Assembly (NCBI GenBank): GCA_964573235.1
Contig: CAZNIV010000003.1
Coordinates: 1,482 to 65,481 of the forward strand
DNA length: 64,000 bases
Direction of reading: 5' to 3'
Origin: an uncultured Gammaproteobacteria bacterium
GTDB taxonomy: Bacteria > Patescibacteriota > Patescibacteriia > 2-01-FULL-39-33
Part shown: piece by piece, positions 1 to 64,000 of the stretch
Layout: the number at the start of each line of letters is the position of its first letter
Position numbering within the stretch: the first letter of the stretch is position 1
Notes under the pieces: generated by a model
The model's input: the letters and a program-made list of their open reading frames with translations, nothing else
Told to the model about the DNA's origin: nothing
Databases searched by the model: none
Program-made: the position numbers and the translations under genes

Positions 1-2
1 AG

Positions 3-1568
3 GTGGAGCGTGTTTTGCGTTCCATTGATTCCGTTTTATTGGTGGTTGATGCTCAAGAAGGTCCAATGCCTCAAACTAAATTTGTTTTGAAAAAGTCTTT
101 AGAGTTGGGCTTAAAGCCGATCGTGGTTATTAATAAAGTGGATAAACCGGCCGCTAATCCAAAGCGTGTTGAAGAAATGGTTTTTGAATTATTTTTTGAT
201 TTAGGTGCGACCGATGAACAATTAGATTTTACTACCGTTTACGCCATTGGCTTAAAAGGAGTAGCTAAATTGAATTTAGAAGATGAGTTTGTTGATTTAT
301 CGCCGTTGTTGGATGTAGTTTTGGCGCAGGTGCCACCCGCTTCTTTAGAGGGAGTGGATCAGTTGCCCTTAAAGTTACAGCCGTTTAACTTGGCTTATGA
401 TAATTACATGGGTCGTTTAGCGATTTGTCGTATTTATGATGGCGTTTTACATCAAGGTGAGGCAGTATATGTTAAAAGATTAGATGGTACTACTGAACAA
501 GGTAAGATTTTAAAGATTTTCACTTTTCATGGCTTAGAGAGAAAAGAAGTTAAAGAGGCCGTAGCTGGTGATATTGTGATGATTGCTGGTTTGCCAAATA
601 TTGATATTGGTCAGACTATTTGTGTTAATCCAGAAACTGAATCTTTGCCAGCCATTAAAATTGACGAACCAACAATTTCCTTAAATTTCTTGGTAAATAA
701 CTCTCCATTTGCTGGTCGTGAAGGTAAATATGTGACTACTCGTCAGATTAAAGAGCGCTTAGAAAAAGAATTAGAAGTTAATGTGGGATTAAAGGTAGAT
801 TTTTCTAGTTCTGAATTTTATAAAGTATTTGGTCGTGGCGAATTGCATATTGCTATTTTACTAGAAAATATGCGTCGCGAAGGTTTTGAAATGCAAGTAT
901 CTCAGCCTCAAGTAGTGATTAGAGAAGAAAATGGTGAAAAATTTGAACCATTTGAAGAATTGACGATTGATGTACCAGATAATATGGCTGGAATGGTTAT
1001 TGAAAAGGTAGCTAAGAGAAAGGGTTTAATGACAGAAATGAAATTAGCAGGTGGTCATACGAGATTAATTTTTGAAATCCCAACTCGCGGCTTATTAGGT
1101 TATCGTGGTGAATTTATCGTAGATACTCGTGGCGCTGGCATTATTTGTGCTCGTGTAGTTGGTTTTAGACAGCATGTAGGTGAAATTGAAAAGCATGAAT
1201 TCGGCTCTATGATTTCTACCGAAACCGGCAAGGCCTTGGCTTATTCTTTGTGGAATTTACAGGAACGAGGATCTTTGTATATACCAGCTAATACCGATGT
1301 ATATGAAGGTATGGTAATCGGTAATGTTTCTAAGGGTAATGAAATGAGTGTTAACCCGATTAAGGGTAAACATTTAACCAATATGCGCTCGGCTGGTGCA
1401 GAGGAGGCGATTCAGCTAATCACACCTCTTACTATGACACTAGAGCGTGGTTTGGAAATAATGAAAAATGATGAGTTTTTAGAAATTACGCCACTTAGTA
1501 TTAGATTGCGCAAACAGATGCTAAAAGAAAGTGAGCGCGTTAGATCAGACAGACAAACAAAAAAATAA
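3..1568 (+). CDS. typA: GTP-binding protein TypA/BipA, 5'-truncated by window edge
   Basis: Translation matches the TypA/BipA translational GTPase family over its whole length (G-domain remnants, beta-barrel and C-terminal domains). The N-terminal ~85 aa, including the P-loop, lie before the window. The track start at GTG is not the real start. Confidence 0.85.
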   Translation: MERVLRSIDSVLLVVDAQEGPMPQTKFVLKKSLELGLKPIVVINKVDKPAANPKRVEEMVFELFFDLGATDEQLDFTTVYAIGLKGVAKLNLEDEFVDLSPLLDVVLAQVPPASLEGVDQLPLKLQPFNLAYDNYMGRLAICRIYDGVLHQGEAVYVKRLDGTTEQGKILKIFTFHGLERKEVKEAVAGDIVMIAGLPNIDIGQTICVNPETESLPAIKIDEPTISLNFLVNNSPFAGREGKYVTTRQIKERLEKELEVNVGLKVDFSSSEFYKVFGRGELHIAILLENMRREGFEMQVSQPQVVIREENGEKFEPFEELTIDVPDNMAGMVIEKVAKRKGLMTEMKLAGGHTRLIFEIPTRGLLGYRGEFIVDTRGAGIICARVVGFRQHVGEIEKHEFGSMISTETGKALAYSLWNLQERGSLYIPANTDVYEGMVIGNVSKGNEMSVNPIKGKHLTNMRSAGAEEAIQLITPLTMTLERGLEIMKNDEFLEITPLSIRLRKQMLKESERVRSDRQTKK

Positions 1569-1580
1569 GGATTAATTATA

Positions 1581-1612
1581 AAGACGAGGTGAAAGCCTCG
1601 TCTTTGCTTTTT
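1581..1612 (+). terminator. Rho-independent terminator after typA
   Basis: Inverted repeat AAGACGAGG/CCTCGTCTT with a 6-nt loop, followed by a T-run. Confidence 0.6.
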
Positions 1613-1658
1613 AGTGTTTTTTTCAGTATGATTATGGTAGTTAAATAAGGTAACTATT

Positions 1659-2180
1659 ATGGATAAAAAAATTAAAAATATTATTTATTGGGCAATCTTT
1701 TTTTTGGCAATCGGTTTTTCTTGTTTTTTGATTTTTCGAGGAGAGGAAGATGGTTGGTTTTGTCAAAACGGTCAATGGGTTAAGCATGGTCAGCCTAGCG
1801 CGGCTATGCCGGTTTATAATTGCCTGACTTATATAGTTCCGGTGCCAAAATTTATTGCTTCAATCTCTCAAAATATTCAGGTGTTATATCCACAACCTGG
1901 TCAGATATTACCCGCATCAGCCCCGTTGGTGATTAAGGGTAAGGCTAGGGTTTTTGAGAATAATTTTAATTATAGCGTTAAAGATGGTAATGGCAAGGAG
2001 TTAGCTGGTGGCTATGGTACTACCAATGCCAAAGATATTGGTTTGTTTGGTTATTTTGAATTAAAAATAGAAGATATTCAACCGATGACGGCTACGGGTT
2101 CGGTTGAGGTTTTTGATTATTCCATGAAAGATGGTTCGGTTCAGGATTTAGTAGTTATTCCCATTAAATTTTCTAAATAA
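1659..2180 (+). CDS. membrane-anchored protein with Gmad2-type Ig-like domain
   Basis: ATG preceded by AAGG. N-terminal TM helix, then a beta-rich domain resembling the Gmad2 immunoglobulin-like fold. Its TAA stop abuts the next ATG. Confidence 0.5.
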   Translation: MDKKIKNIIYWAIFFLAIGFSCFLIFRGEEDGWFCQNGQWVKHGQPSAAMPVYNCLTYIVPVPKFIASISQNIQVLYPQPGQILPASAPLVIKGKARVFENNFNYSVKDGNGKELAGGYGTTNAKDIGLFGYFELKIEDIQPMTATGSVEVFDYSMKDGSVQDLVVIPIKFSK

Positions 2181-4277
2181 ATGAAAAAATATATTCTCGC
2201 TAGTCATAGTAATGATTCAAGATTAGATATTGATTTTAGGGCGGCTCTTAATGAAGAGCAGCATAGTATTGTTACTACTTCTGACGGTCCCTGCTTAGTT
2301 TTGGCCGGCGCTGGTAGTGGTAAAACTAGGGTACTGGTTTATCGTTTGTTATATTTGTTATCCCAAGGGGTTAATCCACATAATATTTTATTAGTTACTT
2401 TTACTAATAAGGCGGCGAAAGAGATGATGTCGCGCGTAGAATCCTTGTGTAAGGTCAAACCAGAAGGTTTGTGGGGTGGAACTTTTCATAGCGTGGGCAA
2501 TCGTATTTTGCGTCAGTATGGTGAGGCGATTGGTTTAAAATCTAATTTTATTATTCTTGATTCCGATGATAGTTCCCAATTAGTAAAATCTTGTTATACC
2601 GAAGCAGATGTCCCTAAAGATAAATATTTTCCTAAGGCGGATTTAGTGCACAAGATAATTAGTCTGGCGGTAAATTTAAATTTATCGATCGAAGATGTAA
2701 TCGTAGAAAGATTTCCGCAGATTGATCAGGGATATATCCAAGTTATTTCTAATATTGGCGCGCGTTATCAGCAAAAAAAACAATTGGCTAATGCTGTTGA
2801 TTATGATGATTTGTTGTCTAAATGGTTGGAGTTATTGATGAAGCACCCAAATGTTTGTCAGAAATTATCAGAAAAATTTGAGTATCTTTTAGTGGATGAG
2901 TATCAGGATACTAATTATTTGCAAGGCGCGATTATTAGTTATTTATCAGGTCGGCGTAAAAATGTTTTAGTAGTAGGTGATGATTCTCAGAGTATTTATT
3001 CTTTTCGTGGCGCGGATGTGAACAATATTTTTAATTTTCCTAAAGATTTTTTGGGTTGTAAAATATTTCGTCTAGAAACTAATTATCGTTCGGTGCCAGA
3101 AATTTTGAGCTTGGCTAATCATTCTATTTCGCACAATGAACATAAGTTTAAAAAAACTTTGCGTACACACAAACCTTCTGGTGATAAGCCAGCGTTGGTA
3201 GCATTGCAAGATAATTATCAGCAAGCCGATTTTATTTGTCAGCGGATTTTAGAATTACAAAAAGAAGATGGTTGGGAGTTAAAGAACATGGCAGTGCTTT
3301 TTAGATCACATTATCATTCGATGGAATTGGAAATGGAATTGAATAAGCGAAATATTTCTTATGTGATGCGTGGCGGTTTGCGGTTTTTTGAACAAGCCCA
3401 TGTTAAGGATGTGGTGTCATTTATTAGGGTTTTAGTTAATCATCGAGATGAATTGTCTTGGCTTAGACTGTTAATGATGCAATCAGGTATTGGTGAAGCA
3501 AATGCCAAAAAGTTGTTTGTTAAGATTAGTCAGTTTGAAAGCTTAAAAGAAGTGCTGGCGCATGATTGGGATTTAGAATTGAGTGGTAAGATTTTAGTGG
3601 GTTATTTATCGCTGAACAAAATACTTGTTCGATTATTTAGTGGCTTAATTGATGAGGTGGGTGAGGTAATTAAAAAAATTCTTGAATCAAACTATATAGA
3701 TTATTTAAAGAGTAATTTTGATAATTATCAGGAGCGGTTGGAGGATTTGGAGCAGATGGTGATTTTCGCCAATAGTTACAAGGCAGTTGATAAATTTTTG
3801 GCGGATGTGGCACTTTCTGAAGGTTTTAAAAAAGAATCTGGGGCCAATAAGATGCCGATTGATGCTATCGTTTTATCCACCATTCATCAGGCTAAGGGGC
3901 TAGAGTGGAAAGCGGTTTTTGTAATGAATTTGGCCGATGGGCAGTTTCCGAGCGTTCGGGTTTTTGATAAACCAAGAGAAATAGAAGAGGAGCGCCGATT
4001 ATTTTATGTGGCCGTAACCAGGGCGGAAGATCAATTATATTTAACCTACCCTCTAATTAGTGCCAGAACAGATAATGTAAACAGTATCTCTCAATTTATT
4101 AAAGAATTGCCAAAAGATGTTTATGAGCAGTGGACGGTTAGTCGTCATGGCGCGGCTTATGCCCCGCATAATTGTTTTAGTGATAGTGATGAAGAAGTAA
4201 TTGTTCGCGATGAGGATGGTGAAGATTTAGCAACTGATTTTTGGACAGCAGTGATGAATAAGCGTAAACAAAAGTAA
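2181..4277 (+). CDS. UvrD/PcrA/Rep-family ATP-dependent DNA helicase
   Basis: Walker A GAGSGKT, DEYQDTN (motif II) and the other SF1 helicase motifs. 698 aa. Confidence 0.85.
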   Translation: MKKYILASHSNDSRLDIDFRAALNEEQHSIVTTSDGPCLVLAGAGSGKTRVLVYRLLYLLSQGVNPHNILLVTFTNKAAKEMMSRVESLCKVKPEGLWGGTFHSVGNRILRQYGEAIGLKSNFIILDSDDSSQLVKSCYTEADVPKDKYFPKADLVHKIISLAVNLNLSIEDVIVERFPQIDQGYIQVISNIGARYQQKKQLANAVDYDDLLSKWLELLMKHPNVCQKLSEKFEYLLVDEYQDTNYLQGAIISYLSGRRKNVLVVGDDSQSIYSFRGADVNNIFNFPKDFLGCKIFRLETNYRSVPEILSLANHSISHNEHKFKKTLRTHKPSGDKPALVALQDNYQQADFICQRILELQKEDGWELKNMAVLFRSHYHSMELEMELNKRNISYVMRGGLRFFEQAHVKDVVSFIRVLVNHRDELSWLRLLMMQSGIGEANAKKLFVKISQFESLKEVLAHDWDLELSGKILVGYLSLNKILVRLFSGLIDEVGEVIKKILESNYIDYLKSNFDNYQERLEDLEQMVIFANSYKAVDKFLADVALSEGFKKESGANKMPIDAIVLSTIHQAKGLEWKAVFVMNLADGQFPSVRVFDKPREIEEERRLFYVAVTRAEDQLYLTYPLISARTDNVNSISQFIKELPKDVYEQWTVSRHGAAYAPHNCFSDSDEEVIVRDEDGEDLATDFWTAVMNKRKQK

Positions 4278-4918
4278 TGAATATTTTTCCGGTATATAAA
4301 CCTAAAGGGCCCACTTCTTTCGGTATGATTAGTCGGGTTAGGCGGGCAACGGGTGTTAAAAAAGTTGGTCATGCAGGAACGCTTGATCCGTTGGCAAGTG
4401 GGGTTTTAATTATCGCGGTTGGTCGAGAGGCGACGAGAGAGATTCATAATTTTGTAAGTAAAGAAAAAGAATACGAAGTTTCTATTAGACTAGGCATGAA
4501 TAGTACTACTGATGACGCCGAGGGAGAGAAAGAAATTATCGAGGTTAAGGCGCCCCCAAAAATTAAGGAGGTCAAATTTTTTTTACCGGATTTTATTGGT
4601 AAGATTAATCAGACGCCACCAATATATAGTTCAATTAAAATTCATGGGCAAAATGCGCATCGCTTAGCTAGAAAAGGTCAAATAGTAGAAATGAAGCCCC
4701 GAGAGGTGGAAATTAAAAAAATTGAAATTTTGAGTTATCATTGGCCGTATTTGCGGTTACGCGTTACTACTGGTCCCGGTGTTTATATTCGCTCGTTGGC
4801 TCGAGATTTAGGTAAAAAATTAGGCACAGGTGGCTATGTGGCTAATCTTATTCGTACGCGAATAGGTGATTATAGGCTAGTTGATTGTCTTCAAGCGGAA
4901 GCGGTTAAAATTAAGTAG
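4277..4918 (+). CDS. truB: tRNA pseudouridine(55) synthase TruB
   Basis: GHAGTLDPLASGVL catalytic-Asp motif. TAATG overlap with the upstream gene. Confidence 0.85.
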   Translation: MNIFPVYKPKGPTSFGMISRVRRATGVKKVGHAGTLDPLASGVLIIAVGREATREIHNFVSKEKEYEVSIRLGMNSTTDDAEGEKEIIEVKAPPKIKEVKFFLPDFIGKINQTPPIYSSIKIHGQNAHRLARKGQIVEMKPREVEIKKIEILSYHWPYLRLRVTTGPGVYIRSLARDLGKKLGTGGYVANLIRTRIGDYRLVDCLQAEAVKIK

Positions 4919-4954
4919 TTTATTTATTAGGGGCTTTGTTGTAAAATAAAGAAT

Positions 4955-5704
4955 ATGATGAATATTTGGTTGTGGACAATTGGTAGTGTTGTGGTTATCA
5001 GTTTATTGTCGGTTATTGGGGCGGTTGGTTTATTATTAAAAGAGAAGGCGCTTAATCGCGCTTTGATTTATTTTGTTTCCTTTTCGGCTGGTAGCTTATT
5101 GGGAGGGGCATTTTTTCATTTACTTCCTGAGAGTTTTGACTTAAGTAACGACGCGATGATGATTTTTGGTTTTTTGGTTATTGGTTTTTGTGCTTTTTTT
5201 GTGTTAGAAAAAGTATTGCGCTGGCGTCATTGTCATGATCATGGTTGTCATGAGCATGCGCACATTGGTTGGATGAATTTAATTGGCGGTTCCGTTCATA
5301 ATATGCTTGATGGCATGGTGATAGCCGCTGCCTTTATGGTTGGTCCATTTCTGGGCGTTCCAGTGGTTATTTCTATTATTTCACATGAGATTCCCCATGA
5401 ACTTGGTGATTTTGGAGTGTTGTTATATTCTGGTTTTAGTAAATCAAAAGCATTATTGTATAATTTTATTTCCGCTCTATTTTGCTTGCTTGGTGCCGTG
5501 CTGGTGTTATCTTTTGCTAATAGTGATAAGTATTTAGAAATTATTTTATTGCCAATTGCAGCCGGAGGATTTATTTATATTGCCGCTTCTGATTTAATTC
5601 CAGAATTGCATAAAGAAACTTCTAAAACCCACGGTAATTTTTCTTTCGCTTTATTTTTAGTAGCCTTGGTGATGATGTATTTTTTAAAAATATTATTTGA
5701 ATAA
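4955..5704 (+). CDS. zupT: ZIP-family divalent metal (zinc) transporter
   Basis: Polytopic membrane protein with a His-rich loop (HCHDHGCHEHAH) and the HEIPHELGDF ZIP signature. Confidence 0.8.
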   Translation: MMNIWLWTIGSVVVISLLSVIGAVGLLLKEKALNRALIYFVSFSAGSLLGGAFFHLLPESFDLSNDAMMIFGFLVIGFCAFFVLEKVLRWRHCHDHGCHEHAHIGWMNLIGGSVHNMLDGMVIAAAFMVGPFLGVPVVISIISHEIPHELGDFGVLLYSGFSKSKALLYNFISALFCLLGAVLVLSFANSDKYLEIILLPIAAGGFIYIAASDLIPELHKETSKTHGNFSFALFLVALVMMYFLKILFE

Positions 5705-5719
5705 TAAATTAAATAAATT

Positions 5720-6598
5720 ATGCAAAATTGGTTTAAACAATTGTTTCACAAGCGCAAAGAAGAGAATGGCAATAAGGCTATGGCCAAAGGCATGCTCTAT
5801 GGCGGAGTGGTTCTTTTATTAGTTGTTTTGGTAGTACTATTGATTGTTTTTCGCAGTCAGATGAAAGTCGATTTTTTGGTTAAAGATGATGGGTCATTGC
5901 CGTTGCGTTACACAATTATAACCCAAAAAGATTGCGCTCAGTGTTACGATATTGATCTAGTACTCACTGCCTTAAAACAATATAATATCAAAGAGGTTAG
6001 TCGAGAAACTTTATACCTAGGAGATAAAAAAACAGATGAATTGGTAAAAAAGTATAGTATCACTAAAGTGCCAACTGTGATTGTTTCTGGTAACCTTGAT
6101 CGTAGTAAAGACTTAAAGTCTAGTAACCCTGGTGTAACCTATGCCTTGGGTGAAATATGGAATAATTTAGGTGAAATTGTAGATGGAGTATTTATATTGC
6201 GTCAAGTGGCGCCACCGTATGTTGAGGTGAGCACTGATCAGATTCGTGGTTTGGCTAAGGCGTTTTATATTACGGACGTTTCGTGTAAGGAATGTTATGA
6301 TGTTATGTTGCATGAAAAAGCGCTTCTTAGTCTAGGGACAGACATTAAAGATAAAACCGTTATTGATATTAATAGTGATGCTGGTAAGGCATTGATTAAG
6401 CAATATGATATTAAAACAGTTCCAACCATTGTTTTGCAAGGTGATTTGACGCCATATACATTATTGAATCAGTTTTGGGGTCGTTACGGTCAAATTACTG
6501 CGGATAAAACTTATATTTTTACTAAATTAGATGAGGTGGGTACCTATCGCGATTTAACTACTAATAAAATTATTAAGGTGGATTTACCGGTTTACTAA
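5720..6598 (+). CDS. membrane-anchored protein with two tandem thioredoxin-fold CxxC modules
   Basis: N-terminal TM helix, then an internal duplication: C-A-Q-C-Y-D ... KVPTVIV and C-K-E-C-Y-D ... TVPTIVL. Each copy has CxxC plus a cis-Pro-like VPT motif. Confidence 0.45.
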   Translation: MQNWFKQLFHKRKEENGNKAMAKGMLYGGVVLLLVVLVVLLIVFRSQMKVDFLVKDDGSLPLRYTIITQKDCAQCYDIDLVLTALKQYNIKEVSRETLYLGDKKTDELVKKYSITKVPTVIVSGNLDRSKDLKSSNPGVTYALGEIWNNLGEIVDGVFILRQVAPPYVEVSTDQIRGLAKAFYITDVSCKECYDVMLHEKALLSLGTDIKDKTVIDINSDAGKALIKQYDIKTVPTIVLQGDLTPYTLLNQFWGRYGQITADKTYIFTKLDEVGTYRDLTTNKIIKVDLPVY

Positions 6599-6613
6599 GC
6601 AATAATCTCTTTA

Positions 6614-6640
6614 AAAGCCCGCTTTCGGCGGGTTTTTAGT
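6614..6640 (+). terminator. Rho-independent terminator
   Basis: AAAGCCCGC-tttcg-GCGGGTTT hairpin followed by a T-run. Confidence 0.5.
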
Positions 6641-6653
6641 TTTGGGTGTTTTC

Positions 6654-6682
6654 TTGATTTTAGTGCCCTTTTCTGGTATAGT
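6654..6682 (+). promoter_or_regulatory. putative sigma70-type promoter for rsmI
   Basis: TTGATT, 17-nt spacer, TATAGT. Lies 13 nt upstream of the rsmI ATG. Confidence 0.4.
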
Positions 6683-6694
6683 TAAAATAAATAT

Positions 6695-7402
6695 ATGAGT
6701 CAATTATTCATTGTGGCTACGCCAATTGGCAATTTAGCCGATATCACTTTTCGCGCCGTAGAAACACTTAAAAGTGTCGATATTATTGCCTGCGAGGATA
6801 CTCGTAATTCTAGGGTTTTGTTGGATCATTATCAAATTAAAAAACCGCTTATTTCTTATCATCAGCACAGTGGTGAAACTAAGGTTGATGAGATTATTGC
6901 CTTATTAAAGGTGGGTAAAAATTTAGCAGTAATTACTGATGCCGGTACTCCCGGTATTTCCGATCCTGGTAATAAATTAGTGGCGGAAGTAATTAATCAG
7001 CTTGGCGATGATTGTCAGATTATTGCTATTCCTGGCGCTTCGGCAGTTGTAACCGCTTTGGCGGTTTGTGGTTTACCTACGGATAAATTTTTATTTCTGG
7101 GTTTTATGCCACATAAAAAAGGTAAAGAAACCATGATGCGACTGATGGCAGAAGGTAAGATTACCTCGGTTTTTTATGAATCGACACATCGGATTTTAAA
7201 AACTTTAAATAAAATGGTGGAAATTATTGGTGAGAGTAGAAAAATTGTAGTTTGTCGTGAATTAACAAAAAAATTTGAAACAATTTATCGTGGTAGTCTT
7301 AAAGAGGTGGCAGAAAAATTAAATAATAATATTGTCAAAGGAGAGTTTGTAGTGATCGTCTCCGGCAATTATGAAGATAAAAATAAAGAAATCTATGAGT
7401 AA
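6695..7402 (+). CDS. rsmI: 16S rRNA (cytidine1402-2'-O)-methyltransferase RsmI
   Basis: N-terminus LFIVATPIGNLADITFRAVETL...ACEDTR is typical of RsmI tetrapyrrole-methylase-fold enzymes. Confidence 0.85.
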   Translation: MSQLFIVATPIGNLADITFRAVETLKSVDIIACEDTRNSRVLLDHYQIKKPLISYHQHSGETKVDEIIALLKVGKNLAVITDAGTPGISDPGNKLVAEVINQLGDDCQIIAIPGASAVVTALAVCGLPTDKFLFLGFMPHKKGKETMMRLMAEGKITSVFYESTHRILKTLNKMVEIIGESRKIVVCRELTKKFETIYRGSLKEVAEKLNNNIVKGEFVVIVSGNYEDKNKEIYE

Positions 7403-8900
7403 ATTTTATATCACAACGCCAATTTATTATGTTAATGGCAGTCCACATATCGGGCATGCTTATACTACAATTATCGCGGATGTTTTAGCGCGTTATCATC
7501 GCTTGCTGGGTGATAAAGTTTTCTTTTTAACTGGTACCGATGAGCATGGCTCTAAAGTAGCTAAATCAGCCGAGATGGCAGGTAAAACTCCGTTAGAATT
7601 TTGTGATGAATATTCGGCTAAATTTCAATTGGCTTGGGAGGAATTAAATATTTCTCATAATCGCTTTATTCGTACTACCGAAGCAGATCATAAAAATGGC
7701 GTAGCGGTATTTTTGAACAAACTTAAAGCGAGTGGCGCGATCTATCAAGGAGAATATCAGGGTTTATATTGCAGTGGTTGTGAAAGATTTTTGACAGAAA
7801 AAGATTTGATTGACGGCAAGTGTCCTGATCATTTAAAAGAGCCGGAGGTGGTAAAAGAAAAAAATTATTTTTTTAATTTAAAAAAGTTTTTACCAGAAAT
7901 TGAACGTTTAATTGATACAAGAGAAATAAAAATCGTTCCAGAATCTTATCGTCGCGAAGTGTTAGGTTTTTTTAAGCAGAATTTAGATGATTTTTCTATT
8001 TCTCGGGAAAGTGTAAAGTGGGGTATAGAATTGCCTTTTGATAAAACGCAAGTGACCTATGTTTGGATTGAGGCGTTGCAAAATTATTTAACCGGCATTG
8101 GCTATGGTTATAATGATAAGCAATTTCAGGAATTTTGGCCGGCCGATGTACACTTAATGTCTAAGGATATTATTAAATTTCATACTATTTTTTGGCCCGC
8201 TCTTTTATTAGCGGTAGGAGAAAAGGTGCCTAAGCATATTTTTGTGCATGGATTTTTCACTATCGATGGACAAAAAATGGGCAAGTCGTTGGGTAATGTG
8301 ATTGACCCCGTGGCCTTGGCCGAACAATTCGGTTCCGATGTGGTGCGTTATTTATTGTTGTCACAGTTTCCTTTAGGTAGTGATGGAGATATTAAAGCAG
8401 CTAACTTTGCGTTGCAATATAATTCCGATTTAGCTAATGGTTTGGGTAATCTAGTTAGTCGTGTCGTGGCTATGAATGAAAAATATTTTGCTGGCGTGGT
8501 GCCGGTAGCTTCTAAGAAAGAATTAGTAACGGAGGTAAAAAATGTATGGCAGGAATATGAAACGGCCATGCAAGAGTTTGCGGTAGACAAGGCATTGGCG
8601 CAAATTCGCCATTTGAATAAAGTGTGTGATGAATTTGTTGATCAGCATAAGCCATGGGAATTGGCTAAGCAGGGGGATACCGAAGCGTTAAAGGAGGCGA
8701 TTTATGGCTTATTAGAAGGTATTAGAAATTTAGCGGTGATGTTATATCCATTTATGCCTGAAACGAGCGCTAGAATCTTAGAACAGTTTGGTTTTGCCGA
8801 TTTTACTAGTCGCAGTTTTAGTGAATTAAAAACTTGGGGCTTATTGTCGGCCGGTACGATTATTGTTAAGGCTGACGGTTTATTTCCCAGAATTAAATAA
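7395..8900 (+). CDS. metG: methionyl-tRNA synthetase (short form without C-terminal tRNA-binding domain)
   Basis: HIGH motif (PHIGHAYT), KMSKS motif (KMGKSLGN) and a Cys-rich Zn knuckle. I chose the ATG at 7395 (MSKFYITTPIYY) over the upstream in-frame ATG at 7371. Confidence 0.9.
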   Translation: MSKFYITTPIYYVNGSPHIGHAYTTIIADVLARYHRLLGDKVFFLTGTDEHGSKVAKSAEMAGKTPLEFCDEYSAKFQLAWEELNISHNRFIRTTEADHKNGVAVFLNKLKASGAIYQGEYQGLYCSGCERFLTEKDLIDGKCPDHLKEPEVVKEKNYFFNLKKFLPEIERLIDTREIKIVPESYRREVLGFFKQNLDDFSISRESVKWGIELPFDKTQVTYVWIEALQNYLTGIGYGYNDKQFQEFWPADVHLMSKDIIKFHTIFWPALLLAVGEKVPKHIFVHGFFTIDGQKMGKSLGNVIDPVALAEQFGSDVVRYLLLSQFPLGSDGDIKAANFALQYNSDLANGLGNLVSRVVAMNEKYFAGVVPVASKKELVTEVKNVWQEYETAMQEFAVDKALAQIRHLNKVCDEFVDQHKPWELAKQGDTEALKEAIYGLLEGIRNLAVMLYPFMPETSARILEQFGFADFTSRSFSELKTWGLLSAGTIIVKADGLFPRIK

Positions 8901-8906
8901 TATAAA

Positions 8907-9419
8907 ATGCTTTTTAATTTAACGGATGTCATTTTGCTAGTATTGATCGCTTCTTTTGGCGTAATTGGCTTTGCGTTCGGATTAATTAGGGTTATTGGTG
9001 CCTTAGTGGGCTTGGTGCTCGGTTCTTGGGTTGCTAGTGTATATTATTTATCTTTTGCCGTCTGGATCAATGAACATCTTTGGAATTTTTCTTCGGCGAC
9101 TAAGATTATTGCTTTTATTTTATTATTTGGCATTGCTAATCGCGTTATTACTTTTGGTTTTTATATTATTGGAAAGTTTTTTAATCTACTTTCGATTATT
9201 CCTTTTTTGGGCATGATTAATCGTATTACGGGTGCTATTTTAGGATTATTAGAGGGTATTTTGGTTTTGGGTTTAGTGGTTTATGTTTCTTTTAAATTTT
9301 CACAAGATATTACTTGGATTTTTTCGCAAATTAATGATTCAAAAATAGCAATGTGGTTAGTTTGGTTAACGGATAGGGTGGCCGCAACTTTCCCATTATT
9401 GTATAGTAAAATAAATTAG
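8907..9419 (+). CDS. CvpA-family membrane protein
   Basis: 170-aa four-TM protein with a CvpA-like hydrophobicity pattern. Confidence 0.55.
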   Translation: MLFNLTDVILLVLIASFGVIGFAFGLIRVIGALVGLVLGSWVASVYYLSFAVWINEHLWNFSSATKIIAFILLFGIANRVITFGFYIIGKFFNLLSIIPFLGMINRITGAILGLLEGILVLGLVVYVSFKFSQDITWIFSQINDSKIAMWLVWLTDRVAATFPLLYSKIN

Positions 9420-9420
9420 T

Positions 9421-10239
9421 ATGACATCACCTTTAATTGATACTCATGCCCACTTGAATCTGGCTGATTTTGATATTGATCGTGAGCGGATTATTACTCA
9501 AGCGCAAAGGGCTGATATGAAGATCGTAAATATTGGAGCTGATTTAGAATCATCTCGTGGAGCTTTAGTATTAGCAGAAAAGCATCAGGGCCTTTATGCT
9601 ACTATTGGTATTCACCCAGAAGTGGTGGGTGATTATCTGGGTCAAGAAGATAAGCTGGGCGCAGATTTATCAGGGTTGGCTAAATTAACGGGTATTAATC
9701 TAGTGGCTATTGGTGAAATTGGTTTAGATTATTTTAGAGCTAAAGATCAGAAGGTAGAAGTTAAAGAACTGCAGAAAAAAATATTATTGTATCAATTAGA
9801 CTTGGCTCTAGAAAAAAATTTGCCCGTAGTATTACATTGTCGAGCGAGTAATGGTAGTAATGAAGCTTATTCGGATTTATTAAATATTTTAGCCTTGCCA
9901 AAATACAATAGTCTCATTGGGGTGGTTCATTGTTTCGGTTCTACCATCGAAATGGCGAATAAGTTTATTGCCCTTGGTTTTTTAATTGGCGTAACCGGTA
10001 TCGTGACTTTTAAAAATAAATCTAAAGAATTACAGGAGTTAGTTAGACAAATACCTTTGGATAAATTATTAATGGAAACGGATTGTCCATATTTAGCACC
10101 GGAGCCTTATCGTGGTGGTCGCAATGAGCCACAATATGTTTTGGCTGTCGGTCAAAAAATTGCCGAAGTTAAACAGCTTTCGCTAGAGAGTGTAATAACG
10201 CAACTTAATTGCAATGCTCAAAAATTATTTGCCATTTAA
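9421..10239 (+). CDS. TatD-family metal-dependent hydrolase
   Basis: N-terminal IDTHAHL motif, conserved His/Glu/Asp ligands, ~270 aa. Confidence 0.85.
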   Translation: MTSPLIDTHAHLNLADFDIDRERIITQAQRADMKIVNIGADLESSRGALVLAEKHQGLYATIGIHPEVVGDYLGQEDKLGADLSGLAKLTGINLVAIGEIGLDYFRAKDQKVEVKELQKKILLYQLDLALEKNLPVVLHCRASNGSNEAYSDLLNILALPKYNSLIGVVHCFGSTIEMANKFIALGFLIGVTGIVTFKNKSKELQELVRQIPLDKLLMETDCPYLAPEPYRGGRNEPQYVLAVGQKIAEVKQLSLESVITQLNCNAQKLFAI

Positions 10240-12310
10240 TTGGTTTAAGTCGAATTATTGTATCTGGTTAGCTATTTTCGGTGTTAGCTTATTTTTAGTT
10301 AATGATTTTTATTGGCATTGGCCAGTGGTTGGCTTTATTTTTTTGGGAACCTATCTTGGCGCAGTTGGGTTTATGACCTATCGTTTTCTGATTCGTTTTT
10401 TTCAATCCAGTGGCTTAATGTTGGGGTGGTTAGCAGTGTTGTTAAATATATTCTTTTTGGGGTTTGTTAATAATATTTTTTTAGCATGGTTTAAATTAAC
10501 AGATTGGACAATTTTAGTTTCATTTATTTTAGTGTTGTCTTTTAATTTTAGTTTAAAATATTTAAAATTTCCGGTAGTTACCGAGGAAAAGAAAATAAAT
10601 GAGAAAATAAATCTTTGGTTAGTGGTGTTGATGGGAGTGATTACCGCCATCGGTTTTTGGTTGATATTTAGAGGGGTAACGGGAGAATATTTAATATCTC
10701 CTTGGCAGGTTTTGGGTTTTTGGTTTGTAGTGGTGGTGTCGGTACTTGGCTTGGTGGCATTTTATTTGCCGTTTTCCAAAGAAAGTGCAAAGACGGTAAT
10801 GGTAGTGATTTTATTCTTTTCTTTCTTGGTACACGGTTATTTATTGGTTTATAATAACGGCTTTGGCGGAGATCGTTGGCGTCATTTGGGTTCAGAATAT
10901 CGTGTTATGCAGGAGATAGAATATCAACCGACGCTTTTGGCGAAAGATGTTTGGTACGCTAAGGTTTTAGGTGTTGAGGTTCCACGCGCCTTGGTTGATG
11001 GTCCAAAGATATCATATGGCTTTGGTTGGTCTTTGGCCGTTATTAGTGCTAAGGCGGGTCAAATAGATTTGTTTTTTGTAGATAAATTTTTAGGTTGGAT
11101 TATCTTCTCTTTGGCAATCCCGATTTTGCTTTATTGGGTTTTAAAGCAATTAGGTTTGGATGATAGGTTGGCGCTATTGGGTGGCGCTATGACCACTATT
11201 TTTTATGGTTGGCAATATTATGGGGCGCAGTCATTGCCAGCGGGTTATGGTTTAATTAGTTTATTGATGCTTTGGTTGTTATGGTTAGTAGTGGCTAAAA
11301 GAGAAAAGAAGTGGTTTTTTATTCCACTTATTTTTTCTGGCTTAATGTATTTTGGTTATTCCTTAGCTTTTATTTTAGCGGTTATTACGGATGTTATATT
11401 TTTGGTGTATTTATTTTCACCTAAATTTTGGTGGCTCAAGGTAATGCCTTTGTGTTTGGTTGTTTTTATTATGGAAGCTTATTCTGGCTATGGTGTTTGG
11501 CTTAATCAGTGGTCGTTAAAATCCCTTTTTGGTGCGGTAGTGGATAGGTTAAACATCTTTTTTTATGGTCAGGGTCAGTGGTTGTTGGGTGTTAATTTTT
11601 GGTCGCCATGGATCTCTCACTTAGTGGCGTTGTTAGCTTTATTTTTATTAGTGCTTGCTATTTGGCTGATTTTAAAAAAGAAAGATGGATTATCTAAATT
11701 GCCTTTGGTATTTTTAATTATTTTAACAGCTAATTATTTATTGGCGTGGCTATTTTTGGGTGGGTTGCATATTTTATCCCGTCGGTTAGATATTTTTCTG
11801 GTGATACCGTTATTAATATTGCTTAGTATTGGTTTATCCGGGATAATTAAAATTAAAAGGGTTAAATATTTTATCCCCGTTATTTTGACCTTTATTTTTA
11901 TCAATGGTTATATTACTGGCCCATTATTGGAGGCTAATATTACTAATGAGGATGTTAAGGTTATGTCTTATGTTTGGCAGGAGATTCAGGTTGATCCTCA
12001 GAAATATTGTGTCTTGGCGGATACTTGGCCACTTTTAGCCCTAGAAGCATTTTCGGCTCAACAGGTAGTGGCCGGTAATTATGAGAGTGATTTTAATCAT
12101 CAACAAGATCAGCGAGTGCGTGATTATCAATTAATTATTACAGGTATTTCTGATATTAATTTGAGTATAATAAAAAACAGTTGCATCCGAAATCAATTGA
12201 TTTTAATTCTGCCAAAAGATAATGTTAATGCTAGTCAATTCGATTTATTAAAAAAGCGGCTAGGTGAGCCGCAAATTTTTCAAAATAGTTTGGTTTACCC
12301 ACCTTTTTGA
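10214..12310 (+). CDS. large polytopic membrane protein (possible GT-C-type or YfhO-like glycosyltransferase)
   Basis: 698 aa, with more than 12 predicted TM helices and a C-terminal soluble domain. No diagnostic motif recognised. Confidence 0.45.
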   Translation: MLKNYLPFNWFKSNYCIWLAIFGVSLFLVNDFYWHWPVVGFIFLGTYLGAVGFMTYRFLIRFFQSSGLMLGWLAVLLNIFFLGFVNNIFLAWFKLTDWTILVSFILVLSFNFSLKYLKFPVVTEEKKINEKINLWLVVLMGVITAIGFWLIFRGVTGEYLISPWQVLGFWFVVVVSVLGLVAFYLPFSKESAKTVMVVILFFSFLVHGYLLVYNNGFGGDRWRHLGSEYRVMQEIEYQPTLLAKDVWYAKVLGVEVPRALVDGPKISYGFGWSLAVISAKAGQIDLFFVDKFLGWIIFSLAIPILLYWVLKQLGLDDRLALLGGAMTTIFYGWQYYGAQSLPAGYGLISLLMLWLLWLVVAKREKKWFFIPLIFSGLMYFGYSLAFILAVITDVIFLVYLFSPKFWWLKVMPLCLVVFIMEAYSGYGVWLNQWSLKSLFGAVVDRLNIFFYGQGQWLLGVNFWSPWISHLVALLALFLLVLAIWLILKKKDGLSKLPLVFLIILTANYLLAWLFLGGLHILSRRLDIFLVIPLLILLSIGLSGIIKIKRVKYFIPVILTFIFINGYITGPLLEANITNEDVKVMSYVWQEIQVDPQKYCVLADTWPLLALEAFSAQQVVAGNYESDFNHQQDQRVRDYQLIITGISDINLSIIKNSCIRNQLILILPKDNVNASQFDLLKKRLGEPQIFQNSLVYPPF

Positions 12311-13663
12311 TTATCGAATATTAAGATAAATTAATTTATTCTGTTTGTTTATACTTCCGGTAAAGTATAAATTTTGGCCGTTAGTATCAGTGATTAGGTT
12401 ATTAATTTCTGAGGTGTTATCGATTGCTAGATTGACAACGTTGCGCAATTCGCGGTTATCGATTTCAATAATTTTTATATTATCGTCAGTGGCTATAATA
12501 ATGTGTCTTCCTAATGGGTGCCAGGCGGTTGTTTTTATTTGTTTTCCAAGGCGAGTGATAATTTCGGGATTATTTTTATTGATATCGTAAAGCCAAACCT
12601 CAAAATCATTGTTAAATAGGATCACATCTTTATTGAGCCAAGAAGCCCCCGTGATGTTTATGGCGATAGGAGAATCGTTGCCACTAAGATCAATAATCGC
12701 GCCGTTAGCCTTTTCTAGATTAGCAATAACTAGACGGTCACTATTTAGGGAAGTTAAAAACTTACCATCATTAAAATCTAGTTGAGATAGTTGGCGAATG
12801 GTTTTATTTTTATTAATTGCTATTAACTGTTTTTCGTTAATGGCGTAAATGGTGTCATTATTAATCAAATAGTCGCTAATTTTTTTATCCTTTAAAATAA
12901 TGGAATTTTGTTTTTTAATTAAATCAATTTGCCATAAGTTTGAACCAGCTAGCGCAAAAATAATAGTTCCGGCGTTGTTGATGCGTGCTATAGTTGTTTG
13001 AGGTGGAATTAGTGATGTTATTTTTGTTAAATTAATATTGCTAAAAAAATAACGGCCATTAGTTAAAAGGTAATAGTCTATTTGATTTTTATTGTTTTTT
13101 GTTTTTAATAAAGTTTTATAACCACCAATATTCCAATCGTAACTTTCAATGATCGTTCCAATTCCAAGACTGGCTATTGCTTGGTAGCTGGCCGAGGCGG
13201 TATCTAGGAAGTTTAGCGATCCCTTATTATCTATAAAATAAGCATCTTGTTTGTTGGGAGAAATGGCTATTTGACCGCTAGAGGCAATATTTGTCAGGGG
13301 TGAAGATGTAGTTTGCTTCCAGAGTAAAATATTTTCGGCAAAAGAAGTATAGTTTTCGTAAATAGGTAATTTTTTCTCCCAAGAATAGTAGCCGGGTTTA
13401 CTTAATTTAATATTATAATTGCCAGGCATTAAATTTTCTAAACGAGTAGGTGTGTTTTTTTCAGTATATTTATCGTTGAGGGTAATATCAGCCTTTTTGG
13501 GGTTGGAAGAAATAACTAAAATACCGGTTTGTTGGATGTGTTGATTTTTAAAATTAAAACGATACCCTTGAGTGTAAAAAATAATTAAGGGCGTGACAAT
13601 TAAAAATAGAATAATAAATAGGGAATAGGTGATGCGACGATAAATGAGTTCGCTTTTATTCAT
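12311..13663 (-). CDS. PEGA-domain protein with C-terminal beta-propeller-like region
   Basis: N-terminal TM helix. PEGA-like segment ending in the characteristic P-G-x-Y pattern (ENLMPGNYNIKLSKPGYYSWEKKL). Overlaps the murA stop by 8 nt, so probably co-transcribed. Confidence 0.55.
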   Translation of the reverse strand: MNKSELIYRRITYSLFIILFLIVTPLIIFYTQGYRFNFKNQHIQQTGILVISSNPKKADITLNDKYTEKNTPTRLENLMPGNYNIKLSKPGYYSWEKKLPIYENYTSFAENILLWKQTTSSPLTNIASSGQIAISPNKQDAYFIDNKGSLNFLDTASASYQAIASLGIGTIIESYDWNIGGYKTLLKTKNNKNQIDYYLLTNGRYFFSNINLTKITSLIPPQTTIARINNAGTIIFALAGSNLWQIDLIKKQNSIILKDKKISDYLINNDTIYAINEKQLIAINKNKTIRQLSQLDFNDGKFLTSLNSDRLVIANLEKANGAIIDLSGNDSPIAINITGASWLNKDVILFNNDFEVWLYDINKNNPEIITRLGKQIKTTAWHPLGRHIIIATDDNIKIIEIDNRELRNVVNLAIDNTSEINNLITDTNGQNLYFTGSINKQNKLIYLNIR

Positions 13664-14909
13664 TGACTTTAGAGATATTAGCGCCTAGGGATTGTAATCT
13701 GGTGATGATATTTTCGTAACCACGCTCAATTTGATAGATATTTTCTACGGTAGTAGTGCCTTCGGCAATTAAGCCAGCTAAAACCAATGCCATGCCAGCG
13801 CGTAAGTCGGGACTTTCTAATTTTTTGCCAATTAGTTGAGTGGGGCCATGAACAATGACACGATGAGGGTCGCACATGATGATGTTGGCGCCCATATTGG
13901 ATAGTTTGTCGGTGTAAAATAAGCGACCTTCATAAATGGTTTCGTGGATTAAGCTTTGACCATGTGCTTGAGTCATTAAAACAGTAAATGGCGCTTGCAA
14001 GTCGGTGGCAAAACCTGGGTATTCGTGGGTGCGTAATTCTATGCCATGAAAGATACCTTTTTTGGTTTTAATCCAATTAGAACCAATTTCTAATTCGGCC
14101 CCTGCTTTTTGCAAGGTGAATAGTTCGTTTTCTAGATGATGTGGGTTGCAATTAGTGATAGTGACTTCACTACCAGTAATTAATCCCATAACCACAAAGG
14201 TACCAGCTTCAATACGGTCGGGAATTAGTTCACAAGTACCACCAGATATTTTTTCAACACCCTCGATAGTAATTATGGGAGTTCCAGCGCCAGTAATTTT
14301 AGCCCCGCAATTATTTAAATGCTCAGCTAGGGCGGTAATTTCTGGTTCCATAGCCGCATTGATAATGGTGGTAGTTCCTTCGGCTAAGCAAGCGGTCATC
14401 ATCATGCTTTCGGTGACAGTAACAGAAATCCAAGGTAAAACAATTTTAGCTCCCTTAAGTTTATTTGCTTTTAGAGTGTAAAAATTTTCATGTTCAAAAA
14501 TTTTGGCGCCCAATGATTTGAAACCACTTAAAAACATGTCGATTGGTCTTTTGCCAATAACGCAACCACCCGGGTGAGCCATGGTTACTTCGCCAAAGCG
14601 GGCGAGGAGTGGACCAGCTACCATAATAGAAGAACGCAATCTTTCGGAAAGTTTGGGATCAGGGGAAAAGCGATTGATACTTTTGGATTCAATAGTTAGG
14701 GTTGATCCTTCTCTGGTGACCTTAGCTCCGATGTTTTCTAATATTTCTACTAATCTTTTAATATCTTCAATATCAGGAACATTTTTAATGATAGTAGTTT
14801 CTTCTGATAAAATAGCGGCTGGTAAGATTTTTAGCGCTTCATTTTTAGCGCCAGCAACGGAGATGGTTCCGCTTAGCTTTTGACCGCCCTTAATAACATA
14901 TTTTTCCAT
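13656..14909 (-). CDS. murA: UDP-N-acetylglucosamine 1-carboxyvinyltransferase MurA
   Basis: Full-length EPSP-synthase-fold match, including the catalytic Cys loop region. Confidence 0.9.
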   Translation of the reverse strand: MEKYVIKGGQKLSGTISVAGAKNEALKILPAAILSEETTIIKNVPDIEDIKRLVEILENIGAKVTREGSTLTIESKSINRFSPDPKLSERLRSSIMVAGPLLARFGEVTMAHPGGCVIGKRPIDMFLSGFKSLGAKIFEHENFYTLKANKLKGAKIVLPWISVTVTESMMMTACLAEGTTTIINAAMEPEITALAEHLNNCGAKITGAGTPIITIEGVEKISGGTCELIPDRIEAGTFVVMGLITGSEVTITNCNPHHLENELFTLQKAGAELEIGSNWIKTKKGIFHGIELRTHEYPGFATDLQAPFTVLMTQAHGQSLIHETIYEGRLFYTDKLSNMGANIIMCDPHRVIVHGPTQLIGKKLESPDLRAGMALVLAGLIAEGTTTVENIYQIERGYENIITRLQSLGANISKVNE

Positions 14910-15063
14910 GGATATAATAGCTTTATGATTGTTGGTTTATGGGTAATATGTTAGCATATTTTACATTTTTTTTAAATAGCCGTGGGGATTATTAAAATTT
15001 AATCAATTATTGCGGTAAAAGGTGCTTTCTGGTAAAATTAATTAATAATTAATTATTTGATTT

Positions 15064-16344
15064 ATGGATTTGAAAGTTAATCGAAGAGTATATTTTATTG
15101 GCTTGATTTTTTTAGTGATTGTTGGTGCTTTTGGAGCGGGTTATTGGTCTGGTGCGGAGCGTCAGATAGGGGTTGAAAAAAAAGTAGCTCAAAAAATTGA
15201 AGTTAATAGCACCTCTACTCCCGTTGGGCAGGTAGAAAATATCAATACTCCACCCCCAGCTTTTTTGAGTAAGGATGTAGACTTTAAATTATTTTGGCAA
15301 ACCTGGGAATTGGTTAAGAGTAATTATTATCAAAAGAATGTTCCGGATACTAAATTATTTTATGGCGCCTTGCAAGGAATGGTTGCCTCCTTGGGTGATC
15401 CGTATACTGTTTTTATGACCCCGCAGGAATCTCAGGATTTTAAGGATAGTTTTAATGGAAGTTTTGAAGGGATTGGAGCGGAGATTAGTATTAAGAATAA
15501 TGTTTTAACCATAGTCACACCGTTACCAGATACTCCAGCTGATAAAGCTAAATTGCGTGCGGGTGATATTATTACCAAGATAAATGGCAAGAGTACCGAA
15601 AATATGTCGGTCAATACAGCTGTTAGTTTGATTCGTGGTAAAAAAGGCACAGCAGTAACTTTGGCTATTTTTAGAACTGGTTTTGATAAGCCAAGGGATT
15701 TTGCGATTACGCGAGATGCGATTCTAGTTAAAAGCGTTAGCTTGGAATATAAAGAGGGTGGTGATGTGGCTTATATTAAGGTTCGTCAATTTAACGATGA
15801 TACAATGCCACTTTTAGATGAAGCCATTGCTAATATTGAAAAGCGTAGCGTTAAAGGTATTATTTTAGATTTGCGCAATAATCCCGGTGGTTATTTAGAG
15901 TCAGCTATTGAGATGAGTAGCGAGTGGATTGGCAATAAGATTTCTGTTTCCGAAAAGTCTCGTGATGGATTGAGTACAGATCATCGTTTAAATCATGAGG
16001 CGCGTTTGGATAATTATTCAACGGTAGTATTAGTTAATCAGGGAAGCGCTTCTGCTTCGGAGATTGTTTCTGGTGCTTTGAAAGATTGGGGTAAGGCTAA
16101 AATTGTGGGTATGAAAACCTTTGGCAAGGGTTCTGTGCAAAATTTATTACCACTTGGCGAAGGTTCTTCTTTAAAGGTAACTATTGCAAAGTGGTTTACG
16201 CCAAAGGGGGTTTCTATTCAAGATGAAGGAATTACTCCAGATGTGGTAATTGACTTAACCGAAAAAGATTATAACGAAAATAAGGATCCTCAACTGGATA
16301 AGGCAATAGAAATCATTAAACCAGTAGTAACGGTTAAAAAATAA
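15064..16344 (+). CDS. ctpA: carboxyl-terminal processing protease (S41 family, PDZ-containing)
   Basis: N-terminal TM helix, PDZ domain, and an S41 catalytic region (GSASASE, K dyad). Confidence 0.85.
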   Translation: MDLKVNRRVYFIGLIFLVIVGAFGAGYWSGAERQIGVEKKVAQKIEVNSTSTPVGQVENINTPPPAFLSKDVDFKLFWQTWELVKSNYYQKNVPDTKLFYGALQGMVASLGDPYTVFMTPQESQDFKDSFNGSFEGIGAEISIKNNVLTIVTPLPDTPADKAKLRAGDIITKINGKSTENMSVNTAVSLIRGKKGTAVTLAIFRTGFDKPRDFAITRDAILVKSVSLEYKEGGDVAYIKVRQFNDDTMPLLDEAIANIEKRSVKGIILDLRNNPGGYLESAIEMSSEWIGNKISVSEKSRDGLSTDHRLNHEARLDNYSTVVLVNQGSASASEIVSGALKDWGKAKIVGMKTFGKGSVQNLLPLGEGSSLKVTIAKWFTPKGVSIQDEGITPDVVIDLTEKDYNENKDPQLDKAIEIIKPVVTVKK

Positions 16345-16350
16345 GTTATA

Positions 16351-16382
16351 AAAAAACACCCCGCAAAAGCGAGGTGTTTTTT
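16351..16382. terminator. bidirectional terminator between ctpA and rpmA
   Basis: A-run, hairpin CACCCCGC/GCGAGGTG with one mismatch, T-run. Confidence 0.5.
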
Positions 16383-16391
16383 GGTATGTAA

Positions 16392-16664
16392 CTATTCAAC
16401 ATTAACGAATTGAGCGTATTCTAGTTTACCATTGAATTTTTTAATCTTCTTTTTATTGAAGTTAACTTTTCCGGTGGTAATAGAGTAAAGAGAATCGTCT
16501 TTAGCTAATTCTACATTTTTACCTGGGCGATAGTTAGTGCCCCTCTGTCTAATGATAATGGATCCTGGTTTAGCGATTTCACCAGCATATAACTTAACAC
16601 CCAAACGCTGTGCATTTGAATCTCGGCCTAATCTAGTACTACCGCCTGCTTTTTTATGTGACAT
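16392..16664 (-). CDS. rpmA: 50S ribosomal protein L27
   Basis: [24 protein letters not shown]... is a canonical L27 sequence. Confidence 0.9.
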
Positions 16665-16786
16665 ACTGCGTCTTATTAGTTATCATGATTTACAGGTAAT
16701 ATTCTATCCAATTTTGCCATAAATGTCAAGGGTTTTGATAAAGTTGGATTTTTGTTATAATAAAAGCGTAATTATAAGGATTATTT

Positions 16787-17623
16787 ATGGTTAATAAAAT
16801 AGCGTTTATTTGCTTATTGGGAGTGGCTTTAATGGCCTCCGGTTGTCAGCGCGAGTTGATAGTGGAAATAGATAATAATCTCGTTCAAACTGGATCAGTT
16901 TCTGTTATTAATAAAGAGAGGCCCTCTTCGTCTGGTGTTTTGAGTTCTACGGCAAAAATTACATTGCCAATAGCAAAAGAGGCAGTAGGTTTAGTGGTAC
17001 CAAAAAAAGAGCGAATAACTATTCCAGCATCTTTTGATAATATAGTTCCTTTTGTTTCGCAAGCCCCATTACGTGATTGGTCTATGCCATATCAGGAAGC
17101 ATGCGAAGAGGCTTCAATGATTTCGGCGGATAAATTTCTAGGCCGTCAGGGGGTGGAGAAAAATAGTTTAAATAAGGAATTGTTGGATTTAATCGCTTGG
17201 GAGGAAAAAAATAGTTATCCCATAGATGTTAATGCTTCTGATATGGTAAAGATTTTAAGGGATTATTTTGGTATCGAGGCTAAATTATTTTTCAAGCCAT
17301 CAGTGGATTTAATAAAATATGAATTATCACAGGGGCGCATTATTTTGGTGCCAACTTCAGGCCGTGATTTGGGTAATCCATATTTTCATCAACCAGGTCC
17401 AATTTATCATATGCTAGTTATTAGGGGTTATAATGGCAATAATTTTATTACCAATGATGTGGGTACTAACACTAAAGGGGAGGCAATGAAATATAATGTA
17501 AATAAATTAATGTCCACGATTCATGATTGGAATTACGTTTTAGGTAAAGATGGCATGACTTTGGATGAAATGCGCTTGGGCGAAAGTGTGATTATTGTGA
17601 TTAATGGTTATTTGCCAAAATAG
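16787..17623 (+). CDS. lipoprotein with C39-like peptidase domain
   Basis: Signal peptide with lipobox-like ASGC. VSQAP...W...PYQEACEEASM resembles the Peptidase_C39-like fold. Confidence 0.4.
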   Translation: MVNKIAFICLLGVALMASGCQRELIVEIDNNLVQTGSVSVINKERPSSSGVLSSTAKITLPIAKEAVGLVVPKKERITIPASFDNIVPFVSQAPLRDWSMPYQEACEEASMISADKFLGRQGVEKNSLNKELLDLIAWEEKNSYPIDVNASDMVKILRDYFGIEAKLFFKPSVDLIKYELSQGRIILVPTSGRDLGNPYFHQPGPIYHMLVIRGYNGNNFITNDVGTNTKGEAMKYNVNKLMSTIHDWNYVLGKDGMTLDEMRLGESVIIVINGYLPK

Positions 17624-17686
17624 CCCTTTTGTGGTTAAATTAAGATGTTGTTGCTAGTATTGTTATAGTTAAATATTAAATTTTAT

Positions 17687-18067
17687 ATGTATAATGAAAA
17701 AGTATTAGATCATTTTTCTCATCCCAGGAATCAAGGAGTAATTAAGGATGCTGATGGAGTTGGTCAAGTGGGTAATCAAAAGTGTGGTGATATCATGAAG
17801 GTTTATATTAAAGTTGCTAAAAATAAGACTAAACAAGAAGTAATAAAAAATATTAAGTTTGAAACTTTGGGTTGTGGCGCAGCTATAGCCACTTCTTCGA
17901 TGTTAACTGAAATGGCTAAGGGAAAAACAATTACTGAGGCTTCAAAAATTGGTAAATTAGATATTGCCAATGCTTTGGGTGGTTTGCCTGAGGCAAAACT
18001 GCATTGTTCTGTTTTGGCGCACGAAGCCTTGGCAGAGGCAATTAAAGATTATGAACAAAAAAAGTAA
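17687..18067 (+). CDS. iscU: Fe-S cluster assembly scaffold IscU/NifU N-terminal domain
   Basis: Conserved Cys triad (GDIMK.., LGCGAA, LHCS). Confidence 0.85.
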   Translation: MYNEKVLDHFSHPRNQGVIKDADGVGQVGNQKCGDIMKVYIKVAKNKTKQEVIKNIKFETLGCGAAIATSSMLTEMAKGKTITEASKIGKLDIANALGGLPEAKLHCSVLAHEALAEAIKDYEQKK

Positions 18068-18308
18068 TATGCCAAGAAAAAGCGTGGAAACAAAAATTCG
18101 TGAAGCCTTGGATGTAGTACGACCACATCTACAAATGGATGGTGGTAATGTGGAGTTTGTTGCTTATGATAGTAAAAATAAAATAGTAAGCGTTAAGTTA
18201 CAGGGCGCTTGCCATGGTTGCCCGATGGCAGAAATGACTTTACAAAATGGCATTGGTCGGATTGTGAAGCAAAAAGTAAAAGAAGTTAAAGAGGTGGTGG
18301 CAGTTTAA
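18051..18308 (+). CDS. NifU C-terminal / NFU-type Fe-S assembly protein
   Basis: CHGCP CxxC motif, about 85 aa. Start placed at an internal ATG (18051 or 18069), because the track ORF extends back into iscU in another frame. Confidence 0.7.
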   Translation: MNKKSNMPRKSVETKIREALDVVRPHLQMDGGNVEFVAYDSKNKIVSVKLQGACHGCPMAEMTLQNGIGRIVKQKVKEVKEVVAV

Positions 18309-18325
18309 TTAAATTATTTTTTAAT

Positions 18326-19336
18326 ATGAAATTGTTAGTTACTGGTGGTGCTGGATTTATTGGTTCTAATTTTATTCGTTATTGGTTAAAAAAATATTCT
18401 CAAGACCAGATTGTTAATTTGGATAAATTGACCTATGCTGGTAACTTAGAAAATTTGCATGAGCTTGCTGGCCAGAGTAATTATAAATTTATCAAGGGTG
18501 ATATTTGCGATCGAGAATTGGTTAATTCTTTAGTAAGTGATTGTGATATAATTGTGCATTTTGCCGCAGAGAGTCATGTAGATCGCTCTATCGCCGATTC
18601 TACGCCATTTATTGTGACTAATGTTTTAGGTACTCAGGTATTGTTGGATGCGGCGGTTAAAAATGGCAATAAACGATTTCATCATGTGTCTACGGATGAA
18701 GTTTTTGGCGCCCTGCCCTTAACCGGAGAGGAAAAGTTCACTGAAGATACTGCTTATAATCCACATAGTCCGTATGCGGCCTCTAAGGCGGCTTCGGATC
18801 ATTTGGTGCGTGCTTTTGGCGACACCTTTGGTTTGCCTTATACTATTTCTAATTGTTCTAATAATTTTGGGCCATGGCAATTTCCAGAAAAGTTTTTACC
18901 ATTGATGATTACTAATTTAATGGAAGGAAAAAAAATTCCAGTTTATGGTGATGGTCAATATGTTAGAGATTGGTTGTATGTCGATGATCATTGTCGGGCT
19001 ATTGATTTAATTTTGCATCAAGGAAAAGTAGGAGAAACTTATTGTATCGGTGGAATGGATAAAGATGTAAATAACTTAGAATTAGTAAAAAAAGTTTTAC
19101 AGATTATGAATTTATCTGAAGATCGCATTGAGTTTATTAAAGATCGTCCTGGTCATGATCGTCGCTATGCAGTTGATTTTAATAAAGCTAAAATAGAGTT
19201 GGGTTATGAGCCTCAATATAATTTAGATGAGTATTTAAGGTTAACGGTAGAGTGGTATGTGAATAATAAAGATTGGTGGCAAGGGGTAAAGAGTGGCGAA
19301 TATAAAAAATATTACGAAAAACAATATACACAATAA
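18326..19336 (+). CDS. rmlB: dTDP-glucose 4,6-dehydratase
   Basis: GGAGFIGSNF Rossmann motif, a YxxxK catalytic region, and RmlB-like sequence throughout. Confidence 0.9.
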   Translation: MKLLVTGGAGFIGSNFIRYWLKKYSQDQIVNLDKLTYAGNLENLHELAGQSNYKFIKGDICDRELVNSLVSDCDIIVHFAAESHVDRSIADSTPFIVTNVLGTQVLLDAAVKNGNKRFHHVSTDEVFGALPLTGEEKFTEDTAYNPHSPYAASKAASDHLVRAFGDTFGLPYTISNCSNNFGPWQFPEKFLPLMITNLMEGKKIPVYGDGQYVRDWLYVDDHCRAIDLILHQGKVGETYCIGGMDKDVNNLELVKKVLQIMNLSEDRIEFIKDRPGHDRRYAVDFNKAKIELGYEPQYNLDEYLRLTVEWYVNNKDWWQGVKSGEYKKYYEKQYTQ

Positions 19337-19337
19337 T

Positions 19338-20081
19338 ATGAAAGGAATTATTTTAGCGGGTGGTTACGGAACTAGATTGTTGCCTTGTACTAAGGTAACT
19401 AATAAACATTTATTGCCAGTTTATGATCGTCCGATGATTATGTATCCATTAAATACTTTAGTTCAAGCTGGAATCAGGGATATTATGATTGTCTCTGGCA
19501 CTGGTCATGCGGGACATTTTTTGGAGTTATTGGGATCTGGTCGCGATCTTGGTGTTAGATTATCTTATGCGGTGCAAGAAAAGGCTGGTGGCATTGCTGA
19601 AGCTTTGGGTCTGTGCGAAGATTTCGCTGATAATGATAAAATTGCGGTGATCTTAGGGGATAATATTTTTTTGGAGCAAGCTCAAATTAATAAGGCGGTA
19701 AAAGATTTTGATGTACAAAATCGAGGCGCCAAGATTCTAATCAAAGAAGTGGCAAATCCTAAGCGCTTCGGAGTAGCAGAGATTGCCGATGGCAACGTTA
19801 TTGGTATTGAAGAAAAGCCGGCCGAACCAAAATCTAATTATGCAGTAACTGGATTTTATTGTTACGATGGTCAAGTGTGGGAAATAGTTAAAACCCTAAA
19901 ACCATCTGGGCGCGGTGAATTAGAAATTACGGATGTAAATAATTATTATCTCAATAATAGTTTATTGACTTGCGAAATTTATCACGGTGACTGGACTGAT
20001 GCTGGTACACTAGATTCTTTATTAAAGGCTGCTAATTTAGTAGCTAATAAAACTAAAAAAGACTTTTTGTATGTTGAATAA
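19338..20081 (+). CDS. rmlA: glucose-1-phosphate thymidylyltransferase (short)
   Basis: MKGIILAGGYGTRLLP...PMIMYPL matches RmlA. I chose the ATG at 19338 over 19293. Confidence 0.8.
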   Translation: MKGIILAGGYGTRLLPCTKVTNKHLLPVYDRPMIMYPLNTLVQAGIRDIMIVSGTGHAGHFLELLGSGRDLGVRLSYAVQEKAGGIAEALGLCEDFADNDKIAVILGDNIFLEQAQINKAVKDFDVQNRGAKILIKEVANPKRFGVAEIADGNVIGIEEKPAEPKSNYAVTGFYCYDGQVWEIVKTLKPSGRGELEITDVNNYYLNNSLLTCEIYHGDWTDAGTLDSLLKAANLVANKTKKDFLYVE

Positions 20082-21276
20082 AAAAATAGTTTATTTAGAT
20101 TATGCTGCTACTACGCCGGTGGATAAGCGGGTTCTGACAGCAATGATGCCATATTTTTCTGATAATTTTGGTAACGCTTCTTCAATTCATGTGGCGGGAT
20201 CCATGGCCTTGAGTGCAGTAGATAAGGCGAGGGGTCAAATAGCCCTTCTTTTGCATTGCAATGCCTCAGATGTGTATTTCACCAGTGGTGCTACGGAAAG
20301 TGATAATTTGGCCATTTTGGGGCTAATTAGGGGTATTGTTAAAAATCAAACAGGATTTAAGCCACATGTTATTGTTTCAGCAATTGAGCATGAAGCAATA
20401 TTAGAACCGGTCAAAAGGCTGGCTAATGATGGTTTAATTGAAGTTTATTTTTTAGGAGTAGATAATGATGGTTTAGTAAATTTAGATGAATTGAAGAGGG
20501 TTGTTCAAGAGAATACGGTTTTAGTTTCTATTATGTTAGCTAATAATGAAATTGGAGCTATTCAGCCAATTACTGAAGTTGCCTCAGTGATAGCAGATAT
20601 TAATATTGATCGTAAGCAGAAAATATATTTTCATACCGATGCCACTCAGGCCCCAGCTTATGTTAATTGTGATGTCAATAAGTTAGGTGTTGATACGATG
20701 TCGTTGTCGGCACATAAAATTTATGGTCCAAAGGGAGTTGGTGCTTTGTATGTTAAAAAAGGAACCCCTATGGAGTCTTTAGTTTATGGCGGGGGGCAAC
20801 AAGGTGGGGTGCGCTCAGGCACTTATAATGTGTCTGGCATCGTAGGATTTGGTCAGGCGATCGCTATTCTGGCGGATAAAAAAAATCAGATTAAAGAAAA
20901 TAGTCGGATCAAAAAAATGCGTGATTATTTGATTAAAGGTTTAAAAAAGAAAATTTCTAAAATAACTGTTAACGGATCGCTAAAGCAGCGGTTACCTAAT
21001 AATGCCAGTTTTATCATTCCGGGCGTAGAGGGGGAGAGTATGCTATTGATGTTATCGCAAAGAGGCATAGCAGTCTCTACTGGCTCTGCTTGTTCTTCAG
21101 GGTCACTAGAGCCGTCCCATGTTTTATTGGCTATTGGCGTTCCTCAAGAGTTGGCTCATGGTAGTTTAAGGGTTACGCTGGGGAGATTTACAGTCAAAAA
21201 AGATGTAGATAAGTTAATTAAAGAATTGCCTTTAATAGTTGAAAACTTAAGACGAATGTCGCCACTTAAAAGTTAA
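20071..21276 (+). CDS. cysteine desulfurase (class V aminotransferase, IscS/NifS-like)
   Basis: PLP-lysine region (SAHKIYGPKG) and active-site Cys loop (SGSACSS). Confidence 0.85.
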   Translation: MLNKKIVYLDYAATTPVDKRVLTAMMPYFSDNFGNASSIHVAGSMALSAVDKARGQIALLLHCNASDVYFTSGATESDNLAILGLIRGIVKNQTGFKPHVIVSAIEHEAILEPVKRLANDGLIEVYFLGVDNDGLVNLDELKRVVQENTVLVSIMLANNEIGAIQPITEVASVIADINIDRKQKIYFHTDATQAPAYVNCDVNKLGVDTMSLSAHKIYGPKGVGALYVKKGTPMESLVYGGGQQGGVRSGTYNVSGIVGFGQAIAILADKKNQIKENSRIKKMRDYLIKGLKKKISKITVNGSLKQRLPNNASFIIPGVEGESMLLMLSQRGIAVSTGSACSSGSLEPSHVLLAIGVPQELAHGSLRVTLGRFTVKKDVDKLIKELPLIVENLRRMSPLKS

Positions 21277-21310
21277 AAAAAACTCCCTCAAAAATGAGGG
21301 AGTTTTTTAA
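21275..21310. terminator. bidirectional terminator
   Basis: A8-CTCCCTCA-aaaa-TGAGGGAG-T6, a perfect 8-bp stem. Confidence 0.6.
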
Positions 21311-21318
21311 AAGATAAA

Positions 21319-21633
21319 TTATATCTTTTTTTCGGTAAAGGGGATAGGAGCAATAGGAGTAAATGGACTTTTAATGTCGGTATAATTATTATTATCGATG
21401 GTTTTTGATTTTAGATTGGTAATGATTTCTTGGAGGTCATTTTTTTTGATGACATTCTGGCTTGTATTGTTGTTTAAGTCACTAGGGTTGATTTCACAAG
21501 AAAGTGGCTTATAGATGCTTTGATAATAAAAATTTATAAAAAATAATAAAATAACCAAGATTAATATGATAGTAATGGAAAATGATTTTTCAGTTAATAA
21601 TGAAAGATTTATTTTTTTTGTTTGATAGTTCAT
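21319..21633 (-). CDS. small membrane protein, last gene of type IV pilus operon
   Basis: N-terminal TM helix. Sits as the last gene of the pilus operon. Confidence 0.4.
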   Translation of the reverse strand: MNYQTKKINLSLLTEKSFSITIILILVILLFFINFYYQSIYKPLSCEINPSDLNNNTSQNVIKKNDLQEIITNLKSKTIDNNNYTDIKSPFTPIAPIPFTEKKI

Positions 21634-21639
21634 ATGAGT

Positions 21640-22194
21640 TTAATTTTCTTGTAGATATACTTTGCCGATTAGCTGGACGGAAACAAAATCAGGGTTGTTG
21701 GTACTAGAGTTATCAGTTATGGTGATTGAGTCGCTATTATAGTAGGTTGGTAATAGGCTCATTTCTTTAATAAAATTTAATATTTTTAAGAAACTGCCAT
21801 TTAAAATAATTTTGAATATCAAAACCTTGGTATTGTTATTGATGTTTTGAGTAATGAAATCAGAACTCACATTGATAGTAATGTTATTTTTATTGGCAAT
21901 GGATTCTAATTGAGAGATGTATTCTAATTCTTTGTCTTTTAAGACAAAAATATTAACTGTCTGTTTAATAAGCTCTTTAGCGTTTTTAATATCCTCTTTA
22001 TTTTTTTTGTCGTTGGCGCTATAAGCGACTTTATTTTCTAAATCGGCTTGCTTAAGACTAATACTAGAGCCAATTTTTTTGATATCTTTAATGGTGGGTA
22101 AGGTAATAAAGAAAATTATTAAACTGGAAATGGCTAATAATCCAAGTAAACGATAAGTAAAGTTTTTTTGTAAATTTTTATCCATGGAATTCAT
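21640..22194 (-). CDS. PilO-like pilus assembly protein
   Basis: N-terminal TM helix plus a coiled-coil region, placed after PilN. Confidence 0.45.
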   Translation of the reverse strand: MNSMDKNLQKNFTYRLLGLLAISSLIIFFITLPTIKDIKKIGSSISLKQADLENKVAYSANDKKNKEDIKNAKELIKQTVNIFVLKDKELEYISQLESIANKNNITINVSSDFITQNINNNTKVLIFKIILNGSFLKILNFIKEMSLLPTYYNSDSITITDNSSTNNPDFVSVQLIGKVYLQEN

Positions 22195-22717
22195 CTAAAT
22201 TTATTTTGGCCTTGATGGTAAAGGAATTTTTTTCTTGCGATAAAAGGTCGCTGTTGGGCAGAGCTACTTGAGAAATAAATCCAGAATCGTTAAGGATTTT
22301 TTTAAATTCTATTAAGGCATTGCGGTTAAGGGCGGTACCGGATAGCTCTATTTCTTTGGTTTGTTTGCGAACAGTGATGGTTTTTAAATTAATATCAGCC
22401 GGAATAATAGTAGATAGCTTGGCTAATATCTTAGTATCATTGTAATATTGGCTCTGAATAGCCTTAGCAGAATTAATTTGCTTGTTAATTGTGTTGATTT
22501 CTTGATTATGCAATTCAGCGTTTTGTTCTTGCATGGCATTTTTTTCGGTAACATTAATCAGTTGTTGTTCCAAAAAAGACTTAGCAATAACTAATAAAAA
22601 TGATATTAGTAAAGTAAAAAGTAAAATCAATAAAACTGATTCTTTGATTAGGGAATATGTTCTTTTGGCTTGAATAATTTTTCTTTGTTCTGGGGATAAC
22701 AAATTAATACCTATCAT
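22178..22717 (-). CDS. pilN: type IV pilus assembly protein PilN
   Basis: N-terminus (INLLSPEQRK, then a TM helix) is typical of the PilN family. Confidence 0.65.
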   Translation of the reverse strand: MIGINLLSPEQRKIIQAKRTYSLIKESVLLILLFTLLISFLLVIAKSFLEQQLINVTEKNAMQEQNAELHNQEINTINKQINSAKAIQSQYYNDTKILAKLSTIIPADINLKTITVRKQTKEIELSGTALNRNALIEFKKILNDSGFISQVALPNSDLLSQEKNSFTIKAKINLDEFHG

Positions 22718-23778
22718 AGTAAATTTTTATGATCAATACCTCTTAAGGCTAAGCCAATAGTGGTAGTATATGATTGAGAGCGATGAATATCAAAGTAGTT
22801 TGGTAAGTTGTTGATGACATTTTTCCAGGGGTCACTAGTGGAAACGGGTAAGCCGAGTCTTTCTTTTAAAAGATCGGATATACCAGGAAGATTGGCGCCA
22901 CCACCGCATAGGGTGATTTGCTTGATCTCTTTTTCGATACCAAAATTGTCTTCATAAAAATTAATCGCTTGTTTTATTTCGATTATTAACTCGTCTACTA
23001 GATCGGAAAGTATTTCAATTAGTGCTCCGTGGCATTTGTTGCGATCAAGACCGCAAACTAATTTTATTTTTTCAGCTTTTTCTTGGTCAATATCTAAAAC
23101 TTTGGCAATATCTTTGGTTAGCCCGTTACCAGAAATGCCAAGAGAAATAGTGAACATAATATAGCCATTATCGTAAACAAAGAGCCCGGTACGATTAGCA
23201 CCAAAATCAATAACAATTTGTGGATCAGTGGTGAGATTGACTGGAAAAAGGGCGCGAGCAATAGCGGCTGCTTCAATTTCGAGTACCACGGGCGTGATGC
23301 CTGCCTGACTAATAAGTTTTGTGTAGGAGTTAACAATATTTTTAGGGCAGGTGCCGATTAAGATATTGTAGTTAGTTGGGGTTTCTGAAATTATTTGCCA
23401 ATTGAAAAAGATATTTTCAAAATCTAGAGGGATATGTTGAGGAATAATTTCTTTGATTTTATTTTCAATGTCGGTATTTTTTTCTTTGGCGATAGTAATG
23501 ACTTTTAAAAACGTTTTACTTTCAGGTAAAGTTGCAACCACCTCTTTGCTTAATTCACCCGAGCCAACTTTGGTTTTGATTAATTCTTTTAGTTTTTCAA
23601 GACAAATTTCAGGGTTAATTATTTCACCTTCTTTGATGGCACCAATAGGTAAATTAACCTCATTATAGAATTGAATGATTTTTTTACTGTTATTTTTTTG
23701 TGTCAGCTGAACTAACCTTAGACTGGAATCGGAAATGTCTAGGCCAAAGGCGTGCTCAGTTGTTTTAAAAATAGACAT
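22714..23778 (-). CDS. pilM: type IV pilus assembly protein PilM (actin-like ATPase)
   Basis: Actin/FtsA-like fold with GLDI and phosphate motifs. Overlaps pilN by 4 nt. Confidence 0.8.
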   Translation of the reverse strand: MSIFKTTEHAFGLDISDSSLRLVQLTQKNNSKKIIQFYNEVNLPIGAIKEGEIINPEICLEKLKELIKTKVGSGELSKEVVATLPESKTFLKVITIAKEKNTDIENKIKEIIPQHIPLDFENIFFNWQIISETPTNYNILIGTCPKNIVNSYTKLISQAGITPVVLEIEAAAIARALFPVNLTTDPQIVIDFGANRTGLFVYDNGYIMFTISLGISGNGLTKDIAKVLDIDQEKAEKIKLVCGLDRNKCHGALIEILSDLVDELIIEIKQAINFYEDNFGIEKEIKQITLCGGGANLPGISDLLKERLGLPVSTSDPWKNVINNLPNYFDIHRSQSYTTTIGLALRGIDHKNLL

Positions 23779-23862
23779 AATTGATTAGGCACAATAGCTG
23801 AAGAATATTACTTCTATTATACAATAAAAATTAATAAATGACTAATGTATAAATAGTATTAA

Positions 23863-25329
23863 TTATTTAACCTCTTCCCAAGAAATAATGGAATAATAAT
23901 CAGAAGCTAATGGAATGTATGGAGGGGGGTTGTAAAGTAAGTTGGTATCATAAATAATATTTCTGATTTGGTAGCCATTTCCATCAGTGTAGGCAAAGCC
24001 ATATCTCAAATTGGTGGCAATCATACCATAGAGGGTGATAGTGCTTCTGGTATCGTAAGCTTCGCATTGGGAATGATCATAGTAGTATCTTCCTACGCGG
24101 CCATTTTGGGCGATAAGAGCCGCGTCTATTTCTAGGTTGTCTTCGCTAACTAGACCGACATTAATATTGCCTTGGGCGATTAGGGCCATGGTATCTTGAC
24201 CGTCGTGGTTGGTGTATTTAATGTCGTTATTAATAATTATGTTGTTTTTATTTAGGTTATTATCAATAAAGCGTGCTGAAGCAATAGTTAAATGGGCGGT
24301 ATTGATAGTGCCATCAACCCAAATATTGTCTTCGGCAAAAATTAAGCCGTTGGTGGGAAAGGCAAGATTAGAGCTGATTATTGTTTCAGTTCCAATACTC
24401 CATTGCGACCAATTTTCTTGATCTGACTTATTAGCGCAAGCTCCTTGAACTTTATATTGTTTATTGACTTTATATAGATCATAAGTGTCATTGGTTTTTA
24501 AAACAATATGATAGCCTTCAACACCGGAATTGCCCAGATATTTGCCGGATGTTTGCGCTATCGTTTTCATATTCGATAAGTTTTGAGTGATGCCAGTAAA
24601 ATCAAAGGCAGGGACGGATATTTGGCGACCGCCTAAAAACACATCTGGACGATTAGGCAGAGAGTTGGGTGGAGCTTCAGCGGCAACATAATTATCAGTT
24701 ACTTGTGAATTGGGTGGCGTTGTAACATGAGTATGAACGCCAAGTTCCGATCCGCCGGTGTGATCGGGGTCATCATAGGAAGCTTTTGAGGAGGCGACTA
24801 AGTTGTGTGCTAAGCCATCAAAGCGCACGCCATTATTGACTTGAATTTGGCCAAAAACTTCCGTGCCTTCGCCGAAGCGCATCATTTCATCGGCAGCGAC
24901 AGCAAACCTAGCTAATGATGGTATAGCCATACGTACTTTAATTTTTCGATAGGTAGATGAACTAACGTCTACTCTTCCGGTAGAAATAATAGTAATAATA
25001 GTTGAACCAACGGTTGGTGGAGTAATATCTAAAGAAAATGTTCCTATTTTTTTATTATCACGGTCATAATAGGAGTGTACATAAGGGCCAGCGCTCTGCC
25101 CCCCATCTTTGTAGTCGGTGGGGTTATGGGCCAAGTGCCAACGATAATATTCAATACCAGCCTCAGCTATTTGAAACGCTTGCTCGCTATTATTTAGTCG
25201 TTTGGCAGAAGTAAATAATATAGAGAACCAACCAGATAAACTAAGCATAATAAAAGTTCCTAATGCAGTGAATACTAGAATAGTTAACAGGATGTAACCC
25301 CTTGATTTTTTTGTTTTCTGGTTTGGCAT
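23863..25329 (-). CDS. PilX-like pilus-associated protein
   Basis: N-terminal TM helix followed by a PilX_N-like segment, then a long secreted domain. Confidence 0.5.
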   Translation of the reverse strand: MPNQKTKKSRGYILLTILVFTALGTFIMLSLSGWFSILFTSAKRLNNSEQAFQIAEAGIEYYRWHLAHNPTDYKDGGQSAGPYVHSYYDRDNKKIGTFSLDITPPTVGSTIITIISTGRVDVSSSTYRKIKVRMAIPSLARFAVAADEMMRFGEGTEVFGQIQVNNGVRFDGLAHNLVASSKASYDDPDHTGGSELGVHTHVTTPPNSQVTDNYVAAEAPPNSLPNRPDVFLGGRQISVPAFDFTGITQNLSNMKTIAQTSGKYLGNSGVEGYHIVLKTNDTYDLYKVNKQYKVQGACANKSDQENWSQWSIGTETIISSNLAFPTNGLIFAEDNIWVDGTINTAHLTIASARFIDNNLNKNNIIINNDIKYTNHDGQDTMALIAQGNINVGLVSEDNLEIDAALIAQNGRVGRYYYDHSQCEAYDTRSTITLYGMIATNLRYGFAYTDGNGYQIRNIIYDTNLLYNPPPYIPLASDYYSIISWEEVK

Positions 25330-25344
25330 TTTGCTTAAGAGGTA

Positions 25345-25986
25345 TTAATAGTTATCTTTAAAGTTCCGAATAGATATTTGGGTGGTAAATATTTGTTGAT
25401 AAGGGGCTCGATTAATATCAATATCAGTAACAAGATTAATTTTTATTAAATTAATACTTTGAATGTTTACAGGCTGGGTTAATGGGGTGCTACTACCAGT
25501 ATAGGTGTCTGGATAATATTGAAAAACAGGAGTAGAAGAGGTATTGCGAAGACCTTCAATTAAAGTGCTAAATTTTTCTTGATTGGCTGGGTAGGTTATT
25601 GGTGTGCCGGTAGCTTTTATTACGCCTTTTTTAAAGTAATCTCCTGATACAAAATAATGTACAAGTTCAGTTGAGCCGTCTAGATCGATGTCGCTAAAAA
25701 ATATAAAAGTGGATGTCCCAGCCTGTTCAATGCCGTAAGCGCCGGTCATCGAGGCGCGGATAGAGCGAATTTCTGTTGCCATAGGGCGAATAATTGCCTT
25801 GGATTGACCTTCAGAGGTATAGCTTTCTTGAACATAGTTTTTAATGAAAAAAATATTTCGAGAAAAAGCACCAATGAGTAATATTATAATACTAGAAATA
25901 GCAACAACAATAGCTATTTCTAATAGGGTGAAACCGGTAGTAGTGGTTTTATGTTTTAAAAATGATTTAAACTTATGCTTTTTCAT
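25345..25986 (-). CDS. prepilin-type minor pilin/pseudopilin
   Basis: GFTLLEIAIVVAI class-III signal (N-methylation motif). Confidence 0.6.
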   Translation of the reverse strand: MKKHKFKSFLKHKTTTTGFTLLEIAIVVAISSIIILLIGAFSRNIFFIKNYVQESYTSEGQSKAIIRPMATEIRSIRASMTGAYGIEQAGTSTFIFFSDIDLDGSTELVHYFVSGDYFKKGVIKATGTPITYPANQEKFSTLIEGLRNTSSTPVFQYYPDTYTGSSTPLTQPVNIQSINLIKINLVTDIDINRAPYQQIFTTQISIRNFKDNY

Positions 25987-27803
25987 TATTTTTGCATTAA
26001 GTTAAATATTGCTTCTTGCCAGGGTGAAGATAAACTAATACTTTTAGTTGAGCTTTGGTAGCCATCTTTTTCTATTAGAATATTGTATGAGCCAAGAGTC
26101 AAACCACCAAAAGAAACTTGTCCCGAAGGAGCACAGGAGTAGGTGTAAGTAATATATAAATCATTTAGTGTTGGAGTATATTTAGTATCAGTGGTGGTTA
26201 AAAATATTTTATAGCGAAAATATCTTTTTCCACTGGATGAAGATGATGGAATATTTTGATTATCAATAGTGAAATAGCTAGCCGCAGTGTCATCGGGACC
26301 AATAAATGACCAAGTGGTAGTGGCCGTATCTGTATCGGCAAAAGCCATCTGAGCTTTAATAGTAGTAGAGGCAGTGTTTATATTTGGTACCCATAAAATT
26401 TGATTATATTGAGGTAGTATTTGTGTATCAAAGGTCGAGGATTCTAGATTTCCGTTATTTAAATAGTAGCCAAAACTTTTGACGAGAGAAATTTGACCAG
26501 CAGTGGCATAATTAATACCACTAGAAAAGGAATAGAACTTTGCTGGGTTGGCGTAGCTTACTTGTCCGTCACCGCCAGACCAATCGGTTTGAGATAGATA
26601 GCCACGACCAGAAATTTTTTGGCCAATGTAATTTAAATTACCATCTGTTAATGTTACCCTGGCATCGGTTATGGCTAATCCGGTTACATTGTCTTTTACA
26701 GTGACAATTAGGCGGTTGGGATTTTTGGAGGCTAAAATAGCAAATACGGAAACGGTAGAGCTAGGTGAGATAAAAACTGGCCAAAGTGGATTGGTACCGA
26801 TCAAATCGTAGGTGGAGCTAGAAAAATTAAAATTATAGCTGTCCCATTCCATGTTGCTGAGATTAAGAGATCCGGAGGCGTCGGTGGTATATGGTTGATT
26901 GAATTTATAAACAGTGGGATTGGTACCAATAATTTTAGTTCCGGTAATTTTTAGGGGGACTGAGCCTATGGGGTTACACGATGAATTGAGAGTGGTTAAT
27001 TGTAGTTGGCTAGTTTTATCAATTGAGAAACTTATTTTGGTTAATTGTTGTATGCTAACGGTTGAATGCGGTTTGCTGGGATAAGGGTTTTCCGTGGCAC
27101 CGTTTTTGTAAGTTTTTTCTGTTGAATAGCCGGATTTAGAAACGGTTATTTCGTAATTTTGAGCGCTAGGTGGGGTGTCGACAATTTGAACTTGTCCGCT
27201 GGAATTAGTTACTTCATCAATACTGATTTTAGGAGTTGAGGCGTTATTTTCAATATGAACATTGGCGTCGGCGATTGATATGCCAGTTGCATCAAAAACA
27301 TTAATAAAAAGCGAACCGTTAGTAGAAGCTTGCTCGAGATTTTTTGGGGCAATAAAAGAGGAATAAATTAACGGTTGAAAATTTTTACAGCTAGTGCAAG
27401 TTACCTCCACTTCCATTAATTTATAGTCAGCCGGAGAAGTATCATTGCGGGTGCTACTACCAACTTGACCATCAAAGGCGTCATCAATATTTCTAATGGT
27501 AGTAGTAATTAAAAAGCTAAGATTGTTTCTGGTTAATGTTTGGAAACGGGAAAGAGTGCCACTAGGAACGCCATTAATTAGACCAACCGAGGAGTAGGGT
27601 AAATTATGGGCAATTTCAAATTGCTCGTTGGCTAAATCAATTGCCGCAGCTTTGATACGTAAAAGATTTGAACCTTCAACGAGTTTGGCATAGCCTTGGT
27701 ATATGGCCATGGCCACGATACTAAAAATGGCGATACTAAAAATGACTTCAATAAGAGTAAAGCCAGCACGGGATTTTATTGGCCTAGTTAAGTATTTTTT
27801 CAT
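25986..27803 (-). CDS. giant pseudopilin (605 aa) with CarboxypepD_reg-like beta-sandwich repeats
   Basis: RAGFTLIEVIFSIAIF prepilin N-terminus. At least three segments of the form KxxGY..xxxxY resemble the carboxypeptidase-regulatory-domain fold. Confidence 0.55.
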   Translation of the reverse strand: MKKYLTRPIKSRAGFTLIEVIFSIAIFSIVAMAIYQGYAKLVEGSNLLRIKAAAIDLANEQFEIAHNLPYSSVGLINGVPSGTLSRFQTLTRNNLSFLITTTIRNIDDAFDGQVGSSTRNDTSPADYKLMEVEVTCTSCKNFQPLIYSSFIAPKNLEQASTNGSLFINVFDATGISIADANVHIENNASTPKISIDEVTNSSGQVQIVDTPPSAQNYEITVSKSGYSTEKTYKNGATENPYPSKPHSTVSIQQLTKISFSIDKTSQLQLTTLNSSCNPIGSVPLKITGTKIIGTNPTVYKFNQPYTTDASGSLNLSNMEWDSYNFNFSSSTYDLIGTNPLWPVFISPSSTVSVFAILASKNPNRLIVTVKDNVTGLAITDARVTLTDGNLNYIGQKISGRGYLSQTDWSGGDGQVSYANPAKFYSFSSGINYATAGQISLVKSFGYYLNNGNLESSTFDTQILPQYNQILWVPNINTASTTIKAQMAFADTDTATTTWSFIGPDDTAASYFTIDNQNIPSSSSSGKRYFRYKIFLTTTDTKYTPTLNDLYITYTYSCAPSGQVSFGGLTLGSYNILIEKDGYQSSTKSISLSSPWQEAIFNLMQK

Positions 27804-27842
27804 TAAAAAAGAATTTATTACCGTATAAGTAACGTTTTACGT

Positions 27843-28925
27843 TTAGAAGTTATTAGCCAAGGAGTACATTGGCATCATAACGGCTAAGGCAACTATGGCA
27901 ATGGCGCCACCCATACACAACATTAAAACAGGCTCAATAATAGTCGGTAAATTGTTCATAGTATTTGAAACTTCTTCTTCGTAAAAGCCAGCGATAGTAT
28001 CTAAAATTTCATCTAATGATCCCGTTTCTTCGCCGACGGCCACCATTTGTTGCATGATAGGTGGAAAGATATCGGGGTGACTGGTAAAAACGGATTCTAA
28101 TTTTTGACCCTTTTTTATAAATTCTACCGATTCAATTAAGGCATTGCGATAAAAAGAATTGGTTACTACCTTAGAAGTTATTTCTAAGGCATTAATGATG
28201 TTAATGTCGGTTTTAATTAAAGAGCTAAGACTGCGAGAAATTCTGGCCAGATTAATTTTCGTAATAATCGGGCTGAGAATTGGTGTTTTAATCATAAGAT
28301 AGTCGAAAGTTCTTTTGCCAGAGGCGGTTTTCAATAAGCGAGTAATTAATACCGCTGAAAAAATGACTATGCCAAGGGTTAGTAAGCCATTGTTTTGAAG
28401 AAAACTACTAGTGCCAATTAATATTTTAGTGGCTAACGGCAATTCGATATTCATGTCTGTAAATACCTTGGTTAAGTTTGGCAAAATAAATAACATAATA
28501 AATATGCCAATACCCAACATGGCACATAAAATAATGATTGGATAAATCATGGCGCTTTTTATTTTGCCCTTGAGTTCGTAATCTTTCTTGGTTTGTAGGT
28601 ATAGAGTTTTTAATGTTTCTTCTAGTTTACCAGAAATTTCACCACTTTTAATCATATTAATGAACATTTCGTCAAAATCATCTTTGTAGTCTTCTAGGCT
28701 TTCGCCAAAATTTTTTCCTTGATTAATTTTGTCACTAACGGCAGTTAAAATCATTTTTAACTTTTTGTTGCTAGTTTGAGTAGTTAAAGTTTTTAAAGAT
28801 TCCGCCAAGGGGATGCCGGCCTTAATCATGATAGATAGGTTTTGCAATAAAAAAACTTTAGCCGTGACCGGCACTTTTTGAATTTTCTGAATGTAGTCAT
28901 CAATTTGATTAAAAGAAAAGCTCAT
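27843..28925 (-). CDS. pilC: type IV pilus platform protein PilC / GspF family
   Basis: Two GspF-like repeats and three TM segments. Confidence 0.8.
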   Translation of the reverse strand: MSFSFNQIDDYIQKIQKVPVTAKVFLLQNLSIMIKAGIPLAESLKTLTTQTSNKKLKMILTAVSDKINQGKNFGESLEDYKDDFDEMFINMIKSGEISGKLEETLKTLYLQTKKDYELKGKIKSAMIYPIIILCAMLGIGIFIMLFILPNLTKVFTDMNIELPLATKILIGTSSFLQNNGLLTLGIVIFSAVLITRLLKTASGKRTFDYLMIKTPILSPIITKINLARISRSLSSLIKTDINIINALEITSKVVTNSFYRNALIESVEFIKKGQKLESVFTSHPDIFPPIMQQMVAVGEETGSLDEILDTIAGFYEEEVSNTMNNLPTIIEPVLMLCMGGAIAIVALAVMMPMYSLANNF

Positions 28926-28927
28926 AA

Positions 28928-30649
28928 TTATTCTCTAGTTACTCTTAATACTTCTTCGATAGTGGTATCGCCAAATTTGGCTTTAATAAAACCGTCTTGC
29001 ATAATGGTGGTCATGCCATTTTTAATAGCAGTACTTTCTAATTGTTCGCGAGAAGCTTTTTGGAGGATTAATTCAGACATTTCAGTGTTAACTTCTAATA
29101 ATTCATATAAACCAACGCGGCCTTTGTAGCCGGTATTATTACAAATTTGGCAACCCTTGCCTCGGAAAAATAATATGGAACGAATGTTTTGATCTTTACT
29201 TAAATAACCACGAGACATTAGGGATTTTTCTACCTTATCCAGATCAAATTGTTTTTCTAATTCGGTAATAGTTTTCTTGTCTAAGTTATAGCTCTCGATG
29301 CAATTTTTACAAATTTTTCGGGCTAAACGTTGAGCAATAATTAAGTTAATAGTGGAGGCTAATAAAAAGGTTGGGATATTCATATCAAGCAAGCGAGGAA
29401 TAGCAGTAACCGCATCATTAGTATGCAATGTAGTGAGTACTAAGTGACCTGTCATGGCGGCATTAATGCTGATTTCGGCAGTTTCGGTATCGCGAGTTTC
29501 ACCAACTAGAATAATGTTAGGGTCTTGGCGTAAAAAGGCGCGCAAAGCCGAAGCAAAAGTATAGCCGATCTTTGGTTGAATTTGGCTTTGGTTGACTCCT
29601 GGCATGCGATATTCGATTGGGTCTTCAACAGTGGAAATATTAATTTCAGGCTTATTTAAAACACCGATAATTGTGTATAGGGTAGTGGTTTTACCAGAAC
29701 CGGTAGGGCCAGTTACTAAGATCATGCCGTGAGGTTTATAAATATTGCGCTCTAAAATCTCTAGGGCCTGAGGTAACAAGCCTAGTTGCTTGAGAGTCAG
29801 GGTTTGATTAGTATCAGGTAATAAACGCAAGACAATTTTTTCGCCGTCAAAAGTGGGGATAATAGAAACACGGAAAGATACTTGGTATTCGTTAGTTTTT
29901 ATCTTAAAGCGCCCATCTTGAGGTAAGCGATGTTCATCGATTTTTAAATTAGACAAGATTTTGATACGGGCTACTACGCCAGCATGAATAGCCTTGGGCA
30001 GTGTCATTACCTTTTTTAAGATGCCATCAATACGGTAACGCACGATTACCTCTTTTTCTAATGGTTCAATATGAATATCTGAGGCTTTTTCTAAATATGC
30101 GTATTCTAATAAAGTATCTACTACGCGAACAACGGGTAGATCTTGAGCTAGGGTTTTTAATTTGTCACTGCTTTCATTATCTTTATTTTCACTTTCTAAT
30201 TCTTTAAATTCAGCGTTTAACCCTTTATGATAGTGCTTTAAACCTTCTTGAATGCCTTCGGGGGTGGTAATATGTAGTTTGATTTTTAGTTCAGTTTTTT
30301 TGGCTAAAAAATCGCATAACTCCATGTTGGAAATATCTAGGCCAGCGATGAGTAATTCCGTATCGGTTTTATCAAAGGCAATCGTTTTATGAGCTTGAGC
30401 GGTAATTTCTGGAACTAATGATAAAACATCTGGGCGGATAGTTTTAACTTTTAAATCAATAAATGGCAGCTTATAAAATTTAGCTACCATTTCGTATAAG
30501 GCAACGGGGGTAACAAATTTATCGCGGATTAATAAATCCTCCACATTCTCACCATTCTTTTTGCTGGATTCAACATATGAAATAAGTTGCTTTTCATTAA
30601 GCAAGTTATTTTCTTTGACGATGATTTCTAAATCTTTTCGATTAATCAT
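28928..30649 (-). CDS. pilB: type IV pilus assembly ATPase PilB / GspE family
   Basis: Walker A GPTGSGKTTTLY, Asp and His boxes, and a tetracysteine CxxC...CxxC motif. Confidence 0.9.
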   Translation of the reverse strand: MINRKDLEIIVKENNLLNEKQLISYVESSKKNGENVEDLLIRDKFVTPVALYEMVAKFYKLPFIDLKVKTIRPDVLSLVPEITAQAHKTIAFDKTDTELLIAGLDISNMELCDFLAKKTELKIKLHITTPEGIQEGLKHYHKGLNAEFKELESENKDNESSDKLKTLAQDLPVVRVVDTLLEYAYLEKASDIHIEPLEKEVIVRYRIDGILKKVMTLPKAIHAGVVARIKILSNLKIDEHRLPQDGRFKIKTNEYQVSFRVSIIPTFDGEKIVLRLLPDTNQTLTLKQLGLLPQALEILERNIYKPHGMILVTGPTGSGKTTTLYTIIGVLNKPEINISTVEDPIEYRMPGVNQSQIQPKIGYTFASALRAFLRQDPNIILVGETRDTETAEISINAAMTGHLVLTTLHTNDAVTAIPRLLDMNIPTFLLASTINLIIAQRLARKICKNCIESYNLDKKTITELEKQFDLDKVEKSLMSRGYLSKDQNIRSILFFRGKGCQICNNTGYKGRVGLYELLEVNTEMSELILQKASREQLESTAIKNGMTTIMQDGFIKAKFGDTTIEEVLRVTRE

Positions 30650-30674
30650 GTTCTAAGTTATTATTGTTATCAAT

Positions 30675-30684
30675 ATTATAACAT
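30675..30684 (-). promoter_or_regulatory. putative extended -10 (TGnTATAAT) promoter for pilus operon
   Basis: Minus-strand ATGTTATAAT lies about 25 nt upstream of the pilB start. Confidence 0.3.
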
Positions 30685-30711
30685 ATTTTGGGGTTAAAGA
30701 GAAAACTAAAA

Positions 30712-30736
30712 AACCCTGAAGTTATTCAGGGTTTTA
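30712..30736. terminator. bidirectional terminator between pilB upstream region and GT4 gene
   Basis: A6-ACCCTGAA-gtta-TTCAGGGT-T4. Confidence 0.5.
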
Positions 30737-30750
30737 GAGCGGGGAGTTTT

Positions 30751-31890
30751 TTAGGCGATTTTTAAAGATTTTTTAGCGATTAAGTTTTGGTATTGGATAA
30801 TAGTTTTGTGAGCGATATCATCCCAATTATAATCTTTATCTACCATGATTTTGGCTTTTCTGGCCAAGTCAGTAATAAGGTCATGGTCAGTATCGGCTAA
30901 GACTAATTGTTTGGTTAAATCAGCTCCACTTTTATTTTTAAAAGATAAGCTGTAGTCGCCAGTAGCTTCTAGGTTTTCTGGAATATCACTAACAATGACT
31001 GGGATTTCATAAGCCATAGCTTCTAGTAGGGCGATAGATAAGCCCTCAGCTTCTGAAGGTTGCACGAATAAGTAAGCGTTGGTGAATAAGGTATTTAATT
31101 CATTACCGGATTGAGAGCCAGTAAAAATAATATTTGGATTATTTACAGCTAAACGGTGTAAGTAAGAAACATATTCATCAGTATTGGATCCGCCACCAAC
31201 AATGACTAATTTTTTATCGGTTTTAATTTTTTGGTAAGCATCAATTAAAGTATGAACACCTTTATGTTGTACTAGGCGAGAAACTAAAACAAAGTATTTT
31301 TGCTTCTCTAAGCCATATTTATTTAAAATAGCAATTTGATGGCTGGAATTTTTTGCTGGGCTAATATTAACACCATTAGGAATGTAAGTAGCTTCTCGGT
31401 TAAATTGGGTTTTGACATATTTTTGTAATCCCTTAGAAATGACAATGGTTTCATGAGGAAAGTGGCAAGCGGCCCATTCTCCCATGGCTAACATTAATTT
31501 AGCAAAGTGACCCCATTTTTGATGTTCTTTATCTTGGCAGTGAAAGGTAACAACGACTTTGGTTTTTGGCGCTAACAATCTAGGAATCCAAGATAATAAA
31601 GCGGGGCCAACGCCATGGTAATGAATGACATTATAATTTTGAAAGATGGCATGCAAAGAAGAGAATAGGGTATGAGAAATAGCGTCTAAATTTTTGGTGT
31701 TAATGGATGGGCAATAAATTAAATTAACATTTTTATATTCGCTGTGACGATTGCCGGTATAATGCTCGCGAGCATACACAGTAACCGATTCATGGGCTTG
31801 GGCTAAACGCACAGCTAACTCCTCGACATGTTTTTCAATGCCGCCTTGTTTAGTAGGGATGCCTTTTTGTCCAATGAATGCGATTTTCAT
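30751..31890 (-). CDS. glycosyltransferase family 4
   Basis: GT-B fold with the E-x7-E signature region (EGLSIALLEAMAYEIPVI). Confidence 0.8.
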   Translation of the reverse strand: MKIAFIGQKGIPTKQGGIEKHVEELAVRLAQAHESVTVYAREHYTGNRHSEYKNVNLIYCPSINTKNLDAISHTLFSSLHAIFQNYNVIHYHGVGPALLSWIPRLLAPKTKVVVTFHCQDKEHQKWGHFAKLMLAMGEWAACHFPHETIVISKGLQKYVKTQFNREATYIPNGVNISPAKNSSHQIAILNKYGLEKQKYFVLVSRLVQHKGVHTLIDAYQKIKTDKKLVIVGGGSNTDEYVSYLHRLAVNNPNIIFTGSQSGNELNTLFTNAYLFVQPSEAEGLSIALLEAMAYEIPVIVSDIPENLEATGDYSLSFKNKSGADLTKQLVLADTDHDLITDLARKAKIMVDKDYNWDDIAHKTIIQYQNLIAKKSLKIA

Positions 31891-32054
31891 ATATTTTTGG
31901 CTATTTGTTGTTGACTAATGATTATAGCACAATGTGATAATTCTGTCAAGTATTTAAGAAAAGTGAGAAATTTTGGAATTAAAGAAGCCCCGCGACCCTA
32001 GTGATTGCATTGGTTGCGTTCACTTTGGGTGGCGGGGCTGGAGGCGGTTGGGGT

Positions 32055-32552
32055 TCAGTTGATCGGAATATTTTCTTCCGCGTCACCGTCCTTGGCGGCG
32101 ACAAGTTTGGTGTCCTTGCCATTGCGGGTGACGGCGGTTTTTTTGGTGTTTAGGAACACCTTGCTGCCGTCCTTGAGGACGACGTAGATGTTACACACCG
32201 TTCCAGCTGGCAACTTGCTCAGGTCGTAACCAACGGCAGTCTTGCCGTCGTAGCTGAATCCTGCTCCCGTGATGGGGTCGGCGCTGACCAGATTACCGGC
32301 CTCGTCGAGTTTCGCGTTGCTTTCGCTGTGGCAACCGTAGGGCGCCGATTTCGACATGATGAGCACGCCGATCTTGGTGATCTGGTCGATGGCGACGGGC
32401 TTGATGAGCCCGACGACATTCCCATCCTTGACAGCGACGGCGACGTGGATACCATTGGCATCCTTGGTCACATCGGCATCGGCGGCCTGGGTGTTGATGG
32501 CGGACAGTGCGGTCAGGGCGACCGCGGCGAGGATTGCGATTGTCTTTTTCAT
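32055..32552 (-). CDS. secreted hypothetical protein encoded on high-GC foreign-looking island
   Basis: Start MKKTIAILAAVALTALSAINTQA-ADA, a signal peptide with an AxA cleavage site. It is preceded by AGGGAG 8 nt upstream, and the extra 22 codons in the track ORF are upstream of that. GC3-rich codon usage and two Cys residues. No family recognised. Confidence 0.6.
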   Translation of the reverse strand: MKKTIAILAAVALTALSAINTQAADADVTKDANGIHVAVAVKDGNVVGLIKPVAIDQITKIGVLIMSKSAPYGCHSESNAKLDEAGNLVSADPITGAGFSYDGKTAVGYDLSKLPAGTVCNIYVVLKDGSKVFLNTKKTAVTRNGKDTKLVAAKDGDAEENIPIN

Positions 32553-32793
32553 GGTAACTACTCCCTGTTGTTTTGAATACACACCACCGACAGTCGTTGC
32601 CGGCAGTAGGAACGACACCAGAACCAGGCACTGAAACTTTTTTCTCCTTTGTTTTTTTGTTTTTGTTGTATTGAAAGGTTCGAAGCTAATCGATTTGTCT
32701 AAAGCACTTTATCAGTACTCGACTAAGTATTGTATCAGATAAGTGTGTATTTGTCAATAGTTAAATGATTAAAATCCCTTAGATTAGCTAAAT

Positions 32794-34482
32794 TTATCTA
32801 ATTTTACCATTAATTAGCCCATTTTTATCTAAAGCGGCATCAGTATTAATTGGTTTGGTGCTATAAGTTAAGGTTTCACCAGTAAGGGTGTCTTGGGCGC
32901 TAGCGGTAGTGGTGTTGATGATTTTTCCAACCATTCCGCCTTGGTCGGCAGTAGGAGTAAACTCTACTTCAAAGGCGCAAGCAATGCTAGGATAATTAGC
33001 ACTAGGGGCATTCACGGTATCAACATTCCAAGTGATTAAGTTATTTTTGGTATCGTAATGAACTCCACCATTAGCGGTAGTAGTGTATTGCCCGGTCCAG
33101 CGGACATTTTGACCAAGAGAAGTTTTAACTTGTAAATCTCTTAGATCATTTATATTGCTAGTAACTTGCATGGCTACCCAATAGCGAGTGGCCTCGCCGA
33201 TTTTCGGCGGTAATGGGCCAAAGCCAATTTGGTCACCTTCGGCGGTGAAGTATTTTAGGGTCACTGGCAAGGTCATTAAAGTGTTGATTTTTTGATTGAT
33301 AACATCAGCTGATTGAAAGCCAATATTGCCATCTGGCATAGTGTAATTTAGTTGGGTGGCTATGTTAAGAAAATTATTTTTTTGTTCACCATCCTTAAGA
33401 TTAATAGAAAAGGGAATGACTATAGACGCTTCTGGATTTAGACTGGCTAAGGCTAAAGTATTAGTGCGATCAAATTTAATGTTAGTGTCGCCTAATAGAT
33501 TATCCTCAGTAATATTAAGGGTGATATTTTTGACGGTAAAGTTTTCATGATTAATAATGGTGGCCAAATAAGAATTAACGCCAAAATTGGCATTTGTACT
33601 ATTGGCTTTAATGACTAAATCAATCTTAGATTTTTTAAAATTAATGGTAATGTTATTTTCAGCTAATTGATTTGAGCTATTGTCGGTAGTAATTTGGATC
33701 TTAAAAGAGTTGAGGGTTTTATTAATATTGTTTTTTACAGTTTTGGCAACAATCGTGCCAGTTAAACTTTGCTTAGGGTTTAGGGTAATGTTTTTTATGG
33801 GCAAAGTAGAAGAAGTGATGATTAAATTATTAGATAATAAATTATGACTCAGGGATAAGTTATTAATCGTGTTGTCACTTTTATTTTCAAGCGTAACATA
33901 GAAGGTAACTGGTTGACCGGCAAAAGCCCAGTCGGTAGCCTTTATGGTTAGAGACAATGGAGAGTCGCTGATATTTATTAGCTGGTTAATTTTTTTGGTA
34001 CGCTTGGCAGTATTGCCCTCGGGGATGAAAGTTAGTATTGAGTAAATTTGTTGTTCAGTTTTTGGCATCGCCCAAAACTTGCCGGAAAGGTTAATGGCGC
34101 CCTTGGCATTAATATCTAAGTCACCTAAGTTAAAGGTGATAGTTTTTTGGTCAAATTTTTGACTTGGAGATCCGCCAATTAATTCAAAGCTGTTAGGTAG
34201 ATTAAAAGTTAGTGTGGCTTGATTAAGTTGTTTACCTGATTTATTTTCGTAAGAAAAAATAAGATTAGTAACATCACCAGCAACAGTAGATTGATTTTGA
34301 TTTTCAGCGATTAAATCAATTTTATTTTCAATACGAAAGGCCACTTTATCTAAATGGCTATATAAACTAAGTGCCAATAAAATACCGACTAAAAAAAGCA
34401 AGAAAAAATTAAATACCAATGGGACCTTTTTTGTTTCAAATCGGCTGGCCGCAAAATCTTTTAGGAGTTTTTTTAGTTTCAT
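32794..34482 (-). CDS. surface protein with DUF11-like repeats
   Basis: N-terminal TM helix followed by repeated beta-rich segments that are N/T-rich. Confidence 0.4.
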   Translation of the reverse strand: MKLKKLLKDFAASRFETKKVPLVFNFFLLFLVGILLALSLYSHLDKVAFRIENKIDLIAENQNQSTVAGDVTNLIFSYENKSGKQLNQATLTFNLPNSFELIGGSPSQKFDQKTITFNLGDLDINAKGAINLSGKFWAMPKTEQQIYSILTFIPEGNTAKRTKKINQLINISDSPLSLTIKATDWAFAGQPVTFYVTLENKSDNTINNLSLSHNLLSNNLIITSSTLPIKNITLNPKQSLTGTIVAKTVKNNINKTLNSFKIQITTDNSSNQLAENNITINFKKSKIDLVIKANSTNANFGVNSYLATIINHENFTVKNITLNITEDNLLGDTNIKFDRTNTLALASLNPEASIVIPFSINLKDGEQKNNFLNIATQLNYTMPDGNIGFQSADVINQKINTLMTLPVTLKYFTAEGDQIGFGPLPPKIGEATRYWVAMQVTSNINDLRDLQVKTSLGQNVRWTGQYTTTANGGVHYDTKNNLITWNVDTVNAPSANYPSIACAFEVEFTPTADQGGMVGKIINTTTASAQDTLTGETLTYSTKPINTDAALDKNGLINGKIR

Positions 34483-34485
34483 ATA

Positions 34486-36585
34486 TTATTGGTTATTATT
34501 GATTATGGAGCTGATAGTAAATACGTTACTACTCAAAGCAATAATTTCTTTTTTGCCATCACCGTTTAAATCAGCTACGGTTACGCTGATGCCTTGACGA
34601 TTTTTCGGTACATAAGCCATAAAAGAGGAAAGTTGTTTACCGGTGTTAGAAAATACTTTTATTTCTGGCAAGGCATTGAAGCCGGCGCCAGTAATAATTT
34701 CTGCCCTGCCATCACCATTAACATCGCCAGCGGTTAGATTAACCCCATTGCGTAATTTATTATTATAAGCAAAAAAATCATTTATTAACTTGCCATTAGT
34801 ATCAAAAACTTTAACATGTGGACCGCCTCCATTGCCAGCTCCAGCGATAATTTCTACCTTGTTGTCGTCATTAATATCACCGACAGCGACATTTACTCCT
34901 AGCTTGATAGTTTTATTATTAAAAGCAGAAAACGATTTTGATTCTTGGCCGTACCAATTGAAAATTTTAATAGTATTGCCACCACCATTTTCTGATCCGG
35001 TGATAATTTCTTTTTTGCCATCGCCATTAATATCGGCTACAGCCAAAGAGATGCCATCTTGATATTTTTCACCATAAGGCATGAAGGTGGCAATGTTAAT
35101 TCCAGTTTCGCCAATAACATTAATAGTATTATTAGAAGCGCTAACGGTTTCAATAGTGCCATTATTATTAACATCGGTTTTGATTACTTTGTTGCTACCC
35201 TTTTGGTTTTTGTCGTAAGTAAAAAAACCGGTGCGAATATTATTTCCGGTGCTATCAAAAATTCTGGCGAAGGCGCCATTGATAAATACCGCATCTTTGA
35301 TTTCATTAACCCGACGGAGAAGAATAATGCCATCACGAGAAGCGAGGGTGACTTTGTTTATGATAGAGCCGTCATTAGTAATAGGATCTTGGTTGCCATG
35401 AATTTTTTCATACTCGCCATCAAAATAGGCTTCTTGGGGGTAGTCGGTAGAATTAACTAAAACAATGCCGTTAGTGAAATCGCGTTGCCAGAGACCACTA
35501 GTCATTTCGGGGTTGTTGGGGTTGAGTAAATTTTTTGTTCGTGATTGTGGTTCACCTAGATTAATATCAAATTCATCATACCACCAAAAGTGTTCACGCA
35601 ATTGTGGGCCGTAATCCATGGCATAAAAACCATTAAAGAGTAAGGAAGAGGCTAGAGTAAAACGCATTTTTTGATAGTCTTGGTTATTGGTGTTACCGGT
35701 ATTGCTATCTATTATATTAATGCGAGGCAAATAGCCGTTACCGTCTACTTGCTCATATTTTTTCATAGAACCAAGCCAGTCACCTTCGTATTGTTCCGGA
35801 AACCCTTCAAACATACGACCATTTAAGTATTGATGGTATAAGCCATCGCCATTGCCGACGATTAAATATTTGCTATCAATACGGGTGCGTAGTTTTTTGA
35901 GCAGATCAATATTGCCCTGTTGCCAGAGGCGGTCAATTTTTTCTTTGTTGTCATATATGCCGTCATTATCGATATCAATTTTGGCGTCCACCCAAGAAAC
36001 GGTTTGCCAGATATTATCTAATAATAAGCCATCCCATAAGCCCGTATTTAAAATTTTGTTTTGGTAAAAATCAGCCAAGAAATCGCCGTAAGTTTTATTG
36101 TTTTCATCTTTACTATAAGGATTCATTGAGACATTACCAGTCCACCAGGAAATATTTTTTCCATCAGTGGTTTTTAATTGCCATTGAGTTTTGGCGGCGC
36201 TAGTTAAATCATGCCACAAACCAATACCGCTTGGCTCGACTTCGTTTAGTCGGTATAGTGGTATTTCGTTGGAAGAAGTATAGGCGAGAATGATAATGTT
36301 TTTATTAAGTTGGCGCATTAGCCTGATAGCATCTGCAGAGTCATTTTGAGCTTGCATGCTTAAAGAAACTAAATCATATTTAGCTAGTTTTTTAGCTTCT
36401 TCTAAAGTAACGGGAGTTTTCCAAAACATGTTGGCCACTTTTGGATATTTGCCATCATTTTTTTGAGTCGCATCACCAGTGAAGTCGGGAAAAAATAAAA
36501 CCAAAGCTAAGAAAGCCGAAGCAAGGATGGTAGCCAAGGTGAAATCTAATTTTTGATATTTATTTCTTTTTCTTCTCATAATCAA
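34486..36585 (-). CDS. surface protein: N-terminal hydrolase-like domain plus C-terminal FG-GAP/VCBS repeats
   Basis: N-terminal TM helix. At least five repeats of the form D-x-N-G-D-G-K-x-E-I-I-x-G (FG-GAP). Confidence 0.55.
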   Translation of the reverse strand: MIMRRKRNKYQKLDFTLATILASAFLALVLFFPDFTGDATQKNDGKYPKVANMFWKTPVTLEEAKKLAKYDLVSLSMQAQNDSADAIRLMRQLNKNIIILAYTSSNEIPLYRLNEVEPSGIGLWHDLTSAAKTQWQLKTTDGKNISWWTGNVSMNPYSKDENNKTYGDFLADFYQNKILNTGLWDGLLLDNIWQTVSWVDAKIDIDNDGIYDNKEKIDRLWQQGNIDLLKKLRTRIDSKYLIVGNGDGLYHQYLNGRMFEGFPEQYEGDWLGSMKKYEQVDGNGYLPRINIIDSNTGNTNNQDYQKMRFTLASSLLFNGFYAMDYGPQLREHFWWYDEFDINLGEPQSRTKNLLNPNNPEMTSGLWQRDFTNGIVLVNSTDYPQEAYFDGEYEKIHGNQDPITNDGSIINKVTLASRDGIILLRRVNEIKDAVFINGAFARIFDSTGNNIRTGFFTYDKNQKGSNKVIKTDVNNNGTIETVSASNNTINVIGETGINIATFMPYGEKYQDGISLAVADINGDGKKEIITGSENGGGNTIKIFNWYGQESKSFSAFNNKTIKLGVNVAVGDINDDNKVEIIAGAGNGGGPHVKVFDTNGKLINDFFAYNNKLRNGVNLTAGDVNGDGRAEIITGAGFNALPEIKVFSNTGKQLSSFMAYVPKNRQGISVTVADLNGDGKKEIIALSSNVFTISSIINNNQ

Positions 36586-37753
36586 TTAATGCTTCATATA
36601 TGGCGGATATTTTTTCGTAGTGTTTATTGGCAGAATAATCTAAACTAAAGGCGTAAGCATTTTTACCCATCCTTGTTGTTTCATTTGGGTTGTCTAGTAA
36701 ATATTGTATTTGCTCAGCCAGTTCTTGGTGATTGTCGCTAGTAAAAAGCAAGCCAGTTTGTTGTGGTTGGATTAGGTTGTTAAATGATCCGGCACGGGAA
36801 GCAATGACTGGCTTGCCACAGGCGAAGGTTTCTAGGGCGCCTAAGCCGAAAGTTTCGTGAACCCGAGAAGGAAAAACGGCAAAGTCAGCATTTTGAATAA
36901 AATTAAGCAATTCGTTTTTTTCTTTGCGTCCGATAAAAACCACCTTGTCAGTTAAGTTTAATTTTTTGACTTGATTTTTTAAATTAATTTCTTCTGGCCC
37001 CGAACCAATGATGACTAATTTGTGGTCGGTTTTAATTTGGGCAAAAGCATTAATTAAAACATCGGCACCTTTGCTTTCATCTAAACGGCCAAAGAATAAG
37101 ACATAAGGATAGCCGATAGGCTTGGGTTGAGTTTGATATCTTTCTAAATCGATAAAGTGGGGAATGACAATAATTTTTTGGGCGTCAAAACCATTTTTAA
37201 TTAGTTGTTCTTTGACAAATAGTGAGGGCGCAATAAACATATCTACATAACGGCGATAGATATTAATTTTTTTATGAAAAGCAAATTCTAGTTTTAGCAG
37301 TAGATCCACTAGACGAGAATTTTTAGCGGGTTGATTTTGGCCGATGCGTAAGGTGTAGTCGTGCTTGATTAGTTTAAAGTCATGAACGGTCATTACAATG
37401 GGTAAATTAAATTTTTTGATCGCTGGCAAAATAGAAGGCGATATTTGATGATAAATATTATGAAGATGGATTAAATCTGGGCGCTCTTTTTTAATTAGGG
37501 CGGAAATTTTTCTGGCGGCGCTGAACGACCAAAATAAGCGACCTAGGCGCCAAAAGCTAGACCAGCTAAATTTATCCAATGGTAAGTCGCTAATAAATAA
37601 GTCACTATTTGGGGAGGGGTAGTTTAGGGGGTGTTTTTGGGAGAAAGTTACATTTTTGTGGCCTTTTTTTTCTAATAAATTCATCAATGAAAATAGGTAA
37701 GTTTCGGTACCGCCTTTAGGATAAAAAAATTTGTTTATATGTAATATTTTCAT
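36560..37753 (-). CDS. glycosyltransferase family 4
   Basis: GT-B fold with a conserved E..E C-terminal region (ETFGLGALETFACGKPVI). Confidence 0.8.
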   Translation of the reverse strand: MKILHINKFFYPKGGTETYLFSLMNLLEKKGHKNVTFSQKHPLNYPSPNSDLFISDLPLDKFSWSSFWRLGRLFWSFSAARKISALIKKERPDLIHLHNIYHQISPSILPAIKKFNLPIVMTVHDFKLIKHDYTLRIGQNQPAKNSRLVDLLLKLEFAFHKKINIYRRYVDMFIAPSLFVKEQLIKNGFDAQKIIVIPHFIDLERYQTQPKPIGYPYVLFFGRLDESKGADVLINAFAQIKTDHKLVIIGSGPEEINLKNQVKKLNLTDKVVFIGRKEKNELLNFIQNADFAVFPSRVHETFGLGALETFACGKPVIASRAGSFNNLIQPQQTGLLFTSDNHQELAEQIQYLLDNPNETTRMGKNAYAFSLDYSANKHYEKISAIYEALIDYEKKKK

Positions 37754-37757
37754 ATAT

Positions 37758-39218
37758 TTAATTTTGAATACTATTTTTGTTCACCACGGTGATAGTGCGA
37801 ATTAGACCCAGGATAATCCAGAAAAAAATGCCGGTTAAGTTAGTTTCTAAATAGGGCTGAAAGAAGCTAGCAATAAAAAATAGGACACCAGCGCTAATGA
37901 TTGGTAGGTAGTAAGGGGTTAATTCATGATTGAGATAAATTTGTTTAAAACTAGTAGCTAAAACGGAGATGATAAAAGCAATGAATAAGATAAAACCAAT
38001 TAGGCCGGTTTGAATGAGAATGGCCAACGGGGAATTATGTAGATTGCGTAATTCTTCGTAGTTTTGCCAATCGCCAGTTTGCAAGTTGACACGCTTGCCA
38101 AAGCCGGTGCCAAGCATTGGGTTTTTTAGCCAAGAGTTTAAAGCAATGGTCCACAAGTCTTTGCGCCAAATAGCACTAGCATCTTCTTGTAAATTAACAA
38201 TAGAAGAAGCGCGAGTTACTAGATATTCTCCGGTAGTATTAATATTAGCGCTAAGTTGTTGGCGTGGATACAATGAAGTAATAGTAAGAATGATGGCGAT
38301 GGCGCTAAAAATAATTAAAATATTTTTGGCAGAAAAATTAAGGATTTTCTTTTTTGCTTCTTTGGGAATAATTAAGATTAAAATTACCAGAGCAACAATT
38401 AAGGCTAGCCAGAGATGACGCATTAAAGATACGGCAATGCCAAGTAGCCAAATCCATAAAATTAATCCGGCTATTTGTTGGTTAGCGAATTTTTTAAATG
38501 CCAAAAAGCTTAATAAGATTAAAGAGGAAAGACATAAATAAAAAGCGTGAGTGCCAGCTAGTAAGCGCAGGCCAGTAGTGGATAGGGGAGTAAATTCAGT
38601 CCACAAGCCTTGCCCAGTGATTAAGCCGTAGAGGATAAAAGGAATAATGATTACGCCACCCAAAAGAATTACTTCTATAAGTCGTTTTAAATCTTTGGCT
38701 TTTTGAACTGAATAGATAATTAAAAAGTAGATGGCGGAATAAAAGACATAATTTTTTAAGGTAGAAAAGGCGATATCGACTTGCACATTGTAGTCGGTTA
38801 AGGAACGAATAAAGGTAAATAGATTAATCAATATAAATATAATTAGGAGTGTTTCTGGCCAACCCCAAATGAATTGCACGCGCGCTCTTTTTTGTAGGCG
38901 TAAATGGATTAAAAAACTAATAGCAGTTAAGATAATTAAAATATCCAAGGGATATAGTTTATAGATGGTTTGGTCAATGACTAATGATTGCAAGGTAAAA
39001 TATCGTTCAAAGACCATAGTAAGTAGAATAATCATGTTCAATCCCAATTGTTCGCTGTAGAAAATAAAAGCTAAGCCCGTAATGACAAAAATCGAATACA
39101 GCCAGATATTGGGAGCCAGTATCATTAAGAGGATTAAGATGGCAAAATAAATAAAAGCCAGACTATTGATTAGAATAGTACGGCTTTTGGTATTAGAATT
39201 TTGGTCGATGGCCAGCAT
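37758..39218 (-). CDS. O-antigen ligase / Wzy-like polysaccharide polymerase
   Basis: 486 aa, about 12 TM helices and a large periplasmic loop, typical of the O-antigen ligase family. Confidence 0.55.
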   Translation of the reverse strand: MLAIDQNSNTKSRTILINSLAFIYFAILILLMILAPNIWLYSIFVITGLAFIFYSEQLGLNMIILLTMVFERYFTLQSLVIDQTIYKLYPLDILIILTAISFLIHLRLQKRARVQFIWGWPETLLIIFILINLFTFIRSLTDYNVQVDIAFSTLKNYVFYSAIYFLIIYSVQKAKDLKRLIEVILLGGVIIIPFILYGLITGQGLWTEFTPLSTTGLRLLAGTHAFYLCLSSLILLSFLAFKKFANQQIAGLILWIWLLGIAVSLMRHLWLALIVALVILILIIPKEAKKKILNFSAKNILIIFSAIAIILTITSLYPRQQLSANINTTGEYLVTRASSIVNLQEDASAIWRKDLWTIALNSWLKNPMLGTGFGKRVNLQTGDWQNYEELRNLHNSPLAILIQTGLIGFILFIAFIISVLATSFKQIYLNHELTPYYLPIISAGVLFFIASFFQPYLETNLTGIFFWIILGLIRTITVVNKNSIQN

Positions 39219-39221
39219 AAT

Positions 39222-40079
39222 TTATTTTTGGGATGAATCCTGACTTGGTTCTTCTGGAGTGTAATGAGGAGTAGGGTATTGATATTGATTAAGTAAGTTT
39301 TCGTTAGTAGATTCGGCTAGTAATTCCGACTCAAGAGAGGCTTGATTGTTGTATTGGTTAACTAATTCTTTACGATTGCTAGTAATGGAGAATAGTCTTT
39401 GTTGAGGAAAAATAACGATCAAGGTAAGGCTTAAAAATAACCCAGCCACCAAACCGAGTAAGCTGTTGCGTAATATTTTTGGTTCGGCCCATTTATCGGA
39501 AACAGATGGTTCATTAACAGTGCGAATTAAAACATTACTACCAAAGCCGTGATAGTATTGATGATTATTTTTAATAGTAGTAATAATGGCGTTAATCATT
39601 TTTTCGGCTTGATCGCGATCTGGATGTAAGACAGCCACTTCCATGATGCCGTTGCCATCTTTAATTTTTACGGTTACCATATTTTTCCAATTGTTCAATC
39701 TTTTTTCGTCAGTAGTGCCAAGATTATCAATTAAAGCAGGGTTGGTTTTGTAGACTTGACTAATAAAGGAATTAGAATAAGCTACTTCGCCTAAAATTCC
39801 GGCGATATAGTCAGAAGAGCGGGAGGCGGTGTATGGGTCGATGCTATTCTGATTGAAAACGACAATGATTTTAGAGGTAGCTAGATATTTTGGTGTTTGC
39901 ATAAAGCTTAAAAGTAAGCTTAAGGCACCAAAAAAAAGCGTAATAATTGTTACGGTAATGAGGTTGTGACGATTGAATAAGGTTTGGTTCATAGCTATTT
40001 GGCTAAAATTAGGTTTATTTAAAATATAAATTATCTGTTTAAACTTTTTTATTATAACAAATTTAACATAATTTGTCAA
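39222..40079 (-). CDS. Wzz-like polysaccharide chain-length determinant protein
   Basis: N-terminal TM helix plus a Wzz N-domain-like segment (KYLATSKIIV...), with a C-terminal TM helix. Confidence 0.5.
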   Translation of the reverse strand: MTNYVKFVIIKKFKQIIYILNKPNFSQIAMNQTLFNRHNLITVTIITLFFGALSLLLSFMQTPKYLATSKIIVVFNQNSIDPYTASRSSDYIAGILGEVAYSNSFISQVYKTNPALIDNLGTTDEKRLNNWKNMVTVKIKDGNGIMEVAVLHPDRDQAEKMINAIITTIKNNHQYYHGFGSNVLIRTVNEPSVSDKWAEPKILRNSLLGLVAGLFLSLTLIVIFPQQRLFSITSNRKELVNQYNNQASLESELLAESTNENLLNQYQYPTPHYTPEEPSQDSSQK

Positions 40080-40115
40080 TAGGGGTTAATTTTATTAAAG
40101 ATTTGTATTTAAAAG

Positions 40116-40144
40116 TAGACATTAATGTCAAAAATTATTATAAT
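40116..40144 (+). promoter_or_regulatory. putative sigma70 promoter (TAGACA-17-TATAAT) containing 12-bp palindrome GACATTAATGTC
   Basis: Hexamers sit at 40116-40121 and 40139-40144. The palindrome at 40118-40129 lies in the divergent intergenic region. Confidence 0.4.
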
Positions 40145-40156
40145 GATACCAAATAA

Positions 40157-40537
40157 TTGCCAAATATGATACTTTCTTTTTTGGAGGAGAAAATTAAAAC
40201 CAATCCGGCACGACGGGACAAAGTTATTCTAATCAACGCTTTATTGGCTTTGGTTTTTAATGTAGCCCTATGGGTGTTATTTTTGTATTATTTTCATTCA
40301 GCTAGTGAATATATTGTGTTGAAGTATAATATCTATTTTGGCATCAGTGACTTAGGACTATGGTATTATGTGCTATTTTTGCCCTTAATAGGTTTGTTGG
40401 TTTTGTTGATAAATTATTTTGTGGCTTTGCTTATTTTTTTGCGCAATACTTATTTGAGTTATTTATTATCTTTCAGTTCTAGTATTGTTAATTTATTGTT
40501 ATTAATTGCTGGGTTGTTTTTAATTTATAAAAATTAA
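40157..40537 (+). CDS. small polytopic membrane protein (unknown function)
   Basis: The track start is TTG; an ATG at 40166 is more likely. Three or four TM helices. Confidence 0.5.
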   Translation: MPNMILSFLEEKIKTNPARRDKVILINALLALVFNVALWVLFLYYFHSASEYIVLKYNIYFGISDLGLWYYVLFLPLIGLLVLLINYFVALLIFLRNTYLSYLLSFSSSIVNLLLLIAGLFLIYKN

Positions 40538-40551
40538 TTAGTTATTATATT

Positions 40552-40707
40552 ATGTCTATAGAGTTTTTGGTGGTCAAAGTATTCTTTTTTGCTTTTATTT
40601 CTTTTGTAATTGCTATTTTGTGGACGCCATTATTAACTCATTTTTTGTATAAATATCGCTTGGGACAAAGTTATTCTAATCAACGCTTTATTGGCTTTGG
40701 TTTTTAA
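40552..40707 (+). pseudogene. duplicated 5' fragment of mraY (first 38 codons) fused to 13 out-of-frame codons
   Basis: MSIEFLVVKVFFFAFISFVIAILWTPLLTHFLYKYRLG is identical to the MraY N-terminus, followed by QSYSNQRFIGFGF*. Confidence 0.5.
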
Positions 40708-40984
40708 TGTAGCCCTATGGGTGTTATTTTTGTATTATTTTCATTCAGCTAGTGAATATATTGTGTTGAAGTATAATATCTATTTTGGCATCAGTGACTT
40801 AGGACTATGGTATTATGTGCTATTTTTGCCCTTAATAGGTTTGTTGGTTTTGTTGATAAATTATTTTGTGGCTTTGCTTATTTTTTTGCGCAATACTTAT
40901 TTGAGTTATTTATTATCTTTCAGTTCTAGTATTGTTAATTTATTGTTATTAATTGCTGGGTTGTTTTTAATTTATAAAAATTAA
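40691..40984 (+). pseudogene. N-terminally truncated duplicate of the small membrane protein gene
   Basis: Identical to residues 30-126 of the 40157 ORF. Only a TTG start is available. Confidence 0.45.
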
Positions 40985-40998
40985 TTAGTTATTATATT

Positions 40999-42108
40999 AT
41001 GTCTATAGAGTTTTTGGTGGTCAAAGTATTCTTTTTTGCTTTTATTTCTTTTGTAATTGCTATTTTGTGGACGCCATTATTAACTCATTTTTTGTATAAA
41101 TATCGCTTGGGTAAGCAAATTCGCGCCAGTGAAGATGCGCCAATCTTTGCGCAGTTACATCAAAAAAAATCTGGCACGCCGGTAATGGGTGGTATGTTGG
41201 TATGGGTAACCACCTTGGTATTGGCGTTACTTTTTTGGTTGTTAGGATTTTTATTTAATGGGATGTTTAGCGGTCTTAATTTTTTAAGTCGCGCCCAAAC
41301 CTGGTTACCGCTGGGAGCATTGGTTATTACGGCTTTGGTTGGTATGGTGGATGATTATTTAAATGTGCGTCGTATTGGGCCAAAGGGGGGCGGTTTTTCT
41401 ATGAAGCATCGTTTGATTTTATATACAATCATTGCCATTGTGGTGGCTTGTTGGTTTTACTTTAAGTTAGATTGGGATTTAGTGCGAGTGCCTTTTTTGG
41501 GAGATTTTAATATTGGTTGGTGGTATATTCCATTCGCAGTATTTGTAGTAGTGGCGACCGCCTTTTCGGTTAATGAAACAGATGGCTTAGATGGTTTGGC
41601 TGGTGGCACCTTAATGACTTCTTTTTTGGCGATTGGTGCCATTGCTTTTATCCAGCAGCGTTATGACTTGGCTACTTTTTGTGCTGTAATTGCTGGGTCT
41701 TTATTGGCATTTTTATGGTTTAATATTGCTCCGGCTCGTTTTTTTATGGGTGATACGGGCGCTATGTCTATGGGGGTGGTATTAGCCATTATCGCCCTGC
41801 TAACCAATTCTGTTTTATTGTTGCCAGTTATTGGTTTGGTTTTTGTCTTAGAATCAGTTTCGGTGTTAATCCAAATGATTTCTAAAAAGTTAAGAAAAGG
41901 AAAAAAGATTTTTTTATCTACTCCGATCCATCATCACTTCGAGGCCGTTGGTTGGCCAGAAACTAAAATAGTGATGCGTGCCTGGGTAATATCGATGGTA
42001 GTAGCGGTAGCTGGTTTAGCTTTGTTTTTAACAGATGTTAAAACTAATAAAGATAATCAATATACAACGCAATGCAAAATTTTAGATAATAAATTAGATC
42101 ATAAATAA
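40999..42108 (+). CDS. mraY: phospho-N-acetylmuramoyl-pentapeptide transferase MraY
   Basis: NETDGLDGLAGG and HHHFE motifs, with 10 TM helices. Confidence 0.9.
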   Translation: MSIEFLVVKVFFFAFISFVIAILWTPLLTHFLYKYRLGKQIRASEDAPIFAQLHQKKSGTPVMGGMLVWVTTLVLALLFWLLGFLFNGMFSGLNFLSRAQTWLPLGALVITALVGMVDDYLNVRRIGPKGGGFSMKHRLILYTIIAIVVACWFYFKLDWDLVRVPFLGDFNIGWWYIPFAVFVVVATAFSVNETDGLDGLAGGTLMTSFLAIGAIAFIQQRYDLATFCAVIAGSLLAFLWFNIAPARFFMGDTGAMSMGVVLAIIALLTNSVLLLPVIGLVFVLESVSVLIQMISKKLRKGKKIFLSTPIHHHFEAVGWPETKIVMRAWVISMVVAVAGLALFLTDVKTNKDNQYTTQCKILDNKLDHK

Positions 42109-42110
42109 TT

Positions 42111-42779
42111 ATGACTGAAACGAAAATAACAGTGGGCGGTCAAGTATTTGATCGTTTTCATGTTAAGACTCATGTAGTAATGTTTGGGGATAAAATTGAA
42201 GACGTAGTAGAAAAATATGCTAAGCCAATTTTGCAAGCAAATGATTGGTTGTTTATTAGTGAGAAAGTAGTAGCGGTTACCCAAGGTCGCGCTTATAAAA
42301 TTGTAGATATTAAAGTTTCATTTTTAGCTAATTTTTTAGTGAAGTTTGTTTATAAGTCACCGTATGGTATTGGCTTAGGCCGACCGCAAACAATGCAATT
42401 AGCTATTAACGAAGCGGGGGCTTGGCGTATTTTGTTAGGCGCTTTAGTTTCGGCTATTACTAAACCGTTTGGGGTTCGCGGTATTTTTTATAAAGTAGTG
42501 GGCAAGGGAATTAATGCGATTGATGGCCCATGTGACTATACTCTGCCGCCTTATAATCAATATGCTGTTCTTGGCCCTAAAGACCCGGATAAGGTAGCTG
42601 CTATGCTGGCGGAGAAAAATAATTGCGAAGTGGTGATTGTGGATGCTAATGATTTAGGAGTGGCCATTTTAGGTGCCAGCAAAAATGTTGATCGGAAGTT
42701 AGCAGCGGAAATTTTTCGGGATAATCCATTAGGGCAAACAAATGAACAAACCCCACTTTGTGTAGTGAGAAAAATTTAA
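42111..42779 (+). CDS. CofE-like (F420-0:gamma-glutamyl ligase family) protein
   Basis: VVAVTQGRA and G-rich nucleotide-loop regions are similar to CofE. 222 aa. Confidence 0.55.
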   Translation: MTETKITVGGQVFDRFHVKTHVVMFGDKIEDVVEKYAKPILQANDWLFISEKVVAVTQGRAYKIVDIKVSFLANFLVKFVYKSPYGIGLGRPQTMQLAINEAGAWRILLGALVSAITKPFGVRGIFYKVVGKGINAIDGPCDYTLPPYNQYAVLGPKDPDKVAAMLAEKNNCEVVIVDANDLGVAILGASKNVDRKLAAEIFRDNPLGQTNEQTPLCVVRKI

Positions 42780-42780
42780 T

Positions 42781-44181
42781 ATGGATTTTAAAAATAAAAA
42801 AATAGTGGTTATGGGCTTGGGTCTTTATGCGGATGGCTCAGGTATTTCGGCCACTAAATATTTATTAGCCCAAGGTGCTAATATAGTAGTGACTGATTTA
42901 AAAACGGCTGAACAACTTAAATCGCAATTAGAGCGCTTAGGGGATTTAGTTAATCAGGTAGAATTGGTTTTGGGTCAGCATCGGGAGAGTGATTTTTTGG
43001 ACGCTGATTATATTATTCGTAATCCGGGCGTGCCAAAATCGTCTAGATTTTTGCAGATCGCTAGAGAACATAATATTCCGATTGAATCTGATATTTCTTT
43101 ATCATTTAAGCTTATAAATAAAGATCGTTTGTTGGCGGTAACAGGAACTCGTGGCAAGAGTACAACTACTAGCTTGCTTTATGAGATTATTAAAGCTAAT
43201 GATAAGCGAGCAGTTTTGGGGGGTAATATTACTAAATCGCCGTTAGCCCAAATGTCTGCTGTAAAAAAGGGTGGTCCGGTGGTTTTGGAGTTATCTTCTT
43301 TTTTATTAGAAACTTTGGAGCCGTTTAAAGTGTCTCCGCATGTGGCTGTGTTTACTAATATTTACCCAGATCATTTAAATGCTTATAATAATATTGCTGA
43401 ATATGTGGCAGCTAAAGAAAATATTTGGCGGTGGCAAGAAAAAGATGATTTTGTAATTTTAAATCGTGATAATTCGATTACTAAAGCCATGGGAAAGAGG
43501 GTGGTTAGTCAGCGCTTGTGGTTTTCTCTAAAGTCATTTACTCAAGAGAATGGTGTTTTTGTAAAAAAAGGTAAAATTGTGGCGCGTTTGAACGGGGAGG
43601 AAAAAAATATTTTGGCTGTTAAGCAATTAAAAATGATTGGTGAACATAATGTGGCCAATGCTTGCGCGGCGACGGCAGCCGCCTTGGTTTATGCCGTTCC
43701 TTTGGCAGTTATTAAGGTAGTGTTAAAAAATTTTAAGGGCATTGCTGATCGCTTAGAGTTACTGAAAGAAGTTAGGGGTGTAAAATATTATAACGATACC
43801 ACTTCGACTACACCAGAAGCGGGATTAGTGGCGCTGGATGCTTTTAAAAAATACAAAAAGAAAATCGTGATGATTGCTGGCGGTTCTGATAAGGGGTTAA
43901 ATTTTTCTGAAATTGTTAAAAAAATGAAAAGCCATTGTGAGGCCTTGGTGCTTTTAAATGGCACAGGTACGGTTAGATTATTAGAGACTATTAAACAATC
44001 TAAATTGCGTTGCCCTGTGCTTGTGGTTGATTCTATGTTAGAGGCGGTTAATCAGGCCAGTGGTTTAGTTAAAAAAGGTGGTATTGTTTTATTATCCCCT
44101 TGTTGTGCTAGCTTTGGCATGTTTTCCAATGAGTTTGATCGAGGGGAAAAATATCGCTCAGCGGTGAAAAAAATTAAATGA
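42781..44181 (+). CDS. murD: UDP-N-acetylmuramoylalanine--D-glutamate ligase MurD
   Basis: Mur-ligase P-loop GTRGKSTTTS. Position after mraY supports the call. Confidence 0.85.
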   Translation: MDFKNKKIVVMGLGLYADGSGISATKYLLAQGANIVVTDLKTAEQLKSQLERLGDLVNQVELVLGQHRESDFLDADYIIRNPGVPKSSRFLQIAREHNIPIESDISLSFKLINKDRLLAVTGTRGKSTTTSLLYEIIKANDKRAVLGGNITKSPLAQMSAVKKGGPVVLELSSFLLETLEPFKVSPHVAVFTNIYPDHLNAYNNIAEYVAAKENIWRWQEKDDFVILNRDNSITKAMGKRVVSQRLWFSLKSFTQENGVFVKKGKIVARLNGEEKNILAVKQLKMIGEHNVANACAATAAALVYAVPLAVIKVVLKNFKGIADRLELLKEVRGVKYYNDTTSTTPEAGLVALDAFKKYKKKIVMIAGGSDKGLNFSEIVKKMKSHCEALVLLNGTGTVRLLETIKQSKLRCPVLVVDSMLEAVNQASGLVKKGGIVLLSPCCASFGMFSNEFDRGEKYRSAVKKIK

Positions 44182-45332
44182 AAGAAAATAAAATTAAAAA
44201 TTGGTTAAGGAGTTTTTTTTATAAATCAAATGGGCAACAGGCCGATTGGTATCTTATTGGCTTGGTAACCTTTTTGTTATTTTTTGGTTTGGCTATTTTG
44301 TCATCCGCTTCATCGGTAGAAAGTTATCGAGTGTATGGTGATACTTATTGGCATTTGCGCCACCAGTTAATATATGGAGTGCTACCAGGTGTATTGTTTT
44401 TTGTTTTTTTTGCCTTTTTTGATTATCAAAAGCTGCGTAAATGGGCTTTTCCAATATTTTTATTAGCCATTTTTTTATTAGTACTGGTTTTTATTCCTGG
44501 GTTTGGTAGTACTAACAATACTTTTGCCAAAAGTTGGATTCATCTTTTTGGTTTTTCTTTTCAGCCAGCAGAGGTTGCTAAGCTATCATTTATTCTTTAT
44601 TTATCATCTTGGTTAGCATCGCGTGATAGTGATGTGATTAAAGATGCGAAGCAGGGATTTTTTCCATTCCTTTTTTCTTTGGGCGTTATTGGTGTATTAA
44701 TGATTATGCAACCAGATTGGGGCACTTTATTAATTATTGTGTCGATTGCGATAGCTATTTTTTTTGTGGCCGGTGGTAGTTTAAAGCATATTTTTTGGTT
44801 GATTATTTGTGGAATTGGGGTTTTTTCTTTATTAGTATCTAAATCGGCCACTACCTTAAAACGCTTGACTACTTTTTTACATCCAGAGCTGGATCCTAAG
44901 GGTATGGGGTATCAGATTAATCAAGCATTGTTGGCGGTTGGCTCTGGTGGTTGGTTGGGTCGCGGATTTGGTCATTCGCGCCAAAAGTTTTCTTATTTGC
45001 CAGAGGTTTATGGTGATTCGGTTTACGCTATTGCGGCGGAGGAATTAGGTTTTGCATTTTCGGTATTGATTGTGTTGGTATTTTTATTATTGTTTTTTAG
45101 AGGATTGAAGATTGCTAATAATTGTGAGGATAAGTTTGGTAAATATGTAGCAGTTGGTATAGCGACTTGGTTGATTACTCAGGCGTTTTTAAATATCGGG
45201 GCCATTATTGGTATTTTTCCTTTGACCGGCGTGCCGTTGCCATTTATTTCTTATGGTGGCACATCGCTGGCGGTGGCTTTGGCGGCTTGTGGTATTTTAG
45301 TTAATATTTCTCGCCAAACAAATCGCTACTAA
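44178..45332 (+). CDS. ftsW: SEDS-family peptidoglycan glycosyltransferase FtsW
   Basis: 10-TM SEDS signature regions. Its position in the dcw cluster supports the call. Confidence 0.85.
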   Translation: MKENKIKNWLRSFFYKSNGQQADWYLIGLVTFLLFFGLAILSSASSVESYRVYGDTYWHLRHQLIYGVLPGVLFFVFFAFFDYQKLRKWAFPIFLLAIFLLVLVFIPGFGSTNNTFAKSWIHLFGFSFQPAEVAKLSFILYLSSWLASRDSDVIKDAKQGFFPFLFSLGVIGVLMIMQPDWGTLLIIVSIAIAIFFVAGGSLKHIFWLIICGIGVFSLLVSKSATTLKRLTTFLHPELDPKGMGYQINQALLAVGSGGWLGRGFGHSRQKFSYLPEVYGDSVYAIAAEELGFAFSVLIVLVFLLLFFRGLKIANNCEDKFGKYVAVGIATWLITQAFLNIGAIIGIFPLTGVPLPFISYGGTSLAVALAACGILVNISRQTNRY

Positions 45333-45384
45333 TTGCCAAGATGGTCGGCTTTTGGTATTTTAAGTAGTAGAAAGGAATTAAATT

Positions 45385-46485
45385 ATGAACAATCAAACTG
45401 TAAGAGTTAGTGAAAAAATTATTAATCAAGGGCGTATTTTGTTTGCTGGAGGTGGTACTATGGGTTCCGTTAGTCCATTAATTGCCGTTCAGGAATACAT
45501 TAAAAAACAATTTCCTAATATTAAGTTTTTGTTTGTTGGCACTTATAGTGGTCCAGAAAAACAAGCTGTAGAAAGTTATAAGATTGTTTTTAAGGCTATT
45601 GCTTCTGGAAGATTGCGTCGTTATTTTTCTTGGCGTAATATTACCGATCCGTTTTTGGTAATTTGGGGATTTTTGCAGAGCTTGGTTATTCTTATTAAAT
45701 TTAAACCGAGCGTTGTAATGATTGCAGGTGCTTTTGTAGGGGTGCCCGTGGCTTGGGCGGCCTGGCTATTGGGTATTCCGGTAGTGATTCATCAACAAGA
45801 TATTTTACCGGGCTTGGCTAATAAGTTAATGCAAAGAGTGGCTAAAAGAATTACTGTTTCGTTCGATATTTCACTTAATGATTATTTGCAATCAAAAGTA
45901 GTATTAACCGGTAATCCGGTTAGAGAAGAATTTTTGTCTTGCGATTTACAGCATAGTCGCGATTTTTTTAATTTAAAAAGTGATTTACCAGTATTGTTAG
46001 TATTGGGCGGTGGAACCGGTGCGCAAATTATTAATGAATCAATAGTTAAGGCTTTAGCGGAGTTGTTGCAATTTTGTCAGGTGATTCATATTACGGGTAA
46101 GGGCAAGGCGATAAGAGTAGAAGCAGAAAATTATCATCAGTTTGAGTTCTTGTCTCATGAAATGCCAGATGCGCTTTGCGCGGCAGATGTAGTAGTAAGC
46201 AGGGCTGGTCTTTCTACTTTAACAGAATTAATTGCTATGGCTAAGCCGACTATTTTAGTACCTATTCCGGGGCATCAAGAAGATAACGCTTTATTTTTTC
46301 AAAAAAACAATGCAGTAACTTCTATTTCTCAAGACGCATTTAATTCGGAATTAATCATTTCTTTGGTTAAAGATATTATGTTTGATAAGGCCCGTAAAGA
46401 TAATTTGTCTCGTAATATTTCTAAGATGATGGAAGTTGGTGGGGCAGAAAAAGTAGCAGCCATCTTGTTGTCAGTAGCTAAATAA
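45385..46485 (+). CDS. murG: undecaprenyldiphospho-muramoylpentapeptide beta-N-acetylglucosaminyltransferase MurG
   Basis: GT28 N- and C-domains with a GGGTG loop. Confidence 0.85.
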   Translation: MNNQTVRVSEKIINQGRILFAGGGTMGSVSPLIAVQEYIKKQFPNIKFLFVGTYSGPEKQAVESYKIVFKAIASGRLRRYFSWRNITDPFLVIWGFLQSLVILIKFKPSVVMIAGAFVGVPVAWAAWLLGIPVVIHQQDILPGLANKLMQRVAKRITVSFDISLNDYLQSKVVLTGNPVREEFLSCDLQHSRDFFNLKSDLPVLLVLGGGTGAQIINESIVKALAELLQFCQVIHITGKGKAIRVEAENYHQFEFLSHEMPDALCAADVVVSRAGLSTLTELIAMAKPTILVPIPGHQEDNALFFQKNNAVTSISQDAFNSELIISLVKDIMFDKARKDNLSRNISKMMEVGGAEKVAAILLSVAK

Positions 46486-46487
46486 AT

Positions 46488-47861
46488 ATGGAATTAAAAG
46501 AGTTTAAAAAAGTATTTTTTACAGGCATTGGCGGTGTGGGAATATCGGCAACTGCGAGGATTTTAAATTTTCAGGGAATCAAAGTCTCTGGTTCTGAAGT
46601 AACTACTAGTGAGTTAACGGAACAGCTGATAAGAGAAGGAGTTAGCGTGGTGATCCCCCAAAAGGCGGAGAATGTGCCTATTGATGCAGGTCTATTGGTT
46701 TATAGTGTAGCTGTGCCAGAAGATAATCCAGAGCGTCAAGTGGCGAAAAAATATGGCATCAAAGAAATAACTTATCCTCAGTTATTGGGATTATTAATGA
46801 AGGATCAGTATGGCATAGGTGTTTCTGGTACTAATGGTAAAACCACCACGACCGCTCTGTTGAGTTTATTGTTTTTGGAAGCGGAAAAAGATCCGACCGT
46901 GGTTTTGGGTGGCAAGACAGATTATTTAGGGGGGAATTCACGAGTGGGCAGTAGTCAATATTTTATTTTTGAAAGCGATGAGTACCGTCGCGCATTTGTT
47001 AATTATTTTCCTAAAATGGCAGTGGTGACTTATGTGACTGAGGATCACCTGGATTATTATAAAGATATTAACGATATTAAAGCGGCTTTTAGGGATTATT
47101 TGGTCAAAGTACCGGCCGATGGTTTTATTTTTGCTAACGCTGATGATGCTAATTCTTTAGAGGTGGCTGGCGGTGCGCAGGCGCGAAAAATTACTTTTGG
47201 CATGGATAATCAAGCGGATATTATGGCAAAAAATATTCGCGTGGCTAATGGTCAGCAAATTTTTGATTTAAGTTTTATGGATAAAAAACTGGGGGAAATG
47301 CAATTGCATTTGCCAGCCAAATATAATATTTATAATGTATTAGCGGCTGTTGGCCCAGCGCTCATGGTTGGTTTGGATTTTAAAGTAATTCAAAAGGCGG
47401 TGGCTAAGTTTAAGGGTAGTTGGCGTCGTTTTGAAAAGATCGGCCAATTTATGGGTATTGATGTAATTTCGGATTACGCTCATACACCCGATGCGGTGGA
47501 GAAAACGATTTTAGCAGCGCAGGAATTTTATCCGGGTAAAAAAGTATTAACCATCTTTCAGCCCCATCAGTATAATCGGACGAAGAATTTTTTTGAGCAA
47601 TTTGCGTTGGCATTTAAGGGCGCTGATCAGGCTTTTGTGATGGATATTTTTTTTGTGAAAGGCCGAGAAAATCCGGCGGATTTTGATGTGAGTAGTGAAA
47701 AATTGGCAGTTGAGGCAGTTAAGTTAGGCGGTAGGGTAGCTTATTTGAATAAATTAAATAAAGAGACCCTAAGTCAATTATTAAAGGCAGATAATTACGG
47801 TTTAATCTTAACTATGGGTGCGGGTGATATTTATAATTATGCCAAAGAATTAGTGAAGTAA
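46488..47861 (+). CDS. murC: UDP-N-acetylmuramate--L-alanine ligase MurC
   Basis: GVSGTNGKTTTT P-loop. Full-length Mur ligase. Confidence 0.9.
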   Translation: MELKEFKKVFFTGIGGVGISATARILNFQGIKVSGSEVTTSELTEQLIREGVSVVIPQKAENVPIDAGLLVYSVAVPEDNPERQVAKKYGIKEITYPQLLGLLMKDQYGIGVSGTNGKTTTTALLSLLFLEAEKDPTVVLGGKTDYLGGNSRVGSSQYFIFESDEYRRAFVNYFPKMAVVTYVTEDHLDYYKDINDIKAAFRDYLVKVPADGFIFANADDANSLEVAGGAQARKITFGMDNQADIMAKNIRVANGQQIFDLSFMDKKLGEMQLHLPAKYNIYNVLAAVGPALMVGLDFKVIQKAVAKFKGSWRRFEKIGQFMGIDVISDYAHTPDAVEKTILAAQEFYPGKKVLTIFQPHQYNRTKNFFEQFALAFKGADQAFVMDIFFVKGRENPADFDVSSEKLAVEAVKLGGRVAYLNKLNKETLSQLLKADNYGLILTMGAGDIYNYAKELVK

Positions 47862-47862
47862 T

Positions 47863-48825
47863 ATGAAATCAATAACAGAATTGGCAAAAATAGCCGGTGC
47901 AGAAGTTAAAGAAAAAGAGCCATTGGCCAAATGGACGACTTTTAAAATTGGTGGACCGGCAAAATATTTTGTAGTGATTAGGAGTATAGAAAAATTAGGG
48001 GCAGTTTTGAATTTTTGTCGCGAGAAAAAAATGCCTTATATTATTTTAGGTGGTGGCAGTAATCTGTTGATTGGTGAAAAAGGTTTTGCTGGATTGGCGA
48101 TAAGACTAATGGCAGATAATTTTTTAGTAACAGAAAATAAAATAACAGTGGATGCCGGGATGAGTTTGACGCGCTTGGTTGGTTTAACTGCCCAGTGTAG
48201 CTTAAGTGGTTTAGAGTGGGCGGCTGGTATTCCAGGAACAGTAGGCGGAGCGGTTCATGGCAATGCCGGAGCTTATGGAGGTAGTATGAGTCAATGCGTT
48301 AATGCGGTAACTATTTGGCGTGATGGTAAAATTGTTAAGCTAAACAAAGAGGATTGCCATTTTATTTATCGCGGTAGTATTTTTAAAGCTACTCACAATA
48401 AGGATGTGATTTTAAGTGCCGAGTTAGTTTTAAATTTGGGTGAGGAAAAGACGATTCGTGCCAAGATGATGGAAATTATTAACAAGCGTCGAGCAAAGTT
48501 TGTTAACATTAATTCGGCGGGATCTACTTTTAAAAATATTGAAATGACAGAGGCGGAAATTTTAGAGTTTAAGAAAAAATATCCTGATTTGCCAGATGAA
48601 TTTGTAAAATATAGAAAAATCCCGGCTGCTTGGTTAATCGATCAATGTGACTTGCGAGGCAAGACTATTGGTGGGGCGCAGGTTTATGAAAATCATGCTG
48701 GAATAGTAATAAACATTGGCCAAGCAACGGCTGAGAGTGTTATAATGTTAATAAGTGTCATTAAGCAAAAAGTAAGAATGGAATTCGGCTTGCAATTGCA
48801 TGAAGAAATAGAGTATATTGGATAA
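47863..48825 (+). CDS. murB: UDP-N-acetylenolpyruvoylglucosamine reductase MurB
   Basis: FAD-binding PCMH domain (GGGSN) plus a MurB C-terminal region. Confidence 0.85.
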   Translation: MKSITELAKIAGAEVKEKEPLAKWTTFKIGGPAKYFVVIRSIEKLGAVLNFCREKKMPYIILGGGSNLLIGEKGFAGLAIRLMADNFLVTENKITVDAGMSLTRLVGLTAQCSLSGLEWAAGIPGTVGGAVHGNAGAYGGSMSQCVNAVTIWRDGKIVKLNKEDCHFIYRGSIFKATHNKDVILSAELVLNLGEEKTIRAKMMEIINKRRAKFVNINSAGSTFKNIEMTEAEILEFKKKYPDLPDEFVKYRKIPAAWLIDQCDLRGKTIGGAQVYENHAGIVINIGQATAESVIMLISVIKQKVRMEFGLQLHEEIEYIG

Positions 48826-48861
48826 GGCGGAAGCCATACTAATTAATAACTAAAAAACAGT

Positions 48862-49170
48862 ATGGAAATCATTATTAAAGCAAAAAATGCTCAATTGACC
48901 CCAGAGGGTCATAAGCTAGTAGAAGAAAAAATCGGTTCTCTAGATAAATATTTTGATGGTATTATTAAGGCTCATGTAGAGGTTGGTATTAACTCGATGC
49001 ATCATCAGAAAGGTAATATTTATATAGCTGAAGTAGAGCTTCATGTGCCTGGTAAACAGTTGATGGCCACCGCTGAAACCGAAGATGTTCAGACCTCAAT
49101 CGACAAGGTCAAAGACATTTTGAAGCGAGAATTGATTAAGTATAAAGAAATGTTACAGTCACACAAATAA
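48862..49170 (+). CDS. hpf: ribosome hibernation-promoting factor (RaiA/HPF short form)
   Basis: MEIIIKAKN...LTP...KIGSLDKYF is an S30AE-family sequence. Confidence 0.85.
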   Translation: MEIIIKAKNAQLTPEGHKLVEEKIGSLDKYFDGIIKAHVEVGINSMHHQKGNIYIAEVELHVPGKQLMATAETEDVQTSIDKVKDILKRELIKYKEMLQSHK

Positions 49171-49173
49171 TCT

Positions 49174-49196
49174 AAGCGGCCTTCGGGCCGCTTTTA
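49174..49196 (+). terminator. terminator after hpf
   Basis: AAGCGGCC-ttcg-GGCCGCTT followed by TTT. Confidence 0.5.
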
Positions 49197-49199
49197 TAG

Positions 49200-49228
49200 T
49201 TGATAATTTTTGCTTATTTTGCTAAGAT
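49200..49228 (+). promoter_or_regulatory. putative secA promoter
   Basis: TTGATA, 17-nt spacer, TAAGAT. About 28 nt upstream of the secA ATG. Confidence 0.35.
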
Positions 49229-49255
49229 ATCTTCATTATTATTGATAAATGTAAT

Positions 49256-51979
49256 ATGTTTAATATCTTCAAAAAATGGCTAAAAAACCCGAGTGATAAG
49301 TTCTTGGAGCAAGCTTGGGCGGTAGTGGAGAAGGTTAACGCCCTGGAGCCGGAAATACAGGCTATGACCAATGAACAGTTAAAAGCGCAAACGGTTAAGT
49401 TTAAGGCTTTATTGGCAGAAGGCAAGACATTGGATGATATCTTGGTGGAAGCTTTTGCCACCATTCGTGAGGCGTCTAAGCGCGTGATCGGCCAAAGACA
49501 CTTTGATGTGCAGTTGATTGGTGGTTATTCCTTACATAAAGGCTGGATTGCGGAAATGAGAACTGGTGAAGGTAAAACTTTAACGGCTACTTCGGCGATC
49601 TATCTTAATGCCTTATCTGGCGAAGGCGCTCATTTGGTGACGGTTAATGATTATTTGGCACGTACTCATGCAGATTGGATGGGTCGTATTTATGATTTTT
49701 TAGGTTTGACTGTTTCTTGTATTCAACAACAGAACAGCTCACTTAAATTAAATACCAAAAAGCAAGCCGTAGAAGGTGATGAAAAATTAGATATTCAATA
49801 TTTAGAACCATGTAGTCGTCGCGAGGCTTATGCTTGCGATATTGTTTATGGTACTAATAACGAATTCGGCTTTGATTACTTGCGCGATAATATGGTGCAG
49901 AGTAAAGAAGATATGGCGCAAAGAGAATTATCCTATGCGATTGTGGATGAAGTTGATTCAATTTTGATTGATGAAGCTAGAACGCCGTTAATTATCTCGG
50001 CACCAGACATGGAGTCGACGGATAAGTATTTTCAATTTTCTAAATTAGTTTTGAAATTGACAGAAAAAGAAGATTATAATTTGGATGAAAAAATGCGCGC
50101 CGTTACTTTAACGGAGCATGGCATTGAAAAAGTGGAAAAAGAATTGGGAGTAGAAAATATTTACACCGATAGAGGTATTACTGAAGTGCATCATATTGAA
50201 CAAGCATTGAAGGCCCAAGTATTATTTAAAAAAGATCGCGACTATGTAGTTAAGGATGGCGAGATTGTGATTATTGATGAGTTTACTGGTCGTATGATGT
50301 TCGGTCGTCGTTATAGCGAAGGATTACATCAGGCAATTGAGGCCAAAGAAGGTGTTAACGTACAACGCGAGAGCCGAACATTGGCTACTGTTTCGTTGCA
50401 AAATTATTTCCGCTTATATAAAAAGTTAGCCGGTATGACCGGTACGGCCGCTACTGAAGCCGAAGAATTTTTTAAGATTTATAAATTAGAAGTAGCAGTA
50501 ATTCCTACTAATCGCCCAATGGTGAGACAGGATTTGAATGATCGTATTTATAAAAATGAGATGGGCAAGTTTAAGGCATTGGTGGTAGAAGTTAAAGAGC
50601 GTCATAAAAAAGGCCAGCCAGTGTTAATTGGTACGGTTTCGATTGAAAAAAATGAATTGTTGGCCGCTTTGTTAGAGCAAGCTGGCGTGCCTTGCCAAGT
50701 GTTGAATGCTAAATTCCATGAAAAAGAAGCGCATATTATTGCTCAAGCTGGTAAGGTGGGAGCGGTAACTGTAGCGACCAATATGGCTGGTCGTGGTGTG
50801 GATATTATTTTAGGCGGTTATCCATTTAATAAGGAAGAGTATGATAAGGTGGTGGCCGCGGGAGGTTTATGTGTTTTAGGTACAGAGCGCCATGAATCTC
50901 GTCGTATCGATAATCAGTTGCGTGGTCGTGCTGGTCGCCAAGGTGATCCAGGACTTAGCCAGTTTTATATTTCCATGGATGATGATTTGATGCGTATTTT
51001 TGGTTCTGATCGCATGAAATCTTTAATGACCGCTTTGCATGTACCAGAAGATCAGGCTATTGAAAGTGGTATGATTTCTAAATCAATTGAACAGGCGCAG
51101 AAAAAAGTAGAAGGCAATAACTTTGATATGCGTAAGCATTTGGTTGATTATGATGATGTGATGAATAAACAGCGCGAGACTATTTATCGTAAGCGTCGAG
51201 AGCTTTTAGCTGAAGATACCGATAGTAAGCAATTAATATTTTCGGCGATTACTAAAGAAATTATTGATTTAGTGCGTTTTCATACTCAGAATGCAGATGA
51301 GAAAGCTTGGGATTTAAATGCGATTTATGGGGCGGCGCATGCCATGTTTGAAATTAAAGCCGAAGCGCGTTTAGAGTTGGATAAAATTGAGGCTGAGGCG
51401 GGAAATAATTTTGATGATGATAATTCTCGCAATCTGATGATTGGCTATTTATTAAAATTAGCCACTCTGACTTATAATTCTTTGGAGGAGCAGATTAATA
51501 TTGTGCCAAATACGGATGGCATTAATACCATGCGCAAAGTGGAAAAATGGATTATGTTGCGCTCAATTGATAGCTTGTGGATTGAACACTTGGAAACAAT
51601 GGAGTATATGCGTCACGGTATTAATTTGCGCGGTTATGGTCAGCGCGACCCGTTGGTGGAATATAAGCGTGAATCTTTGCGTTTGTTTAGAGATTTATTA
51701 AATGCTATTGATAAACAAACAGTTTATACTATTTTTAAGGTAGGTGTGTCTGGTCAAGTAACGGTGCCAGAGGAAAAAATAGAACATAAAAATTTGCAGT
51801 TCTCAGCGCCGAGTGATCAGTCTTCACTTAAATCGCCAATGGCCGCGGATAGCGGATTGGAGGCGCGTAAGCAAGAGGCGATCAAGGATAATAGTCATTT
51901 TGACGGTGAAAAAGTTGGTCGTAATGATTTATGTCCTTGTGGCAGCGGCAAAAAGTTTAAAAAGTGTCATGGAAAATAG
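49256..51979 (+). CDS. secA: preprotein translocase ATPase SecA
   Basis: DEAD-like motor motifs throughout, and a C-terminal Zn-finger CPCGSGKKFKKCHG. Confidence 0.95.
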   Translation: MFNIFKKWLKNPSDKFLEQAWAVVEKVNALEPEIQAMTNEQLKAQTVKFKALLAEGKTLDDILVEAFATIREASKRVIGQRHFDVQLIGGYSLHKGWIAEMRTGEGKTLTATSAIYLNALSGEGAHLVTVNDYLARTHADWMGRIYDFLGLTVSCIQQQNSSLKLNTKKQAVEGDEKLDIQYLEPCSRREAYACDIVYGTNNEFGFDYLRDNMVQSKEDMAQRELSYAIVDEVDSILIDEARTPLIISAPDMESTDKYFQFSKLVLKLTEKEDYNLDEKMRAVTLTEHGIEKVEKELGVENIYTDRGITEVHHIEQALKAQVLFKKDRDYVVKDGEIVIIDEFTGRMMFGRRYSEGLHQAIEAKEGVNVQRESRTLATVSLQNYFRLYKKLAGMTGTAATEAEEFFKIYKLEVAVIPTNRPMVRQDLNDRIYKNEMGKFKALVVEVKERHKKGQPVLIGTVSIEKNELLAALLEQAGVPCQVLNAKFHEKEAHIIAQAGKVGAVTVATNMAGRGVDIILGGYPFNKEEYDKVVAAGGLCVLGTERHESRRIDNQLRGRAGRQGDPGLSQFYISMDDDLMRIFGSDRMKSLMTALHVPEDQAIESGMISKSIEQAQKKVEGNNFDMRKHLVDYDDVMNKQRETIYRKRRELLAEDTDSKQLIFSAITKEIIDLVRFHTQNADEKAWDLNAIYGAAHAMFEIKAEARLELDKIEAEAGNNFDDDNSRNLMIGYLLKLATLTYNSLEEQINIVPNTDGINTMRKVEKWIMLRSIDSLWIEHLETMEYMRHGINLRGYGQRDPLVEYKRESLRLFRDLLNAIDKQTVYTIFKVGVSGQVTVPEEKIEHKNLQFSAPSDQSSLKSPMAADSGLEARKQEAIKDNSHFDGEKVGRNDLCPCGSGKKFKKCHGK

Positions 51980-52149
51980 TTATGGCAATTAAGCCTATTT
52001 GTGATAAATGTAAAAAAGAGCTAACTGAATTTGGTGGAATTTTATTAAGTCCACCAAAAGAGAATATGGTAAAGAAATTTCATCTTTGTCAGGAGTGCTA
52101 TAATAAAATTGCTTGTGGTTTAGAAGTAGAAAGGGGTTTATCTAAATAG
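51964..52149 (+). CDS. small zinc-ribbon protein (CxxC...CxxC)
   Basis: 61 aa with CDKC and CQEC pairs. Overlaps the secA 3' end by 16 nt. Confidence 0.4.
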   Translation: MSWKIVMAIKPICDKCKKELTEFGGILLSPPKENMVKKFHLCQECYNKIACGLEVERGLSK

Positions 52150-52158
52150 CATAATTTT

Positions 52159-52626
52159 ATGAAAAAGCAATTAACTCTCTGCATTGTTCATCAGCATCCT
52201 AAGGTTTTATTAGGCATGAAAAAACGTGGATTTGGTGTCGGTAGGTGGAATGGTTTTGGTGGCAAATTAACTGAGGGAGAAACAATTGAAGATGGTGCTA
52301 AAAGAGAAATGCGTGAAGAGGCCGGAATAGAAATTATTACCATGAACAAGTTAGGAATTATTGATTTTGATTTTAGGGGTAAGCCAGATACCTTGGAGGT
52401 GCATATTTTTAAAGTGAATAATTTTTCTGGTGAGCCAATAGAGAGCGAGGAAATGAAACCGCATTGGTTTGGCGTGGATGAAATTCCGTTTAAAGAAATG
52501 TGGAAAGATGATATTTATTGGATGGAGATGTTTTTGAATGATAAAAAGTTCAAAGGCCGATTTCTATTTGATGAAGCTGATGCTATTTTAGAACATGAGT
52601 TAGTTGAGGTTATTAGCTTAGAATAA
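52159..52626 (+). CDS. Nudix hydrolase (MutT-like)
   Basis: Nudix box GKLTEGETIEDGAKREMREEAGIE. Confidence 0.75.
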   Translation: MKKQLTLCIVHQHPKVLLGMKKRGFGVGRWNGFGGKLTEGETIEDGAKREMREEAGIEIITMNKLGIIDFDFRGKPDTLEVHIFKVNNFSGEPIESEEMKPHWFGVDEIPFKEMWKDDIYWMEMFLNDKKFKGRFLFDEADAILEHELVEVISLE

Positions 52627-52629
52627 TTT

Positions 52630-53502
52630 ATGCCGGAATTACCGGAGGTAGAAACTTTGCGTCGTGACTTAGAAAAAGTGATTGACGGTAAAGTAATTAA
52701 AAAAGTAGAAGTGGATTGGGCCAAAACAGTTAGCCCATTATCTTTACTGGCTTTTAAAAAAGCGCTTACTGGCGATAAGTTTATTAGCGTTGGTCGAAAA
52801 GCTAAGATGCTTTATTTTAAATTAAAAAGTGGTAAATATTTATTGACGCATTTAAAAATGACTGGCCAATTAATTTATCAGGAAGCGGGTAAGAAGGCGC
52901 AACCGATTGTGGGTGGGCATCCACAAAAAGGTGGAGCGGATAATTTGCCGAATAAATTTACGCGCGTGGCCATGGAATTTGTTGATGGTTCCCGATTGTT
53001 TTTTAATGACATGCGCAAATTTGGCTATATGAAATTGGTAGATGAAAAAACGGCGCAAGATGCTTTTGTTAAATATGGTCCGGAGCCCCTGGTGTCTGAC
53101 TTTACCCTTAAATATTTTACTAGTATTCTGGCCAAGTATCCGAAGAGAAAATTAAAACAAATTTTATTGGATCAGCAATTGATTTCTGGTTTGGGCAATA
53201 TCTATGTGGATGAATCTTGTTTTGGTGCTGGTGTTTTGCCAATGCGTTTGGCCAAGTCATTGAGTGAGATGGAAGTAAAAAAGTTATATCAGGAAATTAA
53301 AAAAGTGATTAAGTTTTCTATTGAAAAAAGAGGAACTTCTTTTAGCACATATGTACATTTAAATGGTGGCGCTGGTGGCTTTGTGCCACATCTTAGGGTT
53401 TACGGCAGAAAAGGGGAAAGATGTAAGCGGTGTAGCGGTATTATTAATCGCATTAAACTTAATGGACGAGGGACTCATTTTTGCTCCGATTGTCAAAAAT
53501 AG
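52630..53502 (+). CDS. fpg: formamidopyrimidine-DNA glycosylase Fpg/MutM
   Basis: N-terminal PELPEVE, an H2TH domain, and a C-terminal CxxC...CxxC zinc finger. Confidence 0.9.
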   Translation: MPELPEVETLRRDLEKVIDGKVIKKVEVDWAKTVSPLSLLAFKKALTGDKFISVGRKAKMLYFKLKSGKYLLTHLKMTGQLIYQEAGKKAQPIVGGHPQKGGADNLPNKFTRVAMEFVDGSRLFFNDMRKFGYMKLVDEKTAQDAFVKYGPEPLVSDFTLKYFTSILAKYPKRKLKQILLDQQLISGLGNIYVDESCFGAGVLPMRLAKSLSEMEVKKLYQEIKKVIKFSIEKRGTSFSTYVHLNGGAGGFVPHLRVYGRKGERCKRCSGIINRIKLNGRGTHFCSDCQK

Positions 53503-53513
53503 TTAATAAAAAA

Positions 53514-53537
53514 ACGGCTTTTCTTAAGCCGTTTTTT
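53514..53537. terminator. bidirectional terminator
   Basis: A7-ACGGCTT-ttctt-AAGCCGT-T6. Confidence 0.6.
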
Positions 53538-53560
53538 GTGTTAGAATTGCCTTAGAGGAT

Positions 53561-54001
53561 TTATAGAGGAAAGTAATTTTTAATTAAGACATAAATCACA
53601 ACAGTGGTGATTACACCCACGATTAGGCCGGCGCTAACTTGAGGAACGGTGTGGCCCATTTGCTCGTTTAAGTATTTGATGGATTTGTTTTTAAATACTT
53701 CTTTGCCAATTTTGTTAGTTAAAGTGGCGTTGCGACCAATTTCGCGTCTGAAACCCACAGCATCACGAATGACGACAACCAATAAGATAAGTGCCACAGC
53801 GAAGGCTGATGAGTTAAAGCCATCTCTGAGGCCAATTACTGTGGCTAGAGAGGCAACAAAGGCAGTGTGAGACGATGGCATGCCACCGTAGTCGCCAATA
53901 AAGTGTTCTAGAGTAAAATTACCGGGAATTTTATCGGTCACTAGCTTTAGGGCTTGAGTGAAAAAACCGACGATGACAGGGATGATAATGGCTTCAAACA
54001 T
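53561..54001 (-). CDS. divergent PAP2-family (DUF212) membrane phosphatase-like protein
   Basis: PSSHTAF motif characteristic of divergent PAP2 proteins. Four TM helices. Confidence 0.6.
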   Translation of the reverse strand: MFEAIIIPVIVGFFTQALKLVTDKIPGNFTLEHFIGDYGGMPSSHTAFVASLATVIGLRDGFNSSAFAVALILLVVVIRDAVGFRREIGRNATLTNKIGKEVFKNKSIKYLNEQMGHTVPQVSAGLIVGVITTVVIYVLIKNYFPL

Positions 54002-54018
54002 AAATTATTATATTAAAT

Positions 54019-54828
54019 ATGAATTATTTTTTTTCGGTGCTTTCCGGCATGATTCAGGGTCTGACAGAATTTTTACCAGTTTCTAGCTCGGGGCATTTGG
54101 TTATATTACATGAAGTTTTTAGCTTTGACTTACCTAATGATTTGCTTTTTGACTTAATGTTACACTGGGGAACATTATTGGCAATTTTGATTTTTTTCTG
54201 GAAAGATATTTGGCAGGTAATCAACGGATTTTTTTCTAGTTTGATTAAATGGAATGTGCAAGGGGATAATAATCAAAGATTGGCTTGGCAAATTATTTTA
54301 GCAACCATTCCGGCAGCAAGTATTGGTTTTGTTTTTGGTCAAAAGATCGAAGATTCAGTTAGATCAGTGCCCGTGGTAGCAGTAATGTTTATTTTAATTG
54401 CCGGATTGTTTTGGCTGGCGGAAAAATATTCCACCAAACTTAAAACCTTGAATGAAATGCCATTTTGGTCAGCCCTAGGTATTGGCGTGGCACAGGTTTT
54501 AGCTTTTATTCCCGGAACATCGCGTTCGGGTATTACTATTATAACAGGTTTGTGGCTTAAATTAAAACGGGAAGAGGCGGCAAGATTTTCTTTCTTGCTT
54601 AGCGCCCCGCTTATTTTTGGGGCTGGCGTTAAACAATTATCGGCGGTTAAGTTAATAACCGCAGATAATGCTTTATTGATGTTGATTGGCCTAGTGACCT
54701 CGGCAGTGGTAGGTTATATTGTGATTAAATTTTTACTTAAATATTTAACTACCCATTCCCTAGGTGTTTTTGCTTGGTATCGTTTGGTTTTGGGCGTGGC
54801 GGTGTTAGCTTGGTGGTTAATTAAATAA
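54019..54828 (+). CDS. uppP: undecaprenyl-diphosphatase UppP/BacA
   Basis: LTEFLPVSSSGHL and PGTSRSG signature motifs. Confidence 0.9.
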   Translation: MNYFFSVLSGMIQGLTEFLPVSSSGHLVILHEVFSFDLPNDLLFDLMLHWGTLLAILIFFWKDIWQVINGFFSSLIKWNVQGDNNQRLAWQIILATIPAASIGFVFGQKIEDSVRSVPVVAVMFILIAGLFWLAEKYSTKLKTLNEMPFWSALGIGVAQVLAFIPGTSRSGITIITGLWLKLKREEAARFSFLLSAPLIFGAGVKQLSAVKLITADNALLMLIGLVTSAVVGYIVIKFLLKYLTTHSLGVFAWYRLVLGVAVLAWWLIK

Positions 54829-54831
54829 TAT

Positions 54832-55842
54832 ATGGATAAGAAAAAAATATTTTTAGCGGTAATTATTTTTTTTACTTTACTGGGTATTTATGTTTATGGT
54901 CAAATTCATTGGCCAATGAATGGCGTCAAAAACGAAACGGTTTATTTTCAAATTAGTAAAGGTGAATCAGTGATTAAGATTGCTAAAGATTTGGCGGATA
55001 AAAAATTAGTTAAGAGCGAGGTGGTTTTTAGGCTTTACGCTAAATATCGTCATGCGGATGAAAAGTTTCAGGCGGGTGGTTATAGCTTAGCTAAAAATTT
55101 GAGCATGAAGCAGGTAATTGATGAATTATTGTTAGGAGCGAATACGGGTAACGAGAAAAGTATTACGATTATTGAAGGTTGGCAGGGTGTTGAAATTGGT
55201 GATTATTTGGTTTCTATGGGAGTAACCAAAAAAACAGACTTTATTAAAGCAATAGAGGTTAGTCGCTGGCGTAGTGATTATGATTTTTTAGCGGATAAAC
55301 GGATTAAAACTCTTGAGGGTTTTATGTTCCCGGACACTTATCGTATTTATGCTAGTTCTACCATTGAAGCCGTGGTTAAAAAAATGTTAGATAATTTTGA
55401 GACCAAATTAACATCAGATATGATTAGCGCTATTAGTAAAGAAAAAAAGAAATTATATGATGTGATGATTTTAGCGTCGATCGTAGAAAAAGAGGCTTCT
55501 AGCTTGAGTTTAGTAGATAAGAAGATAGTAGCGGGTATTTTTTGGAATCGATTGTCTATTAATATGCCGTTACAGTCAGATGCTACTGTTAATTATATTA
55601 CGGGCAAGAGTAACTTGCGTCCGACTTATGATGAACTGGGAGCGGATTCATTATATAATACTTATAAATATGCGGGGTTGCCACCGACACCAATTGCTAA
55701 TCCTGGACTGGAGGCAATAGAGGCAGCGATTTATTCAGTTAAAACGGATTATTTATATTTTTTAACTGATAAGGATGGCAGAATTCATTACGGTAAGACA
55801 TTTGAGGATCATAATAAAAATATCAGACAGTTTTTAGATTAG
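54832..55842 (+). CDS. mltG: endolytic murein transglycosylase MltG (YceG-like)
   Basis: N-terminal TM helix plus a YceG domain with a catalytic Glu region (SIVEKE). Confidence 0.85.
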   Translation: MDKKKIFLAVIIFFTLLGIYVYGQIHWPMNGVKNETVYFQISKGESVIKIAKDLADKKLVKSEVVFRLYAKYRHADEKFQAGGYSLAKNLSMKQVIDELLLGANTGNEKSITIIEGWQGVEIGDYLVSMGVTKKTDFIKAIEVSRWRSDYDFLADKRIKTLEGFMFPDTYRIYASSTIEAVVKKMLDNFETKLTSDMISAISKEKKKLYDVMILASIVEKEASSLSLVDKKIVAGIFWNRLSINMPLQSDATVNYITGKSNLRPTYDELGADSLYNTYKYAGLPPTPIANPGLEAIEAAIYSVKTDYLYFLTDKDGRIHYGKTFEDHNKNIRQFLD

Positions 55843-55900
55843 TGATATTTATCTAAAATTAAATAAAAAATTATTGATGTCGTCGGTTTATGGCGAGATA

Positions 55901-55928
55901 TTGACAAATTTTTAATTTTTGTTATAAT
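55901..55928 (+). promoter_or_regulatory. near-consensus sigma70 promoter for rplJ-rplL
   Basis: TTGACA, 16-nt spacer, TATAAT. Confidence 0.55.
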
Positions 55929-55934
55929 TATCTC

Positions 55935-56058
55935 AGTCAATTTCCACAGACAGCCGGCAATATCAATAAGACCGACCGAGGAAAGCACTAGTTTTAATGC
56001 TTTTTGTCTGCGGAAACGCAGCTTTTTTTATTTTATTAATTAACCCATATTTAGCAAT
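55935..56058 (+). promoter_or_regulatory. rplJ 5' leader with intrinsic terminator hairpin (putative L10 autoregulatory attenuator)
   Basis: CTGCG-gaaa-CGCAG hairpin at 56008-56021, followed by T8. An upstream CCACAGAC (55944-55951) can pair with GTCTGCGG (56006-56013) as a possible anti-terminator. Confidence 0.4.
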
Positions 56059-56583
56059 ATGCCAAAGACTAAGCAGCAAAAACAAGATGTTGTCGCTGAG
56101 TTGAACGACAATGTTAAAAAGATGAAGTCTGCGGTGTTCATCAACTTCGCCAATACATCTGTTAAAGATGTAACCGAGTTGAGAAACAATTGCCGCAAGG
56201 AAAATGTTGAATACGTGGTGGCTAAAAAGACATTGCTTAAGAAGGCTTTGATCGATAATGGTTATACTATCGCTCAAGACCGCGAATTATCAGGTGAAAT
56301 CGCCTCAGTGTTCGCTCTTAAGGATGAAGTTTCTGCCGCTAGAGTAATTAACGATTTTACCAAGGAACACAAGACAATTAAGATCGTAGCCGGTATCTTG
56401 GAAGGAAAATTTGTAGAAGTTGATCAGGTGATCGCTTTGGCAAAATTACCAAGCAAGCAAGAACTTATCGCCAAGGTGGTTGGTTCTATCGCCGCTCCAC
56501 TTTCTGGTATGGTCAATGTGTTGCAGGGCAATTTACGCAATTTCGTTTACGCTTTGAGTGCCATTAGGGATAAAAAAGCTTAA
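56059..56583 (+). CDS. rplJ: 50S ribosomal protein L10
   Basis: L10 family sequence and synteny with rplL. Confidence 0.9.
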   Translation: MPKTKQQKQDVVAELNDNVKKMKSAVFINFANTSVKDVTELRNNCRKENVEYVVAKKTLLKKALIDNGYTIAQDRELSGEIASVFALKDEVSAARVINDFTKEHKTIKIVAGILEGKFVEVDQVIALAKLPSKQELIAKVVGSIAAPLSGMVNVLQGNLRNFVYALSAIRDKKA

Positions 56584-56623
56584 CAACAACTAAATTAAAT
56601 AAAAAATTATTAAATCAAAAATT

Positions 56624-57019
56624 ATGTCAGAACAAAATGTAACCGTTCCAGAAAAGTTTAAAGCTTTAGTGGAACAAATCGAAAATCTTAGCGTTTTGGA
56701 TTTAGCCGAATTGGTTAAAGTATTGGAATCTAAGTTTGGCGTTTCTGCTGCTGCTCCTGTAGCTGCTGCTGCCGCTGCTCCAGCTGCTGCCGCTGCTGAA
56801 GAAAAGACTTCTTTCAATGTAGAGTTGACTTCTTCTGGCGAAAGCAAAATTAACGTTATCAAAGCCGTTAGAACCGTTGTTGCTGAATTAGGCTTAAAGG
56901 AAGCTAAGGATTTAGTTGATGGCGCTCCAAAGATGGTGAAAGAAAACGTTACTAAGGAAGAAGCTGAAAAGATTAAAAAAGCTTTAGAAGAAGCTGGTGC
57001 AAAGGTTACTTTGAAATAA
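56624..57019 (+). CDS. rplL: 50S ribosomal protein L7/L12
   Basis: Ala-rich hinge and a conserved C-terminal domain ([12 protein letters not shown]...). Confidence 0.9.
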
Positions 57020-57042
57020 TATTTCTCAGTTATAATAAAAAA

Positions 57043-57070
57043 ACTACCGGTTATGTCGGTAGTTTTTTTA
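57043..57070. terminator. bidirectional terminator after rplL
   Basis: A-run, then ACTACCG-gttatgt-CGGTAGT, then T7. Confidence 0.6.
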
Positions 57071-57080
57071 TTGGGTAAAT

Positions 57081-59459
57081 TTAGTAATTTGTATCAATGG
57101 CGAATATTTTATTGTCGGAAAGGAGATAAATTTTCTTTTCTTTTTCTATGGCCAGCATAGATTTTAGTTGGCCAAATTCCTTAGAAGTATACTGGGTTTT
57201 TAGACTGCCATTGACATTGAAAATGGTCAATCGTTGATTTTGGGGGTCTAAAATATAAATATTATTGGAATCGGTTTCGGTGAATATTTGAGTTGGGTTT
57301 TTTAATGGAGGGTCTATTGTTAAATTGACGGATTCAGTTTTTTTGCCCTGATCAAAAATATTTAAAGTATTAGAGCTGTAAGTGATAACCTTTCCATTGA
57401 TGGTAATGAGTTTTGATTGGCTAAATTCATTAGTATTTTTAAGCCAAGCTGAGCCCGAATTAAACAGATTATTGGCCGGTAAGTGTTTGAATATTTGGTT
57501 TTTGGCGGATTGTAGTGAATAAATTTTACCGCCGTAGATGGTCAGATCGTCAACAGATTCTAGGGTTAAAACTTTTTTAGTGACAGTGGCGTTTTTTAAA
57601 TTTATTTGGTAAAGAGTATTGTCTTCATTGAGTAGTAATAGGCTATTACTATCAGTTAGGGGGTATATTTTTTTAATATTACCAATATTATCGGTAATGG
57701 TATAATTTTGGGTTAATTTTTTTTCGGGAGTGTAAGTGTATAAATTATTATTACTATTATCAAAGGCAATAAATATATTGTTAATTTTTGTAAAACCAGC
57801 AATATTAGCAGTGGAGGTGGTAATGCCAAAATCCACTAGAACTGTCGGCGAAGTTAAGTAGCTGATTTTTTGTAGTGCTTGATTGAGGTCGTCTATACGA
57901 TTTTGAATGGCGGTGATCGAAGTGGTATATTTTTTGTTTTTTGGTAATTGAGCGAGTAGAGTAACAGCTTCACTTAGTTTTTCTTTGGCGCCAATCTCGT
58001 TATTATTAAGAATGTTATTTGCCTCGGCGTTTTCTAGAGCATTAGTGATGGCTTGTAGTTTGGTGGTAAAAATATTATCTTGATTTGAGCCTAATTTTTG
58101 ACCAGTAATAACAATACTTAGACTAAAGCCAAATAGTAGCAAACCAACTGCTATCGCCATAAATTGCTGTTTTTTGTTTAAGTTAATAAAGTTAGCAATT
58201 TGTTTGTTTAGCCAGTCGCTGAAAGTTTGGGACCAAGTAAATCCAGGTAATTTTTTAGGTAGTAATTTGAGGATGATAGACCAATTAATTTTTAAATTGG
58301 CTATTTTTTTTGTTTCCTTAGTAATATCTTCTGGAGTGGTAGAAGATATATTTGTGGTTTCTTGTGGTTGTTCTGGTTGTACGACTTGAATTTCTTCGGG
58401 AATATTAATATTGTCAATTATTTCTAATTCTTTATTGTTAGTATTGACTTCAATTTTGGCCAGAGATTTTTTCTTTTCTTGGTGCGCCTTCCATGAGTGC
58501 TTTAATTGCTTGAAGGCGGCTAAGGTGAGGGATTTTATTTTTTTACTGGTAAATTTCCAGCCCTTTTTAGTTAAAACCAAAAGGGTTATCAATACCTTTT
58601 CCCAATTTGGGACAGGGGAGGGGTTGAGATATTTCTCAGTATTTTCTTGGATATTCATCAGGTTGGTGATGGATTTTTCTGGGTGTAAGTTTAATTTTTG
58701 TTGTTTAGGGACATTGATAATGGTTGGCACTTCGTGAGGGGTTAGCTGGACGCTAATAATTGGTTGAATGGCAACGAGGTAATAGTTTTGGCCAGTTTCT
58801 TTTTGCTCGTGAATTTTAGTTTCGATATAGCTAATAGCGGCGCTAGAAGGATTATTGATAATAATTTCTGATAAGCTGTTTTGTGATAAACACTCCATGA
58901 TAGAGTCGTTACAGAAACAGAGATTGTCTTTGATGCTAATTTCACCACTAATAATATTGGAAAACATTTTTTCTTGATTGATTTTGCTTTTCTTTTCGGC
59001 TACTTGATCAATAATATCAATAATGGCAGCGGTTTTATCGTTGCGTTTATGAAATAACATGGCGTTAGTAACGCCAATTTGGGATAGATAGATTTTATTA
59101 CGGTGAATTAAGCCAGCTAAAACATTGATATTTTTTAATTCAATATCGGCGATTGATTTTTTGATTAATTTATCAATGCGACGATTGGATCTTTGTAGGC
59201 ATTCTTCTAATCTTTTTTCTACTCCGTATTCGGCTTCGAGGGGAGGTAAATAATATTCGGTTTCTAAATCGGAGATGATTTGTAAAAATTCGTCGTTAAA
59301 GTTGTCTGGGAGGTTATTTAATTCAGTAAATCCAAAAAGAATACCTAGACGGTTTTCGGTTTTTTTATTTTCTACCTTAGAGATAAAAACTCGACCAACG
59401 TTTGTTTGTTGGCTAGTTTCGATGATAAGCTTATTTAATTTAGGATAAAATAACTCCAT
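57081..59459 (-). CDS. 792-aa bitopic membrane protein: cytoplasmic N-domain, one TM, extracytoplasmic beta-propeller-like C-domain
   Basis: Single internal TM helix (FMAIAVGLLLFGFSLSIVI). No family recognised. Confidence 0.45.
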   Translation of the reverse strand: MELFYPKLNKLIIETSQQTNVGRVFISKVENKKTENRLGILFGFTELNNLPDNFNDEFLQIISDLETEYYLPPLEAEYGVEKRLEECLQRSNRRIDKLIKKSIADIELKNINVLAGLIHRNKIYLSQIGVTNAMLFHKRNDKTAAIIDIIDQVAEKKSKINQEKMFSNIISGEISIKDNLCFCNDSIMECLSQNSLSEIIINNPSSAAISYIETKIHEQKETGQNYYLVAIQPIISVQLTPHEVPTIINVPKQQKLNLHPEKSITNLMNIQENTEKYLNPSPVPNWEKVLITLLVLTKKGWKFTSKKIKSLTLAAFKQLKHSWKAHQEKKKSLAKIEVNTNNKELEIIDNINIPEEIQVVQPEQPQETTNISSTTPEDITKETKKIANLKINWSIILKLLPKKLPGFTWSQTFSDWLNKQIANFINLNKKQQFMAIAVGLLLFGFSLSIVITGQKLGSNQDNIFTTKLQAITNALENAEANNILNNNEIGAKEKLSEAVTLLAQLPKNKKYTTSITAIQNRIDDLNQALQKISYLTSPTVLVDFGITTSTANIAGFTKINNIFIAFDNSNNNLYTYTPEKKLTQNYTITDNIGNIKKIYPLTDSNSLLLLNEDNTLYQINLKNATVTKKVLTLESVDDLTIYGGKIYSLQSAKNQIFKHLPANNLFNSGSAWLKNTNEFSQSKLITINGKVITYSSNTLNIFDQGKKTESVNLTIDPPLKNPTQIFTETDSNNIYILDPQNQRLTIFNVNGSLKTQYTSKEFGQLKSMLAIEKEKKIYLLSDNKIFAIDTNY

Positions 59460-59535
59460 TTATCTATTCTTCCTTTACAGTTTTCTTACAATATTATACT
59501 ATATAAGCAAAACAAAGTCTAACTTTTTATTAAAT

Positions 59536-60144
59536 ATGCTTGAACAAATTTTTGGTTCAAATACAAGAGTGCTTCTTTTACGTCTTTTTCTCAATAATCC
59601 TGAGCGTTTTTATTTTGTTCGAGAGATTACTAGGGATTTGGGTTTGCATTTAAATTCAGTTCGTCGTGAGCTTGATAATTTATCGCATATTGGTATTGTT
59701 ACTTCTCATAATAAAGCAGATTTGCAGGATGAGAGTGAAAAAGAAATTAAAGATAATAAGAGGTATTATAAACTTAACAACAACTTTGTTTTTATTGAAG
59801 AGTTGCGCGCTTTAATCATTAAGGCTAATTTGATTTTAGAAGAATCGTTGCCAGAGGCGGTGGATAAGCTAGGTGATATTAAATTTTGTTTATTATCTGG
59901 TAAATTTGTTGGTCGTGATGGTTCGTCTGTAGATTTGCTTTTGGTGGGCTCAAAGATTAATCAGACTAAGTTTTTAAAGTTAATTAATATGTTTGAGAGT
60001 GAGTTGCGTGTTATTATTGATTATACGGTTTTGACGGTAGAGGATTTTCTTTATCGCAAGTCTATTTCGGATCGATTCATCTATGACTTGTTAGATAATA
60101 AGAATCTAGTAGTCATTGATCGTTTATCCGCTTCAAAGTCATAA
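59536..60144 (+). CDS. winged-HTH plus minimal nucleotidyltransferase (MNT-like) fusion protein
   Basis: N-terminal wHTH (ArsR-like). The C-terminal GKFVGRDGSSVDLLLVG segment fits the pol-beta NTase GS...D.D motif. Confidence 0.45.
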   Translation: MLEQIFGSNTRVLLLRLFLNNPERFYFVREITRDLGLHLNSVRRELDNLSHIGIVTSHNKADLQDESEKEIKDNKRYYKLNNNFVFIEELRALIIKANLILEESLPEAVDKLGDIKFCLLSGKFVGRDGSSVDLLLVGSKINQTKFLKLINMFESELRVIIDYTVLTVEDFLYRKSISDRFIYDLLDNKNLVVIDRLSASKS

Positions 60145-60146
60145 TT

Positions 60147-60560
60147 ATGTTTTTGATTATTAATACAACCGATGGTAACTTTGTAGAACTGATTTTAGCT
60201 AATAATCAGGAGGTTTTTAAGGTAAAAACTAGTCCAGCGGCTTATCATCAGGCGGAAAAGTTATTAAAAATGGTTGAAGATTTTTTGCGATTAGAAAAGG
60301 TGGCTTTAACTGAATTGACGGCGATTGGGGTGGTTAATGGACCTGGTGGCTATACCTCATTGCGTATCGGAGTGATTGCTGCTAATACCTTGGCTTATGC
60401 TTTAAAAATTAAGACAGTGGGGATTAGCCTAAATGAGTTTAAGGGCAATAATCAGTTAGTTAAAAAAGTAATAGAAAAATTTCAATTAGTAGCTAAAAAT
60501 GAATTTGTTTTAGCGCATAATATAATTTTACCAGAATATAAAGATACTAAGGGAGTTTAG
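60147..60560 (+). CDS. tsaB: tRNA threonylcarbamoyladenosine biosynthesis protein TsaB (short)
   Basis: The GPGGYTSLRIG motif is typical of YeaZ/TsaB. Confidence 0.65.
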   Translation: MFLIINTTDGNFVELILANNQEVFKVKTSPAAYHQAEKLLKMVEDFLRLEKVALTELTAIGVVNGPGGYTSLRIGVIAANTLAYALKIKTVGISLNEFKGNNQLVKKVIEKFQLVAKNEFVLAHNIILPEYKDTKGV

Positions 60561-60606
60561 GAGAGTTATGCACAGTTTAAGCGCTTAATTGGATTTTGTT
60601 TTTATA

Positions 60607-60630
60607 GAAATGGCTTTTTTAAGCCATTTT
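60607..60630 (+). terminator. terminator after tsaB
   Basis: AAATGGCT-tttttt-AGCCATTT followed by T5. Confidence 0.5.
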
Positions 60631-60657
60631 TTATTTATTAAAAAACAACTGAAAAGT

Positions 60658-60687
60658 ATTGACGCTGGGTTAAAAATAGCTTATAAT
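60658..60687 (+). promoter_or_regulatory. putative Pmra promoter of mraZ
   Basis: TGGACG/TTGGAC, a 17-18 nt spacer, then TATAAT at 60682-60687. Confidence 0.4.
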
Positions 60688-60697
60688 TTATTCATCA

Positions 60698-60723
60698 GTG
60701 GTGAACAGTGGGGATGGGTGGGG
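60698..60723 (+). promoter_or_regulatory. MraZ-operator-like triple direct repeat GTGGKG with 10-bp period
   Basis: GTGGTG at 60698, GTGGGG at 60708 and GTGGGG at 60718. They lie between the -10 and the mraZ ATG at 60747. Confidence 0.45.
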
Positions 60724-60746
60724 AAATATAAAGAAAACTAAAATCT

Positions 60747-61178
60747 ATGTTTGTCGGCCAATACACTCACAATTTGGACAATAAAGGACGATTAGCGGTT
60801 CCAGCCAAATATCGTTCTGAATTGAAAAAAGCGATTGTCACCAAGGGTTTTGATGATTGTTTGTTTTTGTACACTAAAAAAGATTGGGAACCAGTGGCTA
60901 AAAAATGGGCTGAGCTTTCTGTGAGTAAGTCTAATAATCGTGCCATTGCTAGATTTATGTTGGCGAGTGCTACCGAAGTAGAATTAGATAAACAAGGCAG
61001 AATTGTTTTACCGGAGTATCTTAGATTATTTGCTGGTTTAAGTAAGTCGGCCATTGTGGCTGGTTTATATAATCGTTTAGAAATCTGGGATGAAGAGCGT
61101 TGGAATAAATACCAAACAGAAACAGAAAAGCATACGAATGAAATTGCTGAAGCCCTAAGTGAAGTAAACGTAGAATAA
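60747..61178 (+). CDS. mraZ: transcriptional regulator MraZ
   Basis: MFVGQYTHNLDNKGRLAVPAKYR, with two tandem DxxxR-type repeats. Confidence 0.9.
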   Translation: MFVGQYTHNLDNKGRLAVPAKYRSELKKAIVTKGFDDCLFLYTKKDWEPVAKKWAELSVSKSNNRAIARFMLASATEVELDKQGRIVLPEYLRLFAGLSKSAIVAGLYNRLEIWDEERWNKYQTETEKHTNEIAEALSEVNVE

Positions 61179-61179
61179 T

Positions 61180-62085
61180 ATGACTGTTCATGAACCAGTA
61201 ATGCTTAAAGAGGTTTTGGAATATTTAGCACCTAAACCAAATGGTAATTTTGTAGATTGTACTTTTGGCGGTGGAGGTCATAGCTTAGCGATTCTTAAGT
61301 TGATTAGACCAAATGGTCAAGTAGTTGGTATCGATTGGGATCCTAAGGCGGTTACTAAACTTGAATTAAGGGATGAAAACTTATTGATTATTAATGAAAA
61401 TTATCGCCAATTTTCTAAGATTGTTAAGCAGGTAAGAGAAAAATATAATTTTGGTGAAATTGATGGTATTTTGATGGACTTAGGTTATTCCTCTGATCAG
61501 TTGGAAGATGATAGAGGATTCAGTTTTCAAAAAAATGATTATCTAGATTTACGCTATAATCCAACTTCTGGTGGATTAACCGGCGCTGATATAATTCGCA
61601 CTTATAGCCAGAAAGAATTGTTTGAACTTTTGAAAAAATACGGAGAAGAAACCTTGGCTTGGGATATTTCCAAGAAGATTGTGTGGCAACGGGAAAATGG
61701 AAGAGTGCCAGAGACGGCTGATATGCTTGTCCAGCTTGTCTCTGATGCTTATCGTCGCCACTTTAAAACACCTTCAAAGAAAAATCCCTCCACTAAGGTT
61801 TTTCAGGCATTAAGAATTGCGGTTAATGATGAATATGGCAATATCTTAGCTACTTTACCTCAGGCAATCGCAGAATTAAAGGTGGGTGGTAGATTGGCGG
61901 TAATTACCTTTCATTCGGGAGAGGATAAGATAGTAAAAAGTTTTTTTTCTGAAATGGCCAAGGCTGAAGAGCCAAAAATCAAATTGGTTAATAGAAAGGC
62001 AATCGAAGCTAGTATTGAGGAGGTAGAAGTTAATCCGCGTAGTCGTAGTGCTAAATTAAGAGTGGTAGAAAAAATAAATCAATAA
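61180..62085 (+). CDS. rsmH: 16S rRNA (cytosine1402-N4)-methyltransferase RsmH
   Basis: GGGGHS SAM motif and an RsmH fold. Confidence 0.9.
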   Translation: MTVHEPVMLKEVLEYLAPKPNGNFVDCTFGGGGHSLAILKLIRPNGQVVGIDWDPKAVTKLELRDENLLIINENYRQFSKIVKQVREKYNFGEIDGILMDLGYSSDQLEDDRGFSFQKNDYLDLRYNPTSGGLTGADIIRTYSQKELFELLKKYGEETLAWDISKKIVWQRENGRVPETADMLVQLVSDAYRRHFKTPSKKNPSTKVFQALRIAVNDEYGNILATLPQAIAELKVGGRLAVITFHSGEDKIVKSFFSEMAKAEEPKIKLVNRKAIEASIEEVEVNPRSRSAKLRVVEKINQ

Positions 62086-62099
62086 ATAAATAAAATATC

Positions 62100-62474
62100 A
62101 TGTGTCGACTGTGGAATAACAATCAGGGAGGGTGTAATCATTTTCCTAATTTATCTAAAAAGAATAGAACTTCTTTATTTTTACTAAAAGCATTAACGCC
62201 AGTTAAGGTTTTTGTTCTAGTTTTTTTATTAATGATTGTTTCCGGAGGTTTTTATCTTAATTTAATCAATCAGTCAGCCACTACCGGTTATCAGATTAAT
62301 GAGTTGGAAAATGAAATGACTAGCCTACAAGATGAAAACGCTAAGTTAAGTTTGCAGTATGTGCAATTAAAATCAGTGGATAATATTGTTAGTTATGCTA
62401 AGAAGTCTGATTTAGTAGCGGTTATTAATATGGAGGTAATTGATAATTCAGGGATGGCGGTAGCTATGCGCTAA
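62100..62474 (+). CDS. FtsL-like cell division protein
   Basis: Small bitopic protein with a coiled-coil segment, in the canonical dcw position. Start uncertain. Confidence 0.45.
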   Translation: MCRLWNNNQGGCNHFPNLSKKNRTSLFLLKALTPVKVFVLVFLLMIVSGGFYLNLINQSATTGYQINELENEMTSLQDENAKLSLQYVQLKSVDNIVSYAKKSDLVAVINMEVIDNSGMAVAMR

Positions 62475-62550
62475 TAAGTGGCAAATATATTTCAAAAAAT
62501 GTTATGATAAGGGTGCCGATGAGGCTTTCTTTTCATATATAGATAAAATC

Positions 62551-64000
62551 GATGCGTTGGCGTAAACAATTTATTTTCAATCAAGGTAGTCATAATGCTT
62601 TAAAGGGTAAGGACAAGGGGCGTGTCCGTATTAGGGTTTTAACATTTATTTTTGTCGGCCTTGCTTTACTAATTTCGGGTCGTTTATTTAGTTTGCAAAT
62701 TTTGCGAGGTGATTCTTATACGGCCTTAGCAATGGGTCAACATGAGTTGTATAAAAAGCTTTTTCCAGAAAGAGGTTCAATTTTTGTAGTTGATAAAAAT
62801 GATGGTAAAAATACATTATTTCCGGTAGTGACTAATCAAACCATGATGATGCTTTATGCGGTGCCACCAGAAATCAAAGATGCCTCAAGTACAGCCACTC
62901 AATTATTTGATGTCTTGGGTTATAGTAAAGAAATAGATGAAAAGGAAGAAAAAGTTAAATTATTTGCGGATATTTCTGCGGAGTTAGATCCGATTATGAC
63001 GGCGGAAATTAAAAATACTCGTTGGAAGGATTTTTTAGATAATTTAAAGATGGAGGAAATTAATAAGATGATTTTGGCTTTTTCTAATAAAAAAAGTTTG
63101 TATAAACCGATCCGTCAACGCCTAACGGAAGAGCAAGTGAATAAGATTAAGGCTTTAAATATAGGTGGTTTATATTTTAAAGAGGAGGTTTGGCGTTTTT
63201 ATCCAGAGAAATCATTGGGCGGTCAGATTTTTGGTTTCATGGGGTATGTGGGCAATGATCGAAAGGGTGTTTATGGTTTAGAAGGATATTATAATGATCT
63301 GTTAACTGGTCAATTTGGGGAGATTACTTCAGAAAAGGATTTGTTTGGTAATATTATTCCAGTTAGTTGGCGGAATGTAGATGAAAAAGAAGATGGTTCA
63401 GATATAGTTTTAACAATTGATCGCGCCATTCAGTACAAGGCTTGCCAGGCTATTGGAGAGGCAGTTAAAAAGTATCAAGCGGAGAGTGGAACAGTGGTAG
63501 TGATGGATCCAAAAACGGGGGCGATTATTGCGATGTGTGGGGCGCCTGATTATGATCCGGATAATTATTCGGATGTTAAAGATTCTTCTATTTATGTTAA
63601 TAAGGCAACCTCAATGGCTTATGAACCTGGTTCTATTTTTAAGTCGTTTACCATGGCAGGCGCCTTAGATGCAGGTAAAGTTAAGCCAGATACGGTTTAT
63701 GAAGATACTGGCTTAGTGCAATATGATCAATTTAACATTCGTAATTTTAACGATAAAGTTTATGGTTTACAGACCATGACTCAGGTTTTAGAAAAATCCT
63801 TAAATACTGGCGTTATTTATGCTATGCGTCAGATGACAGCAAAGGTTTTTAAGCAGTATGTTAAAGATTTTGGATTTGGTGAAAAAACAGGAGTAGAATT
63901 ATCCAGCGAGGTTGGTGGTGATATTAATAATTTAAACAGAAAAGGAGAGGTTTATTCGGCCACGGCTTCGTTTGGTCAAGGTATTATGGCGACGCCATTG
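62551..64000 (+). CDS. ftsI: penicillin-binding protein 2 / FtsI transpeptidase, 3'-truncated by window edge
   Basis: ATG at 62551 gives MRWRKQF..., then a TM helix, a PBP dimerisation domain, and the SxxK motif (GSIFKSF). Absent from the ORF track because no stop falls in the window. Confidence 0.8.

Follow-up and report, generated by a model that had tools for sequence, protein, structure and literature searches.

The window analysed here, a 64-kb stretch of DNA, carries on its minus strand a gene cluster that encodes, in the order of transcription, a Wzy-like ligase, a GT4 glycosyltransferase (GT4b), a GHL15/FG-GAP protein and a 562-aa Ig-repeat protein, followed by a GC-rich island and then by GT4a, pilB, pilC, pilin-like genes and pilM (Table 1). 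Judged by its gene sequences, the host is a low-GC Buchananbacteria-like Patescibacterium; the PilB protein of the window is 67-73 % identical to PilB of metagenome-assembled genomes of Patescibacteria and Candidatus Buchananbacteria. Related genomes keep this arrangement (Wzy, GT4b, GHL15/FG-GAP, Ig gene, slot, GT4a, pilB, pilC), where "slot" denotes the place that is filled by the island in the window. In the databases the identity of GT4a falls from 100 % straight to about 62-63 %, and across this step from 100 % to 63 % no nearly identical strain in which the site is unoccupied turned up. In the original prediction the island was placed between a GT4 gene and a DUF11-like gene. Pfam supports the former assignment, but the gene at 32794-34482 gives instead a weak Ig-like match, to Transglut_C (7e-5).

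Table 1. Features of the GC-rich island and its immediate surroundings (positions in the 64-kb window)
Feature	Position	Strand	Basis or remark
GT4 glycosyltransferase (GT4a), downstream flank, followed by pilB and pilC	30751..31890	-	Pfam
Promoter-like TTGACA-17-TATAAT, perfect, for the GT4 gene	31921..31949	-	Island ends 35 nt upstream
GC-rich island, a single expression unit minus promoter	31984..32640	.	Composition and sequence
Terminator-like hairpin and U-rich tract, 3' boundary of the island	31986..32039	-	RNA fold, repeat search
CDS, 165-aa ORFan, predicted secreted protein	32055..32552	-	ORF, GC pattern, codon composition
Predicted signal-peptide coding part, MKKTIAILAAVALTALSAINTQA before AD	32484..32552	-	n/h/c-region rule, -3/-1 rule
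Shine-Dalgarno (SD) sequence AGGGAG	32561..32566	-	8 nt before ATG
GC-rich 5' leader hairpin, about 11 bp	32582..32609	-	Kept in centroid fold
Orphan Shine-Dalgarno sequence AAAGGAG	32644..32650	-	In the AT-rich leader; GC jump 7 nt further on; no usable start codon behind
Promoter-like TTGACA-17-TACAAT, 11/12 matches, TG-extended	32729..32757	-	AT-rich spacer upstream of the island
562-aa Ig-repeat surface protein, upstream flank, host-type composition	32794..34482	-	Pfam, composition

By exact count the GC content of the island, which is 657 bases long, is 57.2 %, compared with 36.0 % for the remainder of the window. Sliding windows of 657 nt have a mean GC content of 0.362 (sd 0.033), the second-highest value being 0.446. 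In 20-nt windows the GC content goes from 0.30 to 0.60 over positions 31970-31999 at the left edge and from 0.45 to 0.30 over positions 32620-32649 at the right one, and the shift takes about 10-20 nt at each end. The tetranucleotide distance of the island to the window is 0.78 as against 0.37 ± 0.05, which places it 8 sd over the mean. The non-coding ends of the island are GC-rich too (0.50 at the 5' side and 0.63 at the 3' side).

The single gene of the island has a GC content of 0.576, with GC1/2/3 of 0.56/0.41/0.76, whereas the 54 other ORFs of the window average 0.44/0.33/0.31 with a GC3 of 0.31 ± 0.04; the corresponding GC3 z-score is 12. Its third positions are dominated by C (C3 0.54, G3 0.22). 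The high GC content and sharp edges of the original prediction, its GC3-biased minus-strand gene, and the anomaly in GC and codon statistics for which it proposed a check all hold on exact computation. The other ORFs within the island, previously dismissed as artefacts of GC composition, have out-of-frame GC patterns and for this reason are treated as artefacts here as well. A native gene adapted in its codons to high expression was also considered and rejected: at four-fold sites the island gene is C-dominant (0.56), whereas the host ribosomal-protein genes rplJ and rplL are T-dominant, and since the preferences differ in this way, translational selection in the host is not the cause of the GC richness.

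The translated N-terminus agrees with the one given originally. It has the structure of a signal peptide, with MKK followed by TIAILAAVALTALSAI and NTQA, a cleavage point and AD, in accordance with the requirements of SPase I; the call is a rule-based reading of the n-, h- and c-regions and of the small residues at positions -3 and -1. The product is thus predicted to be a Sec-type secreted protein. The signal peptide had been described as Proteobacteria-style; a signal peptide it does appear to be, but the style is not specific to Proteobacteria, being shared by the GT4-proximal slot genes of related Patescibacteria. Neither a lipobox L-x-[GA]-C nor a pilin N-methylation motif was found in the protein, and the first of its two cysteines, whose number had been correctly anticipated, is residue 74 (Cys74 and Cys120). 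The mature protein (residues 24-165, 142 aa, 14.7 kDa, pI 6.1) is rich in Ala, Val, Gly, Lys and Asp and contains 15 Lys and 1 Arg; in the island protein these two residues account for 10.3 % and 0.6 %, respectively. Single-sequence AlphaFold predictions suggest an all-beta protein, in models of low confidence (pLDDT 46 for the full and 47 for the mature sequence).

The gene is flanked by a set of expression signals. The ribosome-binding site was found again at the distance from the start codon noted originally, and a short hairpin precedes it (Table 1); similar small hairpins sit directly 5' of the SD sequence in the slot genes of relatives. The 8-bp inverted repeat described earlier at the left boundary is real but longer than stated, with 13-nt arms (31986-31998 and 32027-32039) that are 92 % complementary. 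As minus-strand RNA it folds into a hairpin of -32.4 kcal/mol (z = -5.9), which begins 15 nt past the stop codon. Behind the hairpin comes UUCUUUAAUU, a U-rich tract; because of this position and of the tract, the hairpin looks like an intrinsic terminator. At the opposite end of the island, the only ORF starting near the orphan AAAGGAG begins with GTG at 32631 and has an out-of-frame GC pattern. We read this orphan SD as the probable remnant of a previous occupant of the slot that lost its coding part to replacement. The extended promoter-like sequence in the upstream spacer is a candidate promoter for the island gene. The perfect promoter-like sequence ahead of GT4a has a counterpart in the related locus L124, where a TTGACA...tgtgcTATAAT arrangement likewise lies upstream of the GT4 gene; of the AT-rich spacers on either side of the island, relatives conserve only the GT4a promoter region.

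Such a break in composition could in principle be produced by an assembly chimera or by a contaminating fragment from a GC-rich organism, both of which the original prediction had listed as options and for which the compositional discontinuity is the sole support. However, five other, independent assemblies (ERZ27300137, ERZ27300010, ERZ27300082 and ERZ27300065 of ENA, and JGI 3300021605) have contigs that align over the junctions with 99.9-100 % identity to the window. One contig (L003, window positions 31915-32874) covers both junctions; the right junction is also covered by L001 (31947-33798, with 37 nt at the left junction) and L002 (31995-33437), and the left one by L120 (30455-32190) and L121 (30706-32354). 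Both junctions are reproduced at 100 % identity in other assemblies; three short contigs encode the exact island protein, and another two encode the adjacent GT4 protein. With the contig of the window itself, six assemblies from different samples have identical joins on both sides. The genes on both flanks belong to the same genome and continue one syntenic operon in conserved order, and contigs of 240-700 kb have analogous GC-rich blocks at the corresponding place. Because other assemblies, as assembled contigs rather than reads, reproduce both joins, chimera and contamination are effectively excluded as explanations, and we assign them a practically negligible probability.

The homology search proposed for the product was carried out and pointed to no donor taxon. 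The 165-aa protein matched only itself in a word-indexed search of 5.8 billion proteins, and a phmmer run against 1.84 billion representatives (15 billion proteins clustered) found no credible homologue. The four weak phmmer matches (P0002-P0005, E-values 2e-7 to 3e-4) are mutually unrelated: a phage-like repeat protein, a DUF4397 protein, a small protein aligned only with residues 1-83, that is, the N-terminus with the signal peptide, and a MucBP adhesin. As three of them are unrelated repeat proteins and the fourth alignment is limited to this region, all four were judged spurious. There was no match in Pfam, NCBIfam, PHROGs or the PDB sequences, nor by tblastn against plasmids and phages or among viral contigs. 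The same insertion was also sought in related genomes, as had been suggested, and a homologue of the island gene was present in none of 116 related loci. BLASTP, tblastn and phmmer found no similarity between the island protein and the slot proteins of any relative. A profile built from the GT4a-proximal ones aligned with the signal peptide of the island protein alone, and no Ig-like or InlB B-repeat modules shared with other slot proteins were detected in it.

Although its sequence is not shared, the location of the island is. We defined a GC-rich block as a segment of at least 600 nt with a GC content at least 0.10 above that of GT4a, within 3 kb upstream of GT4a, and compared a near set of 18 non-redundant loci (GT4a identity of at least 55 %) with a more distant set of 49 loci. 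Such a block is present in 14 of the 18 near loci as opposed to 4 of the 49 distant ones (Fisher p = 7e-8). The remaining four near loci have a GC excess of +0.08 to +0.09; one of them, L005, has an empty slot, with the Ig-gene stop codon, a terminator, a promoter and GT4a all inside 118 nt. In relatives the slot lies between the Ig-repeat surface gene and GT4-pilB-pilC and contains one to three GC-rich genes (GC 0.48-0.65, GC3 0.46-0.87) in hosts with a GC content of 0.28-0.50. All 26 slot proteins examined have a signal peptide, which is of the lipobox type in 19 (L-x-G-C, usually then Pro) and of the SPase-I type in seven; in multi-gene slots the GT4a-proximal gene is of the SPase-I type, as in the window. 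Their Pfam domains (Ig_3/I-set, Flg_new_2 / InlB B-repeat, Bact_surface_Ig-like (DUF5011), TSP3 and PASTA) are adhesin-type modules distributed as a mosaic among relatives.

The slot genes also share a layout for expression. Of 25 slot genes, 21 have an SD sequence, versus 22 of 270 native genes (p = 1e-16); the latter count includes every possible start up to codon 40 and drops to 7 of 270 when only the first start is considered. In the window itself no native gene has one, rplJ and rplL included. A typical unit in relatives consists of a GC-rich leader with a small hairpin, a strong SD sequence, the ORF and, at its end, a GC-rich hairpin followed by a T run. Terminal hairpins of this kind, comparable to that of the window, are present in all slot genes of relatives, and the units are separated by AT-rich spacers with TTGACA-type promoters. 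The island of the window conforms to this description in its location between the Ig-repeat gene and GT4a-pilB, its GC content well above that of the host, its SD sequence, its hairpin terminator and its predicted export signal. With no sequence similarity found, its assignment to the class is based on position, composition, and expression and export signals. We therefore consider it probable that the island is one occupant of a variable surface-protein slot found throughout the clade rather than a lone transfer. A search of the literature found no report of such a pattern of GC-rich, SD-bearing slots.

A single recent and unrelated transfer from a high-GC donor, for instance a Proteobacterium or the host of the bacterium, that landed by chance in an intergenic spacer is the explanation closest to the horizontal acquisition originally proposed. 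Genes acquired horizontally are classically recognized by their GC content and codon usage, which, according to the amelioration model, adjust to the new genome with time. By these standards the island gene is a plausible candidate: it has a sharp break in GC content and codon usage, a composition that shows no adjustment towards that of the host, its own ribosome-binding site and terminator, and a patchy occurrence, being absent from the same site in relatives and from all 116 related loci. Its GC1/2/3 values fit a typical gene of a genome of roughly 57 % GC. On the other hand, no donor lineage or homologue was found among 15 billion proteins, in which GC-rich free-living bacteria are well sampled, and signatures of mobility were likewise missing, with no integrase or transposase Pfam domains among ten neighbouring genes. 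In GC-rich Proteobacteria C3 and G3 are nearly equal, whereas in the island gene C3 greatly exceeds G3, as it does in the slot genes of relatives and in the host; the proportions of Lys and Arg are also atypical for GC-rich proteomes. Finally, the gene sits precisely in the clade-wide slot, which is GC-rich in relatives as well, and one orthologous pair of slot genes retains its GC excess over a divergence like that of the flanks. Horizontal acquisition thus remains compatible with the composition and with the gene's own SD and terminator, but the event is not isolated, and the recurrence of GC-rich genes in the same slot across the clade shifts the reading from one recent transfer, which we regard as unlikely, to the occupant of a recurrent slot.

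Comparison of related loci reveals both rapid turnover and persistence of slot genes. Between L122 and L124 the flanking genes are 89 % identical and the slot proteins 47 %; between L008 and L010, with PilB 92 % identical, the GT4a-proximal slot proteins have no BLASTP match to each other. By contrast, slot-protein identity between L045 and L122 reaches 76 %, close to the 74 % of the adjacent flanking gene. At four-fold sites the slot genes of this pair have a GC content of 0.65 and 0.84, compared with 0.11-0.19 and 0.43-0.61 in the flanks. The four-fold-site identity is similar in slot and flanks, at 0.55 for the slot gene and 0.40 for the adjacent flank gene (0.37-0.51 in flank comparisons of L045 with L124). 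This one pair suggests long residence with the GC content retained, not recent import. As its slot genes keep their GC excess, such an excess can outlast divergence accompanied by a strong shift in host composition; its persistence therefore implies either that a GC-rich pool supplies genes continually or that some gene-specific force maintains GC. In addition, bacteria other than Patescibacteria have modules 54-67 % identical to the DUF5011 module of the L045 slot protein, a hint that individual modules may pass between phyla.

If such a force existed, the island gene could be a long-resident native gene, its GC content kept high, as in all slot genes, by GC-biased gene conversion in a hyper-recombining family of surface proteins or by selection for GC-rich, structured, stable, SD-dependent mRNAs. 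The L045 and L122 orthologues, which diverge in step with their flanks, would agree with this, as would the structured leaders and strong terminators; the mosaicism of the slot genes implies that they recombine often, and elevated GC3 has been reported for recombining bacterial genes (Lassalle et al. 2015, PMC4450053). However, the effects reported for biased gene conversion in bacteria are small beside a GC3 excess of +0.45, and the window gene has no orthologue from which a residence time could be demonstrated. The five other assemblies are identical in the island, so that across the six assemblies of the window's population no within-population variation or local hypervariation was seen, and the complete replacement of slot genes among close relatives points to import, not to evolution in place. 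On balance, native origin under a gene-specific force seems to us doubtful, somewhat more so than a single transfer.

It is also conceivable, if very improbable, that the slot genes form a dedicated class that matches the host or partner organism of these bacteria in GC content, SD sequences, sigma-70-type promoters and Gram-negative-style export signals. Continual capture of genes from that host, e.g. through pilus- or competence-mediated DNA uptake, followed by their use as surface mimics or adhesins would fit such a class; so would a more radical scenario, in which the slot genes are built for expression in the host cell after a T-DNA-like transfer.

Several known systems resemble the slot in part. 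Replacement, or flexible, genomic islets for cell-surface structures combine a conserved context with variable cargo, and the slot is like them in its conserved flanks, its variable cargo of exposed-surface proteins, the non-homology of this cargo in close relatives and the occasional empty site. It differs in that the cargo amounts to only one to three small genes, is GC-richer than the genome, whereas islet cargo is usually poorer, and carries SD sequences in genomes otherwise devoid of them; nor is there an integrase or tRNA gene adjacent to the slot (no tRNA gene was found in the entire 64-kb window). The vls locus of Borrelia, a GC-rich antigenic-variation locus in an AT-rich genome, is similar in that surface (lipo)protein genes far GC-richer than the genome diversify as recombination-driven mosaics. 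Unlike vls, the 64-kb window yielded no array of silent cassettes or internal repeats, the protein encoded in it is not a lipoprotein, and variation within the population was not seen.

Like an integron gene cassette, the island is a single-ORF unit that ends in a hairpin and is inserted at a fixed position behind a resident promoter. This assignment was rejected, since the 31986-32039 hairpin lacks R''/R' core sites (RYYYAAC ... GTTRRRY) and, more generally, the attC cores R''/L'' and L'/R', the boundaries contain no GTTRRRY, the operon has no integrase, and there is one hairpin only. A transposon or MITE was likewise dropped, because neither terminal inverted repeats nor a target duplication were found at the island boundaries, and direct repeats were absent there too. 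Rfam gave nothing at the gathering threshold in the whole window and nothing at E ≤ 1 in the island. With the host-attachment genes of Patescibacteria that are linked to type IV pili the island gene has in common its neighbourhood, from pilM to pilB, pilC and the pilins, and its predicted extracellular location; in contrast to such genes, its product has no pilin N-methylation motif. In Saccharibacteria, pili are reported to drive episymbiosis (PMC9894109, PMC12206443).

The above analysis favours, as the probable explanation, genuine Buchananbacteria-like DNA in which a compact, self-contained expression unit of foreign style fills a variable slot next to GT4-pilB-pilC, the genes of a type IV pilus operon, and would have replaced an earlier occupant. 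The unit consists of a structured GC-rich leader, a strong SD sequence, the 165-codon ORF and a hairpin terminator, and is located downstream of a sigma-70-like promoter of host type. The slot genes are mosaic and are exchanged among close relatives, and the window gene would have arrived by displacing a previous gene from within an AT-rich frame that stayed in place; displacement is suggested by the orphan SD, which sits exactly at the right junction. The source would be a GC-richer, SD-using gene pool. Since no donor was found in the databases searched, and no recombinase, att site or target duplication among the ten neighbouring genes and at the island boundaries, the mechanism of replacement is one that we infer. 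Once exported by the Sec pathway and cleaved after TQA, the product would act at the cell surface alongside pili and surface glycans, where it may contact the host or partner cell.

Patescibacteria live attached to other microbes, and the determinants of host recognition are largely unknown. A slot beside the pilus operon, filled by fast-changing secreted proteins and marked by GC content and SD sequences, may provide a simple genomic handle for candidate host-interaction genes throughout a clade. It also poses an evolutionary puzzle, as these genes lie 20-35 GC points above genomes that are under strong AT pressure. In practical terms, composition-based cleaning of metagenome-assembled genomes would wrongly throw out such segments as contamination.

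Shine-Dalgarno sites are almost entirely absent from the native genes of this Patescibacteria clade, that is, from the host-type genes outside the slot. Among the window ORFs and 17 related loci, a Shine-Dalgarno sequence was found at the first start codon in 7 of 270 native genes, and the upstream regions of native genes in this clade are plain A/T-rich sequence; rplJ and rplL (window 56059-57019) are examples of native genes lacking such a site. In the same set, including all ORFs of the window, GGAG-type sites are confined to slot genes, the GC-rich secreted-protein genes in the variable position between the Ig-repeat surface-protein gene and GT4a-pilB-pilC (GT4a being a glycosyltransferase gene).

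Codon usage across the window demonstrated strong avoidance of G-ending codons (G3 = 0.08) and fairly frequent C-ending codons (C3 = 0.25), with GCC accounting for 50% of Ala codons and GGC for 48% of Gly codons. This asymmetry is unusual for a genome with 36% GC. In GC content, the stretch 24511-25167 (44.6% GC) ranks second in the window; it is enclosed in a pilus-operon ORF whose 488-aa product has no Pfam match. In positions 1-64000 of the window, neither tRNA genes nor Rfam families at the gathering threshold were detected.

The palindromic motif (T-run)G-Y-CTAAATTTAG-A recurs directly 3' of the slot-gene terminators in related loci, and also 3' of the Ig-repeat gene's stop codon, where the window copy reads ATAAATTTAG. 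The genomes carrying it are too diverged for intergenic alignment, and across the whole window the motif is not enriched relative to chance expectation. Its possible roles are those of a regulator site, a promoter UP element, or a recombination boundary. In the L124 locus, two GC-rich blocks without a credible ORF, both with counterparts in L125, separate the slot gene from GT4a; they share the 17-mer GCACTTTGCGGTGGCCA, and each is closed by a terminator-like hairpin followed by a T run. A search of the two L124 blocks against Rfam gave no match above noise; they may represent small RNAs or decayed slot genes.

Coordinates of features in the window and in contigs from other assemblies (L-numbers)
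Feature	Position	Strand	Remark
Pilus-operon ORF	window 23863-25329	minus	encloses 24511-25167
Palindromic motif, window copy	window 32785-32800		at stop codon of Ig-repeat gene
Palindromic motif, example sites	L041:5046; L019:7866; L051:8464, 9879; L010:2947, 5486; L124:9643
GC-rich block 1	L124:9380-9640
GC-rich block 2	L124:9850-10230
Raised-GC secreted-protein genes	L070:4635-5213; L117:4814-5356; L065:4782-5297; L106:4553-5308		distant relatives
Large GC-rich blocks	L091:1882-9759; L066/L067 at about 7900-9800		distant relatives

Several third-party-assembled MAG contigs (L005, L006, L013, L014, L020, L022-L024, and others) are titled "uncultured Gammaproteobacteria bacterium". Their pilB/GT4a gene order is of the Patescibacteria type and they are 55-74% identical to the PilB of the window; these titles look like taxonomic mislabels. 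The ENA contigs L001 and L003, which are MEGAHIT assemblies near-identical to the window, carry the Nextera transposase adapter (GTGTATAAGAGACAG / CTGTCTCTTATACACATCT) at both ends and at the 5' end, respectively, and therefore the reads were not adapter-trimmed before assembly.

In L005, whose GT4a is 63% identical to that of the window, the slot is empty (L005:4145-4264): downstream of the Ig-repeat gene lie a terminator hairpin and then the GT4a promoter, all within 118 nt. Relatives that are more distant, with a host GC3 of about 0.3, possess, elsewhere in the same glycan cluster, small genes of raised GC (170-250 aa, GC3 about 0.48) with secreted products; those of L070 and L117 are 56% identical to each other, and none of the four is similar to the protein of the window. 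Finally, a few distant relatives have large GC-rich blocks upstream of GT4a (GC 0.60-0.65, GC3 up to 0.90). Because these blocks encode signal-peptide proteins or lipoproteins, the GC-rich slot phenomenon is not strictly confined to the close clade.

Follow-up and report, generated by a model that had tools for sequence, protein, structure and literature searches.

An exact 447-bp tandem duplication across the junction of a small membrane-protein gene and mraY, private to one Patescibacteria assembly

Spontaneous tandem duplications arise in Salmonella and E. coli by RecA-independent events at short direct repeats and share a simple architecture: two head-to-tail copies, one novel junction, a direct repeat at the borders, and the retention of an intact copy of every gene (e.g. 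PMC3411829). Instability is expected of them, and they are usually transient. The verified duplication junctions in Salmonella contain a repeat of at least 11 bp (PMC3411829). Adjacent identical copies can also be generated during sequence assembly. Local errors in metagenome-assembled genomes (MAGs) include sequence duplicated where scaffolds are joined and repeats written in the wrong copy number (Chen et al. 2020, PMC7111523). Where a scaffold join is at fault, Ns separate the duplicated ends, and a wrong repeat number presupposes a real repeat (PMC7111523). Finally, if a contig has been circularised or rotated and its end overlap left untrimmed, the outcome would be an exact direct repeat whose junction is arbitrary. 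These overlaps usually equal the assembler k or k-1, or are kilobases long when a long-read assembler has been used.

Here, we describe a locus that shares features with each of these systems. The window, by which we mean the whole 64,000-nucleotide stretch of DNA that was analysed, is part of a Patescibacteria (CPR) genome. The MraY matches listed for it are mostly from Patescibacteria MAGs (for example Uhr-, Buchanan-, Kerfeld- and Falkowbacteria), and the closest among them, in a set of one-genome-per-species GTDB representatives, has 72% amino acid identity. Tandem Repeats Finder reported a single array at 40215-41111 with a period of 447, 2.0 copies, 100% matches, 0 indels and a score of 1794. 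A base-by-base check revealed that 40215-40664 is identical to 40662-41111, a 450-nt exact run at offset 447 that does not extend leftward. A match of this length cannot have arisen by chance. The repeat has the architecture GGG-Y(444)-GGG-Y(444)-GGG, in which the 447-bp unit occurs twice, the copies abut head-to-tail, and there is a single novel junction (Table 1). The exact 447-bp duplication reported in the preliminary description is thus confirmed by both methods, its unit length of 149 codons is correct, and the coordinates that it gave, 40218-40664 and 40665-41111, are one of several equivalent registers of the same array. The window holds no other long repeat.

The unit spans codon 18 of a small membrane-protein gene to codon 38 of mraY. 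Because these two genes lie in different frames, the junction yields a short mraY stub (mraY') together with a small-gene copy that lacks a start, despite the in-phase length of the unit. One intact copy of each gene is left, and since the unit contains only partial genes there is no gain in dosage. The mraY' ORF keeps the native position of mraY, 14 nt after the intact small gene and with the native ATG, and its N-terminus aligns with the TM1 region of solved MraY structures. The preliminary description had correctly recognised this 51-codon fragment, the stop at 40705-40707, the inclusion of the first 38 mraY codons in the unit, and the order of a truncated small gene followed by an intact mraY in copy 2. 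It had assigned the last ~97 codons of the small gene to the unit, where the actual number is 106; the figure of 97 is the length in amino acids from TTG 40691 in copy 2. This TTG is the first possible start of the remnant, which has an in-frame stop 9 codons upstream, and its use would halve TM1. The small gene had been described as encoding 126 amino acids. That length stands as the product of an alternative TTG start at 40157, but the 123-amino acid product listed in Table 1, which is the form called in three other assemblies (L001, L085 and L086, described below), is more likely. The downstream gene is identified as mraY by full-length family and structure matches. The intact protein matches PF00953 (Glycos_transf_4) with an E value of 1.5e-32 (113 bits against a cut-off of 27), and among solved structures it matches PDB 4J72 (E 2.3e-46 over residues 10-342) and 9ZNO (E 5e-48). 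The exact MraY protein of the window is present on three other contigs.

Table 1. Features of the duplicated locus, in coordinates of the window
Feature	Position	Strand	Remarks
Minus-strand promoter-like site	40079-40051	-	TTGACA-17-TATAAT with extended TG; 12/12 matches; sigma-70-like
Promoter-like site	40116-40144	+	TAGACA-17-TATAAT; 11/12 matches; upstream of the small gene/mraY operon, outside the unit
Intact small membrane-protein gene	40166-40537	+	123 aa from ATG 40166; about 3 TM helices
Copy 1 of the 447-bp unit	40215-40661	.	Register ambiguous by 3 nt; 40218-40664 equivalent
mraY' fragment ORF	40552-40707	+	51 aa; MraY residues 1-38 (TM1 region), then 13 out-of-frame residues (QSYSNQRFIGFGF), stop
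Copy 2 of the 447-bp unit	40662-41108	.	Every base identical to copy 1
Novel copy 1/copy 2 junction			...ATCGCTTGGG / ACAAAGTT...
Junction stretch of the duplication			...TAAATATCGCTTGGGACAAAGTTATTC...
Two native unit borders			...CACGACGGGACAAAG... and ...CGCTTGGGTAAGCAAA...
Small-gene remnant	40664-40984	+	Codons 18-123; without the native start and the first 17 codons
Intact mraY	40999-42108	+	Phospho-N-acetylmuramoyl-pentapeptide transferase, 369 aa; behind the start-less remnant, not a translated small gene
Third GGG	41109-41111	.	3-nt microhomology, also at the left border (40215-40217) and the junction (40662-40664)

The repeat lies within a cell envelope gene neighbourhood. The gene order is a Wzy/O-antigen-ligase-like gene and a Wzz-like gene on the minus strand, the divergent promoter-like sites, the small gene, mraY, a CofE/F420-ligase-like gene, and three genes that we take to be murD, ftsW and murG from their position in the cell-wall gene cluster. 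The plus-strand site is the only strong promoter-like site for the small gene/mraY operon, and the 70 nt upstream of the small gene do not differ from those of a relative with 96% identity (L085). No recognisable Shine-Dalgarno motif precedes mraY, and among the 49 ORFs of at least 150 amino acids in the window only four have GGAG, GAGG or AGGA within 20 nt upstream. Judged from these upstream regions, Shine-Dalgarno sites are largely dispensed with in this genome. The idea that the duplication had copied a ribosome-binding site of mraY was therefore not upheld, there being only an A/T-rich upstream context. A duplicated autonomous expression unit was likewise considered and rejected, as the promoter-like site is outside the unit and there is no Shine-Dalgarno site.

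Several additional features of the neighbourhood were observed. The two near-consensus sigma-70-like promoters are arranged back-to-back (40051-40144) in a 170-nt divergent intergenic region, and the plus-strand site implies a very short leader before the ATG of the small gene. The starts of the window ORFs are preceded by A/T-rich sequence that often ends in TAAAT or AATAA. The CofE/F420-0:gamma-glutamyl-ligase-like gene (222 aa, 42111-42779) is located between mraY and murD; its match to PF01996 (E 1.7e-07) is just above the cut-off, and it has no NCBIfam match. In the downstream cell-wall cluster each gene start abuts or overlaps the preceding stop. On the minus strand, the gene for a GHL15/FG-GAP protein of 699 amino acids contains a 91-nt direct repeat (34541-34631 and 35003-35093, 70% identity, 462 nt apart), which reflects FG-GAP-type repeats within this large protein, secreted or located at the surface and encoded beside the glycosyltransferase/Wzy/Wzz cluster. 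GC skew is positive in all 2-kb bins (0.02-0.33), its cumulative curve climbs monotonically, and on the plus strand T exceeds A and G greatly exceeds C. By this measure the whole window (1-64000) is on one replichore, without an origin or a terminus.

The small protein of the window has no Pfam or NCBIfam match, and no solved structure matches it. It belongs to a family for which a full HMMER scan yielded 507 cluster representatives at E <= 1e-3, almost all of them 100-170 amino acids in length. The family alignment contains a conserved core, LHYNIYFGID..G.WY....LP..GL....N, between TM1 and TM2. Eleven of the 44 aligned members match DUF1648 (PF07853; best E 4.3e-07), whereas the window protein itself does not. 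A profile search detected the family in 69 of 80 related loci (L004-L083), in 68 of which the gene is directly upstream of mraY. With starts chosen heuristically, 48 of 60 loci have a gap of -11 to +20 nt between the stop of the small gene and the start of mraY. Between the window and L085, 23 of the 372 nt of the small gene differ; all of these differences are synonymous and the proteins are identical. The comparison points to an uncharacterised membrane protein that is strongly constrained, linked to mraY and under strong purifying selection, and makes it a candidate MraY-associated factor.

The preliminary description had proposed comparison with sibling genomes, and this comparison proved informative. 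Contigs from the same or nearly the same strain in other datasets were retrieved by exact-protein look-ups. Three of them contain the unit as a single copy. The first, L086 (NCBI MAG GCA_037133135.1, JBAXOS010000012.1, 8,542 bp), corresponds to window 33901-42889 and, with one unit removed from the window, has 2 mismatches in 8,542 nt. The second, L001 (ENA ERZ27300010, MEGAHIT k141, 4,001 bp), has 1 mismatch in 3,758 nt, and the third is the 96%-identical L085 (Logan SRR14578347, 1,245 bp). Four shorter contigs, each 100% identical to the window, cross a unit border unbroken. L002 (JGI 3300021520, 1,972 bp) and L003 (ENA ERZ27300065, 1,431 bp) begin inside the unit and run across its end into mraY, and L089 (JGI 3300021520, 1,496 bp) and L090 (Logan SRR7053533, 1,486 bp) cross the left border and extend to 40316. 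At the one known strain-variable site of the unit, 40456/40903, L001 and L086 have T, whereas the window carries G in each copy. The possibility that two strain haplotypes had been placed in tandem was rejected, as both copies share this allele.

Searches for the duplicated form in other sequences gave the same picture. Neither IMG/VR nor any of the 90 fetched loci contains a 31-mer that spans the junction. A within-unit 26-mer, which catches duplicated and single-copy contigs alike, returned only the already known JGI contig in a metagenome scan. The 51-amino acid mraY' product is on record in no other assembly, and queries with the 106-amino acid and 341-amino acid partial products found no contig on record that starts at a unit border. 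Furthermore, the 80 related loci (~0.88 Mb) contain no comparable repeat, and a recurrent or conserved duplication at the small gene/mraY junction was rejected on these grounds. Because near-identical assemblies are single copy, the junction was found in no other searched sequence and the related loci lack any such repeat, we conclude that the duplication is private to the assembly of the window and not conserved.

The ends of the comparison contigs merit description in their own right. Four contigs, from two or three datasets, end or start inside the unit but away from its borders, at 40316 (L089 and L090), 40328 (L003) and 40446 (L002); these ends look like the effect of a low-coverage, very AT-rich stretch rather than of the duplication. 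At the 5' end of murD, the independent assemblies L086 and L001 both end exactly at 42889, and L002 ends at 42864, which suggests a strain-level branch or another graph obstacle present in several samples. Nucleotides 1-243 of L001 are unrelated to window 38442-38684, within the Wzy/O-antigen-ligase-like gene (37758-39218), and the remainder is 99.95% identical, whereas L086 is colinear throughout. L001 is thus either a chimeric contig or evidence of a strain-variable C-terminal part of the Wzy-like gene.

Could the duplication have been maintained for a function? The 51-amino acid product might modulate MraY, or the repeat might serve as a reversible switch that uncouples mraY translation. 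The mraY' ORF has the complete native upstream context (intact small gene, 14-nt spacer and ATG) and could be translated as well as mraY normally is. In addition, breaking the close juxtaposition of the small gene and mraY seen in most relatives could plausibly change MraY output. On the other hand, the duplication is absent from strains with 99.95-100% identity and from 80 related species, its copies show zero divergence and hence no sign of having been retained, amplification extends to no complete gene, and the peptide ends in a tail that is simply an arbitrary reading in the wrong frame. We therefore regard a retained, functional duplication as very improbable. The 51-amino acid MraY-TM1 micropeptide is a possible by-product, known as a predicted ORF, and it is most unlikely that it acts on MraY or a partner, or that the 447-bp repeat is an on/off switch for the coupling of the small protein to MraY. 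Were either the case, the locus would show that a CPR bacterium naturally carries a fragment of an essential cell-wall enzyme with a dominant-negative or regulatory role.

The preliminary description had framed the zero divergence of the copies as the result of either a very recent duplication or an assembly artefact. This was the right frame, and the absence of the repeat from sibling assemblies fits both alternatives. An assembly or post-assembly artefact, in an organism that is single copy like its siblings, is a serious contender to which we assign rather less than an even chance. It could have arisen if two contigs overlapping by 447 nt were concatenated instead of merged, during scaffolding, contig merging, gap closing or bin re-assembly, or if the assembler followed a spurious loop and so put out an extra repeat. 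The perfectly identical adjacent copies, private to one assembly and absent from its siblings (including a MAG at 99.98% identity), are as in the documented local errors of MAGs (PMC7111523), and neither the junction nor the 51-amino acid ORF was found elsewhere among the searched sequences. Identical copies and absence from independent assemblies are predicted equally by a very young real event. Unlike a scaffold-join error, the locus has no Ns between or near the copies, nor are there any in the entire 64-kb window, and unlike an error in repeat number, it has single-copy siblings and no pre-existing real repeat to miscount. An untrimmed end overlap would give a similar exact repeat, but the unit here is 447 nt long and lies ~40 kb inside the contig.

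The properties of assemblers bear on the same question. A length of 447 corresponds to no usual k-mer overlap (k or k-1) of assemblers. Plain de Bruijn-graph assemblers cannot write junctions that are absent from the reads, and junction reads would therefore be implied if the contig were the direct output of one of them. Additionally, the repeat is the only one of its kind in 64 kb, which argues against a systematic defect of the contig. The behaviour of independent contigs at the unit borders counts on both sides. None of them starts or ends there, which gives no sign of a locus prone to contig ends at these positions. Equally, a de Bruijn graph would branch at both unit borders if the junction occurred at appreciable frequency, and the lack of any such break, together with the absence of the junction from all six independent contigs from five other datasets, three of which gave contigs 100% identical to the window, weighs against a real event. 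High frequency would also be unexpected for a duplication that breaks the coupling of an essential gene to the partner upstream of it.

The explanation that we favour, with a confidence somewhat above even, is that the tandem duplication is real, arose very recently on an evolutionary scale, and is confined to the strain or population from which this assembly derives. The exact head-to-tail copies, the single novel junction and the 3-nt direct repeat at the ancestral borders are consistent with such an event, as are the ancestral single-copy allele in the near-identical genomes L086 and L001 and in L085, and the lack of any scaffold-join signature. The ancestral order would have been promoter, small 3-TM gene, 14 nt and mraY. 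Two GGG triplets, separated by 447 nt, would then have been the sites of unequal sister-strand exchange or of replication slippage that copied the segment from within the small gene to within mraY, generating the novel junction, the mraY' stub and the start-less small-gene copy and leaving one intact copy per gene, with the intact mraY now separated from a translated small gene. The GGG microhomology is slight evidence for either a real event or an artefact. Identity of at least 3 nt at the junction is found for 8.3% of arbitrary 447-nt segments of the window sequence and is compatible with chance, as an artefact would have it, and the left GGG is GAG in L085.

A young duplication of this kind would resemble the spontaneous RecA-independent duplications of enteric bacteria in its head-to-tail arrangement, single junction, border repeat and intact gene copies. 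It differs from those of Salmonella (PMC3411829) in having only 3 nt of microhomology, far less than the at least 11 bp at their verified junctions, and this difference counts against a real event. In comparison with the spontaneous duplications recovered from selected cultures, its unit is very short, contains no whole gene and has no dosage effect, and it is known from a metagenome-derived consensus. Since most relatives keep the small gene and mraY in close juxtaposition, coupled expression of the pair would probably be disturbed by the duplication, which we infer to be neutral to mildly deleterious and devoid of conserved function. The duplication should be easily lost by homologous recombination between the 447-bp direct repeats.

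The duplication must be read either as a transient structural variant of an ordinary sort or as an error of assembly, and in both cases the kind of event is already known. If real, it captures a passing structural mutation in a population of uncultured CPR bacteria and carries little biological weight. If it is an error, a false 51-amino acid ORF and a pseudogene-like fragment have been placed beside an essential gene in a public MAG, which is worth flagging; in practice the finding serves quality control, by flagging the source assembly. Of greater interest, as a by-product of this analysis, is the conserved pairing of the small-protein gene with mraY in most sampled Patescibacteria.

Follow-up and report, generated by a model that had tools for sequence, protein, structure and literature searches.

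A divergent CofE-fold protein encoded between mraY and murD as a candidate F420-independent amide ligase

Gene X is located on the forward strand at positions 42111 to 42779 of the 64-kb stretch of DNA analyzed here (the window) and encodes a 222-amino-acid protein, which was identified as a divergent CofE-fold protein from an open reading frame (ORF) with an ATG start, a Pfam match, and an AF2 model searched with Foldseek. It belongs to a unit with the order mraY-X-murD-ftsW-murG-murC-murB-hpf, all on the same strand. The mraY gene (40999 to 42108; TIGR00445, 217 bits) ends with a TAA stop at 42106 to 42108, 2 nt before the ATG of X at 42111, and the TAA stop of X (42777 to 42779) is separated by 1 nt from the ATG of murD at 42781 (42781 to 44181; TIGR01087, 392 bits). 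Downstream of murD, Pfam identified ftsW (44178 to 45332), murG (45385 to 46485), murC (46488 to 47861), and murB (47863 to 48825), and the final gene codes for an hpf-like ribosome hibernation factor (48862 to 49170; PF02482, 64 bits). This gene precedes a strong hairpin terminator with an 8-bp stem containing six GC pairs (49174 to 49193), the sole strong one past the operon. The best promoter-like site 5' of the operon, TAGACA-17-TATAAT (40116 to 40144), is a consensus match only. The unit starts with a small membrane-protein ORF (40157 to 40537), which is followed by a duplicated copy (40691 to 40984) in a perfect 300-nt direct repeat; this ORF is present as a single copy in related loci (L176, L177, L001, L002, and L100).

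The junction sequences and profile matches agree with the tight mraY-X-murD operon, with gaps of 2 and 1 nt, and with the mraY, murD, ftsW, murG, murC, and murB neighbors described in the initial annotation. Searches of the window with MurC and MurD (phmmer) retrieved murC and murD as the only Mur-ligase-family genes, so that murE and murF are missing from the window, as had been claimed; no FolC-like Mur-ligase-family gene was found within its 64 kb. The F420 (cof) genes, also reported as absent, were not seen in the annotated stretches, which comprise approximately 7.8 kb 5' of X (on contigs that end approximately 110 nt past X) and, by Pfam, positions 36560 to 40537 and 40999 to 49170.

X is a real gene under purifying selection. 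Comparison with its syntenic orthologues gives dN values of 0.27 to 0.29 with saturated dS, and the identity of X to these orthologues is 65 to 66%, versus 51 to 59% for MurD, MurC, MurB, FtsW, and MurG. Being more conserved than most Mur enzymes of the same operon, X probably does something important. Sequence searches retrieved more than 3,500 homologues, with 1,329 representative clusters at an E value of ≤1e-3, and a strict pattern recovered 476 GTDB species. The family is widespread in Patescibacteria/CPR and extends to some Bacillota, WOR-3, and Armatimonadota. Identity across phyla is approximately 60 to 70%, with 61 invariant columns among 32 close relatives, and the family ranks among the most tightly conserved small proteins of these reduced genomes. 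A literature search retrieved no published paper on the family, and the Saccharibacteria Tn-seq supplements list no X-family gene.

X matches the F420_ligase family PF01996 with 31.4 bits (E value of 1.7e-7, profile positions 2 to 149 of 218), above the gathering cutoff of 25 bits. This is the sole Pfam match of X, which itself contains none of the Mur_ligase_M, Mur_ligase_C, and N-terminal Mur ligase domains and no CobQ-type or Asn_synthase domain. In NCBIfam, X has no match to TIGR01916 at an E value of ≤0.01, and its relatives score 21 to 29 bits against the curated equivalog cutoff of 180.65 bits. The AF2 model of the monomer (pLDDT of 85, pTM of 0.82) retrieves from the PDB only chains of the CofE of Archaeoglobus fulgidus (AF2256; PDB 2PHN, 2G9I, and 7ULD), with E values of 2e-8 to 2e-7 and a TM score of approximately 0.6, the next-best match having an E value of >1. 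By Foldseek, the predicted monomer displays the “butterfly” fold of CofE.

Sequence identity between X and CofE is approximately 17%, and CofE was not found in the PDB from X by sequence, nor from the X-family alignment by profile. Alignment of the X family with the single A. fulgidus sequence by hhalign gave a probability of 9.8%, which was too weak, and a CofE profile was therefore built. The two profiles align with a probability of 91.6% and an E value of 8e-7 over X residues 16 to 181, so that the N-terminal two-thirds of CofE have an equivalent in X. The membership in the CofE family proposed in the initial annotation thus stands for fold, which is the only one matched by the model, and for PF01996, which is passed weakly, but does not extend to TIGR01916. 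Judged by sequence and predicted structure, X is not a CofE orthologue but a member of a separate family within the CofE-fold superfamily.

The aligned region retains part of the presumed CofE nucleotide site. Residues S50 to R60 (SEKVVAVTQGR; 42258 to 42290) correspond in hhalign to the CofE motif CSTVISKAEGR, with the G and R retained, whereas X has E, K, V, and Q in place of four CofE-invariant residues, S, T, K, and E (S42, T43, K47, and E49 in P0121 numbering, which become E, K, V/I, and Q in the X family). The segment N135 to N149 (NAIDGPCDYTLPPYN; 42513 to 42557) places D138 at CofE D109, and the segment D178 to D181 (DAND; 42642 to 42653) places D178 at CofE D150, with CofE T151 replaced by Ala (hhalign; paper numbering for CofE). 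Neither D138 nor D178 varies among 32 close and 82 divergent relatives. In the CofE structure 2PHN, the N-terminal G-R motif and two invariant aspartates presumably hold the Mn2+/GTP site, and we take the metal ligands of this site to be D109, D150, T151, and E208 (paper numbering). These four residues are all invariant or nearly so in the CofE alignment. A forced global hhalign tentatively places Q209, within the segment D204 to Q209 (DNPLGQ; 42720 to 42737), at CofE E208, in a C-terminal alignment that is not significant on its own (E value of 0.37). Of the Mn/GTP-binding residues to which the initial annotation had pointed, the two aspartates are therefore kept, while T151 is Ala and E208 is probably Gln, the latter in the nonsignificant region of the alignment. 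Because several CofE-invariant residues are replaced, X could differ from CofE in its use of nucleotides or even in its ligase chemistry. The residue right after the DGP of X is C141, which was considered as a catalytic cysteine and rejected, since this position is occupied by Thr in 53 relatives and by Cys in 11.

X also differs from CofE by what it has gained and lost. Residues K82 to E101 (KSPYGIGLGRPQTMQLAINE; 42354 to 42410) form a nearly invariant insert that is absent from CofE, against which it is gapped in hhalign. Its invariant columns in the 32 close relatives are K82, S83, G86, I87, G88, L89, T94, M95, L97, and A98, and the insert reads KSPYGIGLG...TMxLA. Residues 81 to 90 of the model have a low pLDDT of 58. 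The insert is presumably a new substrate-binding element. At the other end of the protein, approximately 43 residues follow the DAND motif in X, versus approximately 101 after TDTNG in CofE, making X approximately 58 C-terminal residues shorter. The active site of CofE is at the dimer interface, and the elements that contact the deazaflavin are the G153-C155 loop, a domain-swapped β-hairpin, and the C-terminal R234 (PMC10861534). Given the 43 versus 101 residues past the second Asp motif, these F420 contacts have no counterpart in X, as judged by length comparison and the forced global hhalign.

The placement of X in the dcw operon is specific to the clade of the window. The mraY..X-murD arrangement is found in 2 of the first 80 related GTDB loci and, among the metagenome loci, in a few that belong to this clade, and so is not a position conserved across the family; in 76 of these 80 loci there is no mur gene, mraY, or ftsW within 8 kb. 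Cell-wall genes are missing from the vicinity of most of the approximately 110 nonredundant X loci, and neither clustering of the ±4 ORFs nor Pfam analysis of 62 operonic neighbors revealed a conserved neighbor of X. The dcw placement is no evidence of the function of the X family, and the action on a peptidoglycan precursor that the initial annotation had read from the operon position does not follow from it. Nor does the accompanying remark on the lack of a Mur ligase in this slot bear on function. In the closest relatives, the gene between mraY and X codes for an L,D-transpeptidase (Ldt), not for murE or murF.

Across 160 loci collapsed into lineages, cell-wall genes are, per slot, 2.2 to 2.7 times commoner beside X than farther off (P = 0.007 to 0.03). 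This excess comes largely from the clade of the window; with that clade taken as one event, an estimated 12% or so of lineages have a cell-wall neighbor, versus approximately 10% expected from distal positions. Among approximately 1,050 neighboring ORFs, all four YkuD L,D-transpeptidase genes directly adjoin X, in three arrangements. An independent metagenome set contained no further Ldt next to X, so that this adjacency is a weak hint only. Furthermore, loci L008 and L145 have murC next to X and L027 has it at a distance of two genes, L074 has an adjoining PBP gene, and a glmS-X pair is conserved in gut Oscillospiraceae. No folate gene was found among the 62 operonic neighbors or the neighbor clusters. 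In one Bacillota lineage only, X is overlapped by an orphan AIRS-like gene that matches no characterized family.

The only recurrent partner of X is an AsnB-type amidotransferase-like module fused at its N terminus, which is present in 27 of 82 long relatives (Pfam) and in 47 of 150 representative clusters (phmmer). The AsnB part scores above the TIGR01536 cutoff in some fusions, and NCBIfam gives no finer subtype than this generic family. The Cys nucleophile is retained in only about 6 of the fused modules and the PP-loop in 11 of 47, while the motifs of X persist; from these motif losses, the AsnB modules appear often to be catalytically degenerate. Fusions such as P0251 and P0318 are intact, with both the MCG nucleophile and the SGGxDS motif. 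An often-dead module as the only consistent partner offers a concrete handle on the function of X. No stand-alone AsnB gene is found beside X in 160 loci or in the window; only GlmS was matched, through a shared GATase domain. Five contexts of AsnB-X fusion genes have no recurrent theme and are not cell-wall specific, and in a single case an intact fusion lies directly upstream of gatCAB. One relative each is fused to Amidase_3 and to formate-tetrahydrofolate ligase (FTHFS). A CofE-family ligase domain within a fusion is also found in FbiB of Mycobacterium tuberculosis, of which it forms the N-terminal domain, but there it is fused C-terminally to a nitroreductase fold and serves F420, whereas the AsnB-type modules lie on the N-terminal side of X.

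Taken together, these features somewhat favor X being an F420-independent, nucleotide-dependent amide ligase, a divergent member of the CofE fold with a carboxylate of the Asp/Glu type as its probable substrate and with a clade-specific capture by the dcw operon. X would use a nucleoside triphosphate and a divalent metal to activate the carboxylate of its substrate as an acyl-phosphate; attack by an amine would then yield an amide bond. The carboxylate substrate would be new with respect to CofE and probably of the Asp/Glu type, whether free or peptide-terminal, since the sole family-wide partner of X is an AsnB-type module. In the clade of the window, the gene would have been captured by the dcw operon and cotranscribed with peptidoglycan genes. 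A degenerate AsnB module fits poorly with a simple two-step pathway, which speaks against this ligase assignment. It is doubtful, at a clearly lower level of confidence, that the family constitutes a new amide-forming class on the CofE scaffold, near-core in Patescibacteria, in which X replaces the fused AsnB as an Asn/Gln-type synthetase or a MurT-like stem-peptide amidase/ligase. Should X act on a core amino acid or on a precursor of the cell wall, it would fill a metabolic gap in a very large, little-understood share of bacterial diversity and would be the second reuse of the CofE scaffold after the chlamydial FolC2.

The modest enrichment of cell-wall genes next to X keeps a role in the cell wall under consideration, although a peptidoglycan-precursor enzyme is an unlikely reading. 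Such an enzyme would activate the α-carboxylate of D-iGlu or the ε-carboxylate of mDAP on the UDP-MurNAc-peptide or lipid II and, by analogy with known stem-modifying enzymes, might then amidate the stem or add an amino acid to it, giving the stems that transpeptidases need. Amidation of mDAP is carried out by AsnB-family enzymes that bear the annotation asparagine synthase, and amidated stems are a requirement of L,D-transpeptidases; both points favor this role, as do the four YkuD genes adjoining X. It is also consistent with the mraY-X-murD order in the window and at least four related genomes, which persists although genes have been gained and lost locally, with the murC, PBP, and glmS neighbors in some loci, with the local enrichment (odds ratio of 2.2 to 2.7), and with the single Amidase_3 fusion. 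Both MurT/GatD and AsnB/LtsA activate carboxylates and form amides on stem peptides, and X has AsnB-family modules as its recurrent fusion partner and adjoins murD in the window; the likeness is one of analogy only. X itself contains no Mur-ligase, CobQ-type, or Asn_synthase domain, and the family-wide cell-wall link is weak. In fact, the mur, mraY, and ftsW genes missing within 8 kb from 76 of 80 loci, the enrichment that mostly reflects one clade, the Ldt adjacency that does not recur in the independent set, and the contexts of the fusion genes all argue against this role. Moreover, most fused AsnB modules have neither the glutaminase Cys nor the PP-loop, which makes an amidation machine with shared ammonia unlikely in most fusions.

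Less probable again is an Asn/Gln-type amide synthetase, in which X would phosphorylate free Asp or Glu on its side-chain carboxylate, with ammonia as the nucleophile, either duplicating or replacing the reaction of the fused AsnB or supplying glutamine to amidotransferases. The decay of the AsnB motifs next to persistent X motifs is what is expected if X suffices for the reaction, and CofE itself has a high-affinity L-glutamate pocket and activates a γ-glutamyl carboxylate with GTP. The intact AsnB-X fusion directly 5' of gatCAB and the pairing of X in Oscillospiraceae with glmS, another glutamine amidotransferase, point the same way. Nevertheless, the gatCAB adjacency is a single case, and no AsnB gene adjoins stand-alone X in the 160 loci.

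A functional shift such as that proposed for X has its best precedent in the chlamydial CT611/FolC2, a COG1478 folylglutamate synthase, which is likewise a CofE-family protein with a different substrate in bacteria that lack F420 and which complements an Escherichia coli folC mutant. A similar glutamylase, replacing FolC on salvaged folates or acting on another pterin or cofactor, would agree with the absence of a FolC-like Mur-ligase-family gene from the window and with the FTHFS fusion. However, folC2 belongs to a strictly conserved folate operon in Chlamydia, whereas X has no folate gene nearby, that one fusion aside. A folate role leaves the AsnB fusion unexplained, the parts of CofE that hold the flavin or pterin are missing from X, and Oscillospiraceae and Limnochordia, which carry X, are expected to have FolC of their own. 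We consider this role improbable.

Finally, that X glutamylates F420-0 as a genuine CofE has next to no probability: the PF01996 score above threshold, the fold, and the database names favor it, but X falls outside TIGR01916, with relatives far under its cutoff, is approximately 17% identical to CofE, lacks all named F420-contact elements, has no cof gene in its annotated neighborhood, and is found in lineages without known F420 production, the Patescibacteria not being included in the list of F420-producing lineages of a 2021 review. This agrees with the suggestion of the initial annotation that X may not serve F420. The name “coenzyme F420-0:L-glutamate ligase,” which is carried by X-family entries, is almost certainly wrong for thousands of entries from Patescibacteria and gut Bacillota, and it can mislead metabolic reconstructions toward F420 metabolism.

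The gene under study, X, was recovered by ORF calling exactly where the initial annotation had placed it (42111..42779, forward strand), with an ATG start and a product of 222 amino acids. The tight packing described for it was also found: the last base of the mraY stop codon is 42108, leaving 2 nt before the ATG of X, and 1 nt separates the X stop codon from the ATG of murD, with mraY (TIGR00445, 217 bits) and murD (TIGR01087, 392 bits) both on the forward strand. The neighbors mraY, murD, ftsW, murG, murC, and murB were all verified, and an hpf-like gene follows murB as the last of the unit, after which lies the only strong terminator (49174-49193). Searches with MurC and MurD (phmmer) retrieved no further Mur-ligase-family gene in the 64 kb, in agreement with the reported absence of murE and murF. 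Base composition (G+C of ~36%) and the best database relatives place the contig within the Patescibacteria/CPR.

The proposed membership of X in the CofE family stands at the level of superfamily and fold but not at that of CofE itself. X scores 31.4 bits against PF01996 (gathering cut-off, 25), a match limited to profile positions 2-149 of 218. A confident AlphaFold2 model built on a 32-sequence alignment (pLDDT 85, pTM 0.82) matched in the PDB only the chains of Archaeoglobus fulgidus CofE (Foldseek E of 2e-8 to 2e-7, TM ~0.6, 17-18% identity), all other entries having E > 1. A search of NCBIfam with X gave no match, the TIGR01916 equivalog included; for this model, with a cut-off of 180.65, the scores of relatives of X are only 21-29 bits, and PDB sequence searches with X and with the X-family profile did not find CofE. 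Comparison of profiles, with that of CofE built from the real A. fulgidus sequence, aligned X residues 16-181 with a probability of 91.6% (E 8e-7).

This alignment retains in X the G-R of the CofE N-terminal motif and sets D138 and D178 opposite D109 and D150 of CofE (paper numbering), which are presumed Mn2+ ligands. Both aspartates are invariant in CofE as well as among 32 close and 82 divergent relatives of X. The CofE motif CSTxxSKAEGR reads SE(K/R)xxAxxQGR in X, with the invariant S, T, K, and E replaced, T151 is Ala, and a median of 43 residues follows the second Asp motif, versus 101 in CofE. In a forced C-terminal alignment, which is not significant by itself (E 0.37), DNPLGQ of X lies opposite LLMGE of CofE, and nothing in X matches the GRCFRRG loop, a hairpin of 19 residues, or the final ~28 residues of CofE. 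The elements with which CofE grips the deazaflavin, namely, G153-C155, a domain-swapped hairpin, and R234 (2024 structural study, PMC10861534), are the parts without a counterpart in X, whereas X carries a nearly invariant insert, KSPYGIGLG...TMxLA, that is absent from CofE. Since TIGR01916 is not matched, these elements are missing, and Patescibacteria are not among the F420-producing lineages in a 2021 review, the database name of the relatives of X, "coenzyme F420-0:L-glutamate ligase," is almost certainly wrong.

More than 3,500 homologues of X are present in a 90%-clustered collection, the best 120 being 61-73% identical to it, and a strict peptide pattern occurs in 476 GTDB species. At E <= 1e-3, an exhaustive profile search retrieved 1,329 representative clusters, and at E <= 1e-30 it retrieved 310. 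Labelled members include, within the CPR, Uhr-, Portnoy-, Giovannoni-, Falkow-, Kaiser-, Nomura-, Lipton-, Magasanik-, and Kerfeldbacteria and Paceibacterota, and outside it Oscillospiraceae/Ruminococcaceae, Limnochordia, WOR-3, Caldipriscus, and Armatimonadota. The conservation of X is remarkable: 61 columns are invariant among 32 sequences, and identity to syntenic orthologues is 65-66% (dN 0.27-0.29, dS saturated), exceeded only by MraY (69-74%) and compared with 51-52% for MurD, 51-56% for MurC, 52% for MurB, 56% for FtsW, and 59-60% for MurG. A literature search found no paper describing this family, which is a divergent branch of the CofE superfamily, probably neofunctionalised; chlamydial FolC2 is in principle a comparable case.

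Many relatives in the representative search are long proteins with X as the C-terminal part. The architecture GATase_7, Asn_synthase, X is found in 27 of 82 long relatives (Pfam), and 47 of 150 representatives contain an AsnB-like region (phmmer), some exceeding the TIGR01536 cut-off; such modules occur also in the CPR (e.g., Nomurabacteria). Other partners occur once each (FTHFS, PlsY, CDP-OH transferase, AhpC, Amidase_3, ADK, M20 peptidase, TPR, HD_4, and GNAT). The N-terminal Cys nucleophile is kept in about 6 of the AsnB-like modules and the SGGxDS PP-loop in 11 of 47, while AIDGP, DAND, and NPLGQ of X are still present in 33-36 of the 39 longest. The AsnB catalytic motifs are thus mostly lost while those of X persist: X is what stays constant, and its AsnB-like partner frequently looks like a pseudo-enzyme. 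Among representative proteins P0241-P0390, intact-looking modules are a minority (P0251, P0292, P0318, P0338); many others have Ser, Gly, Thr, or Ala at the nucleophile and have lost SGGxDS (e.g., P0302, P0345, P0351, P0324). Contexts of the fusion genes vary, with gatCAB directly downstream, murB at +3, and PBP at +4 once each. The gatCAB case is locus L082 (6266-11953), where an intact fusion gene is directly followed by gatC, gatA, and gatB (tRNA-dependent amidotransferase). Across 160 loci, X has no stand-alone AsnB gene as a neighbor, and the window contains none either.

We somewhat favor the reading that X is an F420-independent enzyme of the CofE fold. It would retain nucleotide- and metal-dependent activation of a carboxylate and then form an amide bond on a substrate new relative to CofE, probably an Asp/Glu-type carboxylate given the link with AsnB; its position in the cell-wall/division (dcw) cluster would reflect capture in one clade.

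From the operon position, the initial annotation had suggested a possible role on a peptidoglycan precursor or lipid-linked intermediate, which the relatives do not support. Among the first 80 loci, the order mraY..X-murD-ftsW-murG-murC is found only in L001 and L002, to which same-clade metagenome loci can be added; L008 has murC upstream of X, L027 has murG and murC nearby, and in the remaining 76 no mur, mraY, or ftsW gene occurs within 8 kb. Neither clustering of the neighbors nor Pfam annotation of 62 operonic ones revealed a conserved partner, the commonest being UDG (5), GH130 (4), GlmS (4), cupin (4), and YkuD (3). Within the window's clade, the mraY-X-murD core stays while surrounding genes are gained and lost, as seen from an FG-GAP/YkuD L,D-transpeptidase between mraY and X in L001 and L002 and a 158-aa ORF between X and murD in L100. 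An independent metagenome set added more dcw-embedded members of this clade, one murC-X junction, and further gut Oscillospiraceae glmS-X loci, with no further YkuD-X adjacency. When 160 loci were collapsed into 74-109 lineages, cell-wall genes occupied 5.0-7.2% of the ±1-2 slots, compared with 2.3-2.8% at distal positions (OR 2.2-2.7, p 0.007-0.03). Five of the 12 lineages with a cell-wall neighbor appear to fall in the window's own clade, and the rate is near expectation once this clade is counted once, so that the peptidoglycan link is real for the clade and weak for the family.

Among the rival readings, a stem-peptide-modifying enzyme is an unlikely identity for X, one supported by the clade-specific synteny, the adjacencies to Ldt, murC, PBP, and glmS, and the literature on AsnB-family enzymes amidating mDAP and on L,D-transpeptidases needing amidated stems. 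An Asn/Gln-type amide synthetase is doubtful. A FolC2-like folate glutamylase has strong precedent but no folate context around X, and we regard it as improbable; a genuine CofE is scarcely credible.

All four YkuD genes among ~1,050 neighboring ORFs directly adjoin X, in three arrangements, and no further ones occur in ~1,700 neighboring ORFs of 160 loci. They are of one closely related subtype with the catalytic motif PVSHGCVRL (L001 6323-7753, L002 6602-7999, L008 8691-9278, L077 8515-9297), and the first two carry FG-GAP in their N-terminal part. X directly follows a same-strand glmS in several gut Oscillospiraceae/Ruminococcaceae species (L039, L050, L052, L063, L068, L148-L159, L164, L172, L173), the only gene pair seen to be conserved beyond the window's clade. 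Loci L089-L092, from a widespread lineage of Bacillota (Limnochordia-type), show a 38-nt overlap of X with the 3' end of an orphan gene of the AIRS/PurM superfamily (7004-8038; best score thiL, 113 bits, cut-off 184), both downstream of accD-accA-pfkA-pyk.

GC skew is positive in all 2-kb bins of the window (1-64000; 0.02-0.33) and never changes sign, even across the long minus-strand gene block at 21319-40079, and the window thus shows no apparent origin or terminus of replication. A surface-polysaccharide-type block on the minus strand (34486-40079), divergent from the dcw unit, encodes Wzz-like, Wzy_C O-antigen-ligase-like, GT4 glycosyltransferase, and 699-aa FG-GAP/GHL15 proteins; L001 and L002 show synteny with it. 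Most of a small membrane-protein ORF lying just before mraY is duplicated by a perfect 300-nt direct repeat (40215-40514 and 40662-40961, spacing 447 bp). This ORF is single copy in the same-organism assemblies L176 and L177, ending 14 nt before mraY, and in the related L001, L002, and L100 (~10 nt in L100); the extra copy reflects either strain variation or an artefact of assembly. Three independent assemblies with an identical X gene, L096 (1-1972), L176 (1-8542), and L177 (1-4001), all terminate 85-110 nt past the X stop codon, within the 5' end of murD, a pattern that points to heterogeneity among strains or to a break point of assembly there.
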